Part shown: positions 1-64,000 of the stretch, one piece after another | Layout of the letters: each line of letters begins with the position of its first letter | Position numbering within the stretch: the stretch's first letter is position 1 | Notes under the pieces: model-generated | Databases searched by the model: none | Told to the model about the DNA's origin: nothing | What the model saw: only the letters and a program-made list of their open reading frames with translations | Assembly: GCF_041248615.1 (NCBI RefSeq) | Contig: NZ_CP158426.1 | From: Escherichia coli | GTDB taxonomy: Bacteria > Pseudomonadota > Gammaproteobacteria > Enterobacterales > Enterobacteriaceae | Direction: 5' to 3' (one strand) | Length of the DNA: 64,000 bases | Program-made: the position numbers and the translations under genes

Positions 1-780
1 ACCAGCACCTACATCCCGCACCCGCTGCTCAGCCAGCAGGCTTTTTCACGTTTTGTGCAGGACTATCTGGTATTTGGTAACGCCTACCTGGAGAAACGCA
101 CGAACCGCTTCGGTGAAATTATCGCCCTTGAACCGGCCCTGGCAAAATACACCCGACGCGGGTTAGACCTGGATAACTACTGGTTTGTGCAATACGGCAT
201 GACCACGCAGCCGTATCAGTTCACGAAAGGCAGTATCTTTCATCTGATGGAACCGGACATCAACCAGGAGATCTACGGCCTGCCCGGTTATCTTTCTGCC
301 ATTCCATCCGCCCTGCTCAACGAGTCCGCCACGCTGTTCCGTCGAAAGTATTACATTAACGGCAGTCATGCAGGCTTCATCATGTACATGACCGATGCCG
401 CGCAGAACCAGGAGGATGTGAACAACCTCCGCAATGCGATGAAAAGCGCCAAAGGCCCTGGCAACTTCCGCAACCTGTTTATGTACTCGCCTAACGGCAA
501 AAAGGACGGGCTTCAGATCATCCCGTTGTCAGAAGTCGCGGCGAAGGATGAGTTTCTGAATATCAAGAACGTGAGCCGGGATGACATGATGGCTGCGCAT
601 CGTGTGCCGCCACAAATGATGGGGATAATGCCAAATAATGTCGGGGGATTTGGGGATGTGGAGAAGGCTGCTAATGTGTTTGTTCGAAACGAGTTGCTAC
701 CTTTACAAAAAAGGATAGAGGAGGTCAATGATTGGCTAGGTGAAGATTTAATTACATTCAATTCATATTGCTTTGATTAA
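1..780 (+). CDS. Phage portal protein (P2 Q / 186 W-like), C-terminal part; 5' end lies left of the window
   Basis: Frame 1 is open from base 1 to the stop at 778-780 (track ORF 55-780 starts at an internal GTG). Gene points toward the cos-like sequence at 2045-2063, as the portal gene does in P2-family genomes. Product call is from position and recalled family resemblance. Confidence 0.5.
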   Translation, partial: TSTYIPHPLLSQQAFSRFVQDYLVFGNAYLEKRTNRFGEIIALEPALAKYTRRGLDLDNYWFVQYGMTTQPYQFTKGSIFHLMEPDINQEIYGLPGYLSAIPSALLNESATLFRRKYYINGSHAGFIMYMTDAAQNQEDVNNLRNAMKSAKGPGNFRNLFMYSPNGKKDGLQIIPLSEVAAKDEFLNIKNVSRDDMMAAHRVPPQMMGIMPNNVGGFGDVEKAANVFVRNELLPLQKRIEEVNDWLGEDLITFNSYCFD

Positions 781-790
781 TATTTAAGTT

Positions 791-823
791 AGCCCCAAGA
801 GAAATGAAAATTCTCAATGGGGC
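791..823. terminator. Inverted repeat between the convergent portal and RES genes (AGCCCCA...TGGGGCT with inner GAGAA/TTCTC)
   Basis: Nested palindrome read directly in the 52-bp gap between two convergent stops; weak T-run, so terminator function is tentative. Confidence 0.3.
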
Positions 824-832
824 TATTATCAC

Positions 833-1984
833 TTATTCAACTTCATCGTAATAAATCTCCCATTGATCATTCATACCAACAACCTGCTTTTCCTCGTAAA
901 TATACTGAACCTTGTCAATTTCTATTACTTTTGATGAACCATCTATAAATTCCATACATGAAGGATTAAAAACAACCAAGTTCTTACCTTTACCAACTGT
1001 ACTTGAAAATTGTATACCATCATACCCCTCTTTCCTTATACAATCAGATATTAGTTGGGACACACTATATCTTCCTTCTAAGGAAGGTGGAGTTGCAGTA
1101 TTAAAAATACCTGCCATCTTTGCATATGGTATCATGGATAATAAACTTTCATCACTCTCAATAAACTCTAAAAAATTAGGATAAGAAAAATCGAATACCT
1201 TTAATGCTTTTGCAACTCTAAATTTACCAATTGAAACAACATCTGTTGGATGAGGTCGAACTTCCGCAATTGCAGTATAACTATCTGTAGCACAATAAAG
1301 GTAAGAAACGCCTGCTCTATTAGCCCTGCCAGCAGTAGCCTTTAGTGGTGGCACGGCTCCTATTTCCTTATCTTTAAATGGAACAAATATTTTCTTTCCT
1401 TCACGGCTAAATCCCCTAAGTGCTGTTTTATAGCCAGCAGTCCCAACTCTGGCTCTATATACCACAGAACTTCCTTCTATTATCTTCGAAAAAATATCAC
1501 CATAACCTTTTATAATACTTCTTAGCTCACCTTCAAAATCATGGTAATTCTTTTCTGAAAGCTGTTTTGACAAAGAATCTAAAAATGGCTGATGTGCATT
1601 TCTGATAGACATATATGGCGTATTATATAGACCATCAGATCCATAGCCTGCATAAATATTTATTCCCTCACTATCAAATGCCATATCCCACAATTCGCTA
1701 TCGAGTTCCCCAAAAGATTCATCATGCTCCTGTATATCCTTGGTGAAAATAAAATCATCTTCCAATAGAAAACTCGGGTAATACTCCCCTCCAAAATGAG
1801 TATTGTAATCGACTTCATCATAATGATATCTCAGAATAGCTTTCAACAAATTACGTACTTCTGAAGAATCAGTATCTAAACAAACAGTATCTGCACAACA
1901 AAAAGCACAAATACCTCGTATATTTTGCGAAAAAATTAGTTTTTTTATATTTGATTCAACAATGTGACTTTCGCAGATATACAT
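833..1984 (-). CDS. RES-domain protein with Cys/His-rich N-terminal domain (putative NAD+-targeting toxin / abortive-infection effector); AT-rich cargo gene
   Basis: C-terminal half carries the RES signature: VYRAR, AGRANRAGVSYLYCATDSYTAIAEVRPH (R..N..G...LY.A.......E) and DGIQFSSTVGKGKNLVVFNP (conserved Ser, N.vvF). N-terminus has C-x20-C-x2-CC-x4-C. AGGAG sits 6 nt upstream of the second ATG (1984). Markedly AT-rich versus flanking phage genes. Confidence 0.6.
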   Translation of the reverse strand: MYICESHIVESNIKKLIFSQNIRGICAFCCADTVCLDTDSSEVRNLLKAILRYHYDEVDYNTHFGGEYYPSFLLEDDFIFTKDIQEHDESFGELDSELWDMAFDSEGINIYAGYGSDGLYNTPYMSIRNAHQPFLDSLSKQLSEKNYHDFEGELRSIIKGYGDIFSKIIEGSSVVYRARVGTAGYKTALRGFSREGKKIFVPFKDKEIGAVPPLKATAGRANRAGVSYLYCATDSYTAIAEVRPHPTDVVSIGKFRVAKALKVFDFSYPNFLEFIESDESLLSMIPYAKMAGIFNTATPPSLEGRYSVSQLISDCIRKEGYDGIQFSSTVGKGKNLVVFNPSCMEFIDGSSKVIEIDKVQYIYEEKQVVGMNDQWEIYYDEVE

Positions 1985-2044
1985 CATAATCTCCTTGAAT
2001 TTTACCTTACATGCTCATTATTGCCACTTTAGCTTGCGCGCGCA

Positions 2045-2063
2045 ATCGTATCCCCGCCACGCC
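2045..2063 (-). other. cos-like cohesive-end sequence of P2/186 type (bottom strand GGCGTGGCGGGGATACGAT)
   Basis: Bottom strand matches the recalled 19-nt 186 cohesive end GGCGTGGCGGGGAAAGCAT at 15/19 positions (first 13 contiguous). Lies in a GC-rich non-coding block with a perfect 12-bp palindrome TTGCGCGCGCAA at 2034-2045. Located between the early-region end and the portal gene, where cos is expected. Confidence 0.5.
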
Positions 2064-2349
2064 TGCCCGCTTTATGTAGCGGTTTTCATGCAGGTGCATG
2101 ATCTACGCAAAATCCCACCAGTTCTGGCGGGCCTTAGCAAAAACGATCCGCAAACGATCATGCGATCTCATGCGGCATAGTCATGCACTTACGGGGGAAC
2201 TGAAATCCAGTAACCGAATGATCGCTTGAAAAACGAAACATACGTACTTACAAAGCACAAAGCCTGCTTTGAGCGAAGCGGACATTAATAATGTTGCTGA
2301 CCATCCCTAGTACTTCTCATAATATATCCGTATGTTAATCAACAAAATA

Positions 2350-4242
2350 TTAATTTGTCCCATCACTAAAGAATTTGATTGCGTCAGTTAGTACATAGTC
2401 AATGAAAAATTTTACGTGAAAGACCTGAAAAACGCTATTTTCTGAGTTTTTAATGAAATCTACAGCTATATCTTTTAGGTTGATCAACCAGTTATATTCT
2501 TCAATCAGTCTAGTTCTGGCATCCGCATCAGAATAACGACTCCGTAAGCTAAATGCCAGTTTCCTCATGATAACTGGATCAAGTTTCCTATAGCTTTCAA
2601 TGAAAACATCAGCAGGAACTAAGTGTAAAAAAGGTACATCATGAAGATTTAACTGTCTATTATTAGAATGACTCAATTCAGATAACAACGATAATTTTCC
2701 CCTTTGTAACTCATCTCTGAACTGCAATGCAAATTCCGAAATTGAATCATCAAACCGTTTCTTCCTTTCTATTTTAATATGTTCAATAATGAGCTTAAAG
2801 TCATCACTATCCCTGTCAAGAAAACCTAAACCACGCCATGCCCTTAATTCGTTATAATGTGTTTGCGCATATTCCTTATGTACATCTTCAGCTCTAAGTC
2901 TATTATAATAATTATTTATATTCTGTTTTGTCTCATTTATGAGATCATGAACATCATCTGTTGTTAGACCTTCTTTCGCCATTTCCAGCAAAATACTCGC
3001 TGTCATCAGAAGTTCACCTAAGGAAGTGATCTTACCTGAAAACAGGTTATCCTTAGCAATAGCGTACTGCTCATAAAGCATAGTTTCATTTAGTTCTCTA
3101 TAGTTCCACAAATACTCCCATGCTTGGGAATCGCTGCTTCTAAAAAATCGCGTAATATCCAACTGAGCAAGAAGATCACCCGTTACCTTTCCATCACAGA
3201 TTAGTTCTCTCCAAGACGCACCATCCAGTAACTTCTCGGTTAATACAGGAGACGAATATTTCTCGACAATCATGTCATACTTACTTTTGACACGTTCTTT
3301 ACCCAAAAACATACCATAATTAACATTGCCGATTGAATTGAAATCCTCGTAACTAAGATTCCCTCCCCGGTACTCCATCGAAAAAATTAACAATTGATGA
3401 AAAAACACCCTTATAAATTCATCGTTACTTACATATTTATCTCCCAAAAGGGAAATAATTCGTTGTACATCGAGAAAGAACTGCCTCAAGTGTCTTAGAT
3501 TATTATAATTCGCTGACACATAGAGGTCCTCTATTGTCTGCATATCTTCTTTAAATATATTAGCAACATGCAAACTACTAATTACGTTCAAAAAAATCTT
3601 ACAAGCACTATGTAAATCTGACGTTACTTCAAATGTTTTACCTACTAGCTTTTCTTTTGTTCTCATGTATTCATTGCGAGATTTCTCATCATCATTATTT
3701 ATTCGCTTTTCTCTATTGATTATTTCATCTTCATTGGCAACCAAGATCGCTTTGTATCCGTTTACCTCTACAAAGTGATTTATATATCCAAATAAGATTG
3801 GTAAATCTACACCAGCTCTCTCGACATCATCAAAGACCAGCACAAAACCATCTGGTTTTCTAGTAAAGTCGCTAAGATTAATGGTGGGAACATTGCTATT
3901 GACATCTACGTCAGATTTATTATCGCCATTAAGATCGATCTTGAAAGTAGCCTTAAGCGTATTTTTTAGTACATTTGCACCAAAGATAAGGGCTTTGTTT
4001 GATAGGACAGGATGCAGTTGACGATAGAACTCATCTTCAATCTGCTCAATAGAGTTGACGCCATACAAGCTCACTTTTAGAAATTTGAACTCTGAATGTT
4101 TCTGCCTATATTCTTCAAGAACTCGTTCAATGAACCAAGTTTTACCTGATCCCCAAGCACCTTTAAGCATAATGGCGTATTGAGGTTCAGTTTTAAGGCT
4201 AAGGTAATATTCTAGATAGTCTTTGATGTACGTATTGTGCAT
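2350..4242 (-). CDS. KAP-family P-loop NTPase (candidate anti-phage defence cargo in the tin/old-equivalent hotspot)
   Basis: Walker A GAWGSGKT in the KAP-type GxWGxGK[ST] context and Walker B-like hhhhDDVER (VLVFDDVER); about 630 aa. AT-rich. Start taken at the MHNTY Met (4242); the track ORF extends to 4293 with no RBS. Confidence 0.65.
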   Translation of the reverse strand: MHNTYIKDYLEYYLSLKTEPQYAIMLKGAWGSGKTWFIERVLEEYRQKHSEFKFLKVSLYGVNSIEQIEDEFYRQLHPVLSNKALIFGANVLKNTLKATFKIDLNGDNKSDVDVNSNVPTINLSDFTRKPDGFVLVFDDVERAGVDLPILFGYINHFVEVNGYKAILVANEDEIINREKRINNDDEKSRNEYMRTKEKLVGKTFEVTSDLHSACKIFLNVISSLHVANIFKEDMQTIEDLYVSANYNNLRHLRQFFLDVQRIISLLGDKYVSNDEFIRVFFHQLLIFSMEYRGGNLSYEDFNSIGNVNYGMFLGKERVKSKYDMIVEKYSSPVLTEKLLDGASWRELICDGKVTGDLLAQLDITRFFRSSDSQAWEYLWNYRELNETMLYEQYAIAKDNLFSGKITSLGELLMTASILLEMAKEGLTTDDVHDLINETKQNINNYYNRLRAEDVHKEYAQTHYNELRAWRGLGFLDRDSDDFKLIIEHIKIERKKRFDDSISEFALQFRDELQRGKLSLLSELSHSNNRQLNLHDVPFLHLVPADVFIESYRKLDPVIMRKLAFSLRSRYSDADARTRLIEEYNWLINLKDIAVDFIKNSENSVFQVFHVKFFIDYVLTDAIKFFSDGTN

Positions 4243-4563
4243 TTTTAGTCCATTTTGATAAAATACATAAACATAGATGGTAAGTAGAGCCAAAGGCCAA
4301 CTATGGAAAACTCAATCGGTAGTGTACATTGTAAGGTTATTATTGGTAAATATTATAGGAATACCCATAATCTAACAAAATTCAGATTATCCGTTGCAAA
4401 TTAGTCTGCCATTCGCTAATTGACGAAAGATAGCACAAGAAACGTTCGCTTCTGGCACAAAGCGGACGATCACTTATAAAAATGACCGCCCACCTTACGC
4501 CTTATTTCACTCGTTGCCCAAACTAGCCCCCATTAGAATGAATCCTCCTAGGGGCAACGTTTC

Positions 4564-4797
4564 TTAATGCAGCCAGCTGTCATCTTCCCACACTTTCTGC
4601 ATAATTTTCATTACTTGTTTTCTTTCTTCGTCCAGTTGCAGTCCGGTTAGTTCCACACCGTTAGAGCTACCTTTGCGGATACGAATTACCGTTTTGGAAT
4701 ACAGGGGGCGCAGATTGCGGTAAAGCTCGGATTCAAGGGCGTCCAGGGTAGACTGGCTAATCTTCTGCTCTTTATCGATCATTATTTCAATGCGCAT
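4564..4797 (-). CDS. DinI-family protein (resembles E. coli DinI and the DinI-like domain of phage 186 Tum)
   Basis: MRIEIMIDKEQ...LDALESEL...IRIRKG...LTGLQLDEERKQVMKIMQKVWEDDSW aligns by eye with DinI (MRIEV.IAK...IDAL..EL......V.VR...LSV.G...E...I.EILQETWE.ADDW). GAGGTG RBS 7 nt upstream of ATG at 4797; track ORF 4564-4869 is an upstream extension. Confidence 0.6.
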   Translation of the reverse strand: MRIEIMIDKEQKISQSTLDALESELYRNLRPLYSKTVIRIRKGSSNGVELTGLQLDEERKQVMKIMQKVWEDDSWLH

Positions 4798-4807
4798 AAA
4801 AGTCACC

Positions 4808-4996
4808 TCAGCTGATGACATCCATTGAGCGGTTGTATTCGTGGCTTCTGATTTTTGCCATGAGTTCATCAGTCAATTCAGAAACCCACTGCAGAGCCAG
4901 CCCCTTCTCTTCATCACTACACTCACTAGCCGCTACAAGCTTAAGAAAAAAATCAATGCGCTGGAGCTTCAAAGACTCCAAAAAATAGTCCTGCAT
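4808..4996 (-). CDS. Small phage protein of unknown function, first gene of a two-gene unit with the DinI-like gene
   Basis: 62-codon ORF with AGGAGG RBS 5 nt upstream of ATG; its stop lies 10 nt before the DinI-like start. Confidence 0.45.
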   Translation of the reverse strand: MQDYFLESLKLQRIDFFLKLVAASECSDEEKGLALQWVSELTDELMAKIRSHEYNRSMDVIS

Positions 4997-5039
4997 CTTT
5001 CCTCCTATGACACCACACGCAATTCTGTATGTATAACCA

Positions 5040-5055
5040 CTGTTTATATTTACAG
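5040..5055 (-). promoter_or_regulatory. LexA-box-like motif (bottom strand CTGT-N8-ACAA) upstream of the small-protein/DinI-like pair
   Basis: Top strand TTGTTTATATTTACAG; on the coding strand this is CTGTAAATATAAACAA, one mismatch from the CTGT-N8-ACAG SOS box, about 45 bp upstream of the start codon. Confidence 0.3.
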
Positions 5056-5149
5056 TATATAATAATCCTACTGATGTAAAACGTTTTTTTACGCTTATCA
5101 GCCTGATATGCCTGGTATTATTAAGAGCACGAATTGTTAACCCGCGTAA

Positions 5150-7564
5150 TTAATACAGGTTCCGCCACTGATCATCTTCCTGCAAACGTTGGTTCCGATA
5201 GAAGATACGCAGGCCTGCTCCTGACGGAATACTGCCGCCACGAAGGAGTAAATAGACCTCTTTCTCGCTGCCATCAAATCCTCTGGACTTCAGTTCATAG
5301 ACAAGCTGCTGTCGCTGATGGTCTGTAATTCGCTGTTTGTAGTCTTTACGCCGTTTCGGTTTCACCAGGCGTAACCTTGCAGCCAGTTCCCGGCGCTCTT
5401 TTTTGCTCATACTGTGCAGGTATTCGTGCAACTCCTTGTCATCCATGCGGGTGATATCCGTTCTGGTATCTCCATCAGCTGATTTGTCTTTCCCTTGTTG
5501 GTACAAATTTTCAGCAAGGGGACAGTTATTGCCACGAGTCCAAGGGGCGCAAGCGCCCTGGTCGGCTGCCGCCTCCTGAACGTCAACGGCCTTACGAACC
5601 ATTTTCCACTTCACTGCATGAGTGCAGATCTTGCCCTCTGCAATGGGTGACCAGATGCCATAAATACGAATGCCGTGATCGCCATAGGCGGTCGGCTCTT
5701 CGTTAATTTCATAAGCAGTTCTGATGAGGTGATATTTGCGGGGAACCAGTACGCCGCCCTGCTTCATGATGTAAGTGGCAAAACAACCAGCATCAGCAGC
5801 AGCCAGGATTGCATCAAGGCGCGGGTTATCCAGTACCGGCGCACCTGCTTTTTTGTCCCCCTGTTGCCTTGCCGCCTGACCAGCCAGCAATCGCAGTTCA
5901 CGGTAAGCCTGACGCCCCGGAATGCCAAAGAAGCGGAATTGCTGAACACGATGCAGAGACGCCCAGGCATTAACGTATTCAGCGTTATCACGCAGGGATT
6001 TACCCGTTTCCTTGCTGATCTCGCCAGCCAGACCACGCCCGTCAATGTTCTTACTGATGTATTTCGCGATGTAGCTTGTTGGCGTACCTTTGCGCGGGTT
6101 TATCAGCTCAGACTTAAAGCGTGGTCCCGTGTTATTCCCCAGCTCCTCGCGGTCTTCACGAATGGCAAACTTACGCAATAAAGCAGTAATGGCGCGGCGA
6201 TCTTTTTTGCGCATAAAACACAACAGGTGCCAGTGAACTGTACCGTCATGATGCGGCTCAGCCACCCGCACGCCATACCACCGCAATCCGGCTTTGTGCA
6301 TCGCCTTACGAAATGCAGCAAACATGCCGACCAGATAATCACTGCTTTGTTTTACCGTCGCATTTGTCCAGGTTGGGTTGGGCCTGCCGTTATTTAGCGT
6401 GGAATGGAAACGTGACGGACAGGTGATGGTGTAGAAAACGGCGCAGTCACCGCGCATTTCCGCGATAAGCTCCAGACCTTTAACACAGGCCATCATCTCA
6501 TTGCGGCGATGCGCAGGGTTGCTGCTGCTGGCGTTTACCACATCCTCCATGTCCAGCGTGTCGCCGTCTTCGTTCACCAGTTCATGAGAACGGAAAAACT
6601 CCAGCGACTTACGGCGCTGCTCACGTTTATGCATCACGGCTTCATAGCTGACATAGGGGGATGCTTTTTTGCTAACCAGGCAGACAGCGCGCAACTGCTC
6701 TTCCCGCCATTCGCAACGCATCTTCCATAATTTCCGATACCACCAGTCGGCGCACAACATACGCGCCAGCGAACCCGGAATGAGTTCATAGGGCACGGGT
6801 TTACGGCGGTTTCTTTTCCGGCGGAGTTGCTCAAACGCAGGTGGGATGACATCCAGACGCAGGGTTTCCGCCGCCACCCTTTCCCATGTCTTGCGGATTT
6901 CTTCTGGCTTAACGTCATCGGTGGCATACAAATCGCCACAAGCTGCATCAAGGCACATGCTCATATGCGCAGCAACAAGGGTGGACAGGCGTTTCACCTG
7001 ATCCTGACTCATTTCAGGCAGAATCAGCAGGCCGTCCAGCCCTTCATGGCTTGCCATAAAGCGAAAAGAAGTGGATAGCTGACTGTCGCGTACATGCTCC
7101 AGCCGTTCCAGACATGGCTTAATCGTCTCACGCAAATAGCGGGAATAAGCCTTTGGCCTGCCAAGGCTACTGAAGTATTCAATACGTTGCATCAGCGGCT
7201 TGCTGATATGGGAGGGCTGGGCGCTGACGTCTGCCAGAATGACCATGTCCGGGTTAAAACGCTGCTGCTCATGCGCCAACTTTGCCCGGCTAATGAGCTT
7301 ATCCTGCTCCATTTCGCGCTGGACAGGATCACGGGATTCATTAAAGAAATAACGCTCCCAGACCTGATCACTCAGTGCCTCGCGGCGCAGTTGTTCCTGC
7401 TCGTTATCGGCAGCGTACAGAGTGATCAGGTTTGAAAGCGCAGAAACCGGCGCAACTTCCGCCGGGTCCAGATAAGGGTTAATAGCCTTTTTCGGGCTGT
7501 TCCATGAGAATGCTGCGGCGGCCTCGTTAAAGCCGCTGCAGTTGTTCATATCAGCATGGCTCAT
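5150..7564 (-). CDS. Phage replication initiation endonuclease (P2 gpA / 186 A family, rolling-circle)
   Basis: 804-aa ORF; size, early-operon position and C-terminal region resemble P2-family A proteins. Start overlaps the Dam stop by 4 nt. Confidence 0.8.
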
Positions 7565-8418
7565 GCACGCACTCCGTACACGGCAGAACTATCCACGCCA
7601 CGCGAAGGATCAAATCCCACCCAGCAGCGCGCCCCAGAAACAGCGATGATTTCTGTTGCAGATTTACTCTCACCAGTTGCTACGCCGATGCTGCGTTTTG
7701 CCTTGATGTAGTGGTGAGTAAAATTGCGATACAGCGAACGGATCAGGGATGTGTCACTGTTAGAAACAATGACCGGATGTCCTTCTGATGACCGATGTTC
7801 AAGAACGGATGCCAGGTGATACTGGTCATCTTCAGTGAAGCCGTCAGTGTGATAACCGGAAAACGTGCCGTCATACGGCGGATCGCAATACACCACATCC
7901 CCCGCCTTCAACATCGCCAGCGTTTCATCAAAGCTGGCGCAGATAAACGTTGCCCGCTGGGCTTTTTCTGCAAATGCGCGAATTTCTTTTTCAGGGAAAT
8001 ACGGATTTTTATAATTACCGTAGGGAATGTTGAAATGCCCGCTCTTGTTATAGCGACATAAACCACGGTAACCGTGACGATTGAGATACAGGAAATATAC
8101 CGCTTTCATGAAATCAGTAATTTCAGTTGAGTAATTAAACTCCTGCCTTATGTTGTAATAAGCCACCTCCCTGTTTGCTTCCTCAAATAAAGCTCTGGCG
8201 CGAGATATAAACAATTCACAATCAGCGGCAACCTTTTTATAGAGGTTGATTAAATCAGGATTAATATCCGCAACCAGATAGCTGGGGTAATCCGTCTCCA
8301 TCATCACTGCACAGGAACCCGCGAAAGGTTCAACCAGTCGCGGGCCAGCAGGAAGGTGTTTTTTCAGTTCTGGCATAATGGCGGTTTTATTTCCCGCCCA
8401 TTTCAGGATGGTGCTCAT
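7561..8418 (-). CDS. Dam-family N6-adenine DNA methyltransferase (phage-encoded)
   Basis: N-terminal [11 protein letters not shown]...EPFAGS (SAM-binding) and catalytic DPPY (VYCDPPY); start at the internal Met overlaps the upstream stop (ATGA). Confidence 0.85.
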
Positions 8419-8642
8419 ACAGCACCTCCGTTGTAATGTTTGCCTTTCAGCTCTGCGATTTCCTGACAGGTAATGCAAAGCTGCACTCCAAGAATGGCGC
8501 GGCGTCGTGCTGGCGGAATTGGCGCTTCACATTCAATACAAAGCACGCGGGACACGCCCGGCGTTTTGGCACGGGCAGCACGGATATGACGCTGGCGTTC
8601 TTCTTCAACGCGCTGCTGTACGAGATCCATTGCATCAGCCAT
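8415..8642 (-). CDS. TraR/DksA-family C4 zinc-finger protein (P2 orf82-like)
   Basis: 75 aa with CIECEAPIPP...CITCQ four-Cys motif; typical early-operon position. Confidence 0.7.
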   Translation of the reverse strand: MADAMDLVQQRVEEERQRHIRAARAKTPGVSRVLCIECEAPIPPARRRAILGVQLCITCQEIAELKGKHYNGGAV

Positions 8643-8881
8643 CAGTGGATCTCCTGCGCTTCGTTCTGGATTGCTTCAGCAGTCACACGCAGCAGTTCTG
8701 CCGCTTCGACGTGGTTTAGCTGGCGGGATGTGATATGACACGCAAGACTATCAAGGCGGGCAGCCATTGCTTCAGCCCTTGCCCGGCGTTCTTCCAGACG
8801 AGCCTCTGTCAGTAAAATATTAAGCCCTGCGTCATCCGGTCCGGTTTTGGTCGTGAGGGTTTCAATATTACGCATAATCAA
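8642..8881 (-). CDS. Hypothetical phage early protein
   Basis: 79-codon ORF translationally coupled to the downstream gene; no recognisable motif. Confidence 0.4.
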   Translation of the reverse strand: MIMRNIETLTTKTGPDDAGLNILLTEARLEERRARAEAMAARLDSLACHITSRQLNHVEAAELLRVTAEAIQNEAQEIH

Positions 8882-8942
8882 TTCTCCTGAATTTAGATAA
8901 AGGGATGCCTGGCGGGTTTACGCCATTAATTTCATTAGTTGG

Positions 8943-9284
8943 TTAATTCGGCATGGTTAGCCGTCTGGGAAATAAGCTCACCACTGCACGAAAATGATTC
9001 ATTGCTTTAATCAACTCCCGCTTTTCGTCAGTGGTCAGCTCATTAATGCTGATGCTATGACGTTCAGCTGGAATTTTTGCCATAAAGAATATGGCAGCCA
9101 GTGCCCGTTTATTTTGTTCGCTATTAATATCCCGTGGATCACGCATATCTTTAATAAACCGTTCAAGCTCTGACTCAATATTCAGACCAAAAACTTTCGC
9201 CCTTAACTCCGCAATGTGATTAAGTCCATTCAGGCGTTCACCGGGGCTTAATGGAACAGTCGCCGCAGCGCCTTCAATAGCCAT
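8943..9284 (-). CDS. Hypothetical phage early protein
   Basis: 113-codon ORF in the early operon; start uncertain. Confidence 0.4.
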   Translation of the reverse strand: MAIEGAAATVPLSPGERLNGLNHIAELRAKVFGLNIESELERFIKDMRDPRDINSEQNKRALAAIFFMAKIPAERHSISINELTTDEKRELIKAMNHFRAVVSLFPRRLTMPN

Positions 9285-9448
9285 TTGTTCCCCCGTTTTT
9301 TCGTAGATAGTTCTGCCAGCAATTCATCTTGTGAACGGCACGGATGCCAGCGTTTACCATCCTCACCCATGATCCAGCCGTGACCGTAGTGCATTGCCGG
9401 GCTTTGTTTAACAAGCAGCGATGCAAATGATGGTTCTTTCGTAAGCAT
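9248..9448 (-). CDS. Hypothetical small phage early protein
   Basis: 66-codon ORF starting 8 nt after the CII stop with GAGGTG upstream; overlaps the next ORF, so the call is tentative. Confidence 0.3.
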   Translation of the reverse strand: MLTKEPSFASLLVKQSPAMHYGHGWIMGEDGKRWHPCRSQDELLAELSTKKRGNKWLLKALRRLFH

Positions 9449-9455
9449 AAGCACC

Positions 9456-9965
9456 TCACAGCAAACCGAATGAAGCACCGAGGCCAGTCACGGTATCAAC
9501 TGCACTCGCCATCGCAGGGTTAGCCTGTAAACGGGCCTGCAATGAAACAGCAGCCAGCGCCATCAGTCGTGTTACAGAGTTAATGCTGCTGATAGCATCA
9601 CGACGACCTGCACTGGTTTTTACATCGCCAGATACCGCACCTGCAGCAACACGCCCGATCTCTGCGGTTGCACTCATGACGTAATGCGGCAGTTTCTCTT
9701 TTGCTACCTCATTAATCGGAACACATGGCAGGCAGTGAATCTGTGCCAGAAAACCATCTACCAGCGTTGAATCTTCAGTCAGATCGGTAAGCAACCAAAT
9801 TTCTGGTGCGGTTAATAAATGAGGTTGAGCTGGGTTCAGTTTGTTCCGCAGAATCTGCACATTCATACCTGCACGTTCTGCCAGTTGCACCAGATTGTGG
9901 CGCAGTGCGAATGCACGACAGGCTTCATCAAAATGTGGATGTTTGGAAACTTGGTAATCAAACAT
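9456..9965 (-). CDS. CII-like lysogeny-establishment transcriptional activator (phage 186 CII family)
   Basis: N-terminus [24 protein letters not shown]...[25 protein letters not shown] closely matches the recalled 186 CII sequence; first gene-pair position of the lytic operon. Confidence 0.8.
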
Positions 9966-9997
9966 GGTCAATGCCTCTGATGTATTTCAGAATCGAA

Positions 9998-10219
9998 CTA
10001 ATTAAGGTTTAGATTGCATTCTGAAAGCGCATCAACGGTCATGGCTGCTATGTTGATCATCACTTTTTCGCGTTTTTTATCTTTGCGCAAACGGTGACGG
10101 ATAAGGCGTCCATCAGCCAACATGTCATTGATGGTATCGATGGACAGCCCTGTCAGCTCGCTATAGCGTTCAATAGTCACATGAGGCGTGGTAAGAGTGA
10201 TTGAAATGTTAGGTCTCAT
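9998..10219 (-). CDS. Apl/Cox-like excisionase and lytic-operon repressor
   Basis: 73-aa basic protein, first gene of the lytic operon and divergent from CI, as apl/cox in 186/P2. Confidence 0.55.
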
Positions 10220-10344
10220 GATGCAACATTCCTCGTTTAATGATGATTAATCAGGACGAATACGGATCGTTTGTATTTTGTGAACACCATAAACATACGA
10301 TCGCACAATGAAATCGTCAAGACAAAAGTTCACTTGGAGTGACC
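10220..10344. promoter_or_regulatory. Immunity switch region between apl and cI (expected pR/pL promoters and CI operators)
   Basis: 125-bp divergent intergenic region containing repeated ACGATCG-type elements; assignment by analogy to 186. Confidence 0.45.
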
Positions 10345-10914
10345 ATGAATTTGGAGAAAGGCGGACGAGGCGCTATAGAGCGCATGGTAGAAGCTTATGG
10401 ATTCAAGACTCGACAGGCGTTGTGCGATCATTTAGGAATCTCTAAAAGTACACTCGCCACACGCTACATGCGTGACTCATTCCCCGCAGAATGGGTAATC
10501 CAGTGCGCCCTTGAAACGGGCACCTCGCTTAATTGGCTCACAACCGGGCATGGTTCAAAGCAAACTTCAGGTAATACAAATACTATGGAAGTTGCTAAAT
10601 ATGTATTATCTGATGGGGCCTTGTGTGAAGACGGTTTTTATATTTTCGATAGGGGATTTCTACCGTCGGCATTCAAGAGTCTTTTTGTAATCACAGATAA
10701 TAATTCTGAATGTATTTGTGATAAGGAATTTGATGATATACGTGATGGTAAATGGGTAATAAGTATTGATGGTGAAATAACGATCCGTGACATTACTCGT
10801 TTACCCGGCGGAAGAATCTTCGTCGAGGGTGGAAACAGAGCGTTCGAATGCAAGATAGAAGACATTGAAATAATTGGTAAAATTATAAGTTTAACAGTCA
10901 AGTATGTTAAATAG
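10345..10914 (+). CDS. CI immunity repressor (phage 186 CI family)
   Basis: ERMVEAYGF...CALETGTSLNWLTTGHG...GKWVISIDGEITIRDITRLPGGRIFVEGGNRAFECKIEDIEIIGKII parallels the recalled 186 CI sequence; GGAG RBS before ATG at 10345 (track ORF starts at GTG 10339). Confidence 0.85.
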   Translation: MNLEKGGRGAIERMVEAYGFKTRQALCDHLGISKSTLATRYMRDSFPAEWVIQCALETGTSLNWLTTGHGSKQTSGNTNTMEVAKYVLSDGALCEDGFYIFDRGFLPSAFKSLFVITDNNSECICDKEFDDIRDGKWVISIDGEITIRDITRLPGGRIFVEGGNRAFECKIEDIEIIGKIISLTVKYVK

Positions 10915-10929
10915 TACCGGGAGGAAACT

Positions 10930-11121
10930 ATGCTTGGTAAGGTATTTTTTGTGGTTTTGTCATGTTCTTTGTTATTAAACCCACTAACTACCTATGCTAG
11001 AAATTATCCCTGTTCAGGGAAAAAGGGAGGTGTTTCTCACTGTACCTCAGATGGCAAATTCGTTTGCAATGATGGAACTATTAGTAAATCCAAAAAAATC
11101 TGTACTAAAAACTCACGATAA
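10930..11121 (+). CDS. Small secreted Cys-containing peptide (possible moron) between cI and int
   Basis: 63 codons; strong RBS GGGAGG 6 nt before ATG; N-terminal signal-peptide-like segment ([23 protein letters not shown]) followed by about 40 residues with four Cys and many Lys. Confidence 0.5.
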
Positions 11122-11309
11122 CTTTTGCTTTTATATCTGCGCCTAAAATAAAAATGAGCCGCAGGTTAACCGCAAAAGTTACATGCTCACATAGCAAAAA
11201 GAATAGCCAACTTAATTATGGCTTCAGTGAGATGTATGGTCGTAGGATTTCATACATTGACACTGGTTATACATACAGTGAAAATGCTCTCTACTGGAGG
11301 GCATTTTTT

Positions 11310-12362
11310 ATGGCAGTACGAAAACTCACCACAGGGAAATGGCTTTGCGAATGTTACCCCGCCGGACGTAATGGGCGTCGTGTGCGTAAACAATTCGCCA
11401 CCAAAGGCGAAGCACTGGCCTTCGAGCGATACACCATGGGGGAAATAGAAGCAAAGCCCTGGCTGGGCGAATCAGTGGATCGTCGGACACTGAAAGATAT
11501 GGTTGAGCTATGGTTCAAATTACATGGCAAATCTCTTACTGCCGGACAGCATGTCTACAACAAGCTGCTGTTGATGGTTGACGCCTTGGGAAATCCCCTT
11601 GCAACTGATCTCACCTCAAAAATGTTTGCTCACTATCGCGATAAACGCCTTACTGGTGAAATCTACTTCAGTGAAAAATGGAAGAAAGGAGCAAGCCCAG
11701 TTACTGTTAACCTGGAGCAAAGCCATCTAAGCAGCGTTTTCAGAGAACTTTCCCGCCTGGGTGAATGGACACTTCCAAACCCATTAGAGAAGATGCGCAA
11801 ATTCACTATCGCAGAAAAGGAAATGGCATGGCTTACACATGAGCAGATTATCGAATTACTGTCTGACTGCAAACGTCAGAACCCAATTCTGGCACTGGTG
11901 GTAAAAATATGTCTAAGTACAGGTGCACGTTGGCGAGAAGCAATCAATCTTGCTCGCTCACAGGTCACCAAGTACCGAATCACCTTTGTGAGAACGAAGG
12001 GTAAGAAAAACAGAAGCATCCCTATCAGTAAAGAGCTTTATGAAGAGATAATGGCGCTCGATGGGTTCAATTTCTTCACAGACTGCTATTTTCAATTTTT
12101 ATCCGTGATGGAAAAAACGTCTATCGTTCTCCCTCGCGGTCAACTGACACACGTTCTGCGCCATACGTTTGCGGCGCACTTCATGATGTCGGGTGGAAAC
12201 ATCTTGGCCTTACAAAAAATTCTCGGACATCACGATATAAAAATGACTATGCGTTATGCGCATCTGGCACCGGATCATTTGGAAACGGCGCTCCGTTTCA
12301 ATCCACTGGCAACGTTACCAAATGGCGACAAAGTGGCGGCAGCGGTTGGCATTACCCCGTAA
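11310..12362 (+). CDS. int: Phage tyrosine integrase
   Basis: Catalytic residues in TGARWREA, HVLRHTFAAH and MRYAHL; GGAGG RBS before ATG at 11310 (track ORF starts upstream at 11154); last prophage gene, about 100 bp from host rcdA. Confidence 0.9.
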   Translation: MAVRKLTTGKWLCECYPAGRNGRRVRKQFATKGEALAFERYTMGEIEAKPWLGESVDRRTLKDMVELWFKLHGKSLTAGQHVYNKLLLMVDALGNPLATDLTSKMFAHYRDKRLTGEIYFSEKWKKGASPVTVNLEQSHLSSVFRELSRLGEWTLPNPLEKMRKFTIAEKEMAWLTHEQIIELLSDCKRQNPILALVVKICLSTGARWREAINLARSQVTKYRITFVRTKGKKNRSIPISKELYEEIMALDGFNFFTDCYFQFLSVMEKTSIVLPRGQLTHVLRHTFAAHFMMSGGNILALQKILGHHDIKMTMRYAHLAPDHLETALRFNPLATLPNGDKVAAAVGITP

Positions 12363-12421
12363 TAACCACCACTGACCACCACATTAAGTTATTGTTTTTC
12401 ATCTAACTTATTGTTTTTATT

Positions 12422-12447
12422 AACCCATTTAGATAAGTGGGTTTTTT
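12422..12447 (+). terminator. Rho-independent terminator after int / att-junction hairpin (AACCCA-N10-TGGGTT + TTTTTT)
   Basis: Stem-loop followed by a six-T run; its 3' part TGGGTTTTTTGTT equals the recalled 3' end of the E. coli RybB sRNA terminator. Confidence 0.5.
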
Positions 12448-12466
12448 GTTATCTAAAATTTATCTA

Positions 12467-13003
12467 CTACCCTGCAACCCTCTCAACCATCCTCAAAATC
12501 TCCTCGCGCGATAGCGGCTTACGGTCGGTGACAAAATGCAGCGTCATCCCCTCAATAAACGCATCAAGCGCGCGGGCGGTTCCGGGTTCAAACCATTGTT
12601 CGAGCGTTTGCTGACTGCGCTGCATCCAGTTTTGCATTACCGTTTTTAATAGCGGTTTTCGGCTAGCCAGCGCGTAGAGCTGATACATCAGCTCCATATT
12701 ATCCGGCGTTGCAACCTGTGAGCTGTAGATCATATCGGTGATAGCCTGGCATGCGCCTTGAGCATCACTAACATCGCTAAAAAATGCCTGATATTGCCGG
12801 GACATGATCTCAGTAAAACTGCTGAACGCCTCCAGCAACAACTCATCAATTCCTGAAAAATAGTAGGTCATCGATCCCAACGGTACCCCGGCAAGGGTAG
12901 CAATTTTGCGGTGCGTAACAGCATGTATTCCATAAAGTTTCACCGCCTCCAGCGTGGCCTGGATAATTTTTTCTCGCCGTTGCGGATCGTTAGCGCGACG
13001 CAT
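12467..13003 (-). CDS. rcdA: TetR-family transcriptional regulator RcdA (YbjK)
   Basis: Trimmed to internal Met gives 178 aa, matching K-12; N-terminal TetR HTH; synteny. Confidence 0.9.
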
Positions 13004-13086
13004 GTCATTTCCTCTCTCTGCAATTGTGTACAAATGTACACAACCTTGCTAATGTTGTCTTCCCTCTTCTTATTTTGACGTGATCT

Positions 13087-14295
13087 ATGACCGTAAATTC
13101 TTCACGTAATGCATTGAAACGCCGAACCTGGGCGCTGTTTATGTTCTTCTTTTTGCCGGGCCTGTTAATGGCGTCCTGGGCAACCCGTACGCCTGCTATC
13201 CGCGATATTCTTTCTGTTTCGATCGCTGAAATGGGCGGAGTCCTCTTTGGTCTGTCGATCGGTTCAATGAGCGGTATTCTCTGCTCGGCGTGGTTAGTGA
13301 AACGCTTTGGCACGCGTAATGTCATCCTGGTCACGATGTCCTGCGCATTGATCGGGATGATGATACTAAGTCTGGCACTCTGGCTGACATCGCCCCTGCT
13401 CTTTGCCGTTGGTCTCGGCGTCTTTGGGGCAAGTTTTGGTTCTGCGGAAGTGGCGATAAACGTTGAAGGTGCCGCCGTTGAGCGAGAAATGAATAAAACG
13501 GTTTTGCCGATGATGCACGGTTTTTATAGCCTGGGCACGCTGGCAGGCGCAGGTGTCGGGATGGCACTTACGGCCTTTGGCGTTCCAGCAACGGTGCACA
13601 TTTTATTGGCGGCGCTGGTAGGCATCGCGCCTATTTATATCGCCATTCAGGCAATCCCTGACGGTACGGGCAAAAATGCTGCCGATGGCACCCAGCATGG
13701 TGAAAAAGGCGTACCTTTTTATCGGGATATCCAGTTGCTGCTGATTGGTGTTGTGGTGCTGGCGATGGCCTTTGCCGAAGGTTCTGCCAACGACTGGTTA
13801 CCCTTATTAATGGTTGACGGTCACGGTTTTAGCCCCACTTCCGGCTCGCTGATTTATGCCGGTTTTACCCTGGGGATGACCGTTGGACGCTTCACTGGCG
13901 GTTGGTTCATCGACCGTTACAGTCGCGTTGCCGTGGTTCGGGCCAGTGCGCTAATGGGGGCGTTGGGTATTGGGCTGATTATTTTTGTCGATAGCGCCTG
14001 GGTCGCTGGGGTGTCTGTTGTACTCTGGGGACTGGGTGCCTCGCTGGGCTTCCCGCTGACCATTTCTGCCGCCAGCGATACCGGCCCCGATGCACCAACC
14101 CGCGTCAGTGTGGTAGCAACGACCGGTTATCTGGCTTTCCTCGTCGGGCCGCCGCTGCTGGGCTATCTCGGCGAACATTATGGATTACGTAGTGCAATGC
14201 TGGTTGTACTGGCGCTGGTTATTCTCGCGGCTATTGTCGCGAAAGCCGTCGCCAAACCCGATACCAAAACGCAGACGGCGATGGAGAATAGTTGA
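13087..14295 (+). CDS. ybjJ: MFS inner-membrane transporter YbjJ
   Basis: 402 aa, polytopic hydrophobic; synteny. Confidence 0.85.
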
Positions 14296-15110
14296 TGAGC
14301 ATTAAATTAATTGCGGTAGACATGGATGGTACTTTCTTAAGCGATCAAAAAACCTATAACCGTGAGCGGTTTATGGCTCAGTATCAGCAAATGAAAGCAC
14401 AAGGCATTCGCTTTGTGGTCGCCAGCGGGAATCAATATTATCAGTTGATCTCTTTCTTCCCTGAAATTGCTAATGAAATTGCCTTTGTGGCTGAAAACGG
14501 CGGCTGGGTAGTGAGCGAAGGCAAAGATGTTTTTAATGGCGAGCTGTCGAAGGATGCATTTGCTACTGTCGTGGAACATTTGCTGACGCGCCCGGAAGTG
14601 GAAATTATTGCCTGCGGAAAAAATAGCGCCTATACACTCAAAAAATATGACGATGCCATGAAAACGGTGGCGGAAATGTATTATCACCGTCTGGAATACG
14701 TCGATAACTTTGACAACTTAGAAGATATCTTCTTTAAGTTTGGTCTGAATCTTTCCGATGAACTGATTCCACAAGTACAAAAAGCATTACATGAGGCCAT
14801 CGGCGATATTATGGTGCCGGTCCACACCGGCAACGGCAGCATCGATCTGATTATCCCCGGCGTACATAAAGCCAATGGCCTTCGCCAACTGCAGAAATTA
14901 TGGGGAATAGACGACAGCGAAGTGGTGGTCTTTGGCGATGGCGGTAACGATATTGAGATGCTGCGTCAGGCAGGCTTTAGTTTTGCAATGGAAAATGCCG
15001 GCAGCGCGGTCGTCGCAGCAGCAAAATACCGGGCAGGCTCCAATAACCGTGAAGGCGTACTGGATGTGATCGATAAAGTTCTTAAACACGAAGCGCCATT
15101 TAACCAATAA
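14295..15110 (+). CDS. ybjI: HAD-superfamily (Cof-type) phosphatase YbjI
   Basis: DMDGTF motif, 271 aa; synteny. Confidence 0.85.
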   Translation: MSIKLIAVDMDGTFLSDQKTYNRERFMAQYQQMKAQGIRFVVASGNQYYQLISFFPEIANEIAFVAENGGWVVSEGKDVFNGELSKDAFATVVEHLLTRPEVEIIACGKNSAYTLKKYDDAMKTVAEMYYHRLEYVDNFDNLEDIFFKFGLNLSDELIPQVQKALHEAIGDIMVPVHTGNGSIDLIIPGVHKANGLRQLQKLWGIDDSEVVVFGDGGNDIEMLRQAGFSFAMENAGSAVVAAAKYRAGSNNREGVLDVIDKVLKHEAPFNQ

Positions 15111-15195
15111 AAACGGCAGCACGCCCGGCAACACAATGCCTGAATGAAGGCTGCATAATTCGCGGAAATTAACCCGCTGCATTATTTCAGGCAAA

Positions 15196-15480
15196 ATGAT
15201 TATGAAAAATTGTCTACTGTTGGGCGCGCTTTTAATGGGCTTTACTGGTGTGGCGATGGCGCAAAGTGTCACCGTCGATGTGCCGAGTGGATACAAAGTG
15301 GTTGTGGTTCCTGAATCAGTCAGCGTTCCACAAGCGGTCAGCGTCGCGACTGTGCCGCAAACCGTCTATGTGGCTCCTGCGCCAGCTCCGGCTTACCGCC
15401 CGCATCCTTATGTTCGCCATCTTGCCAGCGTAGGTGAAGGGATGGTTATCGAACACCAGATTGACGACCATCACCATTAA
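15196..15480 (+). CDS. ybjH: Small secreted protein YbjH
   Basis: 94 aa with signal peptide; synteny. Confidence 0.8.
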   Translation: MIMKNCLLLGALLMGFTGVAMAQSVTVDVPSGYKVVVVPESVSVPQAVSVATVPQTVYVAPAPAPAYRPHPYVRHLASVGEGMVIEHQIDDHHH

Positions 15481-15520
15481 TTTGAGAATGCCTGATCGCA
15501 CAAAGCAATCAGGCATTTTT

Positions 15521-16753
15521 TTACCCTTCGTGAGAATTTCCCATCTGTTTATCTTTTAAAAAGATAACCATCAGCGACAGCCACAAAATTCCGTTGACAA
15601 GGTTGAAGAGATTAAACAGTCCGTTGCCCCCGTTCAGCCAGGCATGTTTGCTGATTTCAATACCGACGGTAAAGATCAGCATTTGCAGCATTCCCATCGC
15701 CGCAGAAACCGTACCTTTACTCATATCGCTGGCAAACAGAGTTAATCGCACCAGTCCCGCATTCGCCAGACCAATACCGAAAGCATAAATACTTAACCCG
15801 GCGGTCATCCATAAATACGCGTGCGATGAGATAACCGTTGCCGCAGCAGCGACAAACAGACCAATCATAATCGGCCAGCCGCCCATAATAATCAGCGAAC
15901 GTACGGTGCGGCGCGAGGTCAGACGCGCTAGCAGCAAGTTACCCGCAATTAACGCCCCGAAAATAGGCACTTGCAGCAAGCCATATTCATAGCTGCTCAA
16001 CTGCTCACCGGTAATGATGATAATCGGCGACTGGGCGATCCACGCCAGCAACGGCAGGCTAACGAATCCCAGCGCCAGCGCCCCCGCCACAAAGCGACCG
16101 TTCTTCAGCACCAGCTTATAGTCACGACCGAGTTCTTTCAGCGACAGTTTCTCGCCTATACGCGTGGCGGTTTCAGGCATGGCTCGTTGCAGACCGAAAA
16201 AGGAGATCGCTGCCAATGCGGCAAACAAGACAAACATCCCTTCCCAGGGCAGCACATGGATCCACGCCGCGCCCACCAGCGGGCCAAGTAGTGGAGCAAT
16301 CAGCGCCACGTTCGCCATCAGCGCGGTGATCTTGATACAAACCGCCTCTTCGAAGGATTCCTGAATTGCGGCGTATCCCACAGCGCCAATGAAACAGAGG
16401 CTTATGCCCTGCAAGAAGCGCAACAGGGTGAATTGTTCAATGTTTTGCGCCAGTAATATTGCCAGACAGGTGATGATAAACCACACCACCCCCGCCAGCA
16501 TCACCGGACGGCGACCAATACGATCCGACAGCGGCCCCAGGAGCCATTGTAAAAACATCCCGCCCGCCAGATACGCAGTCATCGAAGTAGGAACCCAATC
16601 AATGCCCGCCTGATATTGTTCCACCACGGCCAACATACCGGGTTGAATCATATCGTTGCCGATATAGGTTGAAAATTCGTAAAGCACCAGACAGAGAGGG
16701 AAAAGTAACGCCTGACGTCCAAGCCTGGCACCGGAAACTAATTTATTTTGCAT
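15521..16753 (-). CDS. mdfA: MFS multidrug efflux transporter MdfA (Cmr)
   Basis: 410 aa after trimming to MQNKL; synteny. Confidence 0.9.
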
Positions 16754-17037
16754 GCAATTTCTTCGCCAATAATAATCGCGCAAAGTTTAATAAAAGCGCA
16801 GCTAACGAGAAAGCGAATTTTGTAGCTGAAACCACGGTTAAGCACATTCTTACATTATTGCGAGTATAGCTACGCTTTCTTTAAGTTTTATTTAACCTAT
16901 GCCCGTTACAATCACCCACCGTAAACAGGCCGCTTGAGGGAAATAAGACGATGCCGCTTTACCCAGTTTAACCTGCACTTTATTCTCAACGACTTGCCTG
17001 TATTGGCTCCCTTTTAATCACTTTGCGTCGGGAAGTT

Positions 17038-17634
17038 ATGCTGGAAAATTTGAATCTCTCTCTATTCTCTCTTATTAACGCGACGCCAGACTCTGCGCCG
17101 TGGATGATCTCGTTGGCGATTTTTATTGCTAAAGATTTGATTACCGTGGTGCCGCTGCTGGCTGCGGTACTTTGGTTGTGGGGGCTTACAGCACAACGGC
17201 AACTGGTGATAAAAATCGCTATCGCGCTGGCGGTCAGCCTGTTTGTGTCCTGGACGATGGGGCATCTTTTTCCGCACGACCGACCCTTTGTCGAAAATAT
17301 CGGCTATAACTTCCTGCATCATGCGGCGGATGACTCATTCCCGAGCGATCACGGTACGGTGATTTTCACCTTTGCACTGGCATTTTTATGCTGGCATCGC
17401 CTGTGGTCCGGCTCACTTTTAATGGTGCTGGCCGTCGTCATTGCCTGGTCGCGCGTTTATCTTGGCGTCCACTGGCCGCTGGATATGCTCGGTGGATTGC
17501 TGGCAGGTATGATTGGCTGCCTTAGCGCCCAGATTATCTGGCAAGCGATGGGGCATAAACTCTATCAACGTCTGCAATCGTGGTATCGTTTCTGTTTTGC
17601 ATTACCGATCCGCAAAGGCTGGGTGCGTGACTGA
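17038..17634 (+). CDS. ybjG: Undecaprenyl-diphosphate phosphatase YbjG (PAP2 family)
   Basis: 198 aa after trimming; PAP2 motifs (SFPSDH...); synteny. Confidence 0.9.
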   Translation: MLENLNLSLFSLINATPDSAPWMISLAIFIAKDLITVVPLLAAVLWLWGLTAQRQLVIKIAIALAVSLFVSWTMGHLFPHDRPFVENIGYNFLHHAADDSFPSDHGTVIFTFALAFLCWHRLWSGSLLMVLAVVIAWSRVYLGVHWPLDMLGGLLAGMIGCLSAQIIWQAMGHKLYQRLQSWYRFCFALPIRKGWVRD

Positions 17635-17691
17635 TCTCTGCTAAAAAGTGTAGTATTGAGCGGCTCGCTTCAATAACTATTCAGAGGGATT

Positions 17692-18450
17692 ATGGAAACA
17701 CGTCGCGAAGAGCGTATCGGGCAGCTGCTGCAAGAATTAAAACGCAGCGATAAGTTACATCTTAAAGACGCCGCCGCCCTGCTTGGGGTTTCAGAGATGA
17801 CGATTCGTCGCGATCTGAACAACCACAGTGCGCCCGTCGTTTTGCTCGGCGGCTATATTGTTCTGGAACCGCGCAGCGCCAGCCATTACCTGTTAAGCGA
17901 TCAAAAATCCCGCCTGGTGGAAGAAAAACGCCGGGCGGCAAAACTGGCTGCGACGCTGGTAGAACCCGATCAGACCCTCTTTTTTGACTGTGGCACCACC
18001 ACACCGTGGATTATTGAAGCGATTGATAATGAAATCCCTTTCACCGCCGTTTGTTATTCGCTAAATACCTTTCTGGCACTGAAAGAGAAACCCCATTGCC
18101 GCGCGTTTCTTTGCGGTGGTGAATTTCACGCCAGCAACGCCATTTTCAAACCCATCGATTTTCAGCAAACGCTGAATAATTTTTGCCCGGATATCGCTTT
18201 TTATTCCGCTGCGGGCGTGCATGTCAGTAAAGGCGCTACCTGCTTTAATCTTGAAGAGTTGCCGGTAAAACACTGGGCCATGTCGATGGCGCAAAAGCAT
18301 GTGCTGGTTGTCGACCACAGTAAATTTGGCAAGGTGCGTCCGGCGCGCATGGGTGACCTGAAACGCTTTGATATTGTGGTGAGCGATTGTTGCCCGGAAG
18401 ATGAGTATGTGAAGTACGCGCAGACGCAGCGTATTAAGTTGATGTATTAA
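17692..18450 (+). CDS. deoR: Deoxyribose operon repressor DeoR
   Basis: 252 aa, N-terminal HTH (METRREERIGQLLQELK...); synteny. Confidence 0.9.
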   Translation: METRREERIGQLLQELKRSDKLHLKDAAALLGVSEMTIRRDLNNHSAPVVLLGGYIVLEPRSASHYLLSDQKSRLVEEKRRAAKLAATLVEPDQTLFFDCGTTTPWIIEAIDNEIPFTAVCYSLNTFLALKEKPHCRAFLCGGEFHASNAIFKPIDFQQTLNNFCPDIAFYSAAGVHVSKGATCFNLEELPVKHWAMSMAQKHVLVVDHSKFGKVRPARMGDLKRFDIVVSDCCPEDEYVKYAQTQRIKLMY

Positions 18451-18496
18451 TGACGTATTACCGGATGACGTTTCGCGCCATCCGGTTATCAGAAGA

Positions 18497-19699
18497 TTAA
18501 GAGAACCAGCTGCCGAACCACTGATGGAATTTCATCATCACGAAATCCCACATCCGCCCAAAGAATCCGCCCTCTTCCACATTTTCCATCACGATCAGCG
18601 GACGCTGCTCAATGGATTTACCGTTAAGCTGGAAATCAATGGTCCCGACAACCTGACCTTTTTTCAGCGGTGCGGTAAGCTGCGGTTCCGTTAACGTGTA
18701 GCTCGCTTTCAGGTTTTTCAGCTGCCCACGCGGTATGGTCACTGAGCCCGCTTCACCTGCCCCGAGATTCACTTCGCTCTTATCACCAAACCAGACGCGC
18801 TGAGTCACAAAGGTGGCATCAGGTTTAATTGGCGTCACGGTTTCAAAGAAGCGGAAACCCCAGGTCAATAATTTCTCAGACTCATTAAAACGGATACGGT
18901 CAGTTTTCGCACCCAGTACTACGGAGATCAAACGCATATCGCCCTGGGTAGCCGAAGCAACCAGATTATATCCCGCGCCTGCCGTGGTTCCTGTCTTCAT
19001 GCCATCAACATTCAGATTGCTGCTCCATAGCAGACGGTTACGGTTAGGCTGTCGAATTTTGTTGAAGGTGAACTCTTTCTCTTTATGAATGGCGTACTCT
19101 TCCGGCACATCGTGGATTAATGCTTTACCCAGCAATGCCATATCGCGCGCGGTACTGAACTGCCCCGGCGCATCCAGACCGTGCACCGTCTGGAAGGTAG
19201 TGTTGGTCAGACCCAGTTTTTTGGCATAACCATTCATCAGACCAATAAATGACTCCTGGCTCCCGGCAACGTAATCGGCCAGCGCAATACAGGCGTCATT
19301 ACCGGACTGGATAATCACACCTTTGTTCAGGTCTGCCACTGAAACCTGATCGCCCGGTTTAAGGAACATTACCGATGAACCACGCAGTGCCGGATTTCCC
19401 GTCGCCCAGGCATCTTTACCGACCGTCACCATATCGGTGAGTTTAATCTTATCGGCCTTAAGCGCCTGCCCAACCACATAGCTGGTCATGATTTTAGTCA
19501 GGCTCGCGGGGTCCAGTTTTTCATCCGCATTGCCTTCTGCCAGCACTTTACCGCTGGCGTAATCCATTAAAATCCATGCACGCGCATCCACGCTCGGCGC
19601 TTCAACGGTTTGTTCCGCCGCGAATGCCGTTGGGGCAAAAAGGAATAAAAATGCAGAACCCGCTGCAAGACCACGAAGGAGAGAGGAGTATTGCGTCAT
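18497..19699 (-). CDS. dacC: D-alanyl-D-alanine carboxypeptidase DacC (PBP6)
   Basis: 400 aa after trimming; signal peptide and SxxK active site (ASLTK); synteny. Confidence 0.9.
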
Positions 19700-19945
19700 A
19701 AATGCCACCCGAGTATCCATTCAAAAAAAATACGTTATATCGCCGTATGATAAGTTCGGTGATTAATAACGCACACACAAACTTAAAGAAACCGTAAGTT
19801 GGTAAAGTTTTTAAAGTTTATGCAATATCCTGCCGCTTCGCTGCTTCTGGTGTCATTTTTTTGCCAGCTGTTGCTTAAAAGTTAACTTTACTTCACCATC
19901 GGAGTCCTGTTCAGCCTGTGGCTGCCTGTCGGAAAAGGGGTGAGT

Positions 19946-20572
19946 ATGATTACGCTGTGGGGTCGGAATAATTCAACCAACGTAAAAAAAGTATTGCTGA
20001 CGCTCGAAGAACTGGAACTACCTTATGAGCAAATTCTCGCGGGCCGTGAGTTTGGGATAAATCACGATGCTGATTTTCTGGCGATGAACCCTAACGGGCT
20101 GGTGCCGTTGTTGCGTGACGACGAAAGTGATCTCATTCTTTGGGAATCAAACGCCATTGTCCGCTATCTGGCGGCACAGTACGGGCAAAAACGCCTGTGG
20201 ATCGACTCACCGGCACGTCGTGCGGAAGCAGAAAAATGGATGGACTGGGCAAACCAGACGCTCAGTAATGCTCATTGCGGGATCCTGATGGGATTAGTCA
20301 GAACACCACCGGAAGAGCGCGATCAGGCCGCCATTGATGCCAGTTGTAAAGAGTGCGACGCCCTGTTTGCCCTGCTCGATGCGGAACTGGCAAAAGTAAA
20401 ATGGTTCTCTGGCGACGAGTTTGGTGTGGGCGATATCGCTATCGCTCCGTTCATCTACAATTTGTTTAACGTTGGCCTGACCTGGACACCGCGTCCAAAT
20501 CTGCAACGCTGGTATCAGCAACTCACTGAACGCCCCGCAGTGCGCAAAGTGGTGATGATTCCCGTTAGCTAA
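19946..20572 (+). CDS. gstB: Glutathione S-transferase GstB (YliJ)
   Basis: 208 aa; GST fold; synteny. Confidence 0.85.
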
Positions 20573-21684
20573 TTGCGTGGGCTAACTTTAAGTAATTCCC
20601 CACTGGACTCGTCGGTGAGAACGTATAAATAACCGTCGGGTCCAGTGCGAACATCACGAATTCGCTGCCCTCTGTCCGTTAAAATACGGCCATCTTCTGT
20701 CACTTTGTCGCCGTTGACGCTCATCACAATGACATCTTTATCTTTCAGCGCGCCAATAAATAATTTTTGCTGCCACTGGGGGAATTTATCGCTGTTATAG
20801 AAGGCCATGCCGCTCACGGCGGGCGAATCTTTCCAGTAAAAAACAGGTTGCTCGGTCCCGGCGACGATCTCCCCTTTCGCTTCCGGTATCTTAAAGCCTG
20901 AATAGTTGATTCCCCAGGTTGCCAGCGGCCAGCCGTAGTTTTTGCCTTTTTGCGGGATATTAATTTCATCGCCACCGCGCGGGCCATGTTCATTCAGCCA
21001 TAGTGCATTACTCCACGGATTCATCGCCATTCCTTGCGGATTACGAATGCCATAAGACCAGATCTCGGCGCGCGCACCGGATTCCTTTATAAAAGGATTA
21101 TCATCCGGGATTTCGCCCTGGTCGGTCAGACGCACCAGTTTGCCCTGTAATTTATTCAGATCCTGCGCCGTCGAGCGCTGATTGTTTTCGCCCAGAGCAA
21201 TAAAAAGATAACCTTTACCGTCGAATACCAGCCGCCCGCCAAAATGGTTGCCGGTAGACAGTTTTGGCATCTGGCGAAAGACGGTGCGGAAGTCGGTCAC
21301 CTTTGAGAGATCATCACTTATGCGGCCATAACCCACAGCAGTTCCGGCTTTGCCATCATCGCCAACTTCGGAATAACTTAACCAGATGCGGCGAGACTGA
21401 GCAAAATCAGGCGCTAAAACCACATCCAGCAGGCCACCCTGCCCGTGCGCCCAAACTTCCGGCACTCCGGAAAGCGGCGCAGATAATCCTTTTCCTGCTT
21501 GCCAGTGACGCAACTCGCCGCCGCGCAGAGTGATTAACATACCGTGATTGTCGGGTAAAAAGGCCAGCGCCCAGGGATGGTCGAGTTTGTCCTGCAGTAC
21601 TTCGACATTTACCGTTGCAGGAGCCGCCCAGAGAGCGGAAGAAAGACAAATAAGGGGCACAAGGAAAAAGGATTGTCGATGCAT
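20569..21684 (-). CDS. yliI: Soluble aldose sugar dehydrogenase YliI (PQQ-dependent)
   Basis: 371 aa with signal peptide; synteny. Confidence 0.85.
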
Positions 21685-21794
21685 AACGCCTCCGGATTGA
21701 CTCTGGCTTAAAGCGTAGTCAGTGGAGGAGATAACAAATTCATTTTTACAAAAACTTAAACATGAAGGGGGAGACGCTTTCTCCCCCTTAGTTT

Positions 21795-22178
21795 TCAGGC
21801 CTTCTCAAGCATGGCGTGCTTCTGCAGGCTCTGGATACTCAGCGTTAAGCTCATCAGACAATTTTCAAGCTTATCGGCGTTGACGGTAATAACAGTCGGG
21901 CAATCATGGTGCCCACTCATCAAACATACTGCGGCTGTCGCTAATGCTTCTTCAGCATGATGAAGAGCACTCCACTCTTCCTGATCCAGATGAAGATTCA
22001 ACCGCAGCGATTTATCGTGCAGTTCGCGATTCAGTTTAAAAAAGTTATCTCGTAGATGATTGCTTTCGCTGACGGACATGTATCCTTTTGCCTTCCTCAG
22101 TTGCACGTATGCGGCGAGGTCAACGCGTGCGTCGATCAACCGGTTCAGCAGGTCGATTCGCTGTCTGTCAACGAACAT
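21795..22178 (-). CDS. bssR: Biofilm regulator BssR (YliH)
   Basis: 127 aa after trimming to MFVDRQ; synteny. Confidence 0.85.
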   Translation of the reverse strand: MFVDRQRIDLLNRLIDARVDLAAYVQLRKAKGYMSVSESNHLRDNFFKLNRELHDKSLRLNLHLDQEEWSALHHAEEALATAAVCLMSGHHDCPTVITVNADKLENCLMSLTLSIQSLQKHAMLEKA

Positions 22179-22390
22179 ACTTCGATCCTCCTCTTTCCAG
22201 CCTTGTTGCAATTAAATAGTATGGCTATTTTTTGAGCAAAATGCTGTCCAGGATCAATTCTTCACGCCGAATTAACAAAATTTACATTTCCTTCGCCTCC
22301 GCCAGCGAATGAGATTGCGATACAAATTTTATCCAGAACTCTGTAGAATCCCTGCCCTGACCTTTCCTGTAACTGAATATTTTTTAAGCT

Positions 22391-23716
22391 ATGAGCAAAG
22401 TAACTCCCCAGCCGAAAATCGGCTTTGTTTCCCTTGGCTGCCCGAAAAACCTTGTCGATTCAGAGCGTATTCTCACCGAACTACGCACTGAAGGTTATGA
22501 CGTGGTACCGAGCTATGACGATGCGGACATGGTGATCGTCAACACCTGCGGCTTTATTGACAGCGCGGTACAAGAATCACTGGAAGCCATTGGTGAAGCG
22601 TTGAATGAAAACGGCAAGGTAATTGTGACCGGTTGTCTGGGGGCAAAAGAAGATCAGATCCGCGAAGTCCACCCGAAAGTGCTGGAAATCACCGGGCCTC
22701 ATAGCTATGAGCAGGTTCTGGAGCATGTTCATCACTACGTGCCAAAACCGAAACACAACCCATTCCTGAGCCTGGTGCCAGAACAAGGTGTGAAACTGAC
22801 GCCGCGTCATTATGCCTATCTGAAAATTTCTGAAGGCTGTAATCACCGCTGCACCTTCTGCATTATTCCGTCTATGCGCGGCGACCTGGTGAGCCGTCCG
22901 ATTGGCGAAGTGTTAAGTGAAGCGAAACGTCTGGTAGATGCTGGCGTTAAAGAGATTCTGGTGATCTCGCAGGATACTTCCGCCTATGGCGTTGATGTTA
23001 AACATCGTACTGGCTTCCACAACGGCGAGCCGGTAAAAACCAGCATGGTCAGCCTGTGCGAACAGTTATCGAAACTGGGGATCTGGACACGTCTGCACTA
23101 CGTTTACCCTTATCCGCATGTGGACGACGTCATCCCACTGATGGCAGAAGGCAAAATCCTGCCGTATCTGGACATTCCGTTGCAGCACGCCAGCCCGCGC
23201 ATTCTCAAACTGATGAAGCGTCCGGGTTCTGTAGATCGCCAACTGGCGCGCATCAAACAGTGGCGCGAAATCTGCCCGGAACTGACCCTACGCTCAACCT
23301 TTATTGTCGGCTTCCCTGGCGAGACGGAAGAAGATTTCCAGATGCTACTCGACTTCCTGAAAGAAGCGCGTCTGGATCGCGTTGGCTGCTTTAAATACAG
23401 CCCGGTTGAAGGTGCAGACGCCAATGCCCTGCCTGACCAGGTTCCGGAAGAAGTGAAAGAAGAACGCTGGAACCGTTTCATGCAGCTGCAGCAGCAGATT
23501 TCCGCCGAGCGCCTGCAAGAGAAAGTGGGCCGTGAAATTCTGGTGATTATCGACGAAGTGGACGAAGAAGGCGCGATTGGTCGCAGCATGGCAGATGCAC
23601 CGGAAATCGACGGCGCGGTTTATCTCAATGGTGAAACCAACGTTAAGCCGGGTGATATCCTGCGTGTGAAAGTCGAGCACGCCGATGAGTACGATTTGTG
23701 GGGTAGCCGGGTTTAA
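22391..23716 (+). CDS. rimO: Ribosomal protein S12 methylthiotransferase RimO
   Basis: 441 aa, radical-SAM CxxxCxxC (CNHRCTFC) plus MTTase N-terminal and TRAM domains; synteny. Confidence 0.9.
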
Positions 23717-23889
23717 TTAATCTTAAGGCAGATCTAACAAGGATATTGTTCTTCGATCTGCCTCTGCTACCCTTCCCGATGTCCTACCCTTACGCACAAA
23801 ATCCCCTGACGCATAAATCGAGAAAAATGAATCGTACTCGAGGCAACTCTCACTTTTTCACACCAAATTAAAGTTTTGATCGCAATTAC

Positions 23890-23926
23890 TTGAAATAAGC
23901 GTAATGGTTACTATAGTAAACATTAC
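23890..23926 (+). promoter_or_regulatory. Sigma70-like promoter (TTGAAA-16-TATAGT) overlapped by a 26-bp near-perfect palindrome: likely autoregulatory operator of the toxin-antitoxin operon
   Basis: Palindrome GTAATGGTTACTA/TAGTAAACATTAC at 23901-23926 (one mismatch) spans the -10 element; RBS AAGGA and ATG follow at 23942. Confidence 0.5.
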
Positions 23927-23941
23927 CACAAGGATGGATGT

Positions 23942-24328
23942 ATGGGTGTGTATAAGGCAAGACGATTCAGCCAAAGCACGAAAAAACTTGGTATTCACGA
24001 TAAAGTTCTCATGGCTGCCGCTGAAGAAGTGATGCAGGGCATATGGGAGGCTGATTTAGGTAGCGGTGTCATCAAAAAACGTTTACCCCTCCAACAAGGA
24101 AAGAGTGGTGGAGCCAGAACAATTATCTTTTTTAAATCAGCAAATCATGTGTTTTTTTATGATGGTTGGTCCAAGAGTGGTCTAAGCAGTAAAGGAACCA
24201 AAGAAATCGAAGATGATGAACTGGCGGCCTACAAAAAAATGGCAAATGCATTTCTGGCCTTTAGCAATAAGCAAATAGAGGATTTGATCGAAACTGGCTT
24301 TTTGATTGAGGTGAAAAATGAGCGATAA
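23942..24328 (+). CDS. HigB2-like (Gp49/RelE-superfamily) toxin of a type II toxin-antitoxin pair
   Basis: GSGVIKKRLPLQQGKSGGARTIIFF resembles the recalled HigB-2 core (GTGGLRKIR...GKRGGSRIIYYF); toxin-first order with an 11-nt overlap into an HTH gene; absent from this position in K-12 as recalled. Confidence 0.55.
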   Translation: MGVYKARRFSQSTKKLGIHDKVLMAAAEEVMQGIWEADLGSGVIKKRLPLQQGKSGGARTIIFFKSANHVFFYDGWSKSGLSSKGTKEIEDDELAAYKKMANAFLAFSNKQIEDLIETGFLIEVKNER

Positions 24329-24647
24329 ATTACAAATGATGCTGGAAGATGCAAAGGAACTGAATGCACTGGGCCTGATGTCTGATAGTGAAGTTGATGC
24401 CATTGCCGTCATGGTCAAAGCTCGTGAAGTCAGCGCCCGTATAGCCAAAGTCAAATCAATGACGGGTGAAGAGATCAAAGCCATCCGCACCCGATACGGC
24501 ATGTCACAATCCGTGCTGGCACATACAATGGGAATGTCAAAAGAAAGTGTCTCGAAATGGGAACGTAATGAAATAAAACCGAGCGGCCCGGCATTACGTA
24601 TTTTGAATACATTGGCAATAAAAGGGCCGGAAGTTTTTGCAAAGTAA
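24318..24647 (+). CDS. HigA-like XRE-family HTH antitoxin
   Basis: C-terminal helix-turn-helix (GMSQSVLAHTMGMSKESVSKWE); overlaps the toxin gene. Confidence 0.6.
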   Translation: MSDKLQMMLEDAKELNALGLMSDSEVDAIAVMVKAREVSARIAKVKSMTGEEIKAIRTRYGMSQSVLAHTMGMSKESVSKWERNEIKPSGPALRILNTLAIKGPEVFAK

Positions 24648-24677
24648 AATGTTTGCAAATGATTTACCACATTCATT

Positions 24678-24701
24678 AGTACCCCTTGATTAAGGGGTAC
24701 T
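24678..24701. terminator. Bidirectional hairpin between the antitoxin gene and dgcI (AGTACCCCTT-GATT-AAGGGGTACT)
   Basis: Perfect 10-bp stem read directly between two convergent genes. Confidence 0.5.
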
Positions 24702-24716
24702 AACACTATTCTAATT

Positions 24717-26045
24717 CTACTGCCAGCTAATCTGCGCCCTGCCGTTTTTCTTACTCTTATACAGCCGCTCATCCGCCAGCATTTTCAAGCGTTCGACGGT
24801 AGTACATTCATTTGAATGCGCTACACCGATACTGGTGCTTAAATTAATGCTTCCCACCTGGAAATGAACGATTTCTTTTAGAATCGATAGCAACTCTTCC
24901 AGCGTTCCACCCGTATAAATCACCGCAAATTCGTCACCGCCGAAGCGGTAGACTTTACCTTTATCTACCGGGATCTGTGATTTAAGGATTTTCACCACTT
25001 TCATCAACACTTCATCGCCCAGCAAATGACCGAAGGTGTCGTTGATGTTTTTGAATTTATCGACGTCAAACAGGCACAAATAACCGCCTTTTTCCGGTAG
25101 CGCTTTTAAATCTTCGTCAAAGGATTTTCTGCCCATCGCTTTGGTCAGGTCGTCCAGGAACGCCGAGTTATACAGACTGTAGAGTTTTTTGACATCGGCA
25201 GCCGAAAAGAAAAGCCCGCCATCCAGTACGCGTTCAAAATGGTTATTAATAATGGCTTCTTTCTCCACAATACCACGATTAATCACTCTGCGTACCAGAT
25301 AGAGGCAACTGACACCCGATATCACTGCCACCAATGCGGCAAAGAAAATAATCAATGTACAGACCCGCAAATAAACATCTTTTTTATACGCAAATACGTA
25401 CAATCCGGTCGGCAAATAGGCGAAGTGCTCCATCGCTTCCGAAACGGTGAAGATGGCGTTTTTAGCATTATATTCATCACCGGTCACCGGTTTACCGTTC
25501 TTAAACAGAGAGAACATCAGGTTCTCGCTATCCATCGCCAGCGATTTTGACAGTAAAGAAAAACGCTCCAGACCAAGCAAAAATATCAGACTACGATTAT
25601 GAGTTACCGGATAGAGGTAATAGACGAAGGTTTTACCGTCAAAAGAGATAAACCCTGTATTTTTGACATGTCGATACTTCACAATCTGCATAATATCTGC
25701 ACAATAATTTTTCTCGAACTCCTTTACCTGAATACATTCGTCACTGGAAATCAGATAAGGACCGACATCGTACAAATAAGAGGGTGAAAGCGAGTCGGCG
25801 TAAGCTGTGCGTAAGCCAACCAACAGCTGTTCCTCCGTGGGGTTTAGCGTGTTGATAAGATCAATTGCCACGCTACGCCGATATTCAGCAATATTTGCCA
25901 CCGCAAAAGCAGTATCAATAACGGACTGTTTCAGGCCATACACCCGTTCCTTTACCATTTGAGTGTAGATCCCGCAGGCAACTGCTGAAATCATGATAAA
26001 AATCAGCAGACTGACTGTAAGTACGAACTTATTGATTCTGGACAT
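24717..26045 (-). CDS. dgcI: Diguanylate cyclase DgcI (YliF), GGDEF domain
   Basis: 442 aa, N-terminal membrane/periplasmic region and RFGGDEF motif; synteny. Confidence 0.9.
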
Positions 26046-26052
26046 ACGTAAA

Positions 26053-28401
26053 CTACTCTTTTACTAATTTTCCACTTTTATCCCAGGCGGAGAACGGCAT
26101 GGGTTTCTGGTACAGATACCCCTGAGCCTGAACACATCCTAATTTGATTAATTCGCGCGCAACGTCTTCGCTCTCTACGCCTTCCGCAATCACCGGGATC
26201 CGGTTATAGCGTGCCAGATCGAAAATAATGCGCACAATTTTTCCCGCAGTACCGAAAATATCGCCGGTAAATTGTGAGTCCACCTTTATGCTATCTGGAT
26301 TAATTTCATAAAAACGTTTCAGGTTTGACAAACCGGTGCCAAAGTCATCAATCGATATCCGTACCCCTTGTTTACGCAGTTGTTCAATATTGAGATAAAA
26401 ATGTTCATTAATTCGCTCGATCACGGTTTCAGTGATCTCAACACAGAGGCTGTTCGCCTTCAGGCCATTTTCTTTCATGATGGTGGTAAAACGCTCATGA
26501 AAGTGTGGTTCGTTTAACTGCCAGGGCGAAACATTAATATGCAGTAAGAAATCATCCTTCAGCGACGCACGCTGACTAAAATGTCTGAATTCACCCATTG
26601 CCGTTTTAATAATCTGATAACCCAGCTCATTGATAAACCCGATATCTTCAGCAATGGTAATGAACTTTAGCGGTGAAATGATCCCCCGCTCCGCAGACAC
26701 CCAACGGCACAACGCCTCCGCGCCCAGAATGGCGCGGGTGTTAATATCAACGATCGGTTGATAGACGAGGAATAGTTCGCCAATTTCCATTGCATGGCGA
26801 ATATTACGCGCAATCCAGATATTCTCTTCTATTTCGTTGAGTTTCGCGTCATCACAGAAAATAAACTCGGAGAACATATGGTCACGGATACTGGAAATCG
26901 CCAGTTTCAGTTTTTCTGCGTAACTCCAGGCGTTTTCTCCCTGCAAAGGTTCACAAATGGCAGACTTATGGATGCGCAGATTGCGGTAGCCAAAGCTGCT
27001 GTCAAAATCGTTTATCATCGCTATTTTACGGGTAAATGTCTGTACATTTTCCCGGCACAGAAGTAAATAGAGATCGGCATTGAATGTCACGATATCGCAG
27101 CATTGCGCATATTTCTCGGCAATTCGCTGACACAATTTCCTGACGATTTTATTGCGTTCATCAACACCAAACACCGCTTCCACGGCTTCCAGACCACACA
27201 GTTTGATGATCCCCAAAGCCAGATACTGATTATTGTTGGACTCAATAATCGCCATATTTTTAATAAAACCGCTTTCCTGATCGTAAGAGATCAGTGAGAG
27301 CAATTTATTTGACCGTTCAATTTCGGCATCTTTCATTTCCGCGATCGAATTTTTGATGCTGATAATCTCTTTCGCATCGCCTTCGCGAATTTTCAGAGCC
27401 TCGATCTGATCCGTTGAGTCGGGCAAAAACGCCAGCGTATTAACCAGCTCGGTCATTTCAGAAAATTGCCGACGGAACACACGAGTGGTCATTAAATAAA
27501 CCACCAGCAATACGATAATAATGAAAGCAAACGGCAGATAAAAAAGTTTATCTGATGCGTTCAATAAATTACCGCCAGGATAATAAAAATAGATTTCGAA
27601 TAATGCGTTGTTTGGCACCGCTGATGTTTTTTCGATATATTCAGTATCGACAGAATCAATAATATTATAATTACCTTCGCTATTATAAATAATCAGTTTT
27701 TCACGCGCGAGTTGATTCTTGGCAATGATCTCATGGCCTTGTTTCAAAAATAGAACTTCATCATTAGCGCTGATTTGATCAAGATACTCGTTCAGATATC
27801 GCCAGTTTAAATCGACATGTATTTTATCCACCGCTAACAAATCGTGATCTTTGCCGTTGATGCGTAGCGTAAAAGAGATACATTTTTTACCCGGACGATC
27901 AAAGCAATTGTAGGCCGGATTCCAGCTGTTGTTAGAGTCATCTGAAGCCACCGACCATGGTCGTTTCGATGGATTAAAATCGGCAAAAATAACCCGCCCT
28001 GACTCGTCGACAAGCGGTCCATTTACTTCTTCCTGATGATAAACAACGATTTTATCATTCGCCCTCCGCGAAAAGAGATAATATTTATTATCATCAAGTA
28101 CCAGTCCCACCGAGTCTAAAAATGGCATCATTTCCATTTTAAGGATCACAGCGCGTTGAATCTCCTCTGTATTTTTTAATAAATACAGTGAGTCCTTTAA
28201 TGTCAGGGCCGAACGTTCAATATCTTTAAAGAAATAGCCAACGTTTTTCTGAATAAGTTCAAAGCGGCTATCGGCACGTTTTACCGCGCGTTCCGATACC
28301 AGTTGATAGTTAATGATGAAAAAAAGGCCAATAAATGACAGTGCTGCCAATAAAAATAAAATTATCAGCCTTATCTTTATCTTTTCGTATAAACTCAGCA
28401 T
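26053..28401 (-). CDS. pdeI: c-di-GMP phosphodiesterase PdeI (YliE), EAL domain
   Basis: 782 aa after trimming; EAL-domain motifs; synteny. Confidence 0.85.
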
Positions 28402-28578
28402 GTTAATACATTTAACAAAATAACTGTCTGAACGCTGTGCCGCTGCAAAAACAGTCCCTTGCTGCGGCTTTTTAACCAAATTACCCGATTCTACAAAATC
28501 AGCAGAAAGTTACAACACTTGCTTAGGGCAATAATTTCCTGTGAGGTGATTACCCTTTCAAGCAATATTCAAACGTAA

Positions 28579-29490
28579 CTATCCTTTAATTTTCGGATCC
28601 AGCGCATCGCGTAAACCATCACCCAACAAATTGAACGCCAGTACAGTCAGAAAAATAGCCAGGGCCGGAAAAATAGCGACATGCGGCGCGATAACCATAT
28701 CCGCTCGTGCCTCATTGAGCATTGCTCCCCACTCTGGTGTCGGCGGCTGCGCACCGAGGCCGAGAAATGACAGGCTGGCGGCAGAGATAATCGAGGTACC
28801 GATGCGCATGGTGAAAAACACCACGATAGACGAGACGGTCCCAGGCAAGATATGACGCAATAAAATGGTCATATCGCTGGCACCAATACTGCGTGCTGAC
28901 TCAATAAAGGTTTGCTGTTTCAACACCAGCGTGTTGCCGCGCACCAGTCGGGCAAACGCGGGGATGGAAAAAATGGCGACTGCAATAATCACGTTAGCAA
29001 TGCCGCTTCCCAACACCGCAACAACAGCGATCGCCAGTAAAATACCCGGGAAGGCAAACAGCACATCGCAAATGCGCATGATCAGCCGATCCCACCAGCC
29101 TTCATAATATCCAGCCAACAAGCCCAGCAACGTCCCGATCGCCGCACCGATAAACACGGCAAACACGCCCGCCGCCAGCGAGATTTGTGCACCAACCAGG
29201 ACACGGCTGAAAATGTCACGCCCCAGTGAATCAACGCCAAACCAGTGCTGCAAAGAAGGTCCGTTATTCAGATTGTCATAATCGAAATAATTTTCGGCGT
29301 CATAGGGAGCGATCCAGCGTGCAAAAATGGCCACTACAATCAATAAAATAACGAATAATGCGGCGGTCATCGCCATATGCTGACGGCGAAATCGTCGCCA
29401 GAATTCATGCCACGGTGTACGTACCTGGTCAGGTTTGACCAGTGGCATGGCGTTTAACGCCGCCTGACGTCGCCAGTTAAATAGTCGCAT
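28579..29490 (-). CDS. gsiD: Glutathione ABC transporter permease GsiD
   Basis: 303 aa permease; synteny. Confidence 0.9.
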
Positions 29491-29492
29491 CC

Positions 29493-30413
29493 TTACTTGT
29501 ACCTGATAGCCGGGTTAATGGCGGCGTAAAGCACATCCACCACTAAGTTGATAAGAATAAATTCCAGCGAGAAAAGCAGAATTTCCGCCTGAATCACCGG
29601 GTAATCGCGCATTTCTACGGAGTCAACGAGTAAGCGTCCAAGTCCGGGCCAGTTGAAAACTTTCTCCACCACGATGGAACCACCGAGCAAAAAGCCAAAC
29701 TGTAAGCCCATCATGGTCACTACCGGGATCATCGCGTTGCGTAGCCCGTGTTTGAGGACAACCCAGGTTTCGCTCACCCCTTTCGCCCTCGCGGTACGCA
29801 TATAATCTTCGCTTAAAACATCGACAAACGACGCGCGGGTAAAGCGCGCCATCACGGCTGCCACTGCCGCGCCGAGCGTCAGGGAGGGTAAAATGTAGTG
29901 CTGCCAACTGTCTGCTCCCACGGTAGGCAGCCAGCCCAGTTCAACGGAGAATACCTGAATTAAAAGCATCCCCAGCGCAAATGCCGGAAACGAGATCCCC
30001 GACACCGCAATGGTCATACTCAATCGATCCGGCCAACGATTACGCCAGACGGCGGCGATAATTCCCGCCGCCATACCAAATATCACCGCCCAGACCATAC
30101 TGGTTATGGTCAGCCACAGCGTTGGCATAAAGCGGCTGGCAATCTCATCGGCAACCGGACGACGCGACACCATCGACAGGCCAAAATCCCCCTGCACAGC
30201 ATTGCTGATATAGTGCCAGAACTGGTGATACAGCGGCTGATCCAACCCCAGCTGCTGACGCACCAGTTCTATAACCTGCGCATCAGCTTCGGGCCCGGCA
30301 ATCAATCGCGCCGGATCGCCGGGCAGCATATGCACAAATAAAAACACCAGCACCGAGACGATAAACAGCGTCGGAATCAACCCCAGCAAGCGTTTGATAA
30401 CGTAATTAAGCAT
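29493..30413 (-). CDS. gsiC: Glutathione ABC transporter permease GsiC
   Basis: 306 aa permease; synteny. Confidence 0.9.
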
Positions 30414-30430
30414 TCCACTCCCTGCGTTGC

Positions 30431-31969
30431 TTATTGCAAATCCGCGTCTTCAAAGCTGAAGCCGGTGTCTGGCATGATCCAAAAACCGGTCAGGTTTTTA
30501 CTGTGTGCCGACACCAGTTTTTCTACCACCAGCGGGATCCACGGCGACTCTTGCCAGATGATATCCTGCGCCGCCTTATATAAACGGGTCTTTTCTGCCG
30601 GATCATTAGTTTTCAGTGCCTGAGCCAGGAAATCATCCACCTGTTTATTGCTGTAAAACGCGGTATTAAACAGCGTCGGTGGCCAGTTCTGCGAGGCAAA
30701 CAGCGGCGATAGTGCCCAGTCCGCTTCGCCGGTTGAAGCCGACCAGCCAGTGTAGAACATCCGCACGCCGCTCTCTTTTTGCCCTTTACCTTCAACTTCT
30801 GCCGCCCGCTGTCCGGCATCCATCGCAGTCACCTGGGCTTTAATCCCGACCTGCGCTAACTGCTGCTGGGTAAATTGCAGCACTTTCTGCGCGGTGCTGT
30901 GGTTATGTGACGACCACAGCGTGGTACTGAAACCGTTGGGATATCCCGCCTCTTTCAGTAATTCGCGCGCTTTCACTGGATCGTAAGGCCACGGTTTATA
31001 ACTTTGCGCGTAGGCGATACTCGGCGGTACCACACCAGTAGCTGGCGTTGCATAGCCCGCGAAGGCTACTTTCACCAGCGCCGGGCGGTTAATGGCGTAA
31101 TTCAGCGCCTCACGGACCTTCGGGTTATCGAACGGCTTTTGCGTCACGTTCATACTGATATAACGCTGCATAATTGACGGACTGGCCATCAACTCGATAT
31201 TTTTGTTTTTCTCCAGCAGTGCGGCCTGCTCGTAGGGAATGGGGAAAGCAAACTGCGCTTCACCGGTTTGCAGCATTGCCGCGCGGGTATTGTTATCCGC
31301 CACCGGACGCCAGGTTATGCTGTCCAGTTTGGGCAATCCTGGCTGCCAGTAACCCGCGAATTTTTTCACCTTCACAAAATCGGTCTGATTCCAGGTATCC
31401 AGTTCATACGGCCCGGTTCCCACCGGATGAAAACCAATCTCCTTGCCATATTTTTCCAGCGCTGCCGGCGAAATCATCGCGGTCGCCGGATGGGCAAGAA
31501 TATTAATAAACGCTGAGAACGGCTGTTTGAGGGTAATCTTTACCGTTGTTGGATCGATCGCTTCCGTTTTGGCAATATTCTTATACAGGTTGTAGCGTTT
31601 AAGATGATTCGCCGGATCGCTGGCCCGGTCCAGATTCGCTTTTACCGCCGCTGCGTTGAAGTCGGTGCCATCCTGGAATTTAATGCCTTCCCGCAATTTC
31701 ACGGTGTAAGTAAGGCCGTCATCGGAAACGGTATAACTCTCCGCCAGCACGTTTTTCAGTTTCATCTCTTTATCGAGACCGAACAGCCCCTGGTAAAACG
31801 ATTTCGCTACGGCCTGAGATAACGTGTCATTTGCGTCATACGGATCGAGCGTGGTGAAGTTCGATCCTACCGCCACCACCACATCTTTGGCAGCGAATGC
31901 ACAAGATGCCATCAACGCTGTCGCAATGCCCAGCGCCACTAACCCACTACGGTGTACAGCTCTTGCCAT
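30431..31969 (-). CDS. gsiB: Glutathione-binding periplasmic protein GsiB
   Basis: 512 aa from MARAVHRSG with signal peptide; the 601-aa track ORF is an upstream extension. Confidence 0.9.
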
Positions 31970-31988
31970 TTTATTCTCCGCCTGAATG

Positions 31989-33860
31989 TTATCTACGCAT
32001 GAATGCGTATTCTGATTGTGGTTGTGCGACGTAATGCCCCGGCCCGACGCATTGCAACGAGACGGCTGCCACCTCTTCGCCACGCAGATGAATATTGCTG
32101 GGAAGATCGTCCGACAGCAGTACACGCTGCGGTCGTTGTCGGGACGGTTCAGCGACCGGAACTGCCGCCAGTAATTTACGCGTATAAGGATGCTGCGGGT
32201 TTTCGAAGACCGCGCGCCGTGGACCAATTTCAACAATTTGTCCGAGATACATCACCGCCACACGATGACTAATCCGCTCTACCACGGCCATATCGTGGGA
32301 GATAAACAGATACGCAATGCCGAAATCACGCTGGAGATCGAGCAACAAGTTGATAATCTGCCCGCGAATAGAAACATCCAGCGCCGAGACGGCTTCGTCG
32401 GCAATGATCACTTTTGGATTCAATGCCAACGCGCGAGCAATGCAGATGCGCTGGCGCTGACCGCCGGAAAACTCATGCGGGTAACGCCAGGCATGTTCAG
32501 GTAACAGGCCCACGCGCTCCAGCAACCACGCAACGCGTGCAGCCGCTTCTTTACCTGGCAATAAACCGTGTACGCGCAGCGGTTCGATAATCGAATCACC
32601 GATGGTCTGACGTGGGTCCAGCGAAGCGTAAGGGTCCTGAAAAATAAACTGAATATCCCGGCGCAATGCCTGAAGTTTACCGGATGACAAGGTATCGATT
32701 CGCTGACCGTTAAAGATAATTTCGCCGCCCTGCGATTCGACCAGGCGCAGCAACGCCCGCCCGGTAGTGGATTTACCGCTGCCAGACTCGCCCACCAGCG
32801 ATAGCGTTTCGCCAGGCCAGAGATCAAAACTGACTTTCTCAACGGCATGCACTTCCCGCGTTACGCGATTCAACAAACCGCTGCGCAAAGGGAAACGGGT
32901 GACCAGATTACGCACCCGTAAAACAGGTTCGCCATCCACCACCGTTTTCTGCTCGATGGGTGGTTCCTGTTTGGCTGGATGTTCAAGCGATATCAATGGG
33001 AAACGTCGGGGATAATCTAACCCTTTCATCGCACCAAGTTGCGGAACAGCAGCTAACAGCGCACGGGTGTAAGGATGTTGCGGTGCATGAAAAATCTGTT
33101 CGACGCTACCCGTTTCCACCGCCTCGCCCTGATACATCACCAGTACCCGATCGGCAATCTCTGCCACCACGCCCATATCGTGAGTGATAAAGATAACGCC
33201 CATCGACATCTCTTTTTGCAATACTTTGATTAATTGCAGGATCTGCGCCTGAATAGTGACATCCAGCGCGGTGGTTGGCTCATCGGCAATCAGCACCGCC
33301 GGGCGGCATGACAGTGCCATCGCAATCATCACTCGCTGGCGCATCCCGCCAGAGAGTTGATGCGGATAACGTGAAAGAATGGTTTGTGCCTCCGGAATGC
33401 GTACCTGATCCAGCATCCGCTTCGCCTCGACCATTGCTTCTTCACGACTGGCGTTTTGATGCAGACGAATTGATTCGGCAATCTGTTCACCCACAGTAAA
33501 TACCGGGTTCAGCGATGTCATCGGCTCCTGAAATATCATCGCCATATCCGCACCGCGCACATGGCGCATTTGTGCAGCGCTCTGCTCGCTAAGTTCAATC
33601 ACTTCGCGACTGCGCCGCCGCAACAGCATTTGATCGCACTGCACTAAACCGCCCGCCTGTTCCAACAGGCGCATCAATGCCAGCGCAGTCACTGACTTAC
33701 CGGAGCCAGATTCGCCAACAATTGCCAGCGTCTCACCGCGTTGCAGGCTAAAAGAGAGATTGCGGACCGCAGCTATTTTCTGCTGGTCCTGCATAAAGGC
33801 AATATTCAGATTTTCAACCGCCAGCACATCACCGGCATCAAGTTCATCACTGTGTGGCAA
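31989..33860 (-). CDS. gsiA: Glutathione ABC transporter ATP-binding protein GsiA (two ABC domains)
   Basis: Two Walker A motifs (GESGSGKS twice); 623 aa if initiated at the TTG corresponding to the recalled K-12 N-terminus (M)PHSDELDAG. Confidence 0.85.
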
Positions 33861-34812
33861 CGGTGTCCCCTTTTTCACGGTAGATACCGGTGGTTGGCGT
33901 ATCGCCTGCGTAGCCCCAGGCGCGATACATTCCTTCGGTGTTAAACGGTAGCGCGATATTACCTTCATGGTCGATAGCGATTAAGCCACCGCTACCGCCA
34001 AGCGCAGGGAGTTTTTCCATTACTACCCGCTCGCAGGCTTCCGCGAGACTTAATCCGCCGTAATCCATTAACGCGGCGATGTCATATGCCGCCAGCGCGC
34101 GGATGAAGACTTCGCCCGTACCGGTACATGAAACCGCCACACTGGCGTTATTGGCGTAGCATCCGGCCCCCACTAAGGGACTATCGCCAACTCGTCCGGG
34201 TAATTTATTGGTCATTCCGCCTGTGGACGTGGCTGCCGCCAGATTGCCGTCTAAATCCAACGCCACGGCCCCCACGGTGCCCATTTTCTGTTTTTCATCC
34301 AGTGGCGCACCGCTATGGTCGAGGACTGTTGCCCCTTCCTCACGCGCTGCCATTAGTTGTTCATAACGCAAAGGCGTGGAGAAAATCTCCGGTGAGACGC
34401 GCTCCATGCCATGAGCAAACGCAAAATTTTCTGCCCCTTCGCCAATCATCATCACATGCGGGCTTTGCTCCATCACCAGCCGGGCGGCAAGAACCGGATT
34501 ACGCAGATGACTAACGCCCGCCACCGCACCGGCTTTCAGGGTGTTACCATCCATCACACAGGCGTCCAGTTCATGGGTTTCATCACGCGTAAAGACAGCG
34601 CCAATTCCGGCGTTAAACAGTGGACACTCTTCCAGCAGACGCACCGCTTCCGTCACCACATCCAGCGCACTTTCGCCCGCTACCAGCATTTTCTGCCCGG
34701 TTTCAACAATGGCAGACAACGCCTCGATGTAGCGTAATTCCTGTTGCAGACTCATCTGCGCGCGGCTAATTGCACCTGCGCCACCATGAATTGCAATGAC
34801 TGCTTTGCCCAT
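33847..34812 (-). CDS. iaaA: Isoaspartyl dipeptidase / L-asparaginase IaaA (Ntn hydrolase)
   Basis: 321 aa; autoproteolytic GTVGAVA region; synteny. Confidence 0.9.
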
Positions 34813-35015
34813 AGTATTCGTCCATTAAGGGTGGCTCGCCACTTTTGCTATAAATATCAGAATTTTTATGAATTACTCATTCAATTTTTGAATATAGAAA
34901 GATGGATATGGCATGTAAAGGCAGGAGCCAACGCTACGCCCGAGGTGGCATACAGTCTGTGGCGTTTTTCTGACATAATAGGCAAATTCGATTTTGCCTC
35001 CGCAGGAGTGTTTTC

Positions 35016-36251
35016 ATGGAATTTACCACCGGATTGATGTCGCTCGACACCGCGCTTAATGAGATGCTTTCTCGCGTTACCCCACTGACCGCCCAGGAAA
35101 CGCTGCCACTGGTTCAGTGTTTTGGTCGTATTCTGGCGAGCGATGTCGTTTCGCCGCTTGATGTCCCGGGGTTTGATAACTCCGCTATGGACGGCTACGC
35201 GGTGCGTTTAGCCGATATTGCCTCCGGGCAACCGCTGCCCGTTGCCGGTAAATCCTTTGCCGGTCAGCCGTACCATGGTGAATGGCCTGCGGGTACCTGC
35301 ATCCGCATTATGACTGGCGCACCAGTACCCGAAGGCTGCGAAGCGGTGGTGATGCAGGAACAGACCGAACAGACTGACGCTGGCGTGCGTTTTACTGCTG
35401 AAGTGCGTAGCGGGCAAAATATTCGCCGTCGCGGTGAAGATATCTCTGCGGGTGCGGTTGTTTTCCCGGCGGGAACTCGCCTGACTACCGCAGAGCTGCC
35501 AGTAATTGCTTCACTGGGGATTGCCGAAGTTCCGGTGATTCGTAAAGTGCGTGTAGCGCTGTTTTCTACCGGTGATGAACTCCAGTTGCCAGGCCAGCCG
35601 CTGGGCGACGGCCAAATCTACGATACCAACCGTCTCGCCGTACACCTGATGTTAGAACAGCTGGGATGCGAGGTAATCAACTTAGGGATTATCCGCGACG
35701 ATCCCCATGCCCTGCGCGCCGCATTTATTGAAGCCGATAGCCAGGCGGATGTGGTGATCAGTTCCGGCGGTGTTTCAGTGGGTGAAGCGGATTACACCAA
35801 AACCATTCTTGAAGAGCTGGGGGAGATCGCCTTCTGGAAGCTGGCGATTAAACCAGGTAAACCGTTCGCGTTCGGAAAACTTTCTAATAGCTGGTTCTGC
35901 GGCCTGCCGGGCAACCCGGTTTCAGCAACGCTGACCTTCTATCAACTGGTACAGCCTTTGCTGGCAAAACTAAGCGGCAATACCGCCAGTGGCCTGCCCG
36001 CGCGCCAGCGTGTACGCACAGCGTCCCGCCTGAAAAAAACGCCAGGACGCCTTGATTTCCAGCGCGGCGTGCTGCAACGCAACGCCGATGGCGAACTGGA
36101 AGTGACGACCACCGGGCATCAGGGTTCACATATATTTAGCTCCTTTAGCCTCGGCAACTGCTTTATCGTACTGGAGCGCGAGCGCGGCAATGTGGACGTG
36201 GGCGAATGGGTGGAAGTAGAACCGTTTAACGCATTGTTCGGAGGCCTGTAA
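35016..36251 (+). CDS. moeA: Molybdopterin molybdenumtransferase MoeA
   Basis: 411 aa; synteny. Confidence 0.9.
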
Positions 36252-37000
36252 TGGCGGAACTCAGCGATCAGGAGATGTTGCGCTACAACCGGCAAATCAT
36301 TCTGCGCGGTTTTGATTTTGACGGTCAGGAGGCGCTAAAAGATTCTCGTGTGCTGATCGTCGGCCTCGGTGGACTTGGCTGTGCAGCTTCGCAGTATCTG
36401 GCAAGCGCCGGTGTCGGCAATCTGACACTGCTCGACTTCGACACGGTTTCGCTCTCGAATCTGCAACGCCAGACTCTGCACAGTGATGCCACGGTCGGGC
36501 AACCGAAGGTGGAATCCGCCCGTGACGCCCTGACGCGGATCAACCCACATATCGCGATTACACCCGTCAATGCACTGCTGGATGACGCAGAACTTGCAGC
36601 ATTGATTGCTGAACACGATCTGGTGCTCGATTGTACGGATAACGTTGCGGTACGCAATCAACTGAACGCAGGCTGTTTTGCCGCGAAGGTGCCGCTGGTT
36701 TCCGGCGCGGCAATTCGTATGGAAGGTCAAATCACGGTCTTCACTTATCAGGACGGCGAGCCTTGCTATCGCTGCCTTAGCCGTTTGTTTGGCGAGAACG
36801 CGTTAACCTGCGTAGAAGCAGGCGTGATGGCACCGTTGATCGGCGTAATTGGTTCGTTGCAGGCAATGGAAGCGATCAAACTGCTGGCAGGTTATGGCAA
36901 ACCGGCCAGCGGGAAAATCGTCATGTACGATGCGATGACCTGTCAGTTTCGCGAAATGAAACTGATGCTTAACCCGGGGTGTGAGGTGTGTGGGCAGTAA
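36251..37000 (+). CDS. moeB: Molybdopterin-synthase adenylyltransferase MoeB
   Basis: 249 aa, ThiF/MoeB fold (GLGGLG) and C-terminal CxxC pairs; synteny. Confidence 0.9.
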   Translation: MAELSDQEMLRYNRQIILRGFDFDGQEALKDSRVLIVGLGGLGCAASQYLASAGVGNLTLLDFDTVSLSNLQRQTLHSDATVGQPKVESARDALTRINPHIAITPVNALLDDAELAALIAEHDLVLDCTDNVAVRNQLNAGCFAAKVPLVSGAAIRMEGQITVFTYQDGEPCYRCLSRLFGENALTCVEAGVMAPLIGVIGSLQAMEAIKLLAGYGKPASGKIVMYDAMTCQFREMKLMLNPGCEVCGQ

Positions 37001-37086
37001 TTGCCACCTCAGGCCAGATAAGACGTAGCAGGCATCGGTGCACTCCGCCACGTCATCAGCAATTTATGAGGATGCAGAACGTCCGG

Positions 37087-37749
37087 TTAAATCGACGTTC
37101 TGCCAAACGCTCCCTGCCAGTCCTGCTCAAACTTCGCCACAGCGGCATCAACCGCCGGATAGCTAATCATCTGTTGTGCCACATCCAGCGGCAGAGTAAT
37201 TGATTCACACCCTGCCAGTAAGCAGTCCAGCGCCTGACGCGGGGTTTTGAAACTCGCGGCTAACACTTTCGCCTGCGGCGCATGCATTTTCAATAACTGG
37301 TGTAAGTCGGTCACAGTCTGAATACCGCTACCGCCCTGAGCATCAATACGATTAACGTAAGGCGCAACATATTCCGCACCTGCCAGCGCCGACAGTAGCC
37401 CTTGTGCTGCGCCATATACCGCGGTTCCCAGCGTCGGAATCCCTTCCGCTTTTAACATCTTAATAGCTGCCAGCCCCTCAGCGGTCACCGGAACTTTCAC
37501 CACGATATCCGCAATAATAGAACGCAATTTACGTGCGTCATTCACCATCCCTTCAGCAGTGGTAGCCATTACCTGGGCAAACAGACGCCCCTGACCGCCC
37601 ATCGCCTCGTGAAGTTGCGGAAGCACAACCTCCAGCGGTTTTTTACCCGCTGCGATAATGCTTGGGTTAGTGGTTACACCCGCCAGCGGAAAAATACGTG
37701 ACAGCGCCTTCACCGCAACAACGTCTGAAGTATCCAGATACAGTTCCAT
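37087..37749 (-). CDS. fsaA: Fructose-6-phosphate aldolase 1 FsaA
   Basis: 220 aa from MELYLDTSD; the track ORF is a longer upstream extension. Confidence 0.9.
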
Positions 37750-37879
37750 AACCATCCTCAAAATGTACTTTTTGTCTGAATGTAGACTATCACGGGAAAA
37801 CTCTCTGAACAGTTGACGCACATCAATCCAGCTTTCATTCGAAAGTATTTTAATGTTTGAACGAAACAGAGAGGCAACT

Positions 37880-38779
37880 ATGATTTTCAATATTCAACGC
37901 TACTCGACCCATGATGGCCCCGGTATCCGCACGGTCGTATTTCTTAAAGGCTGTTCGCTGGGCTGCCGCTGGTGTCAGAACCCGGAAAGCCGCGCCCGCA
38001 CGCAGGATCTGTTGTATGACGCACGACTGTGTCTGGAAGGCTGCGAGCTGTGCGCTAAGGCCGCGCCGGACGTGATTGAGCGCGCGTTGAATGGTTTGCT
38101 TATTCATCGGGAAAAGTTAACCCCGGAGCATCTGACGGCGCTAACCGACTGCTGCCCGACACAGGCGTTAACCGTGTGTGGTGAAGTGAAAAGCGTTGAG
38201 GAGATCATGGCGACCGTTTTGCGCGATAAACCGTTTTACGATCGCAGCGGCGGCGGCTTAACGCTTTCTGGCGGTGAACCCTTTATGCAGCCGGAAATGG
38301 CGATGGCGCTTCTGCAAGCCAGCCACGAGGCAGGCATTCATACTGCGGTAGAAACCTGCCTGCATGTGCCGTGGAAATATATCGCCCCTTCTCTGCCCTA
38401 TATCGATCTGTTTCTTGCCGATTTAAAACACGTTGCCGACGCACCGTTTAAACAGTGGACCGACGGTAACGCCGCCAGGGTGCTGGATAATCTGAAAAAA
38501 CTCGCTGCGGCGGGGAAAAAAATCATCATCCGCGTACCGCTGATTCAGGGCTTTAACGCCGACGAAACCTCTGTGAAAGCCATTACCGATTTTGCCGCCG
38601 ACGAGCTGCACGTTGGCGAAATCCATTTCCTGCCCTACCACACGCTGGGCATCAACAAATATCACTTACTTAATCTGCCCTATGACGCCCCGGAACAACC
38701 GCTTGATGCGCCAGAACTGCTCGACTTTGCCCAGCAGTATGCCTGCCAGAAAGGGTTAACCGCGACCTTACGAGGATAA
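37880..38779 (+). CDS. pflE: Glycyl-radical enzyme activase PflE (YbiY)
   Basis: Radical-SAM CxxxCxxC (CSLGCRWC); GAGG RBS before ATG at 37880; synteny. Confidence 0.85.
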
Positions 38780-38784
38780 CAACC

Positions 38785-41217
38785 ATGACCACACTGAAAC
38801 TGGACACGCTCAGCGATCGCATTAAAGCGCACAAAAATGCGCTGGTGCATATTGTGAAACCGCCGGTCTGTACCGAGCGCGCGCAGCACTATACCGAGAT
38901 GTATCAACAACATCTCGACAAGCCCATTCCGGTACGTCGCGCGCTGGCACTGGCGCATCACCTGGCGAATCGCACCATCTGGATCAAGCACGATGAGTTG
39001 ATCATTGGCAACCAGGCAAGCGAAGTTCGCGCCGCGCCGATCTTCCCGGAATATACCGTCTCATGGATCGAAAAAGAGATCGATGATCTGGCAGATCGTC
39101 CCGGTGCTGGCTTTGCGGTGAGCGAAGAGAACAAACGCGTTCTGCATGAAGTGTGCCCGTGGTGGCGCGGTCAGACCGTACAGGATCGCTGCTACGGCAT
39201 GTTTACCGATGAGCAAAAAGGTCTGCTGGCGACCGGCATCATTAAAGCGGAAGGCAATATGACCTCCGGCGATGCGCACCTGGCGGTCAATTTCCCGCTG
39301 CTGCTGGAAAAAGGGCTTGATGGTCTGCGCGAGAAAGTAGCGGAACGTCGCTCGCGCATCAACCTGACGGTGCTGGAAGATTTACACGGTGAGCAATTCC
39401 TGAAAGCGATTGATATCGTGCTGGTGGCAGTCAGTGAACACATTGAACGTTTCGCTGCCCTGGCGCGTGAAATGGCCGCGACCGAAACCCGCGAAAGCCG
39501 TCGCGATGAACTGCTGGCGATGGCAGAAAACTGCGATCTTATCGCCCACCAACCGCCGCAGACTTTCTGGCAGGCGCTGCAACTGTGTTACTTCATCCAG
39601 TTGATTTTGCAGATTGAATCTAACGGTCACTCCGTATCTTTTGGTCGTATGGACCAGTATCTGTACCCGTATTATCGTCGCGACGTTGAACTCAACCAGA
39701 CGCTGGATCGTGAACACGCCATCGAGATGCTGCATAGCTGCTGGCTGAAATTGCTGGAAGTGAACAAGATCCGCTCCGGCTCGCACTCAAAAGCCTCTGC
39801 GGGAAGTCCGCTGTATCAGAACGTCACTATTGGCGGGCAAAATCTGGTTGATGGTCAACCAATGGACGCGGTGAATCCACTCTCTTACGCGATCCTTGAA
39901 TCCTGCGGTCGCCTGCGTTCCACTCAGCCTAACCTCAGCGTGCGTTACCATGCAGGAATGAGCAACGATTTCCTCGACGCCTGCGTACAGGTGATCCGTT
40001 GCGGCTTCGGGATGCCGGCGTTCAACAACGACGAAATCGTGATCCCGGAATTTATTAAACTCGGTATTGAACCGCAGGACGCTTACGACTATGCAGCGAT
40101 TGGTTGTATCGAAACCGCCGTCGGTGGCAAATGGGGCTATCGCTGTACCGGCATGAGCTTTATCAACTTCGCCCGCGTGATGCTGGCGGCGCTGGAAGGC
40201 GGTCGTGATGCCACCAGCGGCAAAGTGTTCCTGTCACAAGAAAAAGCGTTGTCGGCAGGTAACTTCAACAACTTCGATGAAGTGATGGACGCGTGGGATA
40301 CGCAAATCCGTTACTACACCCGCAAATCAATCGAAATTGAGTATGTCGTCGACACCATGCTGGAAGAGAACGTACACGATATTCTCTGCTCGGCGCTGGT
40401 GGATGACTGTATTGAGCGAGCGAAAAGTATCAAGCAAGGCGGCGCGAAATATGACTGGGTTTCTGGCCTGCAGGTCGGTATTGCCAACCTCGGCAACAGC
40501 CTGGCGGCAGTGAAGAAACTGGTGTTTGAACAGGGCGCGATTGGTCAGCAACAGCTGGCTGCCGCACTGGCGGATGACTTCGACGGCCTGACTCATGAGC
40601 AACTGCGTCAGCGGCTGATTAACGGTGCGCCGAAGTACGGCAACGACGATGATACTGTCGATACGCTGCTGGCTCGCGCTTATCAGACCTATATCGACGA
40701 ACTGAAACAGTACCATAACCCGCGCTACGGTCGTGGTCCGGTTGGCGGCAACTATTACGCGGGTACGTCGTCTATCTCCGCTAACGTACCGTTTGGCGCG
40801 CAAACTATGGCAACGCCGGACGGGCGTAAAGCCCACACCCCGCTGGCAGAAGGCGCAAGCCCGGCTTCCGGTACTGATCATCTTGGCCCTACTGCGGTCA
40901 TTGGCTCAGTGGGTAAACTGCCTACGGCAGCGATTCTCGGCGGCGTGTTGCTCAACCAGAAACTGAATCCGGCAACGCTGGAGAACGAATCTGACAAGCA
41001 GAAACTAATGATCCTGCTGCGTACCTTCTTTGAAGTGCATAAAGGCTGGCATATTCAGTACAACATCGTTTCCCGCGAAACGCTGCTGGAGGCGAAAAAA
41101 CATCCCGATCAGTATCGCGATCTGGTAGTGCGCGTCGCGGGCTATTCCGCCTTCTTCACCGCGCTCTCTCCAGACGCTCAGGACGATATCATCGCCCGTA
41201 CTGAACATATGCTGTAA
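38785..41217 (+). CDS. pflF: Glycyl-radical enzyme PflF (YbiW), PFL-like
   Basis: 810 aa with C-terminal glycyl-radical motif ([10 protein letters not shown]); synteny. Confidence 0.85.
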
Positions 41218-41362
41218 TCTCCTCAGCCCGGCGGCGGCGTCGCCGGGCCAAATCATTCACACCATCAATTTTAGCCTCGCTTTCATTCGAAATATAATTT
41301 GTGCTCTGCGTCACATTGTTATTACACTGTTACGGTTTCATTTTCGAGCCAGGAGCACACCT

Positions 41363-42178
41363 ATGAGCGTAAAAGTTATCGTCACAGACATGGACGGTAC
41401 TTTTCTTAACGACGCCAAAACGTACAACCAACCACGTTTTATGGCGCAATATCAGGAACTGAAAAAGCGCGGCATTAAGTTCGTTGTCGCCAGCGGTAAT
41501 CAGTATTACCAGCTTATTTCGTTCTTTCCTGAGCTAAAGGATGAGATCTCTTTTGTCGCGGAAAACGGCGCACTGGTTTACGAACATGGCAAGCAGTTGT
41601 TCCACGGCGAACTGACCCGACATGAATCGCGGATTGTAATTGGCGAGTTGCTAAAAGATAAGCAACTCAATTTTGTCGCCTGCGGTCTGCAAAGTGCATA
41701 TGTCAGCGAAAATGCCCCCGAAGCATTCGTCGCACTGATGGCAAAACACTACCATCGCCTGAAACCTGTAAAAGATTATCAGGAGATTGACGACGTACTG
41801 TTCAAGTTTTCGCTCAACCTGCCGGATGAACAAATCCCGTTAGTGATCGACAAACTGCACATAGCGCTCGATGGCATTATGAAACCCGTCACCAGTGGTT
41901 TTGGCTTTATCGACCTGATTATTCCCGGTCTACATAAAGCAAACGGTATTTCGCGGTTACTGAAACGCTGGGATCTGTCACCGCAAAATGTGGTAGCGAT
42001 TGGCGACAGCGGTAACGATGCGGAGATGCTGAAAATGGCGCGTTATTCCTTTGCGATGGGCAATGCTGCGGAAAACATTAAACAAATCGCCCGTTACGCT
42101 ACCGATGATAATAATCATGAAGGCGCGCTGAATGTGATTCAGGCTGTGCTGGATAACACATCCCCTTTTAACAGCTGA
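41363..42178 (+). CDS. ybiV: Sugar phosphatase YbiV (HAD Cof-type)
   Basis: 271 aa, DMDGTF motif; paralogous to ybjI in this window. Confidence 0.85.
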
Positions 42179-42186
42179 CCTCTCTA

Positions 42187-42209
42187 CCGGAGCCATGCGC
42201 TCCGGTTTT
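42187..42209 (+). terminator. Rho-independent terminator of ybiV (CCGGAGC-loop-GCTCCGG + TTTT)
   Basis: Hairpin and T-run read directly after the stop. Confidence 0.55.
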
Positions 42210-42329
42210 CCCTTCTTTTTACATCCTGTACATCACATCAAATCATTAAACTTGCATTAACTTATTTATAACTTATATTGTCACATGCAAATCATCATAG
42301 TTTCGAATGAAAGTTAATGCGAGGTGGTT

Positions 42330-43595
42330 ATGGCTTCTACTTTTACCAGCGACACATTGCCTGCCGATCACAAAGCAGCTATCCGTCAGATGAAGCACGC
42401 GCTGCGGGCACAGCTTGGCGACGTCCAGCAGATCTTTAATCAGCTAAGCGATGACATTGCTACGCGAGTGGCTGAAATCAACGCACTCAAAGCACAGGGC
42501 GATGCCGTCTGGCCGGTGCTGTCTTATGCCGATATCAAAGCAGGTCATGTTACTGCAGAGCAGCGCGAACAGATTAAACGTCGCGGTTGTGCGGTGATAA
42601 AAGGCCATTTCCCCCGCGAACAAGCGCTAGGCTGGGATCAGTCGATGCTGGACTATCTGGACCGCAACCGCTTTGACGAGGTCTACAAAGGCCCCGGCGA
42701 TAATTTCTTCGGGACGCTCAGCGCTTCACGTCCCGAGATTTACCCCATCTACTGGTCGCAGGCGCAAATGCAGGCCCGCCAGAGTGAAGAAATGGCGAAT
42801 GTGCAGTCGTTTCTCAATCGTCTGTGGACATTTGAAAGTGATGGAAAGCAATGGTTTAACCCGGATGTGAGCGTCATCTACCCTGACCGTATCCGCCGCC
42901 GTCCGCCCGGAACGACCTCCAAAGGTCTTGGAGCGCATACCGACTCCGGGGCGCTGGAACGCTGGCTGCTTCCAGCGTATCAGCACGTTTTCGCCAACGT
43001 CTTTAATGGCAATCTGGCGAAATACGATCCCTGGCATGCGGCACATCGTACGGAAGTTGAAGAGTACACGGTGGACAACACCACCAAATGTTCCGTGTTT
43101 CGGACATTCCAGGGCTGGACAGCGCTCTCTGATATGCTGCCTGGTCAGGGGCTGCTGCACGTCGTGCCCATTCCTGAAGCCATGGCGTACGTACTGTTAC
43201 GTCCGCTGCTTGATGATGTGCCGGAGGATGAACTGTGCGGCGTAGCGCCCGGAAGAGTATTGCCGGTATCAGAGCAATGGCATCCACTGTTAATTGAGGC
43301 GTTAACCAGCATTCCAAAACTCGAAGCCGGAGACTCCGTCTGGTGGCACTGCGACGTCATCCATTCCGTTGCCCCCGTTGAAAATCAACAGGGCTGGGGC
43401 AACGTGATGTACATTCCTGCGGCACCGATGTGCGAGAAAAATCTTGCCTACGCGCACAAGGTGAAGGCCGCACTGGAAAAAGGCGCATCGCCGGGCGACT
43501 TCCCGCGCGAGGACTATGAAACAAACTGGGAAGGACGCTTTACGCTTGCCGACCTCAACATTCACGGTAAGCGAGCGTTGGGAATCGACAGCTGA
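42330..43595 (+). CDS. ybiU: DUF1479-family protein YbiU
   Basis: 421 aa from MASTFTSD; synteny. Confidence 0.8.
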   Translation: MASTFTSDTLPADHKAAIRQMKHALRAQLGDVQQIFNQLSDDIATRVAEINALKAQGDAVWPVLSYADIKAGHVTAEQREQIKRRGCAVIKGHFPREQALGWDQSMLDYLDRNRFDEVYKGPGDNFFGTLSASRPEIYPIYWSQAQMQARQSEEMANVQSFLNRLWTFESDGKQWFNPDVSVIYPDRIRRRPPGTTSKGLGAHTDSGALERWLLPAYQHVFANVFNGNLAKYDPWHAAHRTEVEEYTVDNTTKCSVFRTFQGWTALSDMLPGQGLLHVVPIPEAMAYVLLRPLLDDVPEDELCGVAPGRVLPVSEQWHPLLIEALTSIPKLEAGDSVWWHCDVIHSVAPVENQQGWGNVMYIPAAPMCEKNLAYAHKVKAALEKGASPGDFPREDYETNWEGRFTLADLNIHGKRALGIDS

Positions 43596-44665
43596 GTGTC
43601 GTACAGCCCTTCCCGTTCCACGGCGGTGTTCCCTTTTCCTGGGCGAACCCGCCGCACTGACTCCCGCATCGCCAATCGTCCGTGCAGCAGCAGCGAGCCC
43701 ACCGGAGCATCCGGGCGAATCAGCCGCTGTTGCAACATTTGCACCGCTTCATTGCCTAGCTCATCGCGTGGCACATGCACAGCCGTCAGGGGAACATCCT
43801 CGATTGCCGCAAGGTTAAAGCCGTCGATACTCATCACCGAGACATCCTGTGGTACGCGCAGACCACGACGATGTAGCGCATTTACCGTTCCCGCCGCCAT
43901 AAAATCCCCGCCGACCAGAAACGCCGTCGGCAACGTCTTGCCATTGGCGGCATCCAGCCACGCTCCGACCTTTTCTTCCGCTTCTTTAGCGCTAAAACTG
44001 CTGATATTCAGCAAATGACGGTCATGGTGAAAGGCCAGATTATGCTGACGCCATGATTCTTTAATCCCTGCAAACCGCTGCTCCATAGTGTAGCGGCGCA
44101 GGCACATCACATTCATCACCTCCCGGTGACCCATTTCAAACAGATAGCGGGCGGCGAACGCGCCAATTAACCGATGGTCCGGCGCAATCGCCGGGAGGCG
44201 CATTCGTTCATCACGGCAGTTGATCAGCACACAAGGCTTAGCGAGATCGGCGGCCAGATCATGGATGTGCGGATCGTCAATCCCCAGCAGGATCGCCGCC
44301 TGCGTATCTGCTTCATTCATCCGCGAGAGAAATAGCGCGGGATCGCTGTCAAACTCCTCCAGCGCGCAGTAACGCAGCCGCACTTCATGCGGCGATAACG
44401 CTTTGCTGATGCTCTGGATCACACGGTAATAAAAGATATCAGATCGTTGGTCAAAAGCGCGTTGCGGCGCGAAAATAATCAGGTTGTTCAGCAACATACG
44501 ACCTGCTGCCATGCCATCCATCACGCCCAACTCACGCGCGCAGGCCAGCACCTGTTCGCGAGCGCGTGCACTGGTATTCGCTTTGCCAGCCAGCACCCGC
44601 GAAACCGTACTCGGCGATAGCCCGGTACGTGCGGCGATATCGGCGATTTTCAGCTTCTTGTCCAT
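43562..44665 (-). CDS. LacI-family transcriptional regulator (accessory island)
   Basis: N-terminal HTH (KIADIAARTGLSPSTVSRVLAG) and periplasmic-binding-like effector domain; start at MDKKLKIADIA; 3' end overlaps ybiU by 34 bp. Confidence 0.75.
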   Translation of the reverse strand: MDKKLKIADIAARTGLSPSTVSRVLAGKANTSARAREQVLACARELGVMDGMAAGRMLLNNLIIFAPQRAFDQRSDIFYYRVIQSISKALSPHEVRLRYCALEEFDSDPALFLSRMNEADTQAAILLGIDDPHIHDLAADLAKPCVLINCRDERMRLPAIAPDHRLIGAFAARYLFEMGHREVMNVMCLRRYTMEQRFAGIKESWRQHNLAFHHDRHLLNISSFSAKEAEEKVGAWLDAANGKTLPTAFLVGGDFMAAGTVNALHRRGLRVPQDVSVMSIDGFNLAAIEDVPLTAVHVPRDELGNEAVQMLQQRLIRPDAPVGSLLLHGRLAMRESVRRVRPGKGNTAVEREGLYDTQLSIPNARLP

Positions 44666-44959
44666 TTTGTGATCTGCCTCTAATTCGGAAATGACAGAAT
44701 TTTCATGAGCAAAAAAGCCCATTCTGTCTGGCATTAAATCCATTTCAGTAATGTATATCAGTCACTCATGGAAAAACGTGCACAAAACCCGCTTTCTTTC
44801 GCTTTTAGGGTCTCTTACTGTGAATTGGTAGAACAACTTCCATACAAAAATAATGGGAAAACGAACAATAAAGACTTTATTTATCAAAAAGTTAAAAGTG
44901 GTGTGACAACTCCATTCTGACGTTGCCGCACAAACCCTATACCATTCTGTGGAGTGCAT

Positions 44960-46261
44960 ATGAGTCAGGGTATCAATAACGATATGACTGCCAGTAAACC
45001 GCGCCATATCGTCAAAAATCTGCGTTGGTGGATACTGGTCCTTTTTTTGCTCGGTGTTACTGTCAACTACATCACGCGTAACTCGCTGGGTATTCTCGCC
45101 CCCGAACTGAAAAGCAACCTGGGGATTACCACCGAACAATATTCCTGGATTGTAGGTGCTTTCCAGCTCGCCTATACCCTATTCCAACCGTTGTGTGGAT
45201 GGCTGATTGACGTCATTGGCCTCAAACTGGGCTTTATGATCTGCGCGGGACTGTGGGCGCTGGCCTGTCTGATGCATGCGGGGGCGGGAAACTGGGTACA
45301 TCTGGCGCTGTTGCGCTTCTTTATGGGCGGTGCGGAAGCCGCGGCACCCCCAGCAAACGCCAAAACCATCGGTGAATGGTTTCCAAAATCAGAACGCCCG
45401 ATCGCCGCAGGCTGGGCAGGCGTCGGTTTTTCCATCGGTGCCATGCTGGCCCCACCGATTATCTATTTTGCCCACGCTTCATTCGGCTGGCAGGGTGCAT
45501 TTATGTTCACTGGCATCCTGGCGATGCTGTGGGTGGTGCTGTGGTGGGCGTTCTATCACAACCCGGATAAGCATCCTAACCTCAGCAAAGCCGAGCTGGA
45601 CTTTATCCGCCAGGATAACGAAGCGCCCCCTGTCAAGTTACCCTTTCTGACCGCACTGAAAACCGTAGGTAAAAATAAACGCTTTTACGGTATCGCTATC
45701 CCGGCCTTTATGGCAGAACCGGCGTGGGCGGTGATGAGTTTCTGGGTTCCGCTATACCTGTCCAAAACCTATGGCATGGACCTGAAGCAGATCGCATTAT
45801 TCGCCTGGTTGCCGTTCCTCGCCGCTGATCTTGGCAGTATTGCCAGCGGCTATCTGACCAAACTTTACACCCGCCTGTTTGGGCTGAGTCGTGTGAACTC
45901 CGTTGTCGCATCATCGGTCAGTGGCGCATTCCTGATGGTTTCGCTGGCGGTGATGGCCTTTACCAATAACCCGTATATCGCCATCGTCCTTATTTCCATC
46001 GGCGGCTTCGGTCACCAGATCATCTCCTGCATGCTGAGCGCACTGGTGGTGGAATCCTTCGACAAAGGTCAGATGGCCACTGTTAACGGCATGCGCGGTT
46101 CTGCCGCGTGGATCGCAAGTTTCCTGTTCTCCCTGATTATCGGGGTTACCGCTGACAAAATCGGCTTTAACCCCCTGTTTATCGCCATGGGCTTCTTTGA
46201 CCTGATTGGTGCTTTCTTCCTGGTCACCTTTATTGCTGAACGTCGCGCAAAACGCGCCTGA
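44960..46261 (+). CDS. MFS transporter of the anion:cation symporter type (ExuT/hexuronate-transporter-like)
   Basis: Twelve hydrophobic segments; blocks resembling the recalled ExuT sequence (FYGIAIPAFMAEPAW, IALFAWLPFLAADLG, TNNPYIAIVLISIGGFGHQ); GGAG RBS before ATG at 44960. Confidence 0.7.
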   Translation: MSQGINNDMTASKPRHIVKNLRWWILVLFLLGVTVNYITRNSLGILAPELKSNLGITTEQYSWIVGAFQLAYTLFQPLCGWLIDVIGLKLGFMICAGLWALACLMHAGAGNWVHLALLRFFMGGAEAAAPPANAKTIGEWFPKSERPIAAGWAGVGFSIGAMLAPPIIYFAHASFGWQGAFMFTGILAMLWVVLWWAFYHNPDKHPNLSKAELDFIRQDNEAPPVKLPFLTALKTVGKNKRFYGIAIPAFMAEPAWAVMSFWVPLYLSKTYGMDLKQIALFAWLPFLAADLGSIASGYLTKLYTRLFGLSRVNSVVASSVSGAFLMVSLAVMAFTNNPYIAIVLISIGGFGHQIISCMLSALVVESFDKGQMATVNGMRGSAAWIASFLFSLIIGVTADKIGFNPLFIAMGFFDLIGAFFLVTFIAERRAKRA

Positions 46262-46275
46262 GAGTGGATGTAAAC

Positions 46276-48639
46276 ATGAAAACGCTGAAAAACTGGACCC
46301 TGCACAAACAGTCTGCCCACCACGTTGAACTGCTGGTCGATGGCCAGCATATCCTGTGCCTGTACGTGCTGGAAGAAAATCTGTTCCGCGTGCTGTTAAA
46401 ACGCAAAGGCGAGCTGGCGCTGGATCGCACCTGGAGTATTGCTCCGGCGCAGGATGTGCCATGGGAAGGGCGCAGCCGCGAAGATCTCAGCGGCTTTAGC
46501 CTGCCCGCGTGGACATTGATCCAGCACGACGACACCGTGGTTATCGCCACCGAGTCACTGCGTGCAACCGTTCACCAGCCGCTGTGGCTGGAGTGGCACT
46601 ATCGTAACAACGAAGGCGAATGGCTGCCGTTGGTGAATGACCGCCCGACCAGCGCTTATCTGCTGAATGCCCACGGCGATGGCGTGGCACACTATCAGAG
46701 CCGTCGTAAAGATGAACGCTTTTATGGCCTCGGAGATAAAGCCGGCGACCTGCAACGCAACGGTAAACGTTACGAGATGCGTAACCTCGACGCGATGGGC
46801 TACAACGCCGTTAGTACTGACCCGCTGTACAAACACATTCCATTCACCATCACCCGCCGCGATGACATTAGCTTCGGCCTGTTTTATGACAACCTCAGCA
46901 GCTGCTGGCTGGATCTGGGCAACGAGATCGACAACTACCACACCGCCTATCGCCGCTGGCAGGCGGAAGCGGGTGATATCGACTACTACCTGTTTACCGG
47001 CGAACGCGTACTTGATATCACCAAATCCTTCGTACGCCTGACCGGAAAAACCCTGTTCGGACCGAAATGGAGCCTGGGCTACAGCGGTTCAACTATGCAC
47101 TACACCGATGCGCCGGACGCACAAAATCAGTTGATGAACTTTATCCGCCTGTGTGAAGAACATGCAATTCCCTGCGATTCGTTCCAGCTCTCTTCCGGTT
47201 ATACCTCAATTAACGGCAAACGCTATGTGTTCAACTGGAACTACGAAAAAGTGCCGCAGCCGAAAGTGATGAGCCAGGCATTTCACAATGCTGGTTTGCA
47301 CCTGGCCGCCAATATCAAGCCGTGCCTGTTGCAGGATCACCCACGCTATAACGAAGTGGCAGAAAGAGGACTGTTCATCCGTGATTCAGAAACAGATGAA
47401 CCAGAACGTTCCAGCTTCTGGGATGACGAAGGTTCTAACCTCGACTTTACTAATCCGCAGACCATCCAGTGGTGGCAGGAAGGCGTGACCACACAGCTTC
47501 TGGAGATGGGTATCGACTCCACCTGGAACGACAACAACGAATTCGAAGTATGGGACGGTGAAGCACGCTGTCACGGCTTTGGTCAGACGATCGCGATCAA
47601 ACATATTCGCCCAGTGATGCCACTGCTGATGATGCGAGCCTCGATGGAAGCCCAGCAGCGTTTCGCTCCGGAAAAACGTCCGTACTTGATCTCCCGCTCC
47701 GGCTGCGCGGGAATGCAGCGCTACGTGCAGACCTGGAGTGGCGATAACCGCACTAGCTGGGACACTCTACGCTACAACACCCGCATGGGTCTGGGGATGA
47801 GCCTCTCCGGGCTGTATAACCTCGGTCACGACGTCGGCGGTTTCTCCGGTGATAAGCCGGACCCGGAACTGTTTGTACGCTGGGTACAAAACGGCGTGAT
47901 GCATCCGCGCTTTACGATTCACTCATGGAACGATGACCATACCGTAAACGAACCGTGGATGTATCCGGGCGTCACTCCGGCGATCCGCAGCGCTATTGAG
48001 TTGCGCTATCGCCTGCTGCCCTACTTTTATACCCTGATGTGGCAGGCATACGCCGATGATGAACCAATGCTACGTCCGACTTTCCTTGACCACGAGCACG
48101 ACGTTCAGACTTTTGAAGAGTGTGATGACTTCCTGCTTGGTCGCGATATTTTGGTTGCCAGCGTCGTAGAGCAAGGCGAGCGCCAGCGCCGTGTATGGCT
48201 GCCAGATAACGAAACTGGCTGGTACGATTTCTACAACGGCGAATGGTTCAGTGGCGGTCAGTGGATCACCCTCGACGCACCGCTGGAGAAACTGCCGCTG
48301 ATGGTGCGTGCCGGGGCTGGTCTACCGCTCAGCAAACGCATCACCTATGTGAGCGCAGAACAAGACGATACCCGCGAACTGAAACTGTTCCCGCTGAAAG
48401 GTGTGGGCACAACGTCCGGCCTGCTGTTTGAAGACGATGGCGAAAGCTGGGGCTACCAAACTGGTAATGCGCTTTGGGTGGAATGGGAAATGGTTTGCGA
48501 TGGGGCGACCATCAACCTGAAAGTCAACGCGCGCGGGGATTATCGACCTGCATGGAGTGCACTGAAAGTGTCATTACCAGTGGAAGAAAAACGCACGCTG
48601 CTGGTCAATGGTGTTGAAGGGAGTGAATGGATGCGTTAA
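46276..48639 (+). CDS. Glycoside hydrolase family 31 enzyme (alpha-glucosidase/alpha-xylosidase-like), substrate unknown
   Basis: About 790 aa with GH31-type nucleophile region (IDSTWNDNNEFEV) and acid/base region (LGHDVGGF); begins 15 nt after the transporter stop, so probably cotranscribed. Confidence 0.7.
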   Translation: MKTLKNWTLHKQSAHHVELLVDGQHILCLYVLEENLFRVLLKRKGELALDRTWSIAPAQDVPWEGRSREDLSGFSLPAWTLIQHDDTVVIATESLRATVHQPLWLEWHYRNNEGEWLPLVNDRPTSAYLLNAHGDGVAHYQSRRKDERFYGLGDKAGDLQRNGKRYEMRNLDAMGYNAVSTDPLYKHIPFTITRRDDISFGLFYDNLSSCWLDLGNEIDNYHTAYRRWQAEAGDIDYYLFTGERVLDITKSFVRLTGKTLFGPKWSLGYSGSTMHYTDAPDAQNQLMNFIRLCEEHAIPCDSFQLSSGYTSINGKRYVFNWNYEKVPQPKVMSQAFHNAGLHLAANIKPCLLQDHPRYNEVAERGLFIRDSETDEPERSSFWDDEGSNLDFTNPQTIQWWQEGVTTQLLEMGIDSTWNDNNEFEVWDGEARCHGFGQTIAIKHIRPVMPLLMMRASMEAQQRFAPEKRPYLISRSGCAGMQRYVQTWSGDNRTSWDTLRYNTRMGLGMSLSGLYNLGHDVGGFSGDKPDPELFVRWVQNGVMHPRFTIHSWNDDHTVNEPWMYPGVTPAIRSAIELRYRLLPYFYTLMWQAYADDEPMLRPTFLDHEHDVQTFEECDDFLLGRDILVASVVEQGERQRRVWLPDNETGWYDFYNGEWFSGGQWITLDAPLEKLPLMVRAGAGLPLSKRITYVSAEQDDTRELKLFPLKGVGTTSGLLFEDDGESWGYQTGNALWVEWEMVCDGATINLKVNARGDYRPAWSALKVSLPVEEKRTLLVNGVEGSEWMR

Positions 48640-48818
48640 ATCATTACCGGGGCCGGGAGGCGACTGCGCCTTACCCGGTCCAGCCATCGAATCCTTTACC
48701 TCAGTATTTCACGCTGCAGGAAGGCAGCAAACCTGTAAACCCCGGGAGCTTAAATAAGTAAGTGACCGGGGTGAACAGGTGAAGCCAATGCATCTGCCGC
48801 ATGAAAGACGGCGGGAAA

Positions 48819-50414
48819 TTAACCGTCGATCCCTTTACTACGCAGGTAATCTTCGTAATTACCGCTAAAGTCGATCACGCGTTCCGGGGTGATTTCCAGA
48901 ATGCGGGTCGCCAGGGAGCTTACGAACTCACGGTCGTGTGAAACAAAGATCAGCGTGCCCTGATACAGTTCCAGCGCCATGTTCAGCGACTCAATAGATT
49001 CCATATCCAGGTGGTTGGTCGGTTCGTCCATGATCAGAATGTTCGGCTTCTGCATCATTAACTTACCAAACAGCATCCGCCCTTTTTCTCCACCGGAAAG
49101 CACTTTCGCTGGCTTTTTGATGTCGTCCTGGCTGAACAGCAAACGACCGAGAATGCTGCGTACCGCCTGCTCATCATCGCCTTCCTGCTTCCACTGACTC
49201 ATCCATTCGAACACGGTAAGATCATTTTCAAACTCATATTCGTGGTCCTGGGCGTAGTAACCAATGCGTGCGTTTTCAGACCATTTTACGGTGCCGCTGT
49301 CCGGTTGCAGATCGCCCACCAGCGTTTTCAGCAGCGTTGATTTACCGACGCCGTTGGTACCCAGTACCGCCAGTTTTTCACCCACTTCCAGCAGCAGGTT
49401 GAGATTTTTAAACAGTGGACCGTTATCAAACCCTTTGGTCAGACCTTCCACTTCCAGCGCGTTACGGAACAGTTTCTTATCCTGCTCAAAACGGATGAAC
49501 GGGTTCTGACGGCTGGAGGCTTTCACCTCTTCCAGTTTGATTTTATCAATCTGGCGCGCGCGCGAAGTTGCCTGGCGAGATTTCGAGGCGTTGGCGCTAA
49601 AGCGGCTAACGAAAGATTGCAGCTCAGCAATCTGCGCCTTCTTCTTGGCGTTATCAGCCAGCAGACGTTCACGCGCCTGGGTCGCCGCCGTCATGTACTC
49701 ATCGTAGTTGCCCGGATAAACGCGCAGCTCGCCGTAATCCAGATCCGCCATGTGGGTACAAACCATGTTAAGGAAGTGACGGTCGTGCGAGATGATGATC
49801 ATGGTGCTGTCACGCTCGTTCAGCACCTGTTCCAGCCAGCGAATGGTGTCGATGTCGAGGTTGTTGGTCGGTTCGTCGAGCAGGAGAATGTCCGGATCAG
49901 CAAACAGCGCCTGCGCCAGCAGCACACGCAGCTTCCAGCCAGGAGCAACTTCACTCATCGGGCCGTAGTGCTGTTCCACTGGAATTCCCACGCCAAGCAA
50001 CAGTTCACCGGCGCGAGCTTCCGCAGAGTAACCGTCCATTTCGCCGTATTTCACTTCCAGATCGGCCACTTTATAGCCGTCTTCTTCACTCATTTCCGGC
50101 AAAGCATAGATGCGGTCACGCTCCTGCTTCACTTCCCACAACTCTTTATGCCCCATGATCACCGTATCCAGCACAGTGAACTCTTCAAAGGCAAACTGAT
50201 CCTGACGCAGCTTACCAATGCGCTCGTTGGGATCGAGGGAAACGTTACCCAACGTCGGCTCTAAGTCGCCGCCGAGGATCTTCATAAAGGTGGATTTACC
50301 ACTACCGTTCGCGCCAATCAGGCCGTAACGGTTGCCGCCGCCAAATTTGACGGAAATGTTTTCAAACAACGGCTTACTGCCGAACTGCATGGTGACGTTA
50401 CTGGAAACTAACAC
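48819..50414 (-). CDS. ybiT: ABC-F family ATPase YbiT
   Basis: Two ABC cassettes (GANGSGKS and GTNGVGKS); about 530 aa; synteny. Confidence 0.9.
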
Positions 50415-50632
50415 AGGCGTATCCTGAAAAGAGATATGACAAACCGCGCATTATGCCATAAGTCTGAAAGAAGATCCTGCTCCTCGCTTAAGGTCTACAC
50501 TCAAGCCAAAGGCAAAAAATGTGATTTCGTACACATCTGATTTCACTGTGAGCAGGAATGAACTTATAATGCGCTTCCAATACTCTAATATTCTCAACCC
50601 AATGGCCTGCCAGGCACAAAATCTCGCTTAAC

Positions 50633-51553
50633 ATGAATATGAAATTGAAAACATTATTCGCAGCGGCCTTCGCTGTTGTCGGCTTTTGCAGTACCGCCTC
50701 TGCGGTAACTTATCCTCTGCCAACCGACGGGAGTCGCCTGGTTGGTCAGAATCAGGTGATCACCATTCCTGAAGGTAACACTCAGCCGCTGGAGTATTTT
50801 GCCGCCGAGTACCAGATGGGGCTTTCCAATATGATGGAAGCGAACCCCGGTGTGGATACCTTCCTGCCGAAAGGCGGTACTGTACTGAACATTCCGCAGC
50901 AGCTGATCCTGCCGGATACCGTTCATGAAGGCATCGTCATTAACAGTGCAGAGATGCGTCTGTATTACTATCCGAAAGGAACCAACACCGTTATCGTGCT
51001 GCCGATCGGCATTGGTCAGTTAGGCAAAGACACGCCTATCAACTGGACCACCAAAGTTGAGCGTAAGAAAGCAGGCCCGACCTGGACGCCAACCGCTAAA
51101 ATGCACGCAGAGTACCGCGCTGCGGGCGAACCGCTTCCGGCTGTCGTTCCGGCAGGTCCGGATAACCCGATGGGTCTGTATGCACTCTACATCGGTCGCC
51201 TGTACGCTATCCATGGCACCAACGCCAACTTCGGTATCGGCCTGCGTGTAAGTCATGGCTGTGTGCGTCTGCGTAACGAAGACATTAAATTCCTGTTCGA
51301 GAAAGTGCCGGTCGGTACTCGTGTACAGTTTATTGATGAGCCGGTAAAAGCGACCACCGAGCCAGACGGCAGCCGTTATATTGAAGTCCATAACCCGCTG
51401 TCTACCACCGAAGCCCAGTTTGAAGGTCAGGAAATTGTGCCAATTACCCTGACGAAGAGCGTGCAGACAGTGACCGGTCAGCCAGATGTTGACCAGGTTG
51501 TTCTTGATGAAGCGATCAAAAATCGTTCCGGGATGCCGGTTCGTCTGAATTAA
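50633..51553 (+). CDS. ldtB: L,D-transpeptidase LdtB (YbiS)
   Basis: 306 aa, signal peptide, YkuD-domain catalytic SHGCVRL. Confidence 0.9.
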
Positions 51554-51570
51554 TCGTCAAAACGTAAAAC

Positions 51571-51598
51571 AAAGGCGGACTCATCATCCGCCTTTTTT
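51571..51598. terminator. Hairpin plus T-run between convergent ldtB and ybiR
   Basis: GGCGGA-loop-TCCGCC followed by TTTTTT. Confidence 0.5.
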
Positions 51599-51610
51599 AT
51601 TTGCCAGACC

Positions 51611-52729
51611 CTAGTTGGCTGGGAGTATAACCAACAAAACATATCCCACCAGCGCCGCCCACAACAGCATCGGTATTGAATAGAGATGGAAACGCCACCA
51701 GATACGGCGATCGTTCGCCATCCTTAACGCAATCAAATTTGCCAGCGATCCGGGTAATAAACCAAAGCCCCCCACGTTTACCGCCCATGCCAGCAGCAAC
51801 GACGGCGGCACATAGTTCAGCAACAATATGGTACTCGGCACGTTACTGATCACCTGCGATAAACCGATTGCCGTTAACCATAACCCGGGTTCGGATAAAT
51901 GACTCACGTTACTTAACACCCCCTGCAAAGCTGGCAGTTGGGTTAGTAAATGGACGTCGATAAACATCGCCATAAATACCAGCAGCAGCGTCCAGTCCAC
52001 ACTAAGCACCACGCGACGTGCCAGCAGCGCAAAGCCCACCGCCACAATCACCAGTCCCCACAGCTCTTGTTTTAACTCCAGCGCCATCAGAAAGACGATA
52101 TACAGCCCCAGACAACTCCACACCAGCCGCGGTTTCCACTCCGGCGTTTGCACCCCCGTATGGTATTGCAGCGCCTTTCCAGGGAAACAACACCAGCACA
52201 GGAGCAGGAGCGTCAGCATCATTGCGCCAGCCAGCGGTGCCATTTGGACAATAAATCCGGCAAACGAAAGACCAGAACGTCCCCAGATAAGAATATTTTG
52301 CGGGTTGCCAATTGGCGTCAGTAGCGAACCAGCGTTGACTGCCAGCGCCTCAAAAATAATCAGCCGATTAACCGGGATCTCACACAGTCTTTTTAGCGTG
52401 ATAGTCAGCGGAACAACTATAAACAGCGCGACATCGTTGGTCAGAAAGGTAGAAAGCAGCGCCGCCGCCAGCACCATAAACATCGCCAGCCGTCGCTCCG
52501 TAGCAAAGCGGCGCACCATTTTGCGCCCCAGCACATCAAAATAACCGCTTAACTCCACACCTTTGGTCAGCAGCATCAGGCCGCTTAAGGTGATGATGGT
52601 GTGCCAGTCGATAGCAGCAGGCCAGGATTTCGGTGCAAAGGGAACGAAAAAACTTAATCCGATGCCAACAAGAATTAATAACTGAAAAAAACGATCGCCT
52701 TGCAGCGTGCGTAAAAAAGGCAGGCTCAT
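51611..52729 (-). CDS. ybiR: Inner-membrane transporter YbiR (ArsB/NhaD-type permease)
   Basis: 372 aa polytopic protein; overlaps the mntR stop; synteny. Confidence 0.85.
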
Positions 52730-53193
52730 TTGGCACCGTGTTTCTGGGTAAACAAACGAAAGGCATCCAGCGTCTCTTCACTAACATGGTGCTCCATGCC
52801 TTCCGCGTCGCGACGGGCGATTTCCGGACTGACGCCCAACACCAACAAGAAATTTTCGACTATCTGATGTCGCTCGCGGCTTTCCTGCGCCAGTTTCTCT
52901 CCTTCTGCCGTTAAAAACACGCCACGCCAGGGGATCATTTCAATCAGCCCCATGGTTGCCAGCCGCTTAAGCATTTTCGCCACCGTCGGTTGCGAAACCC
53001 CCAGACGAGCAGCCATGTCTACCTGACGAGCTTCCCCCACTTCCCTGATCAAGTCAGAAATCAGCTCAACGTAATCATCAATAAGCTCGCGCCGATGCGC
53101 CTCTCTGACCTGGCGGAACCCTTCAACGTGCTCTTCCACGTTCACTAACTGAGTCACTTTTTTTGCTGTTGGCGTACCTGCGCGACGACTCAT
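52726..53193 (-). CDS. mntR: Manganese-responsive regulator MntR (DtxR family)
   Basis: 155 aa; synteny. Confidence 0.9.
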
Positions 53194-53284
53194 TGTGCTT
53201 CCTCATTATGGTGACGCATACATAGCGTTCTCATTTCGTGCGCACATTGTAAACCAGAGTTGCGAAGGTACAAAAAATTAACGT

Positions 53285-53320
53285 TTTAGCAATAGCTATA
53301 TAATATAGCCTGTGCTATAT
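53285..53320. promoter_or_regulatory. Putative MntR operators upstream of mntS (ATAGC/GCTAT-type palindromes)
   Basis: TAGCAATAGCTA (53287-53298) and ATAGCCTGTGCTAT (53305-53318) read directly; MntR repression of mntS is established knowledge. Confidence 0.45.
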
Positions 53321-53378
53321 CTGTATGTAATGCAATCATCCCTCAAGGATCGACGGGATTAGCAAGTCAGGAGGTCTT

Positions 53379-53507
53379 ATGAATGAGTTCAAGAGGTGTA
53401 TGCGCGTGTTTAGTCATTCTCCCTTTAAAGTACGGTTAATGCTGCTCTCTATGTTGTGCGATATGGTCAACAACAAACCGCAGCAAGATAAACCTTCCGA
53501 TAAATAG
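53379..53507 (+). CDS. mntS: Small protein MntS (42 aa; formerly the rybA locus)
   Basis: AGGAGG RBS then ATG; translation MNEFKRCMRVFSHSPFKVRLMLLSMLCDMVNNKPQQDKPSDK matches recalled MntS; below the ORF-track size cut-off. Confidence 0.85.
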   Translation: MNEFKRCMRVFSHSPFKVRLMLLSMLCDMVNNKPQQDKPSDK

Positions 53508-53778
53508 CGGCGTCGCGGTACGCCGCTTCACTCCTGCTTTTATGCAGGCACAACGCGTTTTGCCCTGAAAAACCCCACTTTTTGTCGGATTTGCAATCCC
53601 CTTCGCAAAAGATTTGTTCGTCAGTAGTTGACCTGAACGGCAGCTCGCTCTATCTTCTTGCAGCCCTGCGTATATTGCGGCTCGCGGATGCGGACCCCTT
53701 TCCCCTCTTCACGCACTCTTGCAGGTATTGACCCTTGACGCCAGGGTAAGCACATGGCGTTTGTTACGATAGTGGCAT

Positions 53779-55362
53779 ATGAATTTAACCCTCAAAGAAT
53801 CGCTTGTTACCCGTAGCCGGGTATTTAGCCCGTGGACTGCGTTCTACTTTTTACAGTCGCTATTAATTAACCTCGGCTTAGGTTACCCCTTCAGTTTGCT
53901 CTACACCGCCGCATTTACGGCTATTTTGCTTTTGCTATGGCGAACATTGCCTGGCGTACAAAAAGTTCTGGTCGGTATCAGTTCGCTGGTGGCGGCTTGT
54001 TATTTCCCTTTTGCTCAGGCCTACGGCGCGCCTAACTTCAATACATTGCTGGCATTGCACTCCACCAATATGGAAGAGTCGACCGAAATCCTGACGATTT
54101 TTCCGTGGTACAGCTACCTGGTCGGCTTATTTATTTTTGCGCTCGGCGTAATAGCAATCCGGCGAAAAAAAGAGAGTGAAAAAGCGCGCTGGAATACCTT
54201 CGATAGCCTGTGTCTGGTATTCAGTGTGGCGACATTTTTTGTTGCTCCCGTGCAAAACCTGGCCTGGGGCGGCGTATTTAAACTGAAAGATACTGGCTAT
54301 CCGGTATTTCGTTTTGCTAAGGATGTCATCGTCAATAATAACGAGGTGATTGAAGAGCAAGAACGGATGGCAAAACTTTCCGGAATGAAAGATACCTGGA
54401 CGGTCACTGCCGTTAAGCCGAAGTATCAGACCTATGTGGTGGTGATCGGTGAAAGCGCGCGTCGCGATGCCCTCGGTGCCTTTGGCGGTCACTGGGACAA
54501 TACCCCGTTTGCCAGCAGCGTTAACGGTTTGATATTTGCTGACTACATTGCCGCCAGTGGCTCCACGCAGAAATCGCTTGGCTTAACGCTCAATCGCGTA
54601 GTCGATGGCAAACCACAGTTTCAGGATAACTTTGTCACCCTGGCAAATCGCGCGGGCTTCCAGACCTGGTGGTTTTCCAACCAGGGCCAAATCGGCGAAT
54701 ACGATACCGCCATCGCCAGCATCGCCAAACGAGCAGATGAAGTGTACTTCCTGAAAGAAGGTAATTTTGAAGCAGATAAAAACACGAAAGACGAAGCGTT
54801 ACTGGATATGACCGCTCAAGTGCTGGCGCAAGAGCACTCGCAACCGCAGCTGATTGTTTTACATCTGATGGGCTCACATCCGCAGGCCTGCGACCGGACA
54901 CAAGGCAAATACGAAACCTTTGTGCAATCGAAAGAAACGTCGTGCTATCTCTATACCATGACGCAAACAGACGATTTACTGCGCAAGCTGTACGATCAGT
55001 TACGCAACAGCGGCAGCAGCTTCTCGCTGGTTTACTTTTCTGACCACGGTCTGGCCTTTAAAGAGCGTGGCAAAGACGTGCAATACCTTGCCCATGATGA
55101 TAAGTATCAGCAAAATTTCCAGGTGCCTTTTATGGTCATTTCGAGCGACGATAAAGCGCATCGGGTGATTAAAGCCCGCCGCTCTGCCAATGACTTCTTA
55201 GGCTTTTTCTCGCAGTGGACGGGAATTAAAGCGAAGGAAATTAACATCAAATACCCGTTTATATCTGAGAAGAAAGCCGGGCCGATATACATCACCAACT
55301 TCCAGTTACAGAAGGTGGATTACAACCATCTCGGAACCGATATTTTCGACCCGAAACCTTAA
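53779..55362 (+). CDS. ybiP: Putative phosphoethanolamine transferase YbiP (membrane sulfatase-family)
   Basis: 527 aa, N-terminal TM helices plus sulfatase-like domain; synteny. Confidence 0.85.
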   Translation: MNLTLKESLVTRSRVFSPWTAFYFLQSLLINLGLGYPFSLLYTAAFTAILLLLWRTLPGVQKVLVGISSLVAACYFPFAQAYGAPNFNTLLALHSTNMEESTEILTIFPWYSYLVGLFIFALGVIAIRRKKESEKARWNTFDSLCLVFSVATFFVAPVQNLAWGGVFKLKDTGYPVFRFAKDVIVNNNEVIEEQERMAKLSGMKDTWTVTAVKPKYQTYVVVIGESARRDALGAFGGHWDNTPFASSVNGLIFADYIAASGSTQKSLGLTLNRVVDGKPQFQDNFVTLANRAGFQTWWFSNQGQIGEYDTAIASIAKRADEVYFLKEGNFEADKNTKDEALLDMTAQVLAQEHSQPQLIVLHLMGSHPQACDRTQGKYETFVQSKETSCYLYTMTQTDDLLRKLYDQLRNSGSSFSLVYFSDHGLAFKERGKDVQYLAHDDKYQQNFQVPFMVISSDDKAHRVIKARRSANDFLGFFSQWTGIKAKEINIKYPFISEKKAGPIYITNFQLQKVDYNHLGTDIFDPKP

Positions 55363-55397
55363 AACAAAAAATCCGCCCCGAGAGGCGGATTTTTTAT
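55363..55397. terminator. Bidirectional rho-independent terminator between ybiP and ompX
   Basis: ATCCGCC-CCGAGA-GGCGGAT flanked by A-run and T-run. Confidence 0.65.
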
Positions 55398-55410
55398 ATC
55401 ACCGAAGTGA

Positions 55411-55926
55411 TTAGAAGCGGTAACCAACACCGGCAATCCAGGTGCCTACGTCAACGCTACGAATACGGCTCTGCTCGTAAGAGAAGTCCAGAGCAACGTT
55501 TTCCATCGGGTTGAACTGCAGACCAGCACCGTAGGAGAAACCGTAGTCGCTGGTGTCGTGTTTGTAGGTCGGGTATTCAGTGGTCTGGAATTTACCATAA
55601 CCCACACCCACTACACCGTAGATGCTTGCCCAGTCGTTAATGCGGTAAGCCGGACCAGCAGTGATGCCGTAGTACTGGTTTTTGTTGTAGTCACCAGAGC
55701 TTGCAGTACGGCTTTTCTCGGTGTAAGTGAAAGAACCGATCACACCCAGCGGGCTGTTGTCTTCTTCATAGCGGTATTTCAGGTTGAAACCGCCCATTTT
55801 GTTCATTTGGCCCTGAGCGTCGCTCTGTGCGTAACCGCCAGTTACGGTAGAAGTTGCAGCTACGGAAGTACCTGCGGTGAAAGCCAGAACTGCGGCCAGT
55901 GCTGAAAGACATGCAATTTTTTTCAT
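55411..55926 (-). CDS. ompX: Outer membrane protein OmpX
   Basis: 171 aa from MKKIACLSALAAVLAFTAGTSVA; beta-barrel; C-terminal F. Confidence 0.9.
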   Translation of the reverse strand: MKKIACLSALAAVLAFTAGTSVAATSTVTGGYAQSDAQGQMNKMGGFNLKYRYEEDNSPLGVIGSFTYTEKSRTASSGDYNKNQYYGITAGPAYRINDWASIYGVVGVGYGKFQTTEYPTYKHDTSDYGFSYGAGLQFNPMENVALDFSYEQSRIRSVDVGTWIAGVGYRF

Positions 55927-56278
55927 AACCACCTCAAATGTGATTCAAATAAGTCCTAAGTTTTAAATATATCAAAAATTAATGGGAAACTCTTCGCGAT
56001 TTGTGATGTCTAACGGGCCATTTCATGTAACAGAACGTTTCCATACACCGCTATCCATCTAAATTTAAATCACTTTTTCAGAGAACTGCGTAAGTATTAC
56101 GCATGTTTTCCCTGTCATTCATCCAGATTATTCCTAATCACCAGACTAATGATTCCATCAATCCTGGCGCATTTTAGTCAAAACGGGGGAAAATTTTTTC
56201 AACAAATGCTCAACCAGCATTGGGTATATCCAGTACACTCCACGCTTTACTTAAGTCTAGATATTTGTGGGAGAAAGG

Positions 56279-57166
56279 ATGCCTGGTTCATTACGTAAAA
56301 TGCCGGTCTGGTTACCAATAGTCATATTGCTCGTTGCCATGGCGTCTATTCAGGGTGGAGCCTCGTTAGCTAAGTCACTTTTTCCTCTGGTGGGCGCACC
56401 GGGTGTCACTGCGCTGCGTCTGGCATTAGGAACGCTGATCCTCATCGCGTTCTTTAAGCCATGGCGACTGCGCTTTGCCAAAGAGCAACGATTACCGCTG
56501 TTGTTTTACGGCGTTTCGCTGGGTGGGATGAATTATCTTTTTTATCTTTCTATTCAGACAGTACCGCTGGGTATTGCGGTGGCGCTGGAGTTCACCGGAC
56601 CACTGGCGGTGGCGCTGTTCTCTTCTCGTCGCCCGGTAGATTTCGTCTGGGTAGTTCTGGCGGTTCTTGGTCTGTGGTTCCTGCTACCGCTGGGGCAAGA
56701 CGTTTCCCATGTCGATTTAACCGGCTGTGCGCTGGCTCTGGGGGCCGGGGCTTGTTGGGCTATTTACATTTTAAGTGGGCAACGCGCAGGAGCGGAACAT
56801 GGCCCTGCGACGGTGGCAATTGGTTCGTTGATTGCAGCGTTAATTTTCGTGCCAATTGGAGCGCTTCAGGCTGGTGAAGCACTCTGGCACTGGTCGGTTA
56901 TTCCATTGGGTCTGGCGGTCGCTATTCTCTCGACCGCTCTGCCTTATTCGCTGGAAATGATTGCCCTCACCCGTTTGCCAACACGGACATTTGGTACGCT
57001 GATGAGCATGGAACCGGCGCTGGCTGCCGTTTCCGGGATGATTTTCCTCGGAGAAACACTGACACCCATACAGCTGCTGGCGCTCGGCGCTATCATCGCC
57101 GCTTCAATGGGGTCTACGCTGACAGTACGCAAAGAGAGCAAAATAAAAGAATTAGACATTAATTAA
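56279..57166 (+). CDS. rhtA: Threonine/homoserine exporter RhtA (DMT family)
   Basis: 295 aa from MPGSLRKMPVW; synteny. Confidence 0.9.
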   Translation: MPGSLRKMPVWLPIVILLVAMASIQGGASLAKSLFPLVGAPGVTALRLALGTLILIAFFKPWRLRFAKEQRLPLLFYGVSLGGMNYLFYLSIQTVPLGIAVALEFTGPLAVALFSSRRPVDFVWVVLAVLGLWFLLPLGQDVSHVDLTGCALALGAGACWAIYILSGQRAGAEHGPATVAIGSLIAALIFVPIGALQAGEALWHWSVIPLGLAVAILSTALPYSLEMIALTRLPTRTFGTLMSMEPALAAVSGMIFLGETLTPIQLLALGAIIAASMGSTLTVRKESKIKELDIN

Positions 57167-57335
57167 ATTTACATTTCTGCATGGTTATGCATAACCATGC
57201 AGAATTTCTCGCTACTTTTCCTCTACACCGTCTTTATATATCGAATTATGCAAAAGCATATTTATTCCGAAAATTCCTGGCGAGCAAATAAATAAGAATT
57301 GTTCTTATCAATACCTCTAACTGATTGAATTTTAA

Positions 57336-57968
<633 letters not shown>

Positions 57969-58008
57969 ATCCATCGCTGATGGTGCAGAACTTTAGTACA
58001 CGATAAAA

Positions 58009-58040
58009 GCGGCTTCCTGACAGGAGGCCGTTTTGTTTTG
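58009..58040 (+). terminator. Rho-independent terminator of dps
   Basis: GC-rich hairpin (GCGGCTTCCTG/CAGGAGGCCG) followed by TTTTGTTTTG. Confidence 0.55.
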
Positions 58041-58194
58041 TAGCCCGCCTCAACGCACTTATTTAGTGCATCCATCTGCTATTCCCAGCTGGTTAAGTAA
58101 ATTTTTTGTATCCACATCATCACACAATCGTTACATAAAGATTGTTTTTTCATCAGGTTTTACGCTAAATAATCACTGTGTTGAGTGCACAATT

Positions 58195-58320
58195 TTAGCG
58201 CACCAGTTTGGTGCCCCAGAATGGTGCATCTTCAAGGTGTTGCCCTATAAATCGTGCATCACGTTTTTACCGCATCTCGATAAATCAATGAGTTGCAAAA
58301 CTGGCACGATTTTTTCATAT
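58195..58320 (+). promoter_or_regulatory. glnH control region: NtrC-type sites (GCACCA-N-TGGTGC) and sigma54 promoter TGGCAC-N5-TTTCA
   Basis: GCACCAGTTTGGTGC and TGGTGCA elements at about 58200-58230 and TGGCACGATTTTTTCA at 58302-58317. Confidence 0.55.
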
Positions 58321-58356
58321 ATGTGAATGTCACGCAGGGGATCGTCCCGTGGATAG

Positions 58357-59118
<762 letters not shown>

Positions 59119-59150
59119 TAACGCTACGCCTGTAAAGCGCACTGGCAGTT

Positions 59151-59205
59151 CCCTCTCCCCGCCGGGGAGAGGATTAGGGTGAGGGGCGCAAACCCGCTCC
59201 GAGGC
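59151..59205. repeat. GC-rich palindromic intergenic element between glnH and glnP (CCTCTCCCC-GCC-GGGGAGAGG)
   Basis: Perfect 9-bp inverted repeat followed by a second GC-rich segment; possible intra-operon attenuator or mRNA-stabilising hairpin. Confidence 0.4.
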
Positions 59206-59256
59206 CATTAATTACCCTGAATTTGATTATTTACACCACGGTAACAGGAACAACAT

Positions 59257-59916
59257 ATGCAGTTTGACTGGAGTGCCATCTGGCCTGCCATTCCGCTTCT
59301 GATTGAAGGTGCCAAAATGACCCTGTGGATTTCGGTCCTCGGTTTGGCTGGCGGTCTGGTGATCGGATTGCTGGCAGGTTTTGCACGCACCTTCGGTGGT
59401 TGGATAGCCAACCACGTCGCGCTGGTCTTTATTGAAGTGATCCGCGGCACACCTATCGTCGTCCAGGTGATGTTTATCTATTTCGCCCTGCCGATGGCGT
59501 TTAACGACTTACGCATCGACCCGTTTACTGCGGCGGTGGTCACCATCATGATCAACTCCGGCGCGTACATTGCGGAAATCACGCGTGGTGCGGTGCTGTC
59601 TATTCACAAAGGTTTTCGTGAAGCAGGACTGGCGCTCGGTCTTTCACGTTGGGAAACCATTCGCTACGTCATTTTACCGCTGGCACTGCGTCGTATGCTG
59701 CCGCCGCTGGGTAACCAGTGGATCATCAGCATTAAAGACACCTCGCTGTTTATTGTTATCGGCGTGGCGGAACTGACCCGTCAGGGGCAAGAAATTATTG
59801 CCGGTAACTTCCGCGCCCTTGAGATCTGGAGCGCCGTGGCGGTGTTCTATCTGATTATTACCCTGGTGCTGAGCTTTATTCTGCGTCGTCTGGAAAGAAG
59901 GATGAAAATCCTGTGA
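59257..59916 (+). CDS. glnP: Glutamine ABC transporter permease GlnP
   Basis: 219 aa; synteny. Confidence 0.95.
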
Positions 59917-60635
59917 TTGAATTTAAAAACGTCTCCAAGCATTTTGGTCCAACCCAGGTGCTACACAATATCGATTTGAACATTGCTCAGGGCGAAGTCG
60001 TGGTGATTATCGGGCCGTCCGGTTCCGGTAAATCGACCCTGCTGCGCTGCATCAACAAACTGGAAGAAATCACTTCCGGCGATCTAATCGTCGATGGCCT
60101 GAAGGTTAACGATCCGAAAGTTGACGAGCGCCTGATTCGCCAGGAAGCAGGTATGGTGTTCCAGCAGTTTTACCTCTTCCCGCATCTGACGGCGCTGGAA
60201 AACGTCATGTTTGGTCCGCTACGCGTGCGTGGCGCGAACAAAGAAGAGGCGGAAAAACTGGCGCGTGAGCTGCTGGCGAAAGTCGGCCTGGCAGAACGCG
60301 CTCACCACTACCCTTCCGAGCTTTCTGGTGGTCAACAGCAGCGTGTGGCGATCGCACGCGCGCTGGCGGTAAAACCGAAAATGATGCTGTTCGATGAACC
60401 GACTTCCGCTCTTGACCCGGAACTGCGCCATGAAGTGCTGAAGGTTATGCAGGATCTGGCTGAAGAAGGGATGACGATGGTGATCGTGACACACGAAATC
60501 GGTTTTGCCGAGAAAGTAGCTTCGCGCCTGATCTTTATCGACAAAGGCCGGATTGCGGAAGATGGCGATCCGCAGGTGTTGATCAAGAACCCACCGAGCC
60601 AGCGCTTGCAGGAATTTTTGCAGCACGTCTCTTAA
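59913..60635 (+). CDS. glnQ: Glutamine ABC transporter ATP-binding protein GlnQ
   Basis: 240 aa, Walker [10 protein letters not shown], signature LSGGQQQR. Confidence 0.95.
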
Positions 60636-60642
60636 CTTCTCA

Positions 60643-60668
60643 GCCTCCCTTTCCCCCGAAAGGGAGGC
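60643..60668 (+). terminator. Stable hairpin after glnQ (GCCTCCCTTT-CCCCCG-AAAGGGAGGC)
   Basis: 10-bp perfect stem directly after the stop; no T-run, so termination efficiency is uncertain. Confidence 0.4.
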
Positions 60669-60751
60669 ACACCAGATTCCTCTCATTTAAAATCGCCCCT
60701 CCCCCAGCATCTATACTTATCTTTTTGCTCTGTTTTCTCACTGGAGGAGTC

Positions 60752-62977
60752 ATGCGGTGGATCCTGTTCATCCTCTTCTGCCTGCTGGGCGCACCTGCCC
60801 ACGCGGTATCCATACCCGGCGTTACAACCACAACGACAACGGACTCAACGACTGAACCGGCCCCGGAACCGGATATCGAACAAAAAAAAGCGGCCTATGG
60901 CGCACTGGCGGATGTGCTGGATAATGACACCTCGCGTAAAGAGTTGATCGACCAGTTGCGCACCGTCGCCGCGACGCCCCCTGCGGAACCCGTACCGAAG
61001 ATCGTGCCGCCGACGCTGGTTGAAGAGCAAACCGTGCTGCAAAAAGTCACCGAAGTCAGCCGCCATTATGGTGAAGCCCTTTCCGCCCGCTTCGGACAAC
61101 TTTATCGCAATATCACCGGCTCCCCGCATAAGCCGTTTAATCCACAAACCTTCAGCAATGCGTTGACCCATTTTTCAATGTTAGCGGTATTAGTGTTTGG
61201 TTTTTACTGGCTGATTCGCCTGTGCGCACTTCCGCTGTATCGCAAAATGGGTCAGTGGGCGCGGCAAAAAAATCGTGAGCGCAGTAACTGGTTGCAGCTT
61301 CCGGCGATGATTATCGGGGCGTTTATTATCGACCTGCTGTTACTGGCGCTGACATTGTTTGTCGGCCAGGTATTAAGCGACAACCTGAATGCGGGCAGTC
61401 GCACCATCGCTTTCCAACAAAGTTTGTTTCTCAACGCCTTTGCCCTGATTGAATTTTTCAAAGCTGTACTACGCCTGATTTTTTGCCCAAACGTGGCGGA
61501 ACTGCGCCCGTTCACGATTCATGACGAGACCGCCCGTTACTGGAGCCGTCGCCTGAGCTGGTTAAGCAGCCTGATTGGCTATGGCCTGATTGTGGCCGTG
61601 CCGATTATCTCTAATCAGGTGAATGTACAGATAGGTGCGCTGGCGAACGTCATCATTATGCTGTGCATGACGGTCTGGGCGTTGTACCTGATCTTTCGCA
61701 ATAAAAAAGAGATTACCCAGCATTTGCTCAACTTCGCGGAGCATTCGCTGGCCTTTTTCAGCCTGTTTATCCGCGCCTTTGCGCTGGTGTGGCACTGGCT
61801 GGCAAGCGCCTATTTTATCGTGCTGTTTTTCTTTTCGTTGTTCGATCCGGGCAACAGCCTGAAATTTATGATGGGTGCAACGGTGCGCAGCCTGGCGATT
61901 ATTGGTATCGCAGCATTTGTTTCCGGTATGTTTTCCCGCTGGCTGGCGAAAACCATCACCCTCTCGCCACATACTCAGCGTAACTATCCCGAGCTGCAAA
62001 AACGGCTGAATGGATGGCTTTCGGCGGCACTGAAAACGGCGCGTATTCTGACCGTCTGCGTGGCGGTAATGTTGCTGTTGAGCGCATGGGGATTGTTCGA
62101 TTTCTGGAACTGGCTGCAAAACGGTGCGGGGCAGAAAACCGTAGATATCCTGATCCGTATCGCACTCATTCTTTTCTTCTCGGCGGTTGGCTGGACGGTG
62201 CTCGCCAGTTTGATCGAAAACAGGCTGGCTTCGGATATTCATGGCCGCCCACTACCCAGCGCCCGTACGCGTACCCTGCTGACGCTGTTCCGTAACGCGC
62301 TGGCGGTGATTATCAGTACCATCACCATCATGATTGTGTTGTCGGAAATCGGCGTTAATATCGCGCCATTGCTGGCAGGTGCCGGTGCATTGGGGCTGGC
62401 TATCTCTTTTGGTTCGCAAACGCTGGTGAAAGATATTATCACCGGGGTATTTATTCAGTTTGAAAACGGCATGAACACTGGAGATTTGGTGACTATCGGG
62501 CCGTTGACCGGCACTGTGGAACGGATGTCGATTCGCTCCGTGGGCGTGCGTCAGGATACCGGGGCGTATCACATCATTCCGTGGTCTTCGATAACTACCT
62601 TTGCTAACTTCGTCCGCGGCATTGGTTCGGTGGTGGCAAATTACGATGTTGATCGCCATGAAGATGCTGATAAAGCCAATCAGGCACTGAAAGATGCGGT
62701 AGCTGAATTGATGGAAAACGAAGAAATTCGCGGGTTGATTATCGGTGAACCGAACTTTGCCGGGATTGTCGGCTTAAGCAATACCGCATTTACACTGCGT
62801 GTTTCGTTCACCACGCTGCCACTCAAACAGTGGACGGTCCGCTTTGCCCTCGACAGCCAGGTGAAAAAACATTTCGACCTGGCGGGTGTTCGCGCGCCGG
62901 TACAGACTTATCAGGTGCTGCCTGCTCCGGGCGCGGCCCCGGCTGAACCGCTGCCGCCGGGGGAGCCAACGCTTTAA
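60752..62977 (+). CDS. ybiO: Mechanosensitive channel YbiO (MscS family)
   Basis: 741 aa from MRWILFILF with GGAGG RBS; signal peptide, multiple TM helices, MscS-like C-terminal domain. Confidence 0.9.
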
Positions 62978-63900
62978 CGTTGGCGATTGACAAAACGGCG
63001 GCGCTGCTCGTCGTTCATAAAGGTCCAGGCAATAAAGCGACTCTGCTTTTGCCCCTGGGCCATCTCTTTTTTAACCACCTTCACCGCGCCAACGTCCGTC
63101 AGGGCACGATACAATGGCGGTAAGTTTTCACCACGAGATACCAGTGAGGTAAACCACATCACCTGCTTCGCGAAGCCTTTGCTCTCTTCAATCATCTTTT
63201 TGATAAAAGCGACTTCACCGCCTTCACACCACAACTCCTGTTGCTGACCACCAAAGTTCAGTGCATTGTCTTTGTTCAGCCCCAGGTTACGGCGTTTACG
63301 TTCACTACCTGCCCGTGCCGCAGCGGCGGAATCGTGGAATGGCGGGTTACACAAGGTCGCGTCGTATTGCTCGTTTTTATGGATGATGCCATTAAAAATC
63401 GCCCCACTCTCTTTTTGCCGACGCAGACGAATAGCGCGGTTAAGCCCCGGATTAGCACTGATGATCGCCTGCGCACTGCTTAACGCCTGACTGCTGGTTT
63501 CACTACCGGTAAAACGCCAGCCATATTCATGTACGCCAATCAGCGGGTAAATACAGTTCGCACCAACGCCGATATCCAGAATGCTGGCATTAGCTGGAAT
63601 TGTTCCGCTTGCTTCTGCCAGTAAATCGGCAAGGTGATGAATATAATCCGCCCGGCCCGGTACTGGTGGGCAGAGAAAACCGTCGGGGATATCCCAGTTC
63701 GCTACGGCGTAAAAATGGGCCAGCAACGCCTTATTGAGCGCCTTCACCGCCAGCGGATTGGCAAAGTCTACGCTTTGCTCCCCGGCGGGTGTAAGCGTGA
63801 GGAATTGCCTGAGTTCAGGATTGACCTGACAAAGCGTGGCGAGATCGTAGCGGCTGTGATGACGGTTGCGCGGATGCAACCCCGGTTTCTGGGCGGACAT
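62974..63900 (-). CDS. rlmF: 23S rRNA m6A1618 methyltransferase RlmF (YbiN)
   Basis: 308 aa; NPPF motif and SAM-binding motifs; synteny. Confidence 0.9.
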
Positions 63901-64000
63901 AGCATTCTCCTTTAAGCAGCGGCGTAAGATACCCGCATAACGCGACAGGGTAAATATCTGGCTGCGTTTATCATTCCCAAAAACCTTAACATGACTATGG

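Follow-up and report, generated by a model that had tools for sequence, protein, structure and literature searches.

The two small genes that lie between the replication gene A and the cos site of a prophage in a 64-kb window of Escherichia coli DNA (the window being the whole stretch analysed, 64,000 nucleotides) very probably make up a split SOS-induction operon (tumA plus tumB) of the 186/Fels-2 prophage type. A split Tum switch has already been described for 186/Fels-2-type prophages and is a common and ordinary arrangement, and about a quarter of complete E. coli genomes (1283 of 5426) carry the module beside a replication endonuclease gene. Of the two products, the upstream one, a 62-aa protein, is probably the Tum-like trigger; it is followed by a free-standing DinI-like protein of 77 aa.

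Genomic context of the module

The window is 100% identical to E. coli NRZ14408 (NZ_LT599825) and holds a 186/Fels-2-like prophage (family Peduoviridae). Over the initial 12.4 kb of the window one reads, in reversed orientation, the right arm of a P2/186-like prophage, with the following genes and sites:

55-780, plus strand: portal gene Q, end part
833-1987, minus strand: RES-domain gene
2045-2063, minus strand: cos
2350-4242, minus strand: KAP-family P-loop NTPase cargo gene, a neighbour outside the module
4564-4797, minus strand: 77-aa DinI-like gene (tumB)
4808-4996, minus strand: 62-aa tumA-like gene, putative antirepressor
5150-7564, minus strand: P2-type replication gene A (gpA), upstream of the 62-aa gene
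between gene A and CII in window order: dam, then a DksA-like gene
9456-9971, minus strand: CII, matching PF06892
9998-10219, minus strand: Apl-like gene
10339-10914, plus strand: 186-type CI immunity repressor
following CI: a small YdcA-family gene, then int (start 11310, plus strand)

The cos site was spotted by eye and then confirmed through alignment with the annotated 186 cohesive end, to which it is identical at 16 of 19 positions; a search with the P2 cos pattern, allowing up to three mismatches, gave no match. The module is thus placed between replication gene A and cos, at the right end of a P2/186-like genome.

The two-gene unit after the replication gene, which had been read from the letters in a first-pass annotation of this DNA, is found where that annotation put it, and RefSeq calls both genes identically. 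The strong ribosome-binding site (RBS) that it gave to each gene is likewise present, AGGAGG (5001-5006) for the 62-aa gene and GAGGTGA (4803-4809) for the 77-aa gene. As the latter overlaps the TGA stop of the 62-aa gene, the two are probably translationally coupled.

The 62-aa protein resembles the N-terminal part of Tum

The unit had been introduced as a pair of DinI-like genes, a description that does not hold for its first member: the 62-aa protein has no Pfam or NCBIfam match, and the 77-aa protein alone is DinI-like. Among phage protein families, the 62-aa protein matches the PHROG profiles phrog_698 (E 5.9e-38), phrog_8554 (1.1e-8) and phrog_1993 (0.002). 186 Tum hits these three PHROGs as well with its N-terminus, residues 7-44 of Tum aligning to positions 7-44 of phrog_698, and PSP3 TumA matches phrog_1993. 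In a direct profile comparison, an alignment of 28 diverse members of the 62-aa family was matched by hhalign to 186 Tum with a probability of 94.9% (E 4.5e-8) over residues 3-44 of both. These reciprocal PHROG matches and the hhalign result indicate homology to the N-terminal part of Tum. Compared by BLASTP, the 62-aa protein shows no similarity to either 186 Tum or PSP3 TumA, and the homology to the Tum N-terminus is therefore a remote one. The profile match of the family to PSP3 TumA alone is weak (8.6% probability).

No relative of the 62-aa family was found in the PDB, and some databases label the protein ‘levan regulatory protein’. A literature search on TumA/TumB returned nothing relevant, and we found no direct demonstration in the literature of antirepressor activity for a Fels-2-type (phrog_698) protein.

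The 77-aa protein belongs to the DinI family

Concerning the second gene, its earlier assignment to the DinI family is borne out by an HMM search in which the protein matches the full Pfam DinI domain PF06183 (profile positions 1-63 of 63, E 5.8e-22, 78.2 bits against a cut-off of 24.2). It also aligns over its full length with the solved E. coli DinI (PDB 1GHH, E 2.4e-5) and is 40% identical to residues 71-145 of 186 Tum. However, it reaches just 39 bits against the cut-off of 111 for NF007893, the NCBIfam equivalog of chromosomal DinI, and by these scores the protein is DinI-like and distinct from the host DinI orthologue.

Since the 62-aa family matches Tum residues 3-44 and the 77-aa protein residues 71-145, the two genes represent the two halves of Tum, with the DinI-like half carried here by a separate downstream gene.

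Predicted LexA boxes and promoter

Upstream of the 62-aa gene we recognised the following elements, all read on the minus strand:

5075-5080, minus strand: -35 hexamer TTTACA of the tumA promoter (equivalent of 186 p95), five of six bases matching TTGACA
5052-5057, minus strand: -10 hexamer TACTGT, by analogy with 186 p95; these are the opening six bases of the LexA 20-mer
5038-5057, minus strand: LexA box 1, 20-mer TACTGTAAATATAAACAGTG, with its 16-mer core at 5040-5055; top site of the LexA matrix in the window
5023-5042, minus strand: candidate LexA box 2, CAGTGGTTATACATACAGAA, directly downstream of box 1

A near-consensus SOS box had been reported upstream of the operon, and it is indeed there. 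Its final base had been wrongly given as ...ACAA: the core on the coding strand (5055 down to 5040) reads CTGTAAATATAAACAG, a perfect CTGT-N8-ACAG, and the true site is better than was stated. By chance, 64 kb should hold 0.64 copies of the bare pattern CTGT-N8-ACAG, which is not significant alone, and all positions were therefore scored with a 20-position matrix. The 26 E. coli LexA sites from which this matrix was built give a consensus that is the accepted TACTGTATATATATACAGTA. The scoring with a LexA matrix that the annotation had called for puts box 1 at the top of all positions in the window, both strands included; its heterology index is 3.95 on the matrix’s own scale, which departs from published indices by up to about four units. 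Simulating the window 200 times with a first-order Markov model produced no site with an index of 6 or less, and box 1 is retained in 79 of 80 close relatives.

TTTACA and TACTGT are separated by 17 nt; a stricter consensus scan favours an alternative in which TTTACA is followed after 15 nt by TATACT, and LexA would cover the -10 hexamer with either choice. The annotated p95 promoter of 186 is very similar: TTCACA, 18 nt, then TACTGT, with the -10 at 29044-29049 and the LexA site at 29044-29063, so that TACTGT opens the LexA site there too. At the sequence level, a LexA operator thus overlaps the promoter of the operon.

Box 2 probably binds LexA as well. Its 16-mer core is offset by 15 nt from that of box 1 and shares one base with it, as in colicin operators (e.g. 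ColE1 cea), where two 16-mer cores likewise overlap by one base and the second box, as here, begins with GTG in place of CTG. Its index is 10.1; the simulations give 0.36 sites of 10.2 or less per 64 kb, and the occurrence of such a site at the exact colicin-type offset is therefore unlikely to be due to chance. Box 2 shares 17 of 20 bases with the proximal SOS box of ColE1, and its Fels-2 counterpart shares 20 of 20; scored on one scale, the ColE1 proximal box has an index of 11.6 and box 2 of 10.1. (The ColE1 sequence used was confirmed to be present in plasmid ColE1, where it lies 46 nt upstream of the colicin E1 start codon.) On the published scale, box 1 would by inference be stronger than the ColE1 distal box. 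Among the 80 close relatives the ACAG half of box 2 is kept in 79, while its centre varies more than any other part of the upstream region, a pattern that fits a candidate LexA site without proving one. Double SOS boxes have been published as giving tight repression, with expression in few cells. In colicin operons they control a toxin, whereas the candidate double box described here would control a prophage antirepressor.

Conservation of the operator and of tumA in diverged prophages

A homologue scan with the 62-aa protein alone gave only relatives that are 98-100% identical, and more diverged representatives were located separately. We inspected family members 37-52% identical to the 62-aa protein from four separate lineages. 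In all four, the tumA-like gene starts about 100 nt after the Phage_GPA replication gene. These four lineages, as well as 186, PSP3 and Fels-2, all carry a strong LexA box, with an index of 0.8-5.5 and placed 16-61 nt ahead of the start codon, even though the DNA around it cannot be aligned among these phages. A DinI gene follows in one of the four diverged lineages; the others continue with cargo or directly with ogr and the portal gene. LexA box and tumA-like gene are therefore always found together after gpA and DinI is often absent, so that the conserved unit excludes DinI, which appears as an accessory.

Immunity repressor and proposed mechanism

The product of the CI gene, the presumed target of the antirepressor, matches PF07022 (E 2.8e-33) and PF16452 (E 1.2e-25), and is 33% identical to 186 CI and 41% to Fels-2 CI. 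Against the S24 peptidase family it scores 16.4 bits, under the cut-off of 23.3. Judged from its domains, this is then a 186-type CI with no S24 match above cut-off, and for that reason an antirepressor would be needed for SOS induction. In phages whose tumA/tumB are at least 95% identical to those described here, CI is just 41-56% identical to the one in this prophage, the conservation being mostly in the N-terminal DNA-binding domain. With TumA so similar and CI so divergent, a tight one-to-one fit between TumA and CI is not evident.

From these elements the following sequence of events can be proposed. In the lysogen, host LexA would sit on the near-consensus box that covers the -10 hexamer, just downstream of gene A, and probably also on the weaker box 2 that abuts it, both holding the operon off. 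Upon DNA damage, activated RecA would promote self-cleavage of LexA and the operon would be transcribed. The 62-aa TumA-like product would then bind the 186-type CI stoichiometrically and prevent its binding to the operators, allowing the early lytic promoter to fire and the prophage to be induced. The free-standing DinI-like product would act as an accessory on RecA filaments, tuning the strength or duration of the SOS response, and would not itself be the trigger. The genes, their domain homologies, the layout of operator and promoter, the synteny and the conservation are observed in the sequences; LexA binding, the interaction of TumA with CI and the role of the DinI-like protein we infer from the near-identity to Fels-2, from the distant relationship to 186 Tum and from what has been published on 186 and PSP3.

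Comparison with known systems

Compared with prophage Fels-2 of Salmonella LT2, the DNA of the module is 95.7% identical over the promoter, the operator and the two genes. There, the pair STM2728/STM2726.1 has the same order, the same sizes (62 and 77 aa) and the same position after gpA, and the annotation of its DinI gene notes a similarity to TumB of PSP3. Fels-2 has the same candidate double LexA-box layout, although its box 2 differs at three of 20 positions and has an index of 7.9, the site described here being the weaker one. The cargo downstream is also different, being STM2726 in Fels-2 and the KAP NTPase in this prophage. PSP3 carries genes annotated as tumA (‘UV induction of prophage’) and tumB in the same order and position after gpA, with sizes of 60 and 77 aa. 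However, its TumA belongs to phrog_1993 and the 62-aa protein to phrog_698, it has one LexA box, and its repressor gene, annotated cI, is larger (861 nt).

Phage 186 shares the LexA box over a TACTGT -10, the site after gene A near cos, and the switch made of a 186-type CI and CII. In 186, however, Tum (146 aa) holds both parts in one polypeptide with internal starts, whereas here they are encoded by two genes in different frames, and the likeness of its N-terminal part to the 62-aa protein is visible only with profiles. Only one LexA box is present in 186, where the canonical terminator t95a follows tum and orf97 lies downstream. The p95 promoter of 186 is repressed by LexA and drives the anti-CI factor Tum, which sequesters CI (PMC7708051). 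Tum has been described as resembling an antirepressor fused to DinI, and tum as being split in Fels-2 and PSP3 into an upstream antirepressor gene and a downstream DinI homologue, with the antirepressor activity of the upstream PSP3 gene given as a personal communication (Lemire 2011). The operons of the Gifsy phages and Fels-1 (dinI-gfoA/gftA-irsA) likewise combine a LexA box, a DinI homologue, a small antirepressor and an uncleaved repressor; however, dinI comes first in them, their antirepressors are unrelated in sequence, and they belong to lambdoid phages with other repressors.

Expression data are available for Salmonella TA100, which carries Fels-2: after treatment with the mutagen MX, STM2727 is up 5.5 to 14.8-fold and is the most significantly induced entry of the LexA-regulon list of that study. 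From its number, which lies between STM2726 and STM2728, STM2727 would be the Fels-2 DinI-like gene. The grouping of STM2726, STM2727 and STM2728 into an operon in the MX paper is an assumption of its method rather than evidence of co-induction, and was left out of the discussion of the cargo gene below.

These comparisons bear on two proposals of the first-pass annotation. That the locus is a LexA-controlled module in the style of 186 Tum is supported by the 186-type CI and CII, the p95-like layout and the identity to Fels-2; what has to be revised is the protein on which the Tum-likeness was pinned, as the homologue of the Tum N-terminal part is the 62-aa protein and not the DinI-like one. 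That the prophage is SOS-inducible, unlike P2, agrees with its 186-type immunity, the p95-like layout, the near-identity to Fels-2 and the induction of STM2727 by MX. For annotators, this means that the prophage should be inducible by DNA damage, in contrast to P2, and that an unnamed 62-aa ‘hypothetical protein’ is the likely trigger.

Alternative explanations

The operon might be SOS-regulated and yet not be an induction trigger, its DinI-like protein modulating host RecA for the lysogen, the 62-aa protein having an unrelated role or none, and induction, if any, following another route. The strong DinI-family match would suit such a role, as would the lack of a curated family and the ‘levan regulatory protein’ label of the 62-aa protein. 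Non-polar deletions of dinI homologues in Gifsy prophages are without effect on induction (Lemire 2011), from which it follows that prophage DinI genes are not themselves triggers. Yet the 62-aa family has its homologue in the N-terminal region of Tum, and it is this gene, not DinI, that invariably accompanies the LexA box after gpA. Moreover, a CI with no peptidase match above cut-off requires an antirepressor, which the published PSP3/Fels-2 data put in the upstream gene, and we regard an operon devoid of trigger function as quite improbable. Still less credible is that the LexA-like sequence is a chance palindrome or the site of another protein, and the genes the tail of an early lytic transcript reading through from A. 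We detected no consensus terminator between A and the 62-aa gene, where folding shows just weak AT-rich hairpins, and the expected frequency of the bare CTGT-N8-ACAG would allow for a fortuitous match. Against this stand the full 20-position score, which none of the 200 simulations attained, the conserved position of the box relative to the start codon across lineages with unrelated flanks, a layout identical to that of an experimentally characterised LexA-regulated promoter, and the response of the Fels-2 copy to a mutagen.

A single Tum-like fusion protein could also be imagined, made if ribosomes shifted by +1 out of tumA and into an open frame of 101 aa (4564-4869). The DinI frame is in fact open for 24 codons before its ATG, overlapping the 3’ end of tumA; in PSP3, tumA and tumB lie in one frame with just a stop codon between them, and 186 Tum is a natural fusion. 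In this prophage, however, the reading frame of tumB is offset by +1 from that of tumA and no slippery site is evident in the sequence. In addition, tumB has its own strong RBS, with an ATG aligned to the start of E. coli DinI, and tumA stands alone in many lineages. Finally, in none of the 67 family representatives does the tumA match form the start of a chain the size of Tum (about 140 aa). We therefore consider such a fusion highly unlikely, and retain the split tumA plus tumB operon as the preferred reading.

The spacer and the KAP cargo gene

The region between tumB and cos is a published cos-proximal defence hotspot of P2-like phages, whose systems are active when cloned with their native promoters. 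Here it is occupied by the KAP protein, which matches Pfam KAP_NTPase (E 5.3e-20) and the PADLOC candidate system PDC-S49 (E 3.7e-156); the exact KAP plus RES region of this prophage is found in two of 5426 E. coli genomes. In 80 relatives with a near-identical tumA, a crude ORF count gives more than 40 size/strand combinations for the first long ORF after DinI, and by the same crude count about 70% of these first ORFs are co-oriented with tum. The likely start of KAP is at 4242, 321 nt past the tumB (DinI) stop, and the spacer includes three elements:

4526-4555, minus strand: conserved stem-loop predicted by RNAalifold, 8 nt past the tumB stop
4454-4501, minus strand: 22-bp hairpin in both the minimum-free-energy and the centroid fold, between the ~72-nt element described below and the KAP cassette
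4373-4378 and 4352-4357, minus strand: promoter-like TTGTTA, 15 nt, TATAAT before KAP (consensus scan)

For the stem-loop, RNAalifold predicts ten pairs from 18 variants, eight of them with compensatory changes on both sides, and G-U pairs occur on the tum-sense strand only. It belongs to an element of about 72 nt that ends in GAGGCGT(T/A)AG, where the cargo begins, and that about 68 of the 80 relatives share with PSP3; Fels-2 and 186 lack it. The 22-bp hairpin is common to a sub-lineage of relatives with other cargo. Rfam returned nothing credible over the region, with sub-threshold miRNA-like matches on the 22-bp hairpin. There is no U tract after the 4526-4555 stem and no clear one at 4454-4501, so that neither hairpin is a textbook terminator.

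It had been suggested that the KAP gene might be SOS-coupled, the module lying directly upstream of it. There is a precedent in 186, where the p95 transcript passes a partial terminator into orf97. On the other hand, the 321-nt spacer places two strong hairpins before KAP and contains a promoter-like site of KAP’s own, and the coupling is one that might exist. STM2726 of Fels-2 was considered as a homologue of orf97 and turned out not to be one.

The spacer also enters a more elaborate SOS circuit than that of 186, which we put forward as a tentative and rather doubtful extension. In such a circuit, a colicin-style double LexA operator would delay and sharpen expression of the antirepressor, a second LexA-gated promoter would serve int (11257-11285), and a near-invariant antirepressor would act on many heteroimmune CIs, cross-inducing co-resident Fels-2-like prophages. 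Read-through past a structured, non-terminating 3’ element would further couple the cos-proximal hotspot (PDC-S49 KAP NTPase) to DNA damage. The split operon is a finding that opens no new question alone; four side observations, namely the candidate double operator, the int promoter possibly gated by LexA, the covarying hairpin bordering the hotspot and the pairing of a conserved antirepressor with divergent CIs, may bear on when the defence genes in the hotspot of P2-like prophages are expressed.

A predicted LexA site upstream of int

The second-best LexA site of the window lies at 11261-11280, with an index of 4.7. It takes up the 17 nt that separate the two hexamers of a promoter-like TTGACA ... 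GAAAAT (11257-11285), 30 nt before the int start codon. The site is found in three phages with differing upstream neighbours, with an invariant CTG-N10-CAG and a variable centre.

LexA boxes upstream of int and at the tumA operator

The LexA-matrix scan placed a strong LexA box, the second-ranking one in the window, upstream of the integrase gene int (start 11310), and a weaker, candidate box lies at the operator of tumA, the gene for the putative antirepressor:

11257-11285, +, LexA box CTGGTTATACATACAG with promoter-like hexamers, upstream of int
5023-5042, -, weaker LexA-like box 2, overlapping box 1 (the LexA box over the -10 of the tumA promoter) by one base

The int-upstream box exactly occupies the 17 nt that separate the two hexamers of a promoter-like TTGACA ... 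GAAAAT, and the int start codon follows 30 nt downstream. The box is also present in phages 813R9, 4LV2017 and KP12, where CTG-N10-CAG is unchanged, the centre is variable, and the genes upstream of it differ. Fels-2, unlike the window prophage, has no such box, because its int abuts cI. On its sequence, the site is a candidate SOS-gated integrase promoter.

Concerning the tumA operator, the same one-base overlap of two SOS boxes as that of box 1 and box 2 is known from colicin operators, and the Fels-2 version of box 2 matches the proximal SOS box of ColE1 at 20 of 20 positions. The scan also returned a weak LexA-like site outside the prophage, in host DNA of the window: AACTGAATAAATACCCCGGT at 62441-62460 (-), with an index of 9.9 on a scale where lower is better.

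The putative antirepressor and its presumed target

Among phages that share the putative antirepressor at 95% identity or more, the immunity repressor CI is only 41-56% identical to that of the window prophage (10339-10914, +), and the likeness between the window and Fels-2 CI proteins lies mostly in the N-terminal HTH domain. These sequence comparisons suggest that the antirepressor acts broadly, or that its target surface is conserved. Some database homologues of this 62-aa protein (4808-4996, -) are named ‘levan regulatory protein’, a name that no family model supports and that looks like a propagated mis-annotation.

A structured element between tumB and the cargo

Two features lie between tumB, the DinI-like gene, and the KAP cassette:

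4490-4563, -, ~72-nt element with a stem-loop at 4526-4555, beginning directly after the DinI stop
4454-4501, -, 22-bp hairpin between the element and the KAP cassette

The element consists, in order, of GAAACGTTGC, the stem-loop, AACGAG and GAGGCGT(T/A)AG. Compensatory changes affect 8 of the 10 stem pairs, G-U pairs occur on the sense strand only, and no U tail follows the stem-loop. PSP3 and about 68 of the 80 relatives carry the element, Fels-2 and 186 lack it, and it corresponds to no Rfam family. Variable cargo starts where it stops. The 22-bp hairpin is common to a sub-lineage of relatives with differing cargo; miRNA-like Rfam matches in the region arise from it and were rejected as spurious.

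Two cargo slots on either side of cos

2350-4242, -, KAP NTPase, matching PDC-S49, a candidate defence family in PADLOC (E 3.7e-156)
2045-2063, -, cos site GGCGTGGCGGGGATACGAT, agreeing with the annotated cohesive end of 186 at 16 of 19 positions
833-1987, -, RES-domain protein of 384 aa, RefSeq name ‘RES family NAD+ phosphorylase’

The seven bases following cos are also identical to 186. The position of cos therefore assigns KAP to the right end of the genome and the RES-domain gene, which lies between cos and Q, to the left end; the two occupy separate cargo slots. PADLOC gave no match for the RES-domain protein. Exactly this combination of KAP and RES is present in just 2 of 5426 complete E. 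coli genomes.

Follow-up and report, generated by a model that had tools for sequence, protein, structure and literature searches.

[quoted passage not shown] The question is raised by positions 10930..11121 (+ strand) of a 64,000-nucleotide stretch of Escherichia coli DNA (hereafter the window), for which an original prediction, made from the sequence alone, had proposed a secreted, cysteine-containing conversion peptide of bacteriocin-like or receptor-blocking type. The window matches the chromosome of E. coli NRZ14408 (NZ_LT599825.1) at 100%. Its first 12.4 kb correspond to the right arm of a 186-like prophage adjoining rcdA/ybjJ, with the genes, from start to end, in the order portal, cargo hotspot, gpA, dam, cII, an apl-like gene, cI and int. 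The small gene is part of the leftward-regulated immunity region and shares the strand (+) of cI and int. Morons are familiar in the lysogeny modules of P2-like phages, and this one has been catalogued before, with the exact protein on record together with a curated family and a RefSeq annotation (WP_000900883.1, 'YdcA family protein').

The cI gene (10345..10914, +; 189 aa; RefSeq WP_033870828.1, 'phage repressor protein CI') encodes a 186-type immunity repressor and is the first gene of the lysogenic operon; PF07022 and PF16452 are present at loci homologous to it. Its stop codon (10914) lies 15 nt from the small gene, and a Shine-Dalgarno sequence, GGGAGG, can be read 5 nt 5' of the ATG (10919..10924, +). 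The 395 bp from the cI stop to the int start (10915-11309) hold the small gene and a spacer of 188 bp, which is the distance between the small gene and int at 11310. The tyrosine integrase gene (11310..12362, +; 350 aa; RefSeq WP_126680547.1) is the last gene of the operon, and its DNA is 89% identical to the integrase genes of Klebsiella phages KP12 and 4LV2017, the homologous stretch beginning near 11232. A consensus scan of the spacer finds a promoter-like site, TTGACA-17-GAAAAT (11257..11285, +; 10/12 matches), 25 nt upstream of int. This site is kept in other alleles with a -10 of TAAAAT and could be an int-specific promoter.

On the + strand no terminator-like site is predicted from cI through to the end of int; the sole one within 9900-12600 is a hairpin followed by a T-run 3' of int (12422..12443, +). 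Because no such site precedes the end of int, the small gene would be co-transcribed from pL, and its expression from this promoter in the lysogen is probable. The annotated lysogenic operon of phage 186 is similarly ordered, pL-cI-int-orf69-terminator, and its predicted terminator stands at the place equivalent to 12422-12443, so that the originally proposed placement within the lysogenic transcription unit is upheld. In 186 itself cI runs directly into int, and the small gene is therefore an addition to the prototype. It lies in a low-GC tract (10600..11300; 35-37% in the composition profile) that takes in the second half of cI together with the small gene and the spacer, the small ORF itself having 34.9% GC versus 49.7% for the window. 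An Rfam scan of the whole window revealed no RNA family.

The small ORF is a genuine coding gene whose mature part is under strong purifying selection. That it is no chance reading frame is argued by the RefSeq call, by its score against the NCBIfam model NF007463 (115.8 bits, cut-off 93, covering profile positions 1-58 of 58) and by its substitution pattern. Across five E. coli alleles, pS in the mature part is 0.09-0.49 and pN 0-0.023; the more divergent allele pairs have a pS of 0.31-0.49, and pairs differing at 22-49% of their synonymous sites keep the same low pN. The Shine-Dalgarno sequence is kept, as GGGAGG or TGGAGG, in four other alleles while flanking third-codon positions vary. The coordinates, the translation and the strong ribosome-binding site between cI and int are all as first described.

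Hydropathy and homolog alignment predict a Sec signal peptide of residues 1-23 (10930..10998, +), with cleavage probably after Ala23. The leader consists of MLGK (with K4), a 12-residue hydrophobic core and NPLTTYA, which places T-Y-A at -3 to -1; its hydropathy over residues 1-15 is 2.2-2.6. In an alignment of 26 homologs the Ala at -1 is kept in at least 90% whereas the leader sequence is otherwise variable, and the domain begins 1-4 residues after this Ala. The mature YdcA domain (10999..11121, +, including the stop codon) is supported by NF007463, phrog_6000, PF27300 on homologs and an AlphaFold2 (AF2) model. It has 40 aa, a mass of 4.3 kDa, a pI of 9.7 and a net charge of +7 (7 Lys and 2 Arg versus 2 Asp), and contains four Cys, the fifth Cys of the protein being within the leader. 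Structure prediction, which had been suggested as a check, gives a confident AF2 model for the mature part (pLDDT 83.7), formed of a short helical turn and a beta-hairpin. The protein is thus very probably, from these sequence features, an exported disulfide mini-protein, in keeping with the Lys/Cys-rich peptide of about 40 residues and four Cys initially proposed.

What had escaped the original prediction is the identity of the protein, which on sequence is almost certainly a member of the YdcA family. Besides NF007463, it matches phrog_6000 (E 1.9e-34; PHROGs category 'unknown function'), and PF27300 'YdcA' is found on its homologs and cluster representatives. A local copy of Pfam-A, apparently without PF27300, yielded no significant match to the ORF (best E 0.11, GULLO2-like). 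The exact protein sequence occurs on at least 1000 contigs, and a profile of the mature domain searched against 1.84 billion proteins retrieved 334 cluster representatives (50% identity). Most of the 148 representatives examined have a hydrophobic leader (137) and a single domain (141), with a median domain start at residue 25. Domains carry an average charge of +4, and of 112 C-terminal tails 87 have a net positive charge. Fifteen positions, P27 C28 S29 K32 G33 G34 C38 F44 C46 D48 G49 S52 S54 K55 C58, are invariant in 26 homologs. The window protein has all of these columns, including the four Cys, in the pattern P-C-S-G-x-K-G-G ... F-x-C-x-D-G ... S-x-S-K ... C. Foldseek against AFDB50 returned family members only, with uninformative names. 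Other names were set aside: a resemblance to DUF3761 was dropped as it was not reproduced in the local Pfam-A search; the NCBIfam lpg1681 family, named for a two-transmembrane protein linked to dsbD2 (PMC6598767), was rejected at a non-significant E of 0.11; and the 'ydcA' of plasmid pS88 is an unrelated methylase with the name alone in common.

The prophage gene is present in 647 of the 5426 complete E. coli genomes (~12%); E. coli ATCC 8739 has this allele too, as locus CJZ69_RS15225. Most of the gene is found in 627 genomes, and most of the cI-gene-int block likewise in 627. IMG/VR contains 521 relatives, of which the 80 loci listed are identical E. coli alleles and so inform on prevalence and position, not on diversity. 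Divergent alleles occupy the cI-int interval of E. coli, Enterobacter, Hafnia, Yersinia and Pectobacterium prophages; their cI partners are 187, 189, 203, 204 or 278 aa long, and their leaders differ too. A comparison of this interval among 186-like phages had been proposed at the outset: the gene recurs in it across genera and is absent from 186. In Haemophilus phage HP2 an unannotated copy starts from the cI stop codon and is followed by orf1(S) and int, the gene after the ydcA copy matching a Sie-like PHROG. A Xenorhabdus homolog adjoins ogr at the prophage end. Homologs in phage databases belong to Moraxella, Acinetobacter, Haemophilus and Pseudomonas phages, some of them lying among structural genes, and others are carried by Acinetobacter plasmids, including a 3.9-kb MOBQ mobilizable plasmid where the homolog is 3' of a small TraD gene.

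The cI-int or int-primase interval of P2-like phages is a hotspot for cargo and defence genes (PMC9122126; preprint 10.64898/2026.02.27.708500). Additional cargo, such as a KAP NTPase (PADLOC candidate PDC-S20) or a 347-aa protein, is inserted on the int side of ydcA. Hafnia and Pectobacterium are different, with a signal-peptide protein of 141-143 aa standing between cI and ydcA. PD-Lambda-1 takes the place of ydcA in Klebsiella phage KP12 and E. coli phage 813R9. Since ydcA stays beside cI and the defence gene is placed between ydcA and int, ydcA would appear to be a companion of cI and not swappable cargo.

Longer family members carry the YdcA domain as their N-terminal module, between the leader and a fused partner. 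The partners include nucleases of the SNase (n=2), Endonuclease_NS (n=2, with one more in AFDB) and PLD-nuclease (n=1) families, as well as a PBCV-type basic Cys domain, a VasL-type domain and basic low-complexity tails. No enzymes other than nucleases were found in fusion with the YdcA domain, and these fusions are newly seen here. As the three nuclease families are unrelated in fold, a role of the YdcA domain in binding substrate or in localisation is more likely than one as a specific inhibitor.

[quoted passage not shown] By sequence profile Dis2 is the best PDB match, with an E-value of 0.04-0.09 that is marginal on sequence alone. A wider profile of 69 sequences did not improve this value, LDL-receptor class A repeats scoring equally, and a second tandem-repeat family member gave no Dis2 match in the PDB. 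The top Foldseek matches are 7mud_AN and 7muc_AN, both Dis2 (probability 0.90-0.96, 38% identity over 37-39 columns); hhalign gives a probability of 81%, and pairwise BLASTP of the window peptide against the two Dis2 lobes gives E-values of 5e-6 and 4e-4. Moreover, a homolog 96% identical to Dis2 has a precomputed PF27300 hit. Directly after its signal peptide Dis2 begins ADGCCSKMGGINYCDSSAGRLVCNNGFYS. The protein is outer-membrane-proximal and has two similar lobes and five disulfides (PMC8486379); it contacts DotK, DotC and DotD, and has been reported to be without structural relatives and without homologs outside Legionellales (PMC8486379; PMC12716638).

The explanation that is tentatively preferred is that the prophage supplies an exported, polyanion-binding copy of YdcA which protects the lysogen at its envelope. 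The gene would be co-transcribed with cI from pL and so made continuously in the lysogen. The pre-protein would be exported by Sec, signal peptidase I would remove residues 1-23, and oxidation by DsbA would then yield a two-disulfide periplasmic mini-protein of ~4.3 kDa. Its fold would be that of a single lobe of Dis2, a protein which itself sits under the outer membrane. The Gly-rich CSGKKGG loop and the S-x-S-K-K patch might conceivably bind a conserved polyanionic ligand in the periplasm or envelope. Among the candidate ligands DNA would be the best supported, since the domain is fused to secreted nucleases and is positively charged. Phosphates on the inner side of the outer membrane, or lipoproteins and lipoprotein complexes of this membrane, would be the alternative, which the Dis2 similarity favours. 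Binding of polyanions or DNA by the YdcA domain is put forward with the same caution as the explanation itself. By expressing a further copy of a host core protein constitutively, the prophage would protect the lysogen at the envelope, and the most probable benefit would be that entry of foreign DNA is hindered, an exclusion-type effect.

Such a benefit is proposed because of the slot occupied by glo in Vibrio cholerae phage K139, the Sie-like gene that follows the HP2 copy and the defence genes found in the interval. The homolog carried by the 3.9-kb mobilizable plasmid has also been counted as a lead to exclusion. An exclusion phenotype of prophage ydcA, in a sense broader than receptor blocking, is conceivable but rather unlikely. 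In a more far-reaching form, YdcA proteins would be single-lobe Dis2 relatives that bind, in the periplasm, either DNA or DNA-translocating machines on their outer-membrane side. The copies behind cI in 186-like and HP2-like prophages and those on small mobilizable plasmids would then make up a widespread class of entry-exclusion factors against superinfecting phage and against conjugative or transforming DNA; this generalisation seems improbable.

Several observations count against the preferred explanation of envelope protection by a polyanion-binding YdcA copy. The nuclease fusions are equally compatible with an anchoring or localisation module. The enterobacterial allele is found in 0 of 50,697 deposited phage genomes, and PADLOC-DB 2.0 contains no family matching the ORF at E <= 0.01. 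Loss of Dis2 has only subtle effects, and Dis2 has no known function (PMC12716638). Finally, the conservation of a host paralog argues for a general host role that is not phage-specific, and the stress phenotype of this paralog points to the envelope or to acid stress and not to DNA.

This paralog, chromosomal ydcA at the cybB-ydcA-trg locus, is present in 5415 of the 5426 E. coli genomes, a core distribution newly seen here, and its product is ~74% identical to the window protein in the mature part. Because the core copy is nearly universal, lysogens carry two copies of ydcA. In E. coli W, deletion of ydcA confers sensitivity to 300 mM 3-hydroxypropionate, an effect overridden by deletion of yieP, and chromosomal ydcA is reported to be acid-induced via YdcI (PMC7642389). 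The literature search for YdcA, b1419 or PF27300 found no functional study beyond that report. The main rival explanation starts from these data: the prophage gene would be an envelope-stress conversion factor, providing a constitutive extra dose of YdcA that helps the envelope withstand acids and organic acids, and would play no part against incoming DNA or phage. The core status and sequence identity of the paralog, its acid induction and its mutant phenotype all agree with this view, as do stand-alone chromosomal homologs in housekeeping contexts in Moraxella-like genomes. However, it leaves unexplained the tight linkage to cI across genera, the defence and exclusion cargo that otherwise fills the slot and the nuclease fusions. 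Sensitivity to 3-hydroxypropionate, moreover, comes from one report and is overridden, as noted, by a second deletion. This stress role is somewhat unlikely taken by itself, yet is considered nearly equal to the exclusion-type explanation.

The Dis2 similarity can also be read in another way. YdcA might be an outer-membrane adaptor which, like Dis2, docks on lipoprotein assemblies and alters an envelope-spanning machine such as a secretion system, a pilus or a porin complex, with possible consequences for susceptibility to phage or conjugation. Dis2 has DotC and DotD, both lipoproteins, and the OmpA-like DotK as binding partners, the UniRef names of the YdcA cluster include 'Conjugal transfer protein', one homolog lies 3' of a small TraD gene on the MOBQ plasmid and one family member carries the type VI secretion (T6SS) VasL-type domain. 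Against this, the similarity to Dis2 is weak, and a single lobe with four Cys is to be compared with the two lobes and five disulfides of Dis2. The UniRef names are automatically assigned database labels. No T4SS genes are found in the 42 kb around the small gene, which contain prophage and E. coli housekeeping genes only. An adaptor role of this type is distinctly improbable.

The receptor-blocking activity of the original prediction corresponds to superinfection-exclusion lipoproteins of the Cor/Llp type, and this reading fares badly. The gene is indeed part of the lysogenic operon, and residues 9-12 of the leader, V-L-S-C, are loosely like the lipobox [LVI][ASTVI][GAS]C. Nevertheless, Cys12 comes too early, only 12 residues from the N-terminus; homologs with this Cys have F, I or V at -1, which is not compatible with a lipobox; and many homologs are without it, whereas all keep an A-x-A-type site before the domain. 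Nor did the searches detect homology to known exclusion lipoproteins, the only PHROGs assignment being 'unknown function', and a lipoprotein of this type is very improbable. The secreted bacteriocin- or microcin-like toxin that the original prediction also envisaged is the least credible of all, for although the product is small and cationic, has a leader and would be stabilised by its Cys, its neighbours are cI and int with no adjacent immunity, processing or export gene, its leader is of the plain Sec and not the double-glycine type, a paralog is near-universal on the E. coli chromosome and the domain also serves as the N-terminal module of larger periplasmic enzymes. Of the initial view as a whole, the peptide exported by the lysogen has stood, and the bacteriocin and the receptor blocker have not.

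The protein flagged in this way is a very common one, present in prophages of ~12% of complete E. coli genomes with a core paralog in nearly all. YdcA is extremely conserved, core in E. coli, common in prophages and probably made throughout lysogeny. The leads that have emerged are the linkage to cI across genera, the similarity to a Dis2 lobe and the fusions to three nuclease families. If the protein were an exclusion factor or a periplasmic DNA binder, a frequent prophage gene would be explained and E. coli ydcA would gain a role. If the entry-exclusion reading were true, it would provide a first functional handle on both Dis2 and a core E. coli gene.

Comparison with known systems places the window protein closest to E. 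coli YdcA itself (b1419; PF27300; PRK10040 group, NF007462 and NF007463). Both have a Sec leader followed by a domain of ~36 residues, and both contain the motif PCSGxKGG[VI]xHC. They differ in leader and in net charge (+7 for the window protein versus +5 for YdcA), and the window protein scores 68.5 against the K-12-type model NF007462, below its cut-off of 118. They differ as well in genomic setting: the window gene is borne by a prophage behind cI in ~12% of E. coli genomes, whereas E. coli ydcA belongs to the core cybB-ydcA-trg locus.

Dis2 is similar in that a signal peptide precedes the pattern C-x-K-x-GG-[VI]-x-x-C ... VCN[DN]G..S, and in that both proteins are small, disulfide-stabilised and periplasmic, in the case of YdcA by prediction. 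However, Dis2 consists of two tandem lobes with five disulfides and the window peptide of one copy of the domain with four Cys, and Dis2 is a stoichiometric part of a T4SS whereas the region of the window gene is without T4SS genes. The defence cargo of the hotspot (PD-Lambda-1, PDC-S20) shares the same variable interval with ydcA, but YdcA is predicted to be exported and this cargo is a cytoplasmic NTPase.

The Glo protein of K139 offers the nearest parallel in position. It is described in GenBank as 'periplasmic protein; involved in phage exclusion' (see also PMC4870250). Its gene is located in a slot like that of the window gene, PL -> cI -> ... -> glo -> int, in a P2/HP1-related phage, and its product also has a signal peptide. 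The two proteins have no sequence relationship (hhalign probability 0.15%), and Glo, with 137 aa, is not Cys-rich; the likeness is one of position and compartment only. By this analogy Glo is a functional precedent for the idea of superinfection exclusion contained in the original prediction.

Genes of the YdcA family (PF27300), to which the small prophage gene between cI and int belongs (window 10930-11121(+)), are also present in deposited phage genomes whose annotation lacks them, those of Haemophilus phage HP2 (NC_003315) and Acinetobacter phage Ab11510-phi. The HP2 gene (L002 3920-4102; complement of 2486-2668 in the record) encodes a 60-aa protein and its reading frame starts at the cI stop codon, while that of Ab11510-phi occupies L004 3917-4102. 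In HP2 this gene is separated from int by orf1(S) (L002 4112-4876), which encodes a 254-aa protein with a signal peptide. The orf1(S) protein has a match (E 9e-9) to the 'superinfection exclusion Sie-like' family phrog_8545. Prophages of Hafnia and Pectobacterium include an extra gene between cI and ydcA (L117 3567-3998 and L120 3547-3972, respectively), encoding proteins of 141-143 aa. On translation, the Hafnia copy, to which this observation applies, has a clear signal peptide. Neither protein has a PHROG match. With this intervening protein, the set of exported proteins whose genes lie between cI and int in P2-like phages grows further.

Two promoter-like sites flank the small gene. The first, TTGACA-17-GAAAAT (window 11257-11285(+)), is located in the spacer 3' of the gene, 25 nt upstream of int. 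It is conserved, reading TAAAAT at -10 in other alleles, so that a promoter specific to int may complement read-through from pL, the promoter of the lysogenic operon. The second, TTAACA-17-TATAAT (window 10882-10910(-)), is near-consensus (11/12) and lies within the 3' end of cI, in antisense orientation and directed back into that gene. Across the other alleles examined, its -10 region is conserved and its -35 region is variable in some. It may be a chance occurrence, since the surrounding DNA is AT-rich.

Elsewhere in the prophage, the 'tin/old' hotspot of P2, which is bounded by the portal gene and gpA, contains genes for a RES-family NAD+ phosphorylase and a 630-aa P-loop NTPase (window 833-1987 and 2350-4242, both on the (-) strand). 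The NTPase matches the candidate defence family PDC-S49 (PADLOC, E 4e-156). The RES-family protein gave no match in the PADLOC search and its gene has no obvious antitoxin partner among the annotated genes.

The host ydcA, located in the cybB-ydcA-trg locus (L124 2417-2590), belongs to the core genome: 5415 of 5426 complete E. coli genomes carry it. Each lysogen of the window prophage therefore has two paralogs, which are differently regulated. A YdcA homolog (L031 728-904) is also one of only five genes of pApiMCR53a, a tiny (3.9 kb) MOBQ mobilizable plasmid of Acinetobacter pittii, where it directly follows a small 'TraD' gene. This adjacency may explain why UniRef names the E. coli YdcA cluster 'Conjugal transfer protein'.

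Among the family representatives, the YdcA domain forms the N-terminal module of secreted nucleases of the SNase, PLD and Endonuclease_NS types (P0138, P0208, P0189, P0219 and P0214). The YdcA domain is frequently accompanied by another small Cys domain, PBCV_basic_adap of Pfam, which has the motif GPRGG.YC. A further probable relative is Dis2 (Lpg0823), an outer-membrane-proximal subunit of the Legionella Dot/Icm T4SS, for which the literature reports neither structural relatives nor homologs outside Legionellales (PMC8486379; PMC12716638). Dis2 (P0228; PDB 7MUC chain AN) seems to have arisen as a YdcA domain duplicated in tandem, since a Dis2 homolog has a precomputed PF27300 match, Dis2 is the top Foldseek match and hhalign aligns the YdcA domain to it with a probability of 81%.

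Follow-up and report, generated by a model that had tools for sequence, protein, structure and literature searches.

The interval between a phage integrase gene and rcdA in this Escherichia coli chromosome is almost certainly the integrase-proximal junction (P-O-B′) of a 34,336-bp P2/186-like prophage that integrated site-specifically into the 3′ end of rybB. RybB is an Hfq-dependent sRNA under sigma-E control. All positions given below without an accession or locus number are those of the window, i.e., the whole 64-kb stretch of DNA analyzed. The stop codon of the integrase gene (int) is at 12360-12362 and the minus-strand rcdA open reading frame (ORF) ends at 12467; the spacer between the two genes is therefore 12363-12466. 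An earlier note on this DNA, made from the sequence alone, had put the end of int about 100 bp from rcdA; the spacer measures 104 bp.

The distal junction and the annotation were read in NZ_LT599825.1, the chromosome of E. coli NRZ14408, which is 100% identical to the window across 12000-13100, the stretch searched. A window position equals the NZ_LT599825.1 position minus 3,491,668. For the population comparison, window positions 12000-13100 were compared by megablast with 5426 complete E. coli genomes. The K-12-type reference locus is that of NEB Turbo (L001); the distal-junction locus, L003, is from NZ_LT599825.1.

The two prophage junctions and the rebuilt rybB gene

The features of the integrase-proximal junction (attR) are as follows.

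12363-12466: spacer between int and rcdA, 104 bp
12422-12450, plus strand: hairpin resembling an intrinsic terminator, AACCCAUUU-AGAU-AAGUGGGUU followed by a U-tract; the stem-loop is at 12422-12443
12438-12450, plus strand: integrase-proximal copy of the att core, TGGGTTTTTTGTT, corresponding to RybB model positions 67-79, the last 13 nt of rybB
12451-12466, plus strand: bacterial B′ flank, ATCTAAAATTTATCTA, from the core to the rcdA stop codon; aligning attR and attL with empty sites shows that it partly matches GCCTGAAATTTATGCC of the phage P′ arm
12467-13003, minus strand: rcdA (ybjK), the chromosomal gene nearest to the prophage on its right side (as annotated in RefSeq for the identical record)

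In the K-12-type locus, Rfam found RybB (RF00110, 105.3 bits, full length, 1-79) between ybjL and rcdA, on the strand converging on rcdA and with its 3′ end facing that gene, which is the arrangement that the earlier note had given. This copy of RybB ends in ...GGUUGAUGGGUUUUUUGUU, 16 nt before the rcdA stop codon, and the 13-mer in the junction is therefore the exact 3′ end of RybB, as the note had proposed. The 13-mer occurs once in the window; 0.20 chance matches would be expected at one mismatch or fewer. In the megablast comparison with the 5426 genomes, the homology of prophage-free genomes begins at query position 439, which is window position 12438; a few genomes start at 438 (12437). 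The DNA to the left of the core is phage DNA and unrelated to rybB. That the upstream sequence has nothing in common with rybB had also been claimed, and both the break in homology at 12438 and the Rfam search for RybB, which gave no match in 12250-12550 even at an E value of ≤10, bear this out. At the gathering score, Rfam gave no match anywhere in the window. The junction itself is thus not a RybB gene, for it holds only the 13-nt tail, and the real gene is at the distal junction.

The distal junction (attL) lies between ybjL and the phage ogr gene in NZ_LT599825.1, outside the window. Because the element is 34,336 bp long from core to core, this junction falls about 21.9 kb before the first base of the window. 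An intact, full-length rybB is located there (L003 7705-7783; RF00110, 104.1 bits) and ends in TGGGTTTTTTGTT. The order is rybB, the core, and then the P′ arm beginning with GCCTGAAATTTATGCC, with ogr 78 bp downstream. The earlier note had predicted an intact rybB and a direct repeat of the core at the far end of the prophage, and both were found. The promoter-side flank of the distal rybB is identical to the K-12-type sequence, and RybB expression would be unaffected by the integration.

In this strain the core together with the preceding G, at 12437 in the window, makes 14 bp that are identical at the two junctions. Where K-12 has A immediately left of the core, this strain has G at both junctions. 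In the RybB terminator, the G allele gives a U-G pair in place of U-A, but the predicted energy changes only from −25.0 to −24.4 kcal/mol, which is negligible. We considered whether the phage had donated an A-to-G change to the stem of the RybB terminator, but rejected this because the G allele is also found in an empty site (strain SJC33) and in at least 574 genomes. E. coli has both A and G alleles at this base, and, judging from these sequences, the G beside the core is a host polymorphism.

The junction hairpin has a 9-bp stem and a 4-nt loop (−9.4 kcal/mol, z −2.0) and is followed by TTTTGTT. Its 5′ arm and loop are phage P-arm DNA, and its 3′ arm and U-tract are the core. The RybB terminator, with a 12-bp stem and a 17-nt loop, is much larger, and the two structures have in common only the 3′ arm (UGGGUU) and the U-tract. 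The suggestion that the hairpin mimics the RybB terminator therefore holds for the 3′ arm and the T-tract, but not for the phage-derived 5′ arm and loop or for the size. Two further phage variants, KP12 (CCCGTTT/AAATGGG) and ESBL15 (CCCATTT/AAATGGG), have the hairpin too, with changes that still allow pairing. Its preservation in three phage variants fits a role in terminating int, and the hairpin is most likely the terminator of the integrase gene. A few sub-threshold Rfam matches at the junction (OmrA-B, 18 bits, E value of 0.35; CRISPR-DR; RNAI) were taken as chance matches due to a generic resemblance among terminators.

The prophage and its present state

The window contains the right-hand part of the prophage, the main features of which are listed here.

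1-12437, no strand: right-hand part of the prophage, 12.4 kb of 34.3 kb, assigned to Peduoviridae (P2/186-like) from annotation, PHROGs, and nucleotide similarity
9456-9971, minus strand: CII
9998-10219, minus strand: Cox/Apl-like excisionase and repressor (phrog_575, 4.8e-30)
10339-10914, plus strand: CI-type repressor (annotated as phage repressor protein CI; phrog_4), in the same direction as int
11310-12362, plus strand: tyrosine integrase, 350 amino acids (aa) according to RefSeq (the mechanical ORF starts at 11154), ending 75 bp before the core

From left to right, the genes in the window are a portal gene truncated by the window edge, a cargo region, a replication endonuclease gene, a Dam methylase gene, TraR-like and Fil genes, the genes for CII, the Cox/Apl-like protein, and CI, an ORF of the YdcA family, and int. 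The integrase has Int_N (PF24624, 1.5e-30) and Phage_integrase (PF00589, in two pieces, 1.2e-10 and 5.9e-08) domains in Pfam and matches phrog_1 (6e-75). It is 94 to 95% identical in amino acid sequence to the integrases of vB_EcoM-813R9, KP12, and 4LV2017 (94.3% for the last) and about 55% identical to the Int of PSP3. The motifs ARWRE, HVLRH, LGHHD, and RYAHL were read by eye in the translation, without a reference alignment. The Cox/Apl-like protein is probably the recombination directionality factor.

The P2-type gene set is present: a P2-family capsid, the GPO scaffold, terminase, portal, gpD, ogr, a gpA-like replication endonuclease, CI, CII, and a Cox-like protein. Its gene content and similarity place the prophage in Peduoviridae. 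The 12.4 kb in the window are about 94% identical to vB_EcoM-813R9, KP12, and 4LV2017 over about 61%, and the remainder is the variable cargo region.

The cargo region is flanked by the portal gene and the replication genes. One of its minus-strand genes (2350-4293) encodes a P-loop NTPase of 646 aa with a match to PDC-S49, a candidate defense family in PADLOC (E value of 3.6e-156). Another minus-strand gene (833-1987) encodes a 383-aa RES-domain "NAD+ phosphorylase", for which there was no match in PADLOC or PHROGs; the regulatory genes likewise had no match in PADLOC. In 4LV2017 the annotated genes under the match to this stretch of the prophage include a retron (reverse transcriptase plus an effector of the St85 family), possibly at the same position. 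Between cI and int, on the plus strand (10930-11121), is a 63-aa ORF with a hydrophobic N terminus and several cysteines. RefSeq places it in the YdcA family and it matches phrog_6000, in which its function is unassigned; it may be a lysogenic-conversion gene.

RefSeq annotates pseudogenes, an integrase fragment and a truncated tail protein, beside a DNA invertase in the tail-fiber region (L003 17163-18668; NZ_LT599825.1 3479162-3480667, outside the window), and consequently the prophage may be defective or rearranged there. These pseudogenes would fit the idea that the junction is the fossil of a defective prophage that no longer excises, the hairpin and core merely terminating int and the transcription that converges with rcdA. 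We think this somewhat unlikely, although it is the strongest of the alternatives, because the integrase, the Cox-like protein, CI, CII, the arm repeats, and both att sites, whose 14-bp cores are identical, show no damage. Moreover, this idea concerns only the present activity of the prophage and does not conflict with site-specific integration as the way in which the structure arose.

The attachment site and the alleles of the host flank

The phage attachment site, attP, was reconstructed by joining the window up to 12450 to L003 from 7784. In Klebsiella phage KP12 (OM835953) the reconstructed sequence is found in one piece between int and ogr, with 100% coverage and 94.3% identity. Klebsiella phage 4LV2017 (KY271398), which was deposited as an excised prophage, has an annotated att of 19 bp, ATGGGTTTTTTGTTGCCTG, that is located at the end of a rybB copy and extends past rybB. 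The sites compare as follows, written as left arm, core, and right arm.

attR (window): GATAAG-TGGGTTTTTTGTT-ATCTAAAATTTATCTAC
attL (distal junction): GGTTGG-TGGGTTTTTTGTT-GCCTGAAATTTATGCC
attB, K-12 type: GGTTGA-TGGGTTTTTTGTT-ATCTAAAACTTATCTAC
Empty site of O157:H7 (L009 4001-4060, strain PV15-279): GGTTGA-TGGGTTTTTTGTT-GCCTGAAATTTAT-CTACTACC
attP, predicted: ...GATAAG-TGGGTTTTTTGTT-GCCTGAAATTT...; with a longer left arm, ...TTAGATAAG-TGGGTTTTTTGTT-GCCTGAAATTTATGCC...

Two sets of repeats flank the core in the predicted attP.

12322-12344, plus strand: candidate arm-type integrase binding site, ATGGCGACAAAGTGGCGGCAGCG, within the 3′ end of int; a direct repeat of it, with 22 of 23 bases identical, lies in the P′ arm, 67 bp past the start of the distal core
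12386-12418, plus strand: a pair of direct repeats in the P arm, AAGTTATTGTTTTT and AACTTATTGTTTTT, located after int and before the core

The 23-nt motif, ATGGCGACAAA(G/A)TGGCGGCAGCG, is found as direct repeats at −116 and +67 relative to the core, and 10-mers are repeated at −116/+67 and −104/+79. The motif is conserved in KP12 and ESBL15 and, by analogy with P2 and lambda, is a candidate arm-type site for Int. The two TTATTGTTTTT repeats, at −49 and −30 in the P arm, are conserved in KP12; by the same analogy, they are possible sites for an accessory protein or for Int (IHF or Int arm sites). In having these elements the reconstructed attP looks like a typical heterobivalent site of a tyrosine integrase.

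The breakpoints, the duplicated core, the intact distal rybB, the empty sites, the genes for the integrase and excisionase, and an uninterrupted attP in phage records were all seen directly. The mechanism that we propose is the following. The phage attP holds a copy of the last 13 nt of rybB, i.e., the 3′ arm of the terminator and the U-tract, and the next 13 nt of attP match the downstream flank of rybB in many strains of E. coli and Klebsiella. The tyrosine recombinase would cross over within the block of 13 to 14 bp. As a result rybB stays intact at the far junction, where its tail is followed by phage DNA and ogr, and a second copy of the tail ends up beside rcdA. The phage 5′ arm pairs with the tail to give a small hairpin, which most likely serves as the int terminator in the free phage as well as in the prophage.

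Directly after the core, this lysogen has GCCTG at attL and ATCTA at attR; thus, the exchange was to the left of these bases, inside (G)TGGGTTTTTTGTT. The best-supported reading is that the strands would be exchanged within TGGGTTTTTTGTT, the tail of rybB. In hosts with a 26-bp match to attP, the crossover could in principle be downstream of rybB. A 26-bp match is found between attP and empty sites of the O157 type: 13 bp are in rybB and 13 bp are beyond it, and the latter, GCCTGAAATTTAT, are identical to the phage P′ arm. The claim that the attP core is the 3′ end of rybB is upheld by the breakpoint, the duplicated core, and the attP of KP12, but in many E. coli strains the match extends beyond the rybB tail.

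Of the 5426 complete genomes, 5418 have rybB. In 1109 (20.4%) the gene runs into the ogr-side phage arm, and the integrase type of the window abuts rcdA in 1061 (megablast). A count of 2181 genomes with rybB followed by GCCTGAAATTT was rejected as a count of lysogens because O157:H7 has this sequence in an empty site; longer queries were used instead. After rybB the flank has a K-12-type allele, ATCTAAAAC, an O157-type allele, GCCTGAAAT, which equals the phage arm, and mosaics such as those of SJC33 (L004 1490-1560) and of the window strain (12437-12466). The empty sites were distributed among these alleles as follows.

K-12-type flank (13-bp match only): at least 2333 genomes
O157-type flank: at least 1369 genomes
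Mosaic form as in SJC33 (G...GCCTAAAATTTAT): presumed from 284 one-mismatch hits of the G-allele query

In at least 553 genomes, a K-12-type B′ flank is joined on its left to sequence other than rybB, most likely a phage P arm. If these genomes are lysogens, the identity between their attL and attR is limited to the 13 to 14 bp inside rybB, which would place the crossover there.

These data bear on the possibility that the 13 bp downstream of rybB (GCCTGAAATTTAT) make up most of the functional att site, with the overlap with the rybB tail being incidental and the exchange normally occurring outside the sRNA gene. Half of the 26-bp match to O157-type empty sites is beyond the 3′ end of RybB, such empty sites are common, and the att of 4LV2017 runs past rybB. 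Nevertheless, we consider this possibility very unlikely, given the bases that directly follow the core at attL and attR in this lysogen and, if they are lysogens, the genomes with a K-12-type flank. The weakest alternative is that the 13-nt match is a chance likeness between two generic Rho-independent terminators, the prophage lying beside rybB or replacing it without using it as an att site. The motif is indeed short and of low complexity (GGG plus a T-run), and OmrA-B-type sub-threshold Rfam matches fall at the same spot, but this idea is refuted by the breakpoint, which coincides exactly with the 13-mer when the window is compared with more than 4000 empty-site genomes, by the intact rybB that the same 13-mer closes at the other end of the prophage, and by the contiguous attP in phage records. 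In addition, some 1100 genomes show the same arrangement. Integration into the 3′ end of rybB, with the exchange probably inside its tail, is thus the reading that we adopt.

Phage traffic at rybB might itself shape the sRNA locus. The alleles of the flank and terminator would then be footprints of integration and excision, or else host escape variants that cut the match to attP from 26 to 13 bp. We regard this as improbable, but if it were true, allele changes could alter the efficiency of lysogenization, or the termination and Hfq binding of RybB.

A second type of integrase (WP_000290920.1) is found at the same rybB-rcdA site in E. coli ESBL 15 (L006 1601-1660). The hairpin is kept there, and the T-run has 4 T's instead of 6. 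Because the run is two bases shorter, the two att copies of that prophage may no longer be identical. Both junction searches put some of their hits on plasmids, and two small records carry junctions of this kind: a rybB-ogr junction is at NZ_CP148584.1 65695-65875 (73.8 kb, Z1322HEC0001), and a core-rcdA junction is at NZ_CP148400.1 24956-24998 (55.2 kb, Z1323HEC0009). These records look like unplaced pieces of chromosome rather than plasmids.

Relation to known attachment sites, and the neighboring chromosome

The earlier note presented an sRNA gene, rather than a tRNA gene, as the attachment site. The gene is indeed rybB, but the novelty that this implied is lost, since insertions of P2-like prophages in rybB have been published. 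The site was described in 2011, 2014, and 2023; its use is widespread, and the mechanism is a conventional one. Archer 2011 (Table 2, PMC3032704) lists "rybB ncRNA" as the insertion site of three P2-like prophages: Rybb*W of E. coli W, Rybb*B of strain B (REL606), and Rybb*Cr of Crooks. They share with the prophage described here the species, the rybB site, and the P2-like type with variable cargo; this likeness is by published description, for the site and the phage type. At the corresponding position, Rybb*B carries the retron Ec86 whereas the prophage studied here, in a different strain, carries the PDC-S49 candidate and the RES-domain gene. The Kpn38RybB island of Klebsiella pneumoniae Kpn2146 is another earlier description of the site (Hudson 2014, PMC4048246). 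The att of 4LV2017 contains the same core and its integrase is closely similar, but its host is Klebsiella and its att is 19 bp, compared to the 13 to 14 bp of identity between attL and attR here.

As hotspot #29, rybB has been reported to be a dedicated integration hotspot that only one P2-related group (Felsduovirus) occupies, in 109 of more than 1300 E. coli genomes, each time with defense cargo (Hochhauser, Millman, and Sorek 2023, PMC10121019, citing Bobay 2013, PMC3603311). Among the 5426 complete genomes compared here, the site is occupied in 1109. The phage records most similar to our prophage are vB_EcoM-813R9, KP12, and 4LV2017 (Elveevirus, Peduoviridae according to the record), not Fels-2 itself. 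The hotspot paper (PMC10121019) gives no base-level anatomy of the att site. What is new here is only documentation: the extended 26-bp match, the alleles of the host flank, the arm repeats, and the conservation of the hairpin.

Integration at the 3′ ends of tRNA and tmRNA genes is known (Williams 2002, as cited in PMC10121019). Among sRNA genes, P2-type prophages are found at cyaR/ryeE (Archer 2011, Table 2, PMC3032704; Bobay 2013, PMC3603311), and ryeA/ryeB is an integration locus in Salmonella (Balbontin 2008, as cited in PMC3603311). sRNA genes as phage targets have been discussed, with ryeB and ryeE as the earlier examples (Bobay 2013, PMC3603311). The logic at all of these sites is the same as at rybB: attP copies the 3′ end of a conserved gene for a structured small RNA, and because it carries this copy, the gene is rebuilt upon integration. 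The rybB case differs in that the target is an Hfq-dependent, sigma-E-controlled sRNA and only the 13-nt terminator tail is duplicated. It provides a textbook-style case, at base resolution, of a phage that uses the terminator tail of a regulatory sRNA as its att site while the gene is kept intact. For annotation, it is of value that few prophage sites in E. coli are filled as often as the rybB-rcdA interval (about 20% of complete genomes) and that the occupants of this interval bring variable antiphage cargo.

To the right of the prophage, the RefSeq annotation gives rcdA, ybjJ, and ybjI, and then ordinary core chromosome. On the plus strand at 23942-24647, between rimO and dgcI, RefSeq annotates a RelE/ParE-family toxin with a helix-turn-helix antitoxin in the identical record. 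Between ybiU and ybiT (43562-48639) are genes for a LacI-family regulator, a major facilitator superfamily (MFS) transporter, and a glycoside hydrolase of family 31, all without K-12 gene names in the annotation; this cluster may be an accessory sugar-utilization island.

Follow-up and report, generated by a model that had tools for sequence, protein, structure and literature searches.

The closest solved folds for the two proteins described here are those of the Vibrio cholerae HigB-2/HigA-2 pair (VCA0468/0469; PDB 5JAA, 5JA8 and 8A0X). In this pair, which is a superintegron cassette, the toxin gene comes first, and the antitoxin combines an N-terminal neutralising part with a C-terminal XRE helix-turn-helix (HTH) domain. 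VcHigB-2 belongs to the Pfam family PF06296, and Pfam treats HigB-2 and Gp49 as distinct families (PMC11980606). Among the relatives found, the closest one tested by experiment is ToxP/AntitoxP (CBUA0028/CBUA0027), an overlapping toxin-first operon carried by the Coxiella burnetii plasmid QpH1, where it acts in plasmid maintenance. ToxP is toxic, inhibits translation and is bound by its antitoxin, for which promoter binding and autorepression have been demonstrated (PMC10098735). In the 'relE-yiaG' modules (Gerdes 2025, PMC11980606), a PF06296 toxin is likewise encoded upstream of a HigA2-like antitoxin made of two helices and a C-terminal XRE HTH. MqsR/MqsA of Escherichia coli is also toxin-first, with a toxin of family PF15723 and an antitoxin that carries an N-terminal zinc CxxC domain. 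The Acinetobacter baumannii system called 'HigBA2', whose Pfam family is unverified, is not counted here among the members of the family.

The locus under study is an ordinary, RefSeq-annotated toxin-antitoxin (TA) system of the HigB2/HigA2 kind that roughly one in five E. coli genomes carries. It lies in a 64-kb window (the whole stretch of E. coli DNA that was analysed), amid core chromosomal genes. We consider it very probable that it is an autorepressed chromosomal type II TA operon; most probably it has long been resident, and K-12-type strains have lost it. In the searchable literature, no experiment or paper on this E. coli pair was found.

The pair is flanked by rimO (22391-23716, + strand) and dgcI (24717-26045, - strand), beyond which lies pdeI (26053-28479, - strand). 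In the literature, ECs0915 is yliG/rimO. As the initial annotation had proposed, two genes form the module, a toxin gene followed by an overlapping gene for an XRE-HTH antitoxin. The toxin ORF (23942-24328, + strand) starts with ATG, encodes 128 aa and is preceded, at 7 nt, by a Shine-Dalgarno sequence AAGGA (23930-23934, + strand). The antitoxin ORF (24318-24647, + strand), also starting with ATG, encodes 109 aa, and its own Shine-Dalgarno sequence GAGGTG (24308-24313, + strand) is located within the 3' end of the toxin gene; both ribosome-binding sites are predicted from the sequence. The two ORFs overlap by 11 nt, an arrangement that recurs in 26 homologous loci, and because of this overlap the two genes may be translationally coupled. 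The antitoxin stop codon is 69 bp from the end of the convergent dgcI. A promoter scan of the toxin gene returned no internal antitoxin promoter at the threshold, and a scan of 23500-24900 against Rfam gave no match at E<=1. As is typical of type II TA operons, the genes are small, adjacent, co-oriented and overlapping, and both are under purifying selection.

Over residues 1-124 the toxin matches positions 1-120 of the 120-position PF06296 model (Pfam scan, E 7.9e-33, 113.7 bits), and PF06296 is found in all 69 homologues that have any precomputed Pfam domain (69/69). The protein had initially been called "Gp49/HigB2-like". The HigB2 half of this name holds, whereas the Gp49 half (PF05973) must be dropped, with no PF05973 match in the Pfam scan even at E<=10. 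An NCBIfam scan assigned the toxin to no family, and the sole match in a PHROGs search was the unnamed family phrog_5869 (E 1e-5). A PDB search with the single toxin sequence gave no match at E<=1. In the PDB, a family profile built from 22 sequences matched V. cholerae HigB-2 chains only (E ~5e-5). The AlphaFold2 model of the toxin (pLDDT 85.7, pTM 0.81) points in the same direction: in a Foldseek search of the PDB, ranks 1-5 are all VcHigB2 (probability 1.0, TM 0.48-0.58), followed by other RelE/ParE toxins. Sequence identity to V. cholerae HigB-2 is just 12-16% over the structural alignment, and the toxin here is 18 aa longer. The present toxin is 35.5% identical to ToxP over 96% of its length. 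The 'relE-yiaG' toxins have extended disordered N-termini, whereas the present toxin has no such extension, the Pfam model starting at residue 1. Its N-terminal MxxYK is conserved among the homologues.

Residues K45, R47, R59 and K78 of the toxin correspond to K49, R51, R64 and K84 in the list of VcHigB2 catalytic residues (PMC10098735), and all four are invariant in 22 homologues. At the position of the fifth, VcHigB2 Tyr82, the toxin has another aromatic residue, Trp76. Trp is found here in 20 of the 22 aligned homologues, including the whole enterobacterial clade, whereas Coxiella ToxP and P0069 keep Tyr. From its sequence and predicted structure, then, the toxin is a full-length member of the HigB-2 family with a RelE/BECR fold, keeping four of the five catalytic residues.

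Chromosomal TA pairs often decay. It is conceivable, though we rate it as very unlikely, that the locus is a decaying or domesticated remnant, in which the toxin has lost its toxicity and repression of its own promoter is all that the HTH protein is kept for. The replacement of Tyr82 by Trp would fit such decay, as would truncated toxin genes (73-122 aa) in several E. coli lineages and a partial copy in strain BS-01. However, the Trp is common to the whole enterobacterial clade and thus not a recent lesion, and the other four catalytic residues do not vary among the 22 homologues. Moreover, neither gene is truncated in the window or in any of the full-length sampled genomes (59/59). In comparison with O157:H7, dN/dS is 0.05 for the toxin and 0.00 for the antitoxin; in comparison with UBA5654, a metagenome-assembled genome (MAG) of Enterobacteriaceae, it is 0.08 and 0.07, respectively. 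The toxin values (0.05-0.08) are thus as low as those of the antitoxin. These observations argue against such decay.

The HMM search also bore out the XRE-HTH assignment of the antitoxin, with Pfam HTH_3 at residues 53-94 (E 3.4e-9). When the antitoxin family profile was compared with the PDB, VcHigA2 came first (E 4.2e-11), in an alignment that covers residues 47-102 only. The antitoxin model (pLDDT 90.4) superposes on the C-terminal domain of VcHigA2 (5J9I) at 1.1-1.3 A, with a TM of 0.82. The N-terminal extension of about 46 residues does not match the N-terminus of VcHigA2 in the family profile alignment. In the model it forms two predicted helices (residues 2-17 and 23-43, pLDDT 82-95), whereas the VcHigA2 N-terminus is disordered. 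The predicted protein thus has two helices at its N-terminus and an XRE HTH at its C-terminus, in the manner of HigA-2 and YiaG. AntitoxP aligns with it from end to end at 28% identity. Scores against NCBIfam antitoxin families were weak: 26.7 for YiaG (PRK10072, cut-off 110) and 36.7 for NadS (cut-off 60). The HTH resembles that of MqsA (TIGR03830, 47 bits; PF15731, E 5e-4; a Foldseek match to MqsA). Membership in the MqsA family was nevertheless rejected: the TIGR03830 score of 47.1 bits is below the cut-off of 61.8 and comes from the HTH half only (profile positions 51-122), the 109 aa contain no Cys, and the zinc CxxC domain of MqsA is missing. The toxins differ as well, being PF06296 here and PF15723 in MqsR. 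Antitoxin residues E76, S79, K80 and E85 differ from all four base-contacting residues of VcHigA2, so the operator binding of VcHigA2 is not transferable residue by residue.

Within the interval, the site that most resembles a promoter is a predicted sigma-70-type promoter, TTGAAA-16 nt-TATAGT (23890-23917, + strand), with a consensus score of 10/12. Its -35 element TTGAAA is at 23890-95 and its -10 element TATAGT is at 23912-17. A 26-bp palindrome GTAATGGTTACTA|TAGTAAACATTAC (23901-23926), with spacer-free arms at 23901-13 (GTAATGGTTACTA) and 23914-26 (TAGTAAACATTAC), is complementary at 12/13 pairs. It begins 5 nt past the -35 element and spans the -10 element. Given the position of TATAGT, the -10 element lies at the centre of the dyad, in agreement with the initial description of a -10 element embedded in a near-perfect palindrome. 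Alternatively, the palindrome may be seen as a pair of 11-bp dyads, GTAAnnnTTAC, with centres 15 bp apart. Operators of MqsA are short 4-N3-4 dyads, to which GTAA-N3-TTAC may be compared.

The palindrome is both rare and deeply conserved. Only 3 zero-spacer palindromes with at least 12/13 pairs occur in the 64-kb window, and none occurs in 20 shuffles. Its core, GTA-N4-TTACTATAGTAA-N4-TAC, is also present upstream of the genes in 21 distinct diverged homologous loci, the toxins of which are just 44-74% identical and the surrounding upstream DNA of which is unalignable. In an alignment of the E. coli, UBA5654 and Kluyvera loci, the TGAAA and TATAGT blocks are kept, and no homology is present upstream of the -35 element. 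Across the 21 operator variants, high information is found at positions 1-3, 8-19 and 24-26. One 26-bp dyad and two 11-bp dyads, like all the symmetry models, fit these variants about equally, since the information lies in the four conserved GTA/TAC blocks. The V. cholerae HigA-2 operator has another sequence, TGTACGC-N5-GCGTACA, but the footprinted VcHigA2 operator is a dyad in the corresponding place relative to -35 and -10 (PMC11006873). Since the palindrome is conserved in 21 diverged loci and placed like the mapped VcHigA2 operator, the autoregulatory role first ascribed to it is credible, and we regard it as a putative operator to which the antitoxin probably binds. It should be noted that the -10 hexamer occupies the inner part of the dyad, and part of the conservation could therefore stem from the promoter alone.

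The conserved core motif of the putative operator occurs once in the 64-kb window (0.00 expected) and is still unique when 3 mismatches are allowed. This bears on the c-di-GMP genes dgcI and pdeI, which the initial annotation rightly placed directly beside the pair. That the HTH protein regulates them, which would make the adjacency functional, is extremely improbable. The adjacency itself, with the convergent dgcI ending shortly after the antitoxin gene, is all that speaks for such regulation, while the window holds no second operator core. In UBA5654 and two Kluyvera loci the pair adjoins gsiD, with neither dgcI nor pdeI, and conversely, dgcI and pdeI are kept without the TA pair in 79% of E. 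coli. The position described at the outset is correct; a functional link finds no support.

The autorepressed TA operon would work as follows. One sigma-70 promoter (23890-23917) would drive a bicistronic mRNA. Its first gene would yield a RelE-fold, ribosome-dependent mRNA endonuclease of the HigB-2 family (PF06296), and its second gene, overlapping by 11 nt, would be translated from its own strong ribosome-binding site. The two N-terminal helices of the antitoxin would hold and neutralise the toxin, while a dimer of its C-terminal XRE HTH would bind the dyad spanning the -10 element and switch the operon off. If the antitoxin were lost, the toxin would be released and translation would stop. 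By analogy with V. cholerae HigBA2 and Coxiella ToxP/AntitoxP, we infer toxicity, neutralisation, operator binding and antitoxin turnover as the trigger.

The same mechanism could in principle serve anti-phage defence by abortive infection, with a phage removing the antitoxin and the toxin shutting down translation; such a role would supplement the TA mechanism rather than supplant it. A defence function has been discussed for RelE/ParE-superfamily toxins (PMC11980606), the module is polymorphic for presence or absence within E. coli, and a distant homologue (37% identical) is carried by Escherichia phage PhiR12_3. On the other hand, the toxin has no match in PADLOC-DB 2.0, and the antitoxin matches nothing there but generic HTH models. 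The neighbours are housekeeping genes, with no defence island, and the long syntenic residence described below would be unusual in fast-turnover defence cargo. Defence as the main role of the pair therefore appears quite unlikely.

A survey of the rimO-dgcI junction found the TA pair in 1138 of 5426 complete E. coli genomes, including O157:H7, where RefSeq annotates it, and the K-12 junction in 4283. The interval had been described as short in K-12, and indeed only 46 bp separate rimO from dgcI there; the pair is absent from K-12, as the initial annotation required. In an exact comparison with a K-12 derivative, the allele-specific segment in the window is 996 bp long (23722-24717), whereas E. 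coli of the K-12 type has a hairpin of 42 bp in its place. The segment extends into the dgcI stop codon, which is TAG here versus TAA in K-12. With 996 bp standing in place of 42 bp, the difference is a replacement and not a clean insertion, and neither mobile-element genes nor target duplications were found at its breakpoints.

Outside E. coli, the TA pair is found convergent with gsiD in Kluyvera sichuanensis, K. georgiana and the MAG UBA5654. Between the window and EDL933, dS is 0.067 and 0.043 for the TA genes, 0.049 for dgcI and 0.027 for rimO. Between the window and UBA5654, dS is 1.84 and 1.96 for the TA genes, 1.96 for gsiD and 1.17 for rimO, although these between-genus values are saturated. 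The synteny on the gsiD side and the TA dS equal to that of the flanks point to long residence and to loss in K-12-type strains. Most probably, then, the module has resided in the gsiD-rimO interval for a long time, and the initial term "insertion" is doubtful.

The reverse history, in which the pair was recently acquired by horizontal transfer at the rimO-dgcI junction and the K-12 state is ancestral, is possible but seems the less plausible one. The short junction in K-12 and in the 4283 genomes would agree with it. In addition, an outgroup search through DgcI homologues reached an Escherichia-like contig (DgcI 78% identical) in which dgcI and rimO are 40 bp apart without the TA pair; this one contig is not decisive. 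Homologues are also carried by plasmids of Providencia, Moellerella, Pantoea and others, but the closest plasmid copy is just 58% identical. The DNA homology with other genera is bounded precisely by the -35 element on one side and the antitoxin stop codon on the other, like a cassette. Yet no mobile-element genes or target duplications were seen at the breakpoints, the gsiD-side position is common to three other species in two genera, and the dS of the TA genes equals that of the flanks on both time scales.

Pushing the old-resident reading further, we may tentatively suggest that the pair has been inherited vertically at the gsiD-side locus since before the split of Escherichia, Kluyvera and UBA5654, and that its four-block operator binds two antitoxin dimers; this combined proposal is speculative, and we would not presume it to be correct. 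If it were, the TA pair would be under purifying selection as strong as that on many housekeeping genes and would be no drifting selfish cassette. Two 11-bp dyads flanking the -10 TATA would be a repression geometry unlike the single-dyad operator of VcHigA2, and the 21%/79% split within E. coli would be a long-standing polymorphism, produced by loss of a module that is useful to the host.

The importance of the present results is slight: a TA pair that has so far been annotated only generically is now assigned to its correct family, HigB-2 instead of Gp49, and has a concrete predicted operator. The locus could serve as a natural presence/absence system for the host role of a long-resident chromosomal TA pair, and its conserved four-block operator offers a testable contrast to the well-studied V. 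cholerae HigA2 operator.

Finally, two hairpins border the module. The first lies just 3' of the rimO stop codon (23726-23763, + strand), with a 9-bp perfect outer stem AGGCAGATC/GATCTGCCT and a folding energy of -16.2 kcal/mol (z -3.9). It has no T-tract and may form the rimO 3' end or a terminator. The second (24676-24703) lies between the convergent stop codons of the antitoxin gene and dgcI. It had been described as a perfect 10-bp hairpin after the operon; the pairing is indeed perfect, but the stem is 12 bp long (arms 24676-87 and 24692-703), with a 4-nt loop. This hairpin lacks a T-tract and was not flagged by the terminator scan. It folds with a predicted energy of -17.7 kcal/mol (z -3.5) on the + strand and -23 kcal/mol (z -4.9) on the - strand, and different hairpins occupy the corresponding place in homologous loci. 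It too may be a terminator or mark a 3' end.

The two genes lying between rimO (window 22391-23716, plus strand) and dgcI (24717-26045, minus strand) are assigned, from their sequences, to the HigB-2/HigA-2 family of type II toxin-antitoxin (TA) operons, with a putative autoregulatory operator. A toxin ORF of 128 aa (23942-24328, plus strand) is followed in the same orientation by an antitoxin ORF of 109 aa (24318-24647), the two overlapping by 11 nt; re-reading of the sequence shows that the initial annotation was correct in reporting a two-gene module here. The pair is already known to the extent that RefSeq labels it generically, as in O157:H7 strain EDL933 ("type II toxin-antitoxin system RelE/ParE family toxin" and "helix-turn-helix domain-containing protein"), and that its family includes solved structures and tested members. 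A literature search found no study of this E. coli pair. Its points of mild interest are an apparently long syntenic residence and a putative four-block operator.

In a Pfam scan the toxin had a single significant match, PF06296 "RelE" (E = 7.9e-33, residues 1-124), which is the family of Vibrio cholerae HigB-2 (VcHigB2), Gp49 being the separate family PF05973 (Gerdes, PMC11980606). PF05973 was absent from the scan. Thus, of the earlier description "Gp49/HigB2-like", the second half holds and the first does not. A search of PDB with the single toxin sequence gave no match, and a profile of 22 homologues matched VcHigB-2 chains only (E about 5e-5). In the alignment of this profile, K49, R51, R64 and K84 of VcHigB2 (catalytic residue list from PMC10098735) correspond to toxin K45, R47, R59 and K78, invariant across the family, and VcHigB2 Tyr82 corresponds to toxin Trp76. 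The five best Foldseek PDB matches of the AlphaFold2 model (pLDDT 85.7) are all VcHigB2, followed by YafQ, HP0894, HigB1 and RelE. The closest tested relative is Coxiella burnetii ToxP (CBUA0028), 35.5% identical to the toxin over 96% of its length, which has been demonstrated to be toxic, to inhibit translation and to be bound by its antitoxin, with repression of the promoter shown as well (PMC10098735). The possibility that the pair serves in defence is opposed by the lack of a PADLOC match for the toxin and by the housekeeping genes around it.

Residues 53-94 of the antitoxin form an XRE helix-turn-helix. Its profile (18 homologues) matched V. cholerae HigA-2 (VcHigA2) best in PDB (E = 4e-11), with P22 C2 and MqsA ranking lower. 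In the model (pLDDT 90.4) two helices (residues 2-17 and 23-43) make up the N-terminal part, and the C-terminal domain can be superposed on its VcHigA2 counterpart at 1.1-1.3 Å; this architecture resembles that of the "YiaG-like" antitoxins paired with PF06296 toxins (PMC11980606). The base-reading residues of VcHigA2, R68, E71, N72 and R77 (PMC11006873), align in the profile with E76, S79, K80 and E85. Since all four positions differ, the operator sequence is expected to differ as well. Within the clade of this antitoxin the recognition helix SKESVSKWER is almost invariant.

The sole strong promoter-like site upstream of the toxin is TTGAAA (23890-23895), 16 nt and TATAGT (23912-23917). As had been noted initially, its -10 is embedded in a 26-bp near-perfect palindrome, GTAATGGTTACTA|TAGTAAACATTAC (23901-23926); 12 of 13 pairs are complementary and the -10 lies at the centre. 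Zero-spacer palindromes of such quality occur three times in the 64-kb window and in none of 20 shuffles. Another of the three, TTCTGCATGGTTATGCATAACCATGCAGAA (57175-57204), is perfect over about 30 bp and is intergenic, one ORF ending before it at 57166 and another beginning after it near 57336. The placement of the operon palindrome relative to -35 and -10 is that of the single dyad footprinted by HigA2 in V. cholerae, which begins past the -35 and runs over the -10 (PMC11006873). Stronger evidence for an operator comes from conservation. The motif was compared at 21 distinct homologous loci (Kluyvera, Siccibacter, Enterobacter, Pantoea, Pectobacterium, Xenorhabdus, Photorhabdus, Proteus, Providencia, Morganella and others), whose toxins are 44-74% identical, and in most of them it lies 13-25 nt before the toxin start codon. 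Positions 1-3 (GTA), 8-19 (TTACTATAGTAA) and 24-26 (TAC) have high information content, the two spacers little; upstream of the motif region no alignable DNA was found, even among E. coli, the Enterobacteriaceae MAG UBA5654 and Kluyvera. Because the inner block includes the -10, part of its conservation is explained by promoter function, and the outer GTA/TAC blocks are the cleaner operator evidence. The palindrome fits two descriptions, a single 26-bp dyad or a pair of 11-bp dyads (GTAAnnnTTAC) with centres 15 bp apart; the two units are inverted copies in some loci and direct copies in others, and counts over the 21 loci fit both models without discriminating. A putative autoregulatory operator of the TA operon is a well-supported reading of the palindrome.

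The 64-kb window has a single copy of the core motif, against zero expected. The location beside dgcI and pdeI pointed out initially is real as adjacency. A functional tie to these genes, for which adjacency was the sole support, was rejected: no second copy of the motif lies in the window, relatives have the pair without these genes, and most E. coli have the genes without the pair.

The pair was earlier described as an insertion absent from K-12, where rimO and dgcI are indeed only 46 bp apart (MG1655 derivative). By exact comparison, 996 bp (window 23722-24717) stand in place of 42 bp of K-12, so the event is a replacement rather than a clean insertion; the replaced segment extends into the dgcI stop codon (TAG in the window, TAA in K-12). 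A presence/absence survey at this junction, as suggested initially, found the segment in 1138 of 5426 complete E. coli genomes, O157:H7 included, nearly always single-copy and chromosomal (identity at least 99% in 700 carriers, 95-99% in 436), and an uninterrupted K-12-type junction in 4283. The locus is essentially biallelic in E. coli.

Both genes are under strong purifying selection, with dN/dS of 0.05 (toxin) and 0.00 (antitoxin) between the window and EDL933 and of 0.08 and 0.07 between the window and UBA5654. Synonymous divergence follows that of the neighbours at both time scales: against EDL933, dS is 0.067 for the toxin, 0.043 for the antitoxin, 0.049 for dgcI and 0.027 for rimO; against UBA5654 it is 1.84, 1.96, 1.96 for gsiD and 1.17 for rimO, the large values being saturated. 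In UBA5654, Kluyvera sichuanensis and K. georgiana a homologous pair is convergent with gsiD, about 50-65 bp from its 3' end, and in UBA5654 rimO (protein 96% identical) lies upstream of the pair. The E. coli order is gsiD-pdeI-dgcI-TA-rimO. Comparison of these orders places the pair in the same interval; pdeI and dgcI (window 24717-28479) are missing from it in UBA5654 and the two Kluyvera species, where TA adjoins gsiD directly, and therefore look like a lineage-specific addition. The segment flanks contain no mobile-element genes and no target duplications. The matching dS, the gsiD-side synteny and these flanks make a recent insertion at the junction rather unlikely, even though the values against UBA5654 are saturated and an Escherichia-like contig (DgcI 78% identical) has a dgcI-rimO gap of 40 bp with another hairpin and no TA. 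The same two points weaken the reading towards which we lean, that of an old resident, vertically inherited over a long time and lost in K-12-type strains.

The perfect hairpin reported after the operon is present between the convergent antitoxin and dgcI stop codons (24676-24703), with a stem of 12 bp, not 10, and a 4-nt loop. It folds at -17.7 kcal/mol (z -3.5) on the plus strand and -23 (z -4.9) on the minus strand, with no T-tract on either. In EDL933 a C replaces A at 24692, the loop-proximal base of the right arm, one of 12 differences over 1000 bp; it unpairs the top of the stem, with no compensating change. A second hairpin (23726-23763, -16.2 kcal/mol) lies 3' of the rimO stop codon. 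All junction versions have a strong hairpin between the convergent genes, differing each time: the 42 bp of K-12 form a 13-bp GC-rich one (CAGGCCGGGCAAA..., -23 kcal/mol, 4518-4563 of the junction sequence L001), the TA-less contig (L090) has CCCGGCGA...TCGCCGGG (5330-5369), and two of the UBA5654 and Kluyvera loci (L005, L006) are different again. The structure is conserved and the sequence not.

The pair is decaying in places. The window copy is intact, but some E. coli lineages have toxin ORFs shortened to 73-122 aa (clusters P0013, P0016, P0024, P0025, P0034, P0038 and P0052). Strain BS-01 (H30/H191) has a partial TA copy, 93% identical. A second Morganella psychrotolerans copy (L031) and that of Phytobacter massiliensis (L050) retain an intact operator motif but have interrupted toxin frames (54 and 103 codons), and a simple ORF rule found no antitoxin ORF in either; both copies are probably pseudogenes. 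Among "plasmid" copies only one has a toxin with 100% identity; it is in a 730445-bp E. coli PLSDB entry [GenBank:CP088669.1] and is probably a chromosomal fragment or mis-assigned replicon rather than plasmid-borne. Contamination by E. coli DNA almost certainly explains a 1198-bp contig of a "Collinsella sp." MAG [GenBank:JAIJJM010000872.1] that matches the TA-dgcI segment of E. coli at 99.6% identity. Finally, Escherichia phage PhiR12_3 [GenBank:PV340552.1], from E. coli ECOR13, encodes a 37% identical toxin homologue (4340-4657), annotated as hypothetical.

Follow-up and report, generated by a model that had tools for sequence, protein, structure and literature searches.

The iaaA-gsiA junction and its probable operon

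The DNA analysed here (referred to below as the window) is a stretch of 64,000 nt from Escherichia coli, contig NZ_CP158426.1, in which iaaA and gsiA are both carried on the minus strand. The iaaA coding sequence occupies positions 33847..34812 and specifies an isoaspartyl/beta-aspartyl peptidase of 321 aa; it was identified from the list of open reading frames, from annotation and from the NCBIfam IaaA equivalog NF007589, which is matched at 711 bits over residues 1-321 of 321. Its 3' end reads GTT GCC ACA CAG TGA, the stop codon TGA lying at 33849-33847. In the gsiA frame, a TTG codon can be read directly from the window sequence at 33860-33858. From this TTG to the gsiA stop at 31989 there are 1872 nt, which gives a coding sequence at 31989..33860 for a protein of 623 aa, the double ABC ATPase of the glutathione importer. 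The frame, one base out of phase with iaaA, begins TTG CCA CAC AGT GAT GAA CTT GAT GCC GGT GAT. The sequence-only reading had placed the gsiA start 14 nt inside iaaA, and direct reading bears this out: the overlap at 33847..33860 comprises gsiA codons 1-5 and iaaA codons 318-321 together with the TGA stop.

The longest open reading frame delimited mechanically at gsiA is larger than this. It extends over 31989..33968 (659 aa) from an ATG at 33968, and is bounded just upstream by an in-frame TAA at 33983-33981. The NCBIfam GsiA equivalog NF007613 is matched over its full length with 1377.7 bits (cut-off 1077), and positions 1-623 of the 623-position profile align to residues 37-659 of the 659-aa frame. 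Two tandem ABC ATPase domains are seen as well: the DppD, OppD, OppF, NikD and NikE models, from relatives with a single domain, each match the long frame twice, at residues ~48-313 and ~345-627.

Further open reading frames at 30431.., 29493..30413 and 28579..29490 provide the gsiABCD context in the window, and the order iaaA, gsiA, gsiB, gsiC, gsiD is annotated in both K-12 and strain TUM14771. The mechanical gsiB frame (30431..32236, minus strand) opens at a TTG within gsiA and spans 601 aa. As annotated, gsiB has 1539 nt (512 aa) and starts 19 nt past the gsiA stop, so that the longest open reading frame again overstates the gene. It was described previously that iaaA belongs to the gsi operon (PMC10355420). 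A scan for promoters and terminators returned no more sites than were found in shuffled sequence (6 sites, 7.4 in the shuffles); a promoter-like site scoring 10/12 lies upstream of iaaA at 34919..34891, and none was found inside the iaaA 3' end. Since the two genes overlap by 14 nt, there is no room for a terminator between them. Together with the promoter-like site upstream of iaaA and the published operon description, this suggests that iaaA and gsiABCD are co-transcribed.

The start codon of gsiA

Comparison with the curated K-12 annotation and ribosome profiling had both been proposed as checks on the TTG, and in both cases the result agrees with it. In the curated record of K-12 MG1655 (NC_000913.3), gsiA (b0829, NP_415350.2; formerly yliA) is placed at 867520..869391 with its start codon, the identical TTG, at 867520, and iaaA (b0828) at 866568..867533, the curated overlap being 14 nt. 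The genes, the TTG, the Shine-Dalgarno sequence and the overlap are all as in the window, and the 60 nt around the gsiA start are identical; residue 11 of GsiA differs, being Asp (GAT) in the window and Asn (AAT) in K-12, a strain polymorphism. The same 1872-nt gsiA with the same TTG start is given by the PGAP annotation of TUM14771, a strain that does not differ from the window across the 801-nt junction query. Of 5426 complete E. coli genomes, 5425 are matched by this query; iaaA and gsiA are annotated in 29 of the 30 E. coli matches listed. Over the 60-nt junction, identity reaches 99% or more in 5131 of 5422 E. coli genomes.

Initiating ribosomes in K-12 were mapped by tetracycline ribosome profiling (TetRP) by Nakahigashi et al. 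2016 (PMC4909307). In row 8 of Table S2 of that work, yliA (gsiA) is assigned a new initiation site at 866743 (U00096.2), a TTG shifted by -33 nt relative to the 2006 start; depths there are 46.3, 140.5 and 70.6 in three samples, as against 0, 0 and 2.98 at the 2006 GTG start. Table S3 of the same paper lists the change of the gsiA start from 866776 (2006) to 866743 (2014 record), again -33 nt and in agreement with TetRP. The K-12 site has the sequence of the window, and initiating ribosomes are found on UUG there. As for N-terminal peptides, the column for gsiA in Table S2 is blank; in the available part of the TRAINSPOTTER N-terminomics study (PMC13245402), the N-terminus of IaaA is present and that of GsiA absent. 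The main text of the Ribo-RET paper (10.1101/520783) mentions neither gsiA nor iaaA.

Candidate starts were scored by how strongly the 3' end of 16S rRNA pairs with the 20 nt in front of each. Five in-frame NTG codons were compared: ATG 33968 (-36 codons), GTG 33878 (-6), TTG 33860 (0), GTG 33827 (+11) and ATG 33794 (+22). The TTG is preceded by a Shine-Dalgarno sequence AAGGGG at 33867..33872, within iaaA codons 314-315 and with a spacer of 6 nt, which was recognised both from the 16S pairing and from its counterparts in relatives. Its energy of -7.8 kcal/mol is equalled or bettered by just 3.2% of 2700 positions in iaaA plus gsiA. The other candidates reached -4.9 kcal/mol at a useless distance (ATG 33968), -3.0 (GTG 33878), -3.0 (GTG 33827) and +0.4 (ATG 33794). 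GTG 33878 has no Shine-Dalgarno sequence and is missing from the other Escherichia and Citrobacter loci, and was rejected; ATG 33794, likewise without a Shine-Dalgarno sequence, was rejected too.

A scan with one genome per species provided 80 loci, in most of which, out to Burkholderiales, iaaA lies directly upstream of gsiA. The start codon was compared in 27 loci, those with a GsiA N-terminus that can be aligned to residues 1-3. At the position homologous to the TTG, 22 of them have an NTG (TTG in 9, GTG in 7 and ATG in 6), and AAGGAG, TAAGGAG or AGGAG stands in front of this position in nearly all of the 27 loci. Because the Shine-Dalgarno energy falls in the top 3.2% and NTG and Shine-Dalgarno sequence are kept together across genera, the TTG is more than a chance occurrence. 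In 14 of the 27 loci an in-frame stop precedes the start by less than 36 codons, and in Lelliottia, Enterobacter MGH24, Enterobacter Ag1, Cedecea and Siccibacter it is located just 4-6 codons upstream, which makes a longer GsiA impossible in these organisms. In addition, GsiA residues 2-7 (PHSDEL) are conserved, with synonymous codon changes, in species in which no other gene covers them.

Two other starts have to be weighed against the TTG. The GTG at 33825..33827, which is gsiA codon 12, was the official K-12 start from 2006 until 2014 and was later abandoned; beginning 33 nt downstream, it would give a GsiA of 612 aa without any overlap with iaaA. GTG is commoner than TTG as a start codon, and this Val codon is kept in almost all relatives. 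Nevertheless, TetRP depth at the GTG is 0/0/2.98 when it is 46-140 at the TTG, the pairing energy of -3.0 kcal/mol amounts to no Shine-Dalgarno sequence, and the GsiA family profile includes the 11 preceding codons. These codons are also conserved as protein, PHSDEL being maintained through synonymous changes in species that have no overlapping gene there, which argues against the old GTG start. It is therefore very improbable that gsiA starts at this position. The ATG at 33966..33968, within iaaA codons GAC CAT GAA, would yield the 659-aa product, with 36 N-terminal residues read out of frame from the 3' part of iaaA. It is canonical, opens the longest open reading frame and, besides E. coli, is present in one other Escherichia and three Citrobacter loci; moreover, TetRP compared NTG codons up to 60 nt from the old start (PMC4909307, Table S2), and this ATG, 108 nt upstream of the TTG, falls outside that range. 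It has, on the other hand, no Shine-Dalgarno sequence at usable spacing, the ATG at -36 is missing in E. albertii, the upstream in-frame stops exclude the extension in 14 of the 27 related loci, the family profile begins at residue 37, and neither the curated K-12 annotation nor that of PGAP uses it.

What the extension itself encodes was judged from a gapless alignment of seven Escherichia/Citrobacter loci. The 108 nt preceding the TTG contain 35 variable columns, and 28 of these coincide with third codon positions of iaaA, equivalent to second positions in the gsiA frame; the extension thus varies almost solely at iaaA third positions. Mean pairwise amino acid identity over the same seven loci is 61% in the gsiA frame vs 94% in the iaaA frame. 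On this pattern of substitution, the 36-codon extension is to be regarded as constrained in the iaaA frame only and non-coding in the gsiA frame. The expectation that the 659-aa frame is probably not used thus stands, and this start, which we consider slightly less probable still than the GTG, is close to refuted.

Taken together, annotation, TetRP, the Shine-Dalgarno sequence, the NTG kept across species and the boundary of the family profile agree on the TTG at 33858..33860, decoded as fMet, as the start of the 623-aa gsiA, as had been supposed, and this start is strongly supported. It was already known from the curated K-12 record since 2014, from PGAP and from a published map of start sites, and to find it here is an ordinary result. 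Its relevance lies mainly in annotation quality: GsiA gains 36 spurious residues under the rule of the longest open reading frame, and it lacked 11 real ones in the K-12 record before 2014. The locus is also a textbook case of TTG/GTG/ATG turnover at a fixed position, and of how a frame-specific substitution pattern rejects an extension of an open reading frame.

Probable origin of the overlap and possible link to iaaA translation

The 14-nt overlap is invariant in all seven Escherichia/Citrobacter loci. In these, the sequence GAA AAA GG(G/A)G is found where Leclercia, Lelliottia, Enterobacter, Phytobacter, Superficieibacter, Pseudocitrobacter, Siccibacter and one MAG have GAA TAA GG(A/G)G. 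According to the alignment and a table of C-termini, iaaA codon 314 (AAA, Lys; 33871..33873, minus strand) is homologous to the TAA stop of other Enterobacteriaceae. In the seven TAA genera and the MAG, IaaA ends ...GIY(R/Q)E, followed by TAA, and the gsiA start comes 9-11 nt after that stop. Most Enterobacteriaceae have such an embedded TAA, 9-13 nt ahead of gsiA. Escherichia/Citrobacter IaaA carries an 8-residue C-terminal tail, KGDTVATQ, and its TGA lies inside gsiA, 11-13 nt beyond the first base of the start codon; the tail is absent in other Enterobacteriaceae because their iaaA stops at TAA where Escherichia/Citrobacter have AAA. The junctions of Leclercia, Lelliottia, Enterobacter, Superficieibacter, Pseudocitrobacter and Siccibacter have the same gene order, the same place of the Shine-Dalgarno sequence and a homologous start position; they differ in having a gap of 9-13 nt in place of the 14-nt overlap, an IaaA shorter by 8 residues, and a gsiA start that is sometimes ATG or GTG instead of TTG. 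In other lineages, iaaA and gsiA overlap by 1 nt (TGATG/TAATG) or by 8 nt. Wherever iaaA is upstream among the tabulated loci (22 of 22), its stop falls in the interval -13..+14 nt relative to the gsiA start.

From these alignments, the overlap most likely arose through a change of the iaaA stop from TAA to AAA at codon 314 in Escherichia/Citrobacter, with the gsiA start unchanged. The direction of the change would follow from parsimony over a few genera. Salmonella, with an IaaA of 313 aa, would belong to the TAA state. Such an origin by stop loss would be a minor addition to the known picture, and a textbook case of a gene overlap born of a stop-codon change. It could further be supposed that the overlap is a lineage-specific innovation, in which loss of the iaaA stop changed the way the UUG is fed with ribosomes (backward in place of forward re-initiation) and retuned the ratio of IaaA to GsiA. 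With the stop loss, iaaA termination would have been shifted from a point 10 nt ahead of the first base of the gsiA start to one 11-13 nt beyond it. We consider this reading unlikely, and a minor 659-aa isoform of GsiA made from the upstream ATG less likely still.

Initiation at gsiA may proceed as follows. On a single mRNA covering iaaA-gsiABCD, the AAGGGG sequence 6 nt upstream of the UUG at 33860-33858 would position the 30S subunit, both elements being contained within the last eight codons of iaaA. Ribosomes that complete iaaA may assist the start at the UUG: they might hold the site unfolded, or terminate and then re-initiate. The product would begin fMet-Pro-His-Ser-Asp-Glu-Leu, and the N-terminal Met is probably removed from GsiA since Pro follows it.

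Close spacing of stop and start has been linked to translational coupling in established work, and coupled overlapping pairs are a known class in bacterial operons, for example those with termination-reinitiation at ATGA/TGATG junctions. The iaaA/gsiA pair has the geometry of such overlapping pairs, with both genes on the same strand, the iaaA stop beyond the gsiA start and the Shine-Dalgarno sequence inside iaaA. In the classic coupled pairs, likewise, the neighbours share a strand, the downstream Shine-Dalgarno sequence is in the upstream gene and the stop is near the start. They commonly overlap by 1 or 4 nt, whereas the overlap of iaaA and gsiA is 14 nt, and the likeness is one of gene geometry. 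On these grounds, translational coupling from iaaA to gsiA is plausible.

An alternative that keeps the TTG start is that initiation at gsiA is independent of iaaA translation: the Shine-Dalgarno sequence would direct de novo binding of the 30S subunit, and the overlap would be a by-product of the change in the iaaA stop. A good Shine-Dalgarno sequence at ideal spacing is in keeping with this, and so is the fact that relatives manage with a gap of 9-13 nt, which implies that the overlap itself is not required. RNA structure points the same way. In E. coli a junction hairpin encloses the Shine-Dalgarno sequence and the TTG (-44.4 kcal/mol, z = -2.1); it is not kept in Citrobacter, and across 12 species no conserved occluding RNA structure was found, the consensus having -4.7 kcal/mol and lacking the long-range stem. 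Since it is not conserved, the hairpin was rejected as a mechanism linking iaaA translation to exposure of the start. Against independent initiation, the iaaA stop is no more than 14 nt from the gsiA start in 22 of 22 tabulated loci, a geometry that established work ties to coupling, and a weak UUG may profit from a locally high concentration of ribosomes. Coupling and independent initiation driven by the Shine-Dalgarno sequence are about equally likely; for the latter taken by itself, we would put the chance at somewhat below even.

The preferred reading of the locus as a whole is that the UUG at 33860-33858 initiates a 623-aa gsiA, that the overlap with iaaA is derived, and that the genes lie on an iaaA-gsiABCD mRNA on which ribosomes leaving iaaA may help; this we hold to be very probable.

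Prophage and other loci in the window

At gathering threshold, an Rfam scan of all 64 kb returned no RNA family. Positions 1..12362 of the window form one end of a P2-like prophage, the end nearest the integrase; the site of insertion is the rybB sRNA locus beside rcdA. The prophage genes include an integrase at 11154..12362 (plus strand), a replication endonuclease at 5150..7564 (minus strand), a CI repressor, a Dam methylase and a portal fragment. The junction between prophage and rcdA is near 12363-12470; there the body of the K-12 rybB is replaced by the prophage, and homology resumes at the terminator T-tract. K-12 and TUM14771 are without this prophage, and at least 80% of the prophage junction is common to 768 of 5426 E. 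coli genomes.

Phage relatives cover 61-62% of the 12.4-kb prophage query. Between the portal and replication modules, at 833..4293 (minus strand), there are two cargo genes. One, at 2350..4293, encodes a KAP-family P-loop NTPase with a match (E = 3e-156) to PDC-S49, a candidate defence system in PADLOC; the other, adjoining it at 833..1987, encodes a RES-domain protein for which PADLOC gave no match. Judging by these domain matches, the pair looks like cargo of a P2 defence hotspot. Elsewhere, related genomes carry a RelE/ParE-family toxin and an HTH antitoxin between dgcI and rimO; the region concerned, 39354..40059 in TUM14771, corresponds by homology to positions ~24200-24900 of the window.

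Follow-up and report, generated by a model that had tools for sequence, protein, structure and literature searches.

The ybiY-ybiW operon of Escherichia coli: a literature-assigned 1,5-anhydroglucitol-6-phosphate ring-opening enzyme and a candidate FNR/YciT-type promoter

The region at positions 37880-41217 is, with high confidence, the ordinary ybiY-ybiW operon of E. coli, whose glycyl-radical enzyme YbiW opens the ring of 1,5-anhydroglucitol-6-phosphate (AG6P) and whose expression is modelled here as under anoxic control of an FNR/YciT type. A first-pass annotation of this DNA had described the substrate as not well established and had proposed a literature check for a documented YbiW substrate. 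Such an assignment exists. According to the summary in review PMC12441222, Ma et al. (J Am Chem Soc 2024;146:26187-97; pmid 39283600) assigned to YbiW the conversion of AG6P to 1-deoxyfructose-6-phosphate, and structures of the enzyme have been deposited (PDB 8id7 and 8yjn). The substrate is already known, and the pair is no longer an 'unknown substrate' case. The earlier doubt is understandable, because RefSeq protein names for YbiY and YbiW (i.e. in NZ_LT599825.1) are still generic and a preprint version dated May 2026 still refers to an ybiYW operon without functional annotation. The analysis itself established which genes these are, their catalytic motifs, their synteny and how far the motifs are conserved. 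What the enzyme acts on and forms, the binding of YciT and the anaerobic activity of the promoter are literature findings. We infer the mechanism at residue level (modelled on other glycyl-radical eliminases), the role of FNR as activator and that of the palindrome as YciT site.

The window (i.e. the whole 64-kb stretch of contig NZ_CP158426.1 that was analysed) carries both genes intact on the plus strand. The open reading frame of ybiY (pflE; 37880-38779) runs from an ATG at 37880 to a stop codon at 38777-38779 and encodes the 299-aa radical-SAM activase of YbiW. The 810-aa glycyl-radical enzyme itself, by literature the AG6P ring-opening enzyme, is encoded by ybiW (pflF; 38785-41217), which starts 5 nt after the ybiY stop codon; a GAGGA sequence resembling a Shine-Dalgarno element (38771-38775, plus strand), presumably serving ybiW, lies within the final ybiY codons. 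As previously annotated, the pair is divergent from fsaA (37087-37749, minus strand; NF009296, 454 bits), the gene for fructose-6-phosphate aldolase 1, the two start codons lying 130 bp apart. Downstream of ybiW lies ybiV (supH; 41363-42178, plus strand), encoding a HAD-IIB Cof-type sugar phosphatase (TIGR00099, 222 bits) that matches PDB entries 1rlm and 2hf2, both named 'Sugar phosphatase supH', and a terminator-like hairpin follows at 42186-42206. This context, with fsaA divergent and ybiV and ybiU downstream, is that of ybiYW in K-12.

A 100% identical sequence was present in NZ_LT599825.1 (E. coli NRZ14408), for which RefSeq gives ybiY and ybiW the same coordinates. The 5.3-kb ybiYW stretch was found in 5425 of 5426 complete E. 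coli genomes, bearing out the earlier description of the pair as conserved core content. Across Enterobacterales a divergent fsaA adjoined ybiYW in 62 of 80 loci, and this pairing was retained even in genera without moeB, ybiV and ybiU at the locus. The aldolase link is not universal, because Klebsiella and Raoultella carry ybiYW without a neighbouring fsaA. In Yersinia, ybiY-ybiW sits between sgrR, encoding a glucose-phosphate stress regulator, and sgrS, encoding its small RNA.

Profile searches agreed with the annotation of a PFL-like glycyl-radical enzyme and its activase. YbiW scored 1407.9 bits against NCBIfam TIGR01774 (cut-off 678.2), placing it among the PFL2/glycerol-dehydratase-type eliminases, and contained the Pfam domains PFL-like and Gly_radical (112.6 bits). 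YbiY scored 369.4 bits against TIGR02494 (glycyl-radical enzyme activating protein; cut-off 174) and contained Radical_SAM and Fer4_12. As expected of an adjacent cognate activase, YbiY has a CX3CX2C motif (i.e. CSLGCRWC, residues 25-32), and it carries a Cys-rich insert (C51, C55, C58, C91, C92 and C100) that is absent from PflA. Comparison of active sites with characterised glycyl-radical enzymes, as had been proposed, showed that Gly786, Cys441 and Glu443 are kept and that the Cys-Cys pair of pyruvate formate-lyase is missing. Gly786 lies in an RVAGY sequence satisfying the glycyl radical motif RVxG[FWY]; Cys441 and Glu443 belong to a GCIE sequence at 440-443, a single Cys followed by Glu (GCxE). 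Cys441 aligned with Cys433 of PDB 1r8w and with the catalytic Cys pair of PflB (column Cys420), where PflB has Cys-Cys and YbiW has Gly-Cys.

These residues bear on whether YbiW could be a pyruvate (or 2-ketoacid) formate-lyase that yields acyl-CoA and formate in fermentation. Its names point that way: the K-12 protein is a 'putative pyruvate formate lyase' in RefSeq, a near-identical homologue (PDB 6xs4) is named 'Formate C-acetyltransferase', and the Pfam domain is PFL-like. Against them, YbiW fell far below the equivalog cut-offs for formate-lyases (TIGR01255, 160.9 versus 994.2 bits; NF007437, 580.5 versus 1109 bits), identity to PflB was only 26%, Gly-Cys-Ile-Glu replaces the catalytic Cys-Cys-Val-Ser of PflB, and the literature, as summarised in PMC12441222, assigns a different reaction. 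Formate-lyase activity is accordingly extremely improbable.

Full-length matches were obtained to 8id7 and 8yjn ('Probable dehydratase YbiW'; 1853 bits). After the YbiW entries and 6xs4, the next PDB matches were 1r8w (547.6 bits), a B12-independent glycerol dehydratase, 9rco (507 bits), an unnamed glycyl radical protein, and 5i2a (505.9 bits), a diol dehydratase. The closest relatives of other characterised function thus suggest a small-diol dehydratase acting on glycerol or 1,2-propanediol, and His164, Ser282, Cys433 and Glu435 of 1r8w all have YbiW equivalents (His165, Ser283, Cys441 and Glu443, respectively). In the published structure of 1r8w, His164, Ser282, Glu435 and Asp447 are reported to bind glycerol, Asp447 being one of the ligands. 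YbiW keeps the His, Ser and Glu of this set but has Gly456 in the Asp447 column, beside a 2-residue insertion, which implies a reshaped, larger pocket. Moreover, the genes that accompany ybiW encode a sugar-phosphate aldolase and a sugar phosphatase rather than members of a dehydratase pathway, and AG6P is the substrate assigned in the literature (PMC12441222, in summary). A small-diol substrate is therefore very unlikely.

AG6P ring opening remains the preferred reading. As relayed by PMC12441222 from Ma et al. 2024, the AG6P reaction needs the glycyl radical, E. coli can grow on 1,5-anhydroglucitol (1,5-AG) by the YbiW pathway, and PflD is the enzyme for the mannitol epimer, 1,5-anhydromannitol-6-phosphate. 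The activity is reported for the K-12 enzyme, and the assignment is drawn from this review summary and from deposited structures whose PDB names say no more than 'Probable dehydratase'. By analogy with other glycyl-radical eliminases, YbiY, by means of its [4Fe-4S] cluster and S-adenosylmethionine, would remove a hydrogen from YbiW Gly786, giving a glycyl radical expected to be stable and oxygen-sensitive. During catalysis the radical would pass to Cys441, whose thiyl radical would take a hydrogen from AG6P (i.e. 1-deoxyglucose-6-phosphate); Glu443 may then act as general base, with elimination of the pyranose C-O bond and opening of the ring to 1-deoxyfructose-6-phosphate. FsaA reportedly cleaves this product, which would give glyceraldehyde-3-phosphate for glycolysis and hydroxyacetone, and a GldA step is said to follow, by which hydroxyacetone would become 1,2-propanediol. 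The net outcome is fermentation of 1,5-AG by E. coli.

AG6P cleavage could be real and yet serve mainly to detoxify a dead-end analogue of glucose-6-phosphate rather than to supply carbon and energy. This would fit the position of ybiY-ybiW between stress genes in Yersinia, the HAD sugar phosphatase gene ybiV that follows ybiW under the same operator (see below), and the toxicity of AG6P in humans, where a phosphatase removes it (PMC12441222). Growth on 1,5-AG by this pathway, as the same review summarises it, argues for carbon supply, and we consider detoxification unlikely to be the main role, although the one role does not preclude the other.

The promoter was compared among 80 orthologous loci, of which 79 entered the alignment. 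The ATG at 37880 was kept in 79/79 aligned loci. An alternative in-frame ATG upstream, at 37853, would give a 308-aa YbiY; this start was rejected, as it sits in a conserved -10 hexamer and is ATC in genera outside Escherichia. The hexamer concerned (TTTAAT, 37849-37854, plus strand; at least 90% conserved) overlaps the ATG at 37853 and is the inferred -10 element of the ybiY promoter, with a predicted transcription start at approximately 37861. Centred 41.5 nt upstream of this start is a predicted FNR-type box, TTGACgcacATCAA (37813-37826, plus strand), whose half-sites match TTGAT-N4-ATCAA at 9 of 10 positions, the left half-site being TTGAC. The pattern TTGAYNNNNATCAA was matched nowhere else in the 64 kb. 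As 0.5 chance matches are expected in 64 kb, the significance of the box rests on its position and conservation. In 76 of 79 orthologous loci, a box with 8 or more matches at the 10 half-site positions occurs at -67 to -78 relative to the ybiY ATG, and its 4-nt spacer varies freely among the 79. The -10 hexamer is likewise kept across 76 of 79 loci. The distance from the box centre to the beginning of the -10 element is 29.5 nt; this spacing, with a centre near -41.5, is the geometry of class II FNR promoters, and on sequence positions ybiY has that layout.

Two reporter-assay preprints bear on this arrangement. The ybiYW promoter was active only anaerobically, and an unnamed activator acted at about -20 relative to a predicted start, which the authors suspect to be misplaced; their motif scan named no factor for the site. 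The FNR-type box probably explains this anaerobic activator. If the preprint start lies approximately 20 nt upstream of 37861, the preprint positions -5 and -20 fall on the palindrome described below and on the FNR box, respectively. A generic sigma-70 scan returned four sites versus 4.2 expected in shuffled sequence and missed the proposed ybiY promoter, as would be anticipated where the -35 element is poor and transcription depends on an activator. No acceptable CRP site (TGTGA-N6-TCACA) was seen in a by-eye check of the fsaA-ybiY spacer. Among the papers searched, no text linked FNR and ybiY; databases or supplements may already record FNR control.

The FNR box and the -10 element flank a 16-bp palindrome, GCTTTCATTCGAAAGT (37831-37846, plus strand), which reads ACTTTCATTCGAAAGT in K-12 and most genera. 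It was at least 90% conserved in the 79-locus alignment, and 73 of 80 loci carried the motif ahead of ybiY. Further copies were found on the plus strand upstream of ybiV (CTTTCATTCGAAAT, 41280-41293; kept in 52 of 59 loci, where it lies 79-84 nt ahead of the start of ybiV) and, in inverted orientation, upstream of ybiU (GTTTCGAATGAAAG, 42300-42313; kept in 54 of 55 loci). Of 183 motif matches in 933 kb, 179 fell within 150 nt upstream of ybiY, ybiV or ybiU, nearly all at fixed offsets. YciT is a DeoR-type repressor. ChIP-exo peaks of YciT have been reported upstream of ybiY/fsaA and at ybiV, and in the reporter-assay preprints ybiYp DNA pulled down YciT, with binding near -5 of the predicted start. 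The palindrome at 37831-37846 is probably the YciT operator, and ybiYW expression would be limited to anoxia by a class II FNR-dependent promoter overlaid by this operator.

It is conceivable, though we hold the idea only tentatively, that the CTTTC-N4-GAAAG promoters of ybiYW, ybiV and ybiU form one YciT regulon that handles 1,5-AG. Within such a regulon, YbiV could dephosphorylate the AG6P that accumulates while the oxygen-sensitive YbiW is inactive, which, if true, would give bacteria an equivalent of the metabolite repair carried out by G6PC3 in humans. YbiU (a DUF1479/Gig2-like protein with solved structures) could provide an oxygen-tolerant or accessory step, the inducer of YciT may be AG6P or a related sugar phosphate, and the missing anaerobic activator may be FNR. 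The Yersinia arrangement (i.e. sgrR / ybiYW-sgrS) may represent an independent wiring of YbiW into the sugar-phosphate stress response.

For a genome scan, ybiYW is a clean negative, being a core, intact and functionally assigned locus. How gut Enterobacteriaceae ferment 1,5-AG, a polyol from the diet that also serves as a clinical marker of glycaemia, is explained by the published work, which in addition supplies a physiological substrate for FsaA. The addition made here is modest: the conserved FNR box and shared palindromic operator provide a concrete promoter model, which would reconcile the two preprints on an unnamed anaerobic activator and a suspected misplaced start. The common operator also draws attention to ybiV and ybiU, the two genes of the cluster that still await an explanation.

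The locus was compared with four known systems. K-12 YbiW/YbiY (b0823/b0824; PDB 8id7, 8yjn) are identical to the present proteins at 806 of 810 and 296 of 299 positions, respectively, a full-length near-identity to the characterised K-12 protein that identifies this YbiW as its orthologue. The YbiW substitutions (E184K, H474R, P484S and D769E) are conservative-looking and none affects Gly786, Cys441 or Glu443; YbiY has three substitutions. K-12 shares the neighbours moeAB, fsaA, ybiV and ybiU and an identical FNR-type box, whereas the promoter palindrome has G as its outermost base here and A in K-12, and a LacI-MFS-GH31 island, present in 577 of 5426 genomes, lies between ybiU and ybiT here but not in K-12. 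The GH31 gene was considered as an alpha-1,4-glucan lyase supplying anhydro-sugars and was rejected as unsupported; the best solved relatives of its product are glucosidase II and bacterial alpha-glucosidases, and nothing ties it to ybiW.

PflB/PflA share with YbiW/YbiY the glycyl radical domain and radical-SAM activation but differ in overall sequence (26% identity for PflB), in a Cys-Cys pair versus Cys-x-Glu and in the absence of the Cys-rich insert from PflA. The Clostridium butyricum glycerol dehydratase 1r8w belongs to the same TIGR01774 fold family, with aligned Cys/Glu and Gly loops and equivalents of His165 and Ser283; it differs in its C3 diol substrate, in performing dehydration rather than opening of a cyclic ether, and in having Asp447 where YbiW has Gly456 and an insertion. 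PflD/PflC (b3951/b3952; PDB 8yjo) are of the same enzyme class and, in the summary of PMC12441222, form the same product. PflD and YbiW have GC[IV]E and RVAGYSAFF motifs in common, and PflD/PflC are also clustered with an Fsa aldolase gene, fsaB. In contrast, PflD is only 39% identical to YbiW and acts on the C2 epimer, and its cluster contains its own PTS components (frwCBD, ptsA) and gldA, with the enzyme gene preceding that of the activase.

Two co-directional genes were read as ORFs on the + strand of the window at 37880-41217. The radical-SAM activase gene ybiY (pflE) extends from an ATG at 37880 to a stop codon at 38777-38779 (299 aa), with an alternative in-frame ATG at 37853 that would give a 308-aa product. 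The glycyl-radical enzyme gene ybiW (pflF; 38785..41217, + strand) encodes 810 aa and is separated from ybiY by a gap of 5 nt, with a GAGGA sequence within the final codons of ybiY. The gene fsaA (37087..37749) is encoded on the opposite strand, its start being 130 bp away from that of ybiY. The first-pass annotation was correct on these ORF sizes, on the divergence from fsaA and on the pairing of enzyme and activase. Across the window, the sequence matches the chromosome of E. coli NRZ14408 (NZ_LT599825.1) with 100% identity, and RefSeq places ybiY and ybiW there at exactly the same coordinates. The 5.3-kb stretch was found in 5425 of 5426 complete E. coli genomes, confirming the core-genome status previously assigned to the locus, which is intact and already known. 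The copy carried by this strain (37000-42300) diverges from those of other E. coli to an unusual degree: no more than two of the 5425 genomes matched at 99% or above, and the next best match was 98.6%. Coding changes are few. The divergence probably reflects lineage or recombination.

A substrate for YbiW has been published. As summarised in a 2025 review (PMC12441222), Ma et al. (J Am Chem Soc 2024;146:26187-97) described phosphorylation of both 1,5-anhydroglucitol (1,5-AG) and 1,5-anhydromannitol by a PTS, followed by glycyl radical-dependent cleavage of the respective 6-phosphates by YbiW and PflD to yield 1-deoxyfructose-6-phosphate; this pathway enables growth of E. coli and many gut bacteria on 1,5-AG. 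Structures are deposited for YbiW (PDB 8id7 and 8yjn) and PflD (8yjo). Whilst the identification of the genes stands, the earlier description of the substrate as poorly established is outdated: the kind of well-documented assignment that would overturn it now exists, with 1,5-anhydroglucitol-6-phosphate (AG6P) as the substrate of YbiW (Ma et al. 2024, as reviewed in PMC12441222). The lag in annotation is real: the RefSeq product name is still 'glycyl radical protein' and a preprint version of May 2026 still describes the ybiYW operon as functionally unannotated.

Conservation was examined using one genome per species, giving at least 588 relatives. The best 80 of these (at least 588) were all from Enterobacterales and 85-99% identical to YbiW, whose conservation far exceeds that of YbiY (64-97%) and FsaA (68-97%). 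Among these best 80 loci, ybiY was always directly 5' of ybiW and a divergent fsaA was present in 62. FsaA or FsaB reportedly splits 1-deoxyfructose-6-phosphate into glyceraldehyde-3-phosphate and hydroxyacetone, and the latter is said to be converted to 1,2-propanediol by GldA. A functional tie between the aldolase FsaA and the radical enzyme YbiW is supported by the retention of fsaA beside ybiYW in genera with no moeB, ybiV or ybiU in the vicinity (Serratia, Buttiauxella, Brenneria, Rouxiella and Mangrovibacter). No fsaA was found at the ybiYW site in Klebsiella or Raoultella within the 80 loci. Orthologous loci L031, L036, L038, L039, L041, L044 and L045 (from Klebsiella, Raoultella and, for L045, one Enterobacter sp.) contain ybiY-ybiW without an adjoining fsaA, with moeB as the upstream neighbour and a perfect or near-perfect FNR-type box; the aldolase step in these genomes must be encoded elsewhere or handled differently.

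The fsaA-ybiY spacer contains an FNR-type box, TTGACgcacATCAA (37813-37826), the sole match to the pattern TTGAYNNNNATCAA in 64 kb (0.5 expected by chance). A box in which eight or more of the 10 half-site positions match was located 67-78 nt 5' of the ybiY ATG in 76 of 79 orthologous loci, the half-sites being retained and the 4-nt spacer freely variable. Two further blocks were at least 90% conserved in the alignment, i.e. a palindrome (37831-37846) and TTTAAT (37849-37854), a putative -10 hexamer. The distance from box centre to hexamer is 29.5 nt, which is the geometry of class II FNR promoters and would place the ybiY transcription start near 37861. The ATG at 37853 is upstream of this putative start, shares bases with the -10 hexamer and lacks conservation beyond Escherichia; the 308-aa form of YbiY was therefore rejected and the start codon at 37880 is supported. 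A reporter-assay preprint described a ybiYW promoter that was active only anaerobically. The DeoR-type regulator YciT was recovered on its DNA and assigned to a position near -5, and for an activator footprint near -20 no candidate factor was given. According to a second preprint, the predicted ybiYW start may be misplaced. With a predicted start ~20 nt 5' of 37861, the -5 position would coincide with the palindrome and the -20 position with the FNR box, an agreement that points to FNR as the probable missing anaerobic activator and to the palindrome as a candidate YciT operator. A literature text search yielded nothing that connects FNR with ybiY.

The palindrome, ACTTTCATTCGAAAGT, has G as its first base in this strain and conforms to the motif CTTTC-N4-GAAAG. 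Core copies with the same ATTC/GAAT spacer were present upstream of ybiV (41280-41293) and, inverted, upstream of ybiU (42300-42313), with a looser copy upstream of ybiO (60649-60662). Across the 80 loci, the motif was upstream of ybiY in 73 of 80, ybiV in 52 of 59 and ybiU in 54 of 55 cases, and 179 of 183 matches in 933 kb were within 150 nt upstream of these three genes. Offsets were nearly all fixed and the ybiV and ybiU copies were conserved across genera. Published ChIP-exo data place YciT upstream of ybiY/fsaA, ybiV and ybiO, and a yciT mutant exhibited altered expression of ybiV, ybiY and fsaA. The recurrence of the motif upstream of ybiV, ybiU and ybiO suggests a single regulon, with YciT control probable, that includes YbiU, a DUF1479/Gig2-like protein whose structures are still named 'hypothetical'. 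YbiV is a HAD sugar phosphatase. Read-through from ybiYW into ybiV is plausible, as a GC-rich hairpin, GCCCGGCGGCGGCGTCGCCGGGC (41227-41249), 10 nt after the ybiW stop codon has no T-run and no terminator-like site with a T-rich tail occurs until after ybiV (42186-42206).

In Y. alsatica and Y. massiliensis, both the FNR box and the palindrome are missing from the pair. An sgrR orthologue, with 64% identity to SgrR of E. coli, is divergently placed beside this Yersinia pair, and an SgrS match lies immediately 3' of ybiW (orthologous loci L085, 2310-7433, and L086, 7452-7571), an arrangement already noted in 2009 for Y. enterocolitica. The enzyme appears to be wired into a sugar-phosphate stress circuit in Yersinia, which makes sense given that AG6P, the 2024 substrate, is a glucose-6-phosphate analogue. 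This arrangement and likeness motivate a reading in which YbiW mainly removes AG6P as a dead-end analogue, relieving sugar-phosphate stress, which we consider unlikely. They also motivate the tentative proposal, somewhat doubtful at present, that ybiYW forms one YciT-controlled set for handling 1,5-AG, which would also take in ybiV and ybiU. The loose ends of the locus are confined to the promoter model and to the unexplained neighbours under shared control.

An accessory island absent from K-12 (43562-48639) is situated between ybiU and ybiT and was detected in 577 of 5426 complete E. coli genomes. It encodes a minus-strand LacI-family regulator, an MFS transporter and a GH31 glycosidase of 787 aa. 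Among solved structures, the glycosidase is closest to alpha subunits of glucosidase II and to a bacterial GH31 alpha-glycosidase; no link of this protein to anhydro-sugars was found. The end of a P2-like prophage (1-12362; portal, replication endonuclease, Dam methylase, CI/CII and integrase genes) adjoins rcdA. Two cargo genes, annotated as a RES-family NAD+ phosphorylase (833-1987, - strand) and a P-loop NTPase (2350-4242, - strand), occupy a position at which genes for anti-phage defence are often found in P2-like phages, and are putative defence genes by analogy. A RelE/ParE-family toxin gene and an HTH antitoxin-like gene are annotated between rimO and dgcI (23942-24647).

YbiY matched TIGR02494 (369 bits), has its CX3CX2C motif at residues 25-32 and contains a Cys-rich insert (C51, C55, C58, C91, C92 and C100) that PflA lacks. 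YbiW differs from K-12 YbiW by four substitutions (E184K, H474R, P484S and D769E), matched the Pfam PFL-like and Gly_radical families and scored 1407.9 bits against NCBIfam TIGR01774 (cut-off 678). It fell below the cut-off of every equivalog model, including those for hydroxyproline dehydratase, sulfopropanediol dehydratase and choline TMA-lyase. Gly786, within RVAGY, is the radical-bearing residue, and the Cys loop is GCIE, with Cys441 and Glu443. YbiW is not a formate-lyase, in view of a score of 160.9 bits against the pyruvate formate-lyase equivalog (994 required) and of this loop, which is Cys-Cys-Val-Ser in PflB and GCVE in PflD. Together, the scores and residue alignments identify YbiW as an eliminase-type glycyl-radical enzyme with a predicted pocket unlike that of small-diol dehydratases: Cys433, Glu435, His164 and Ser282 of the B12-independent glycerol dehydratase (1r8w) align with Cys441, Glu443, His165 and Ser283 of YbiW, whereas Asp447 aligns with Gly456, alongside a two-residue insertion.
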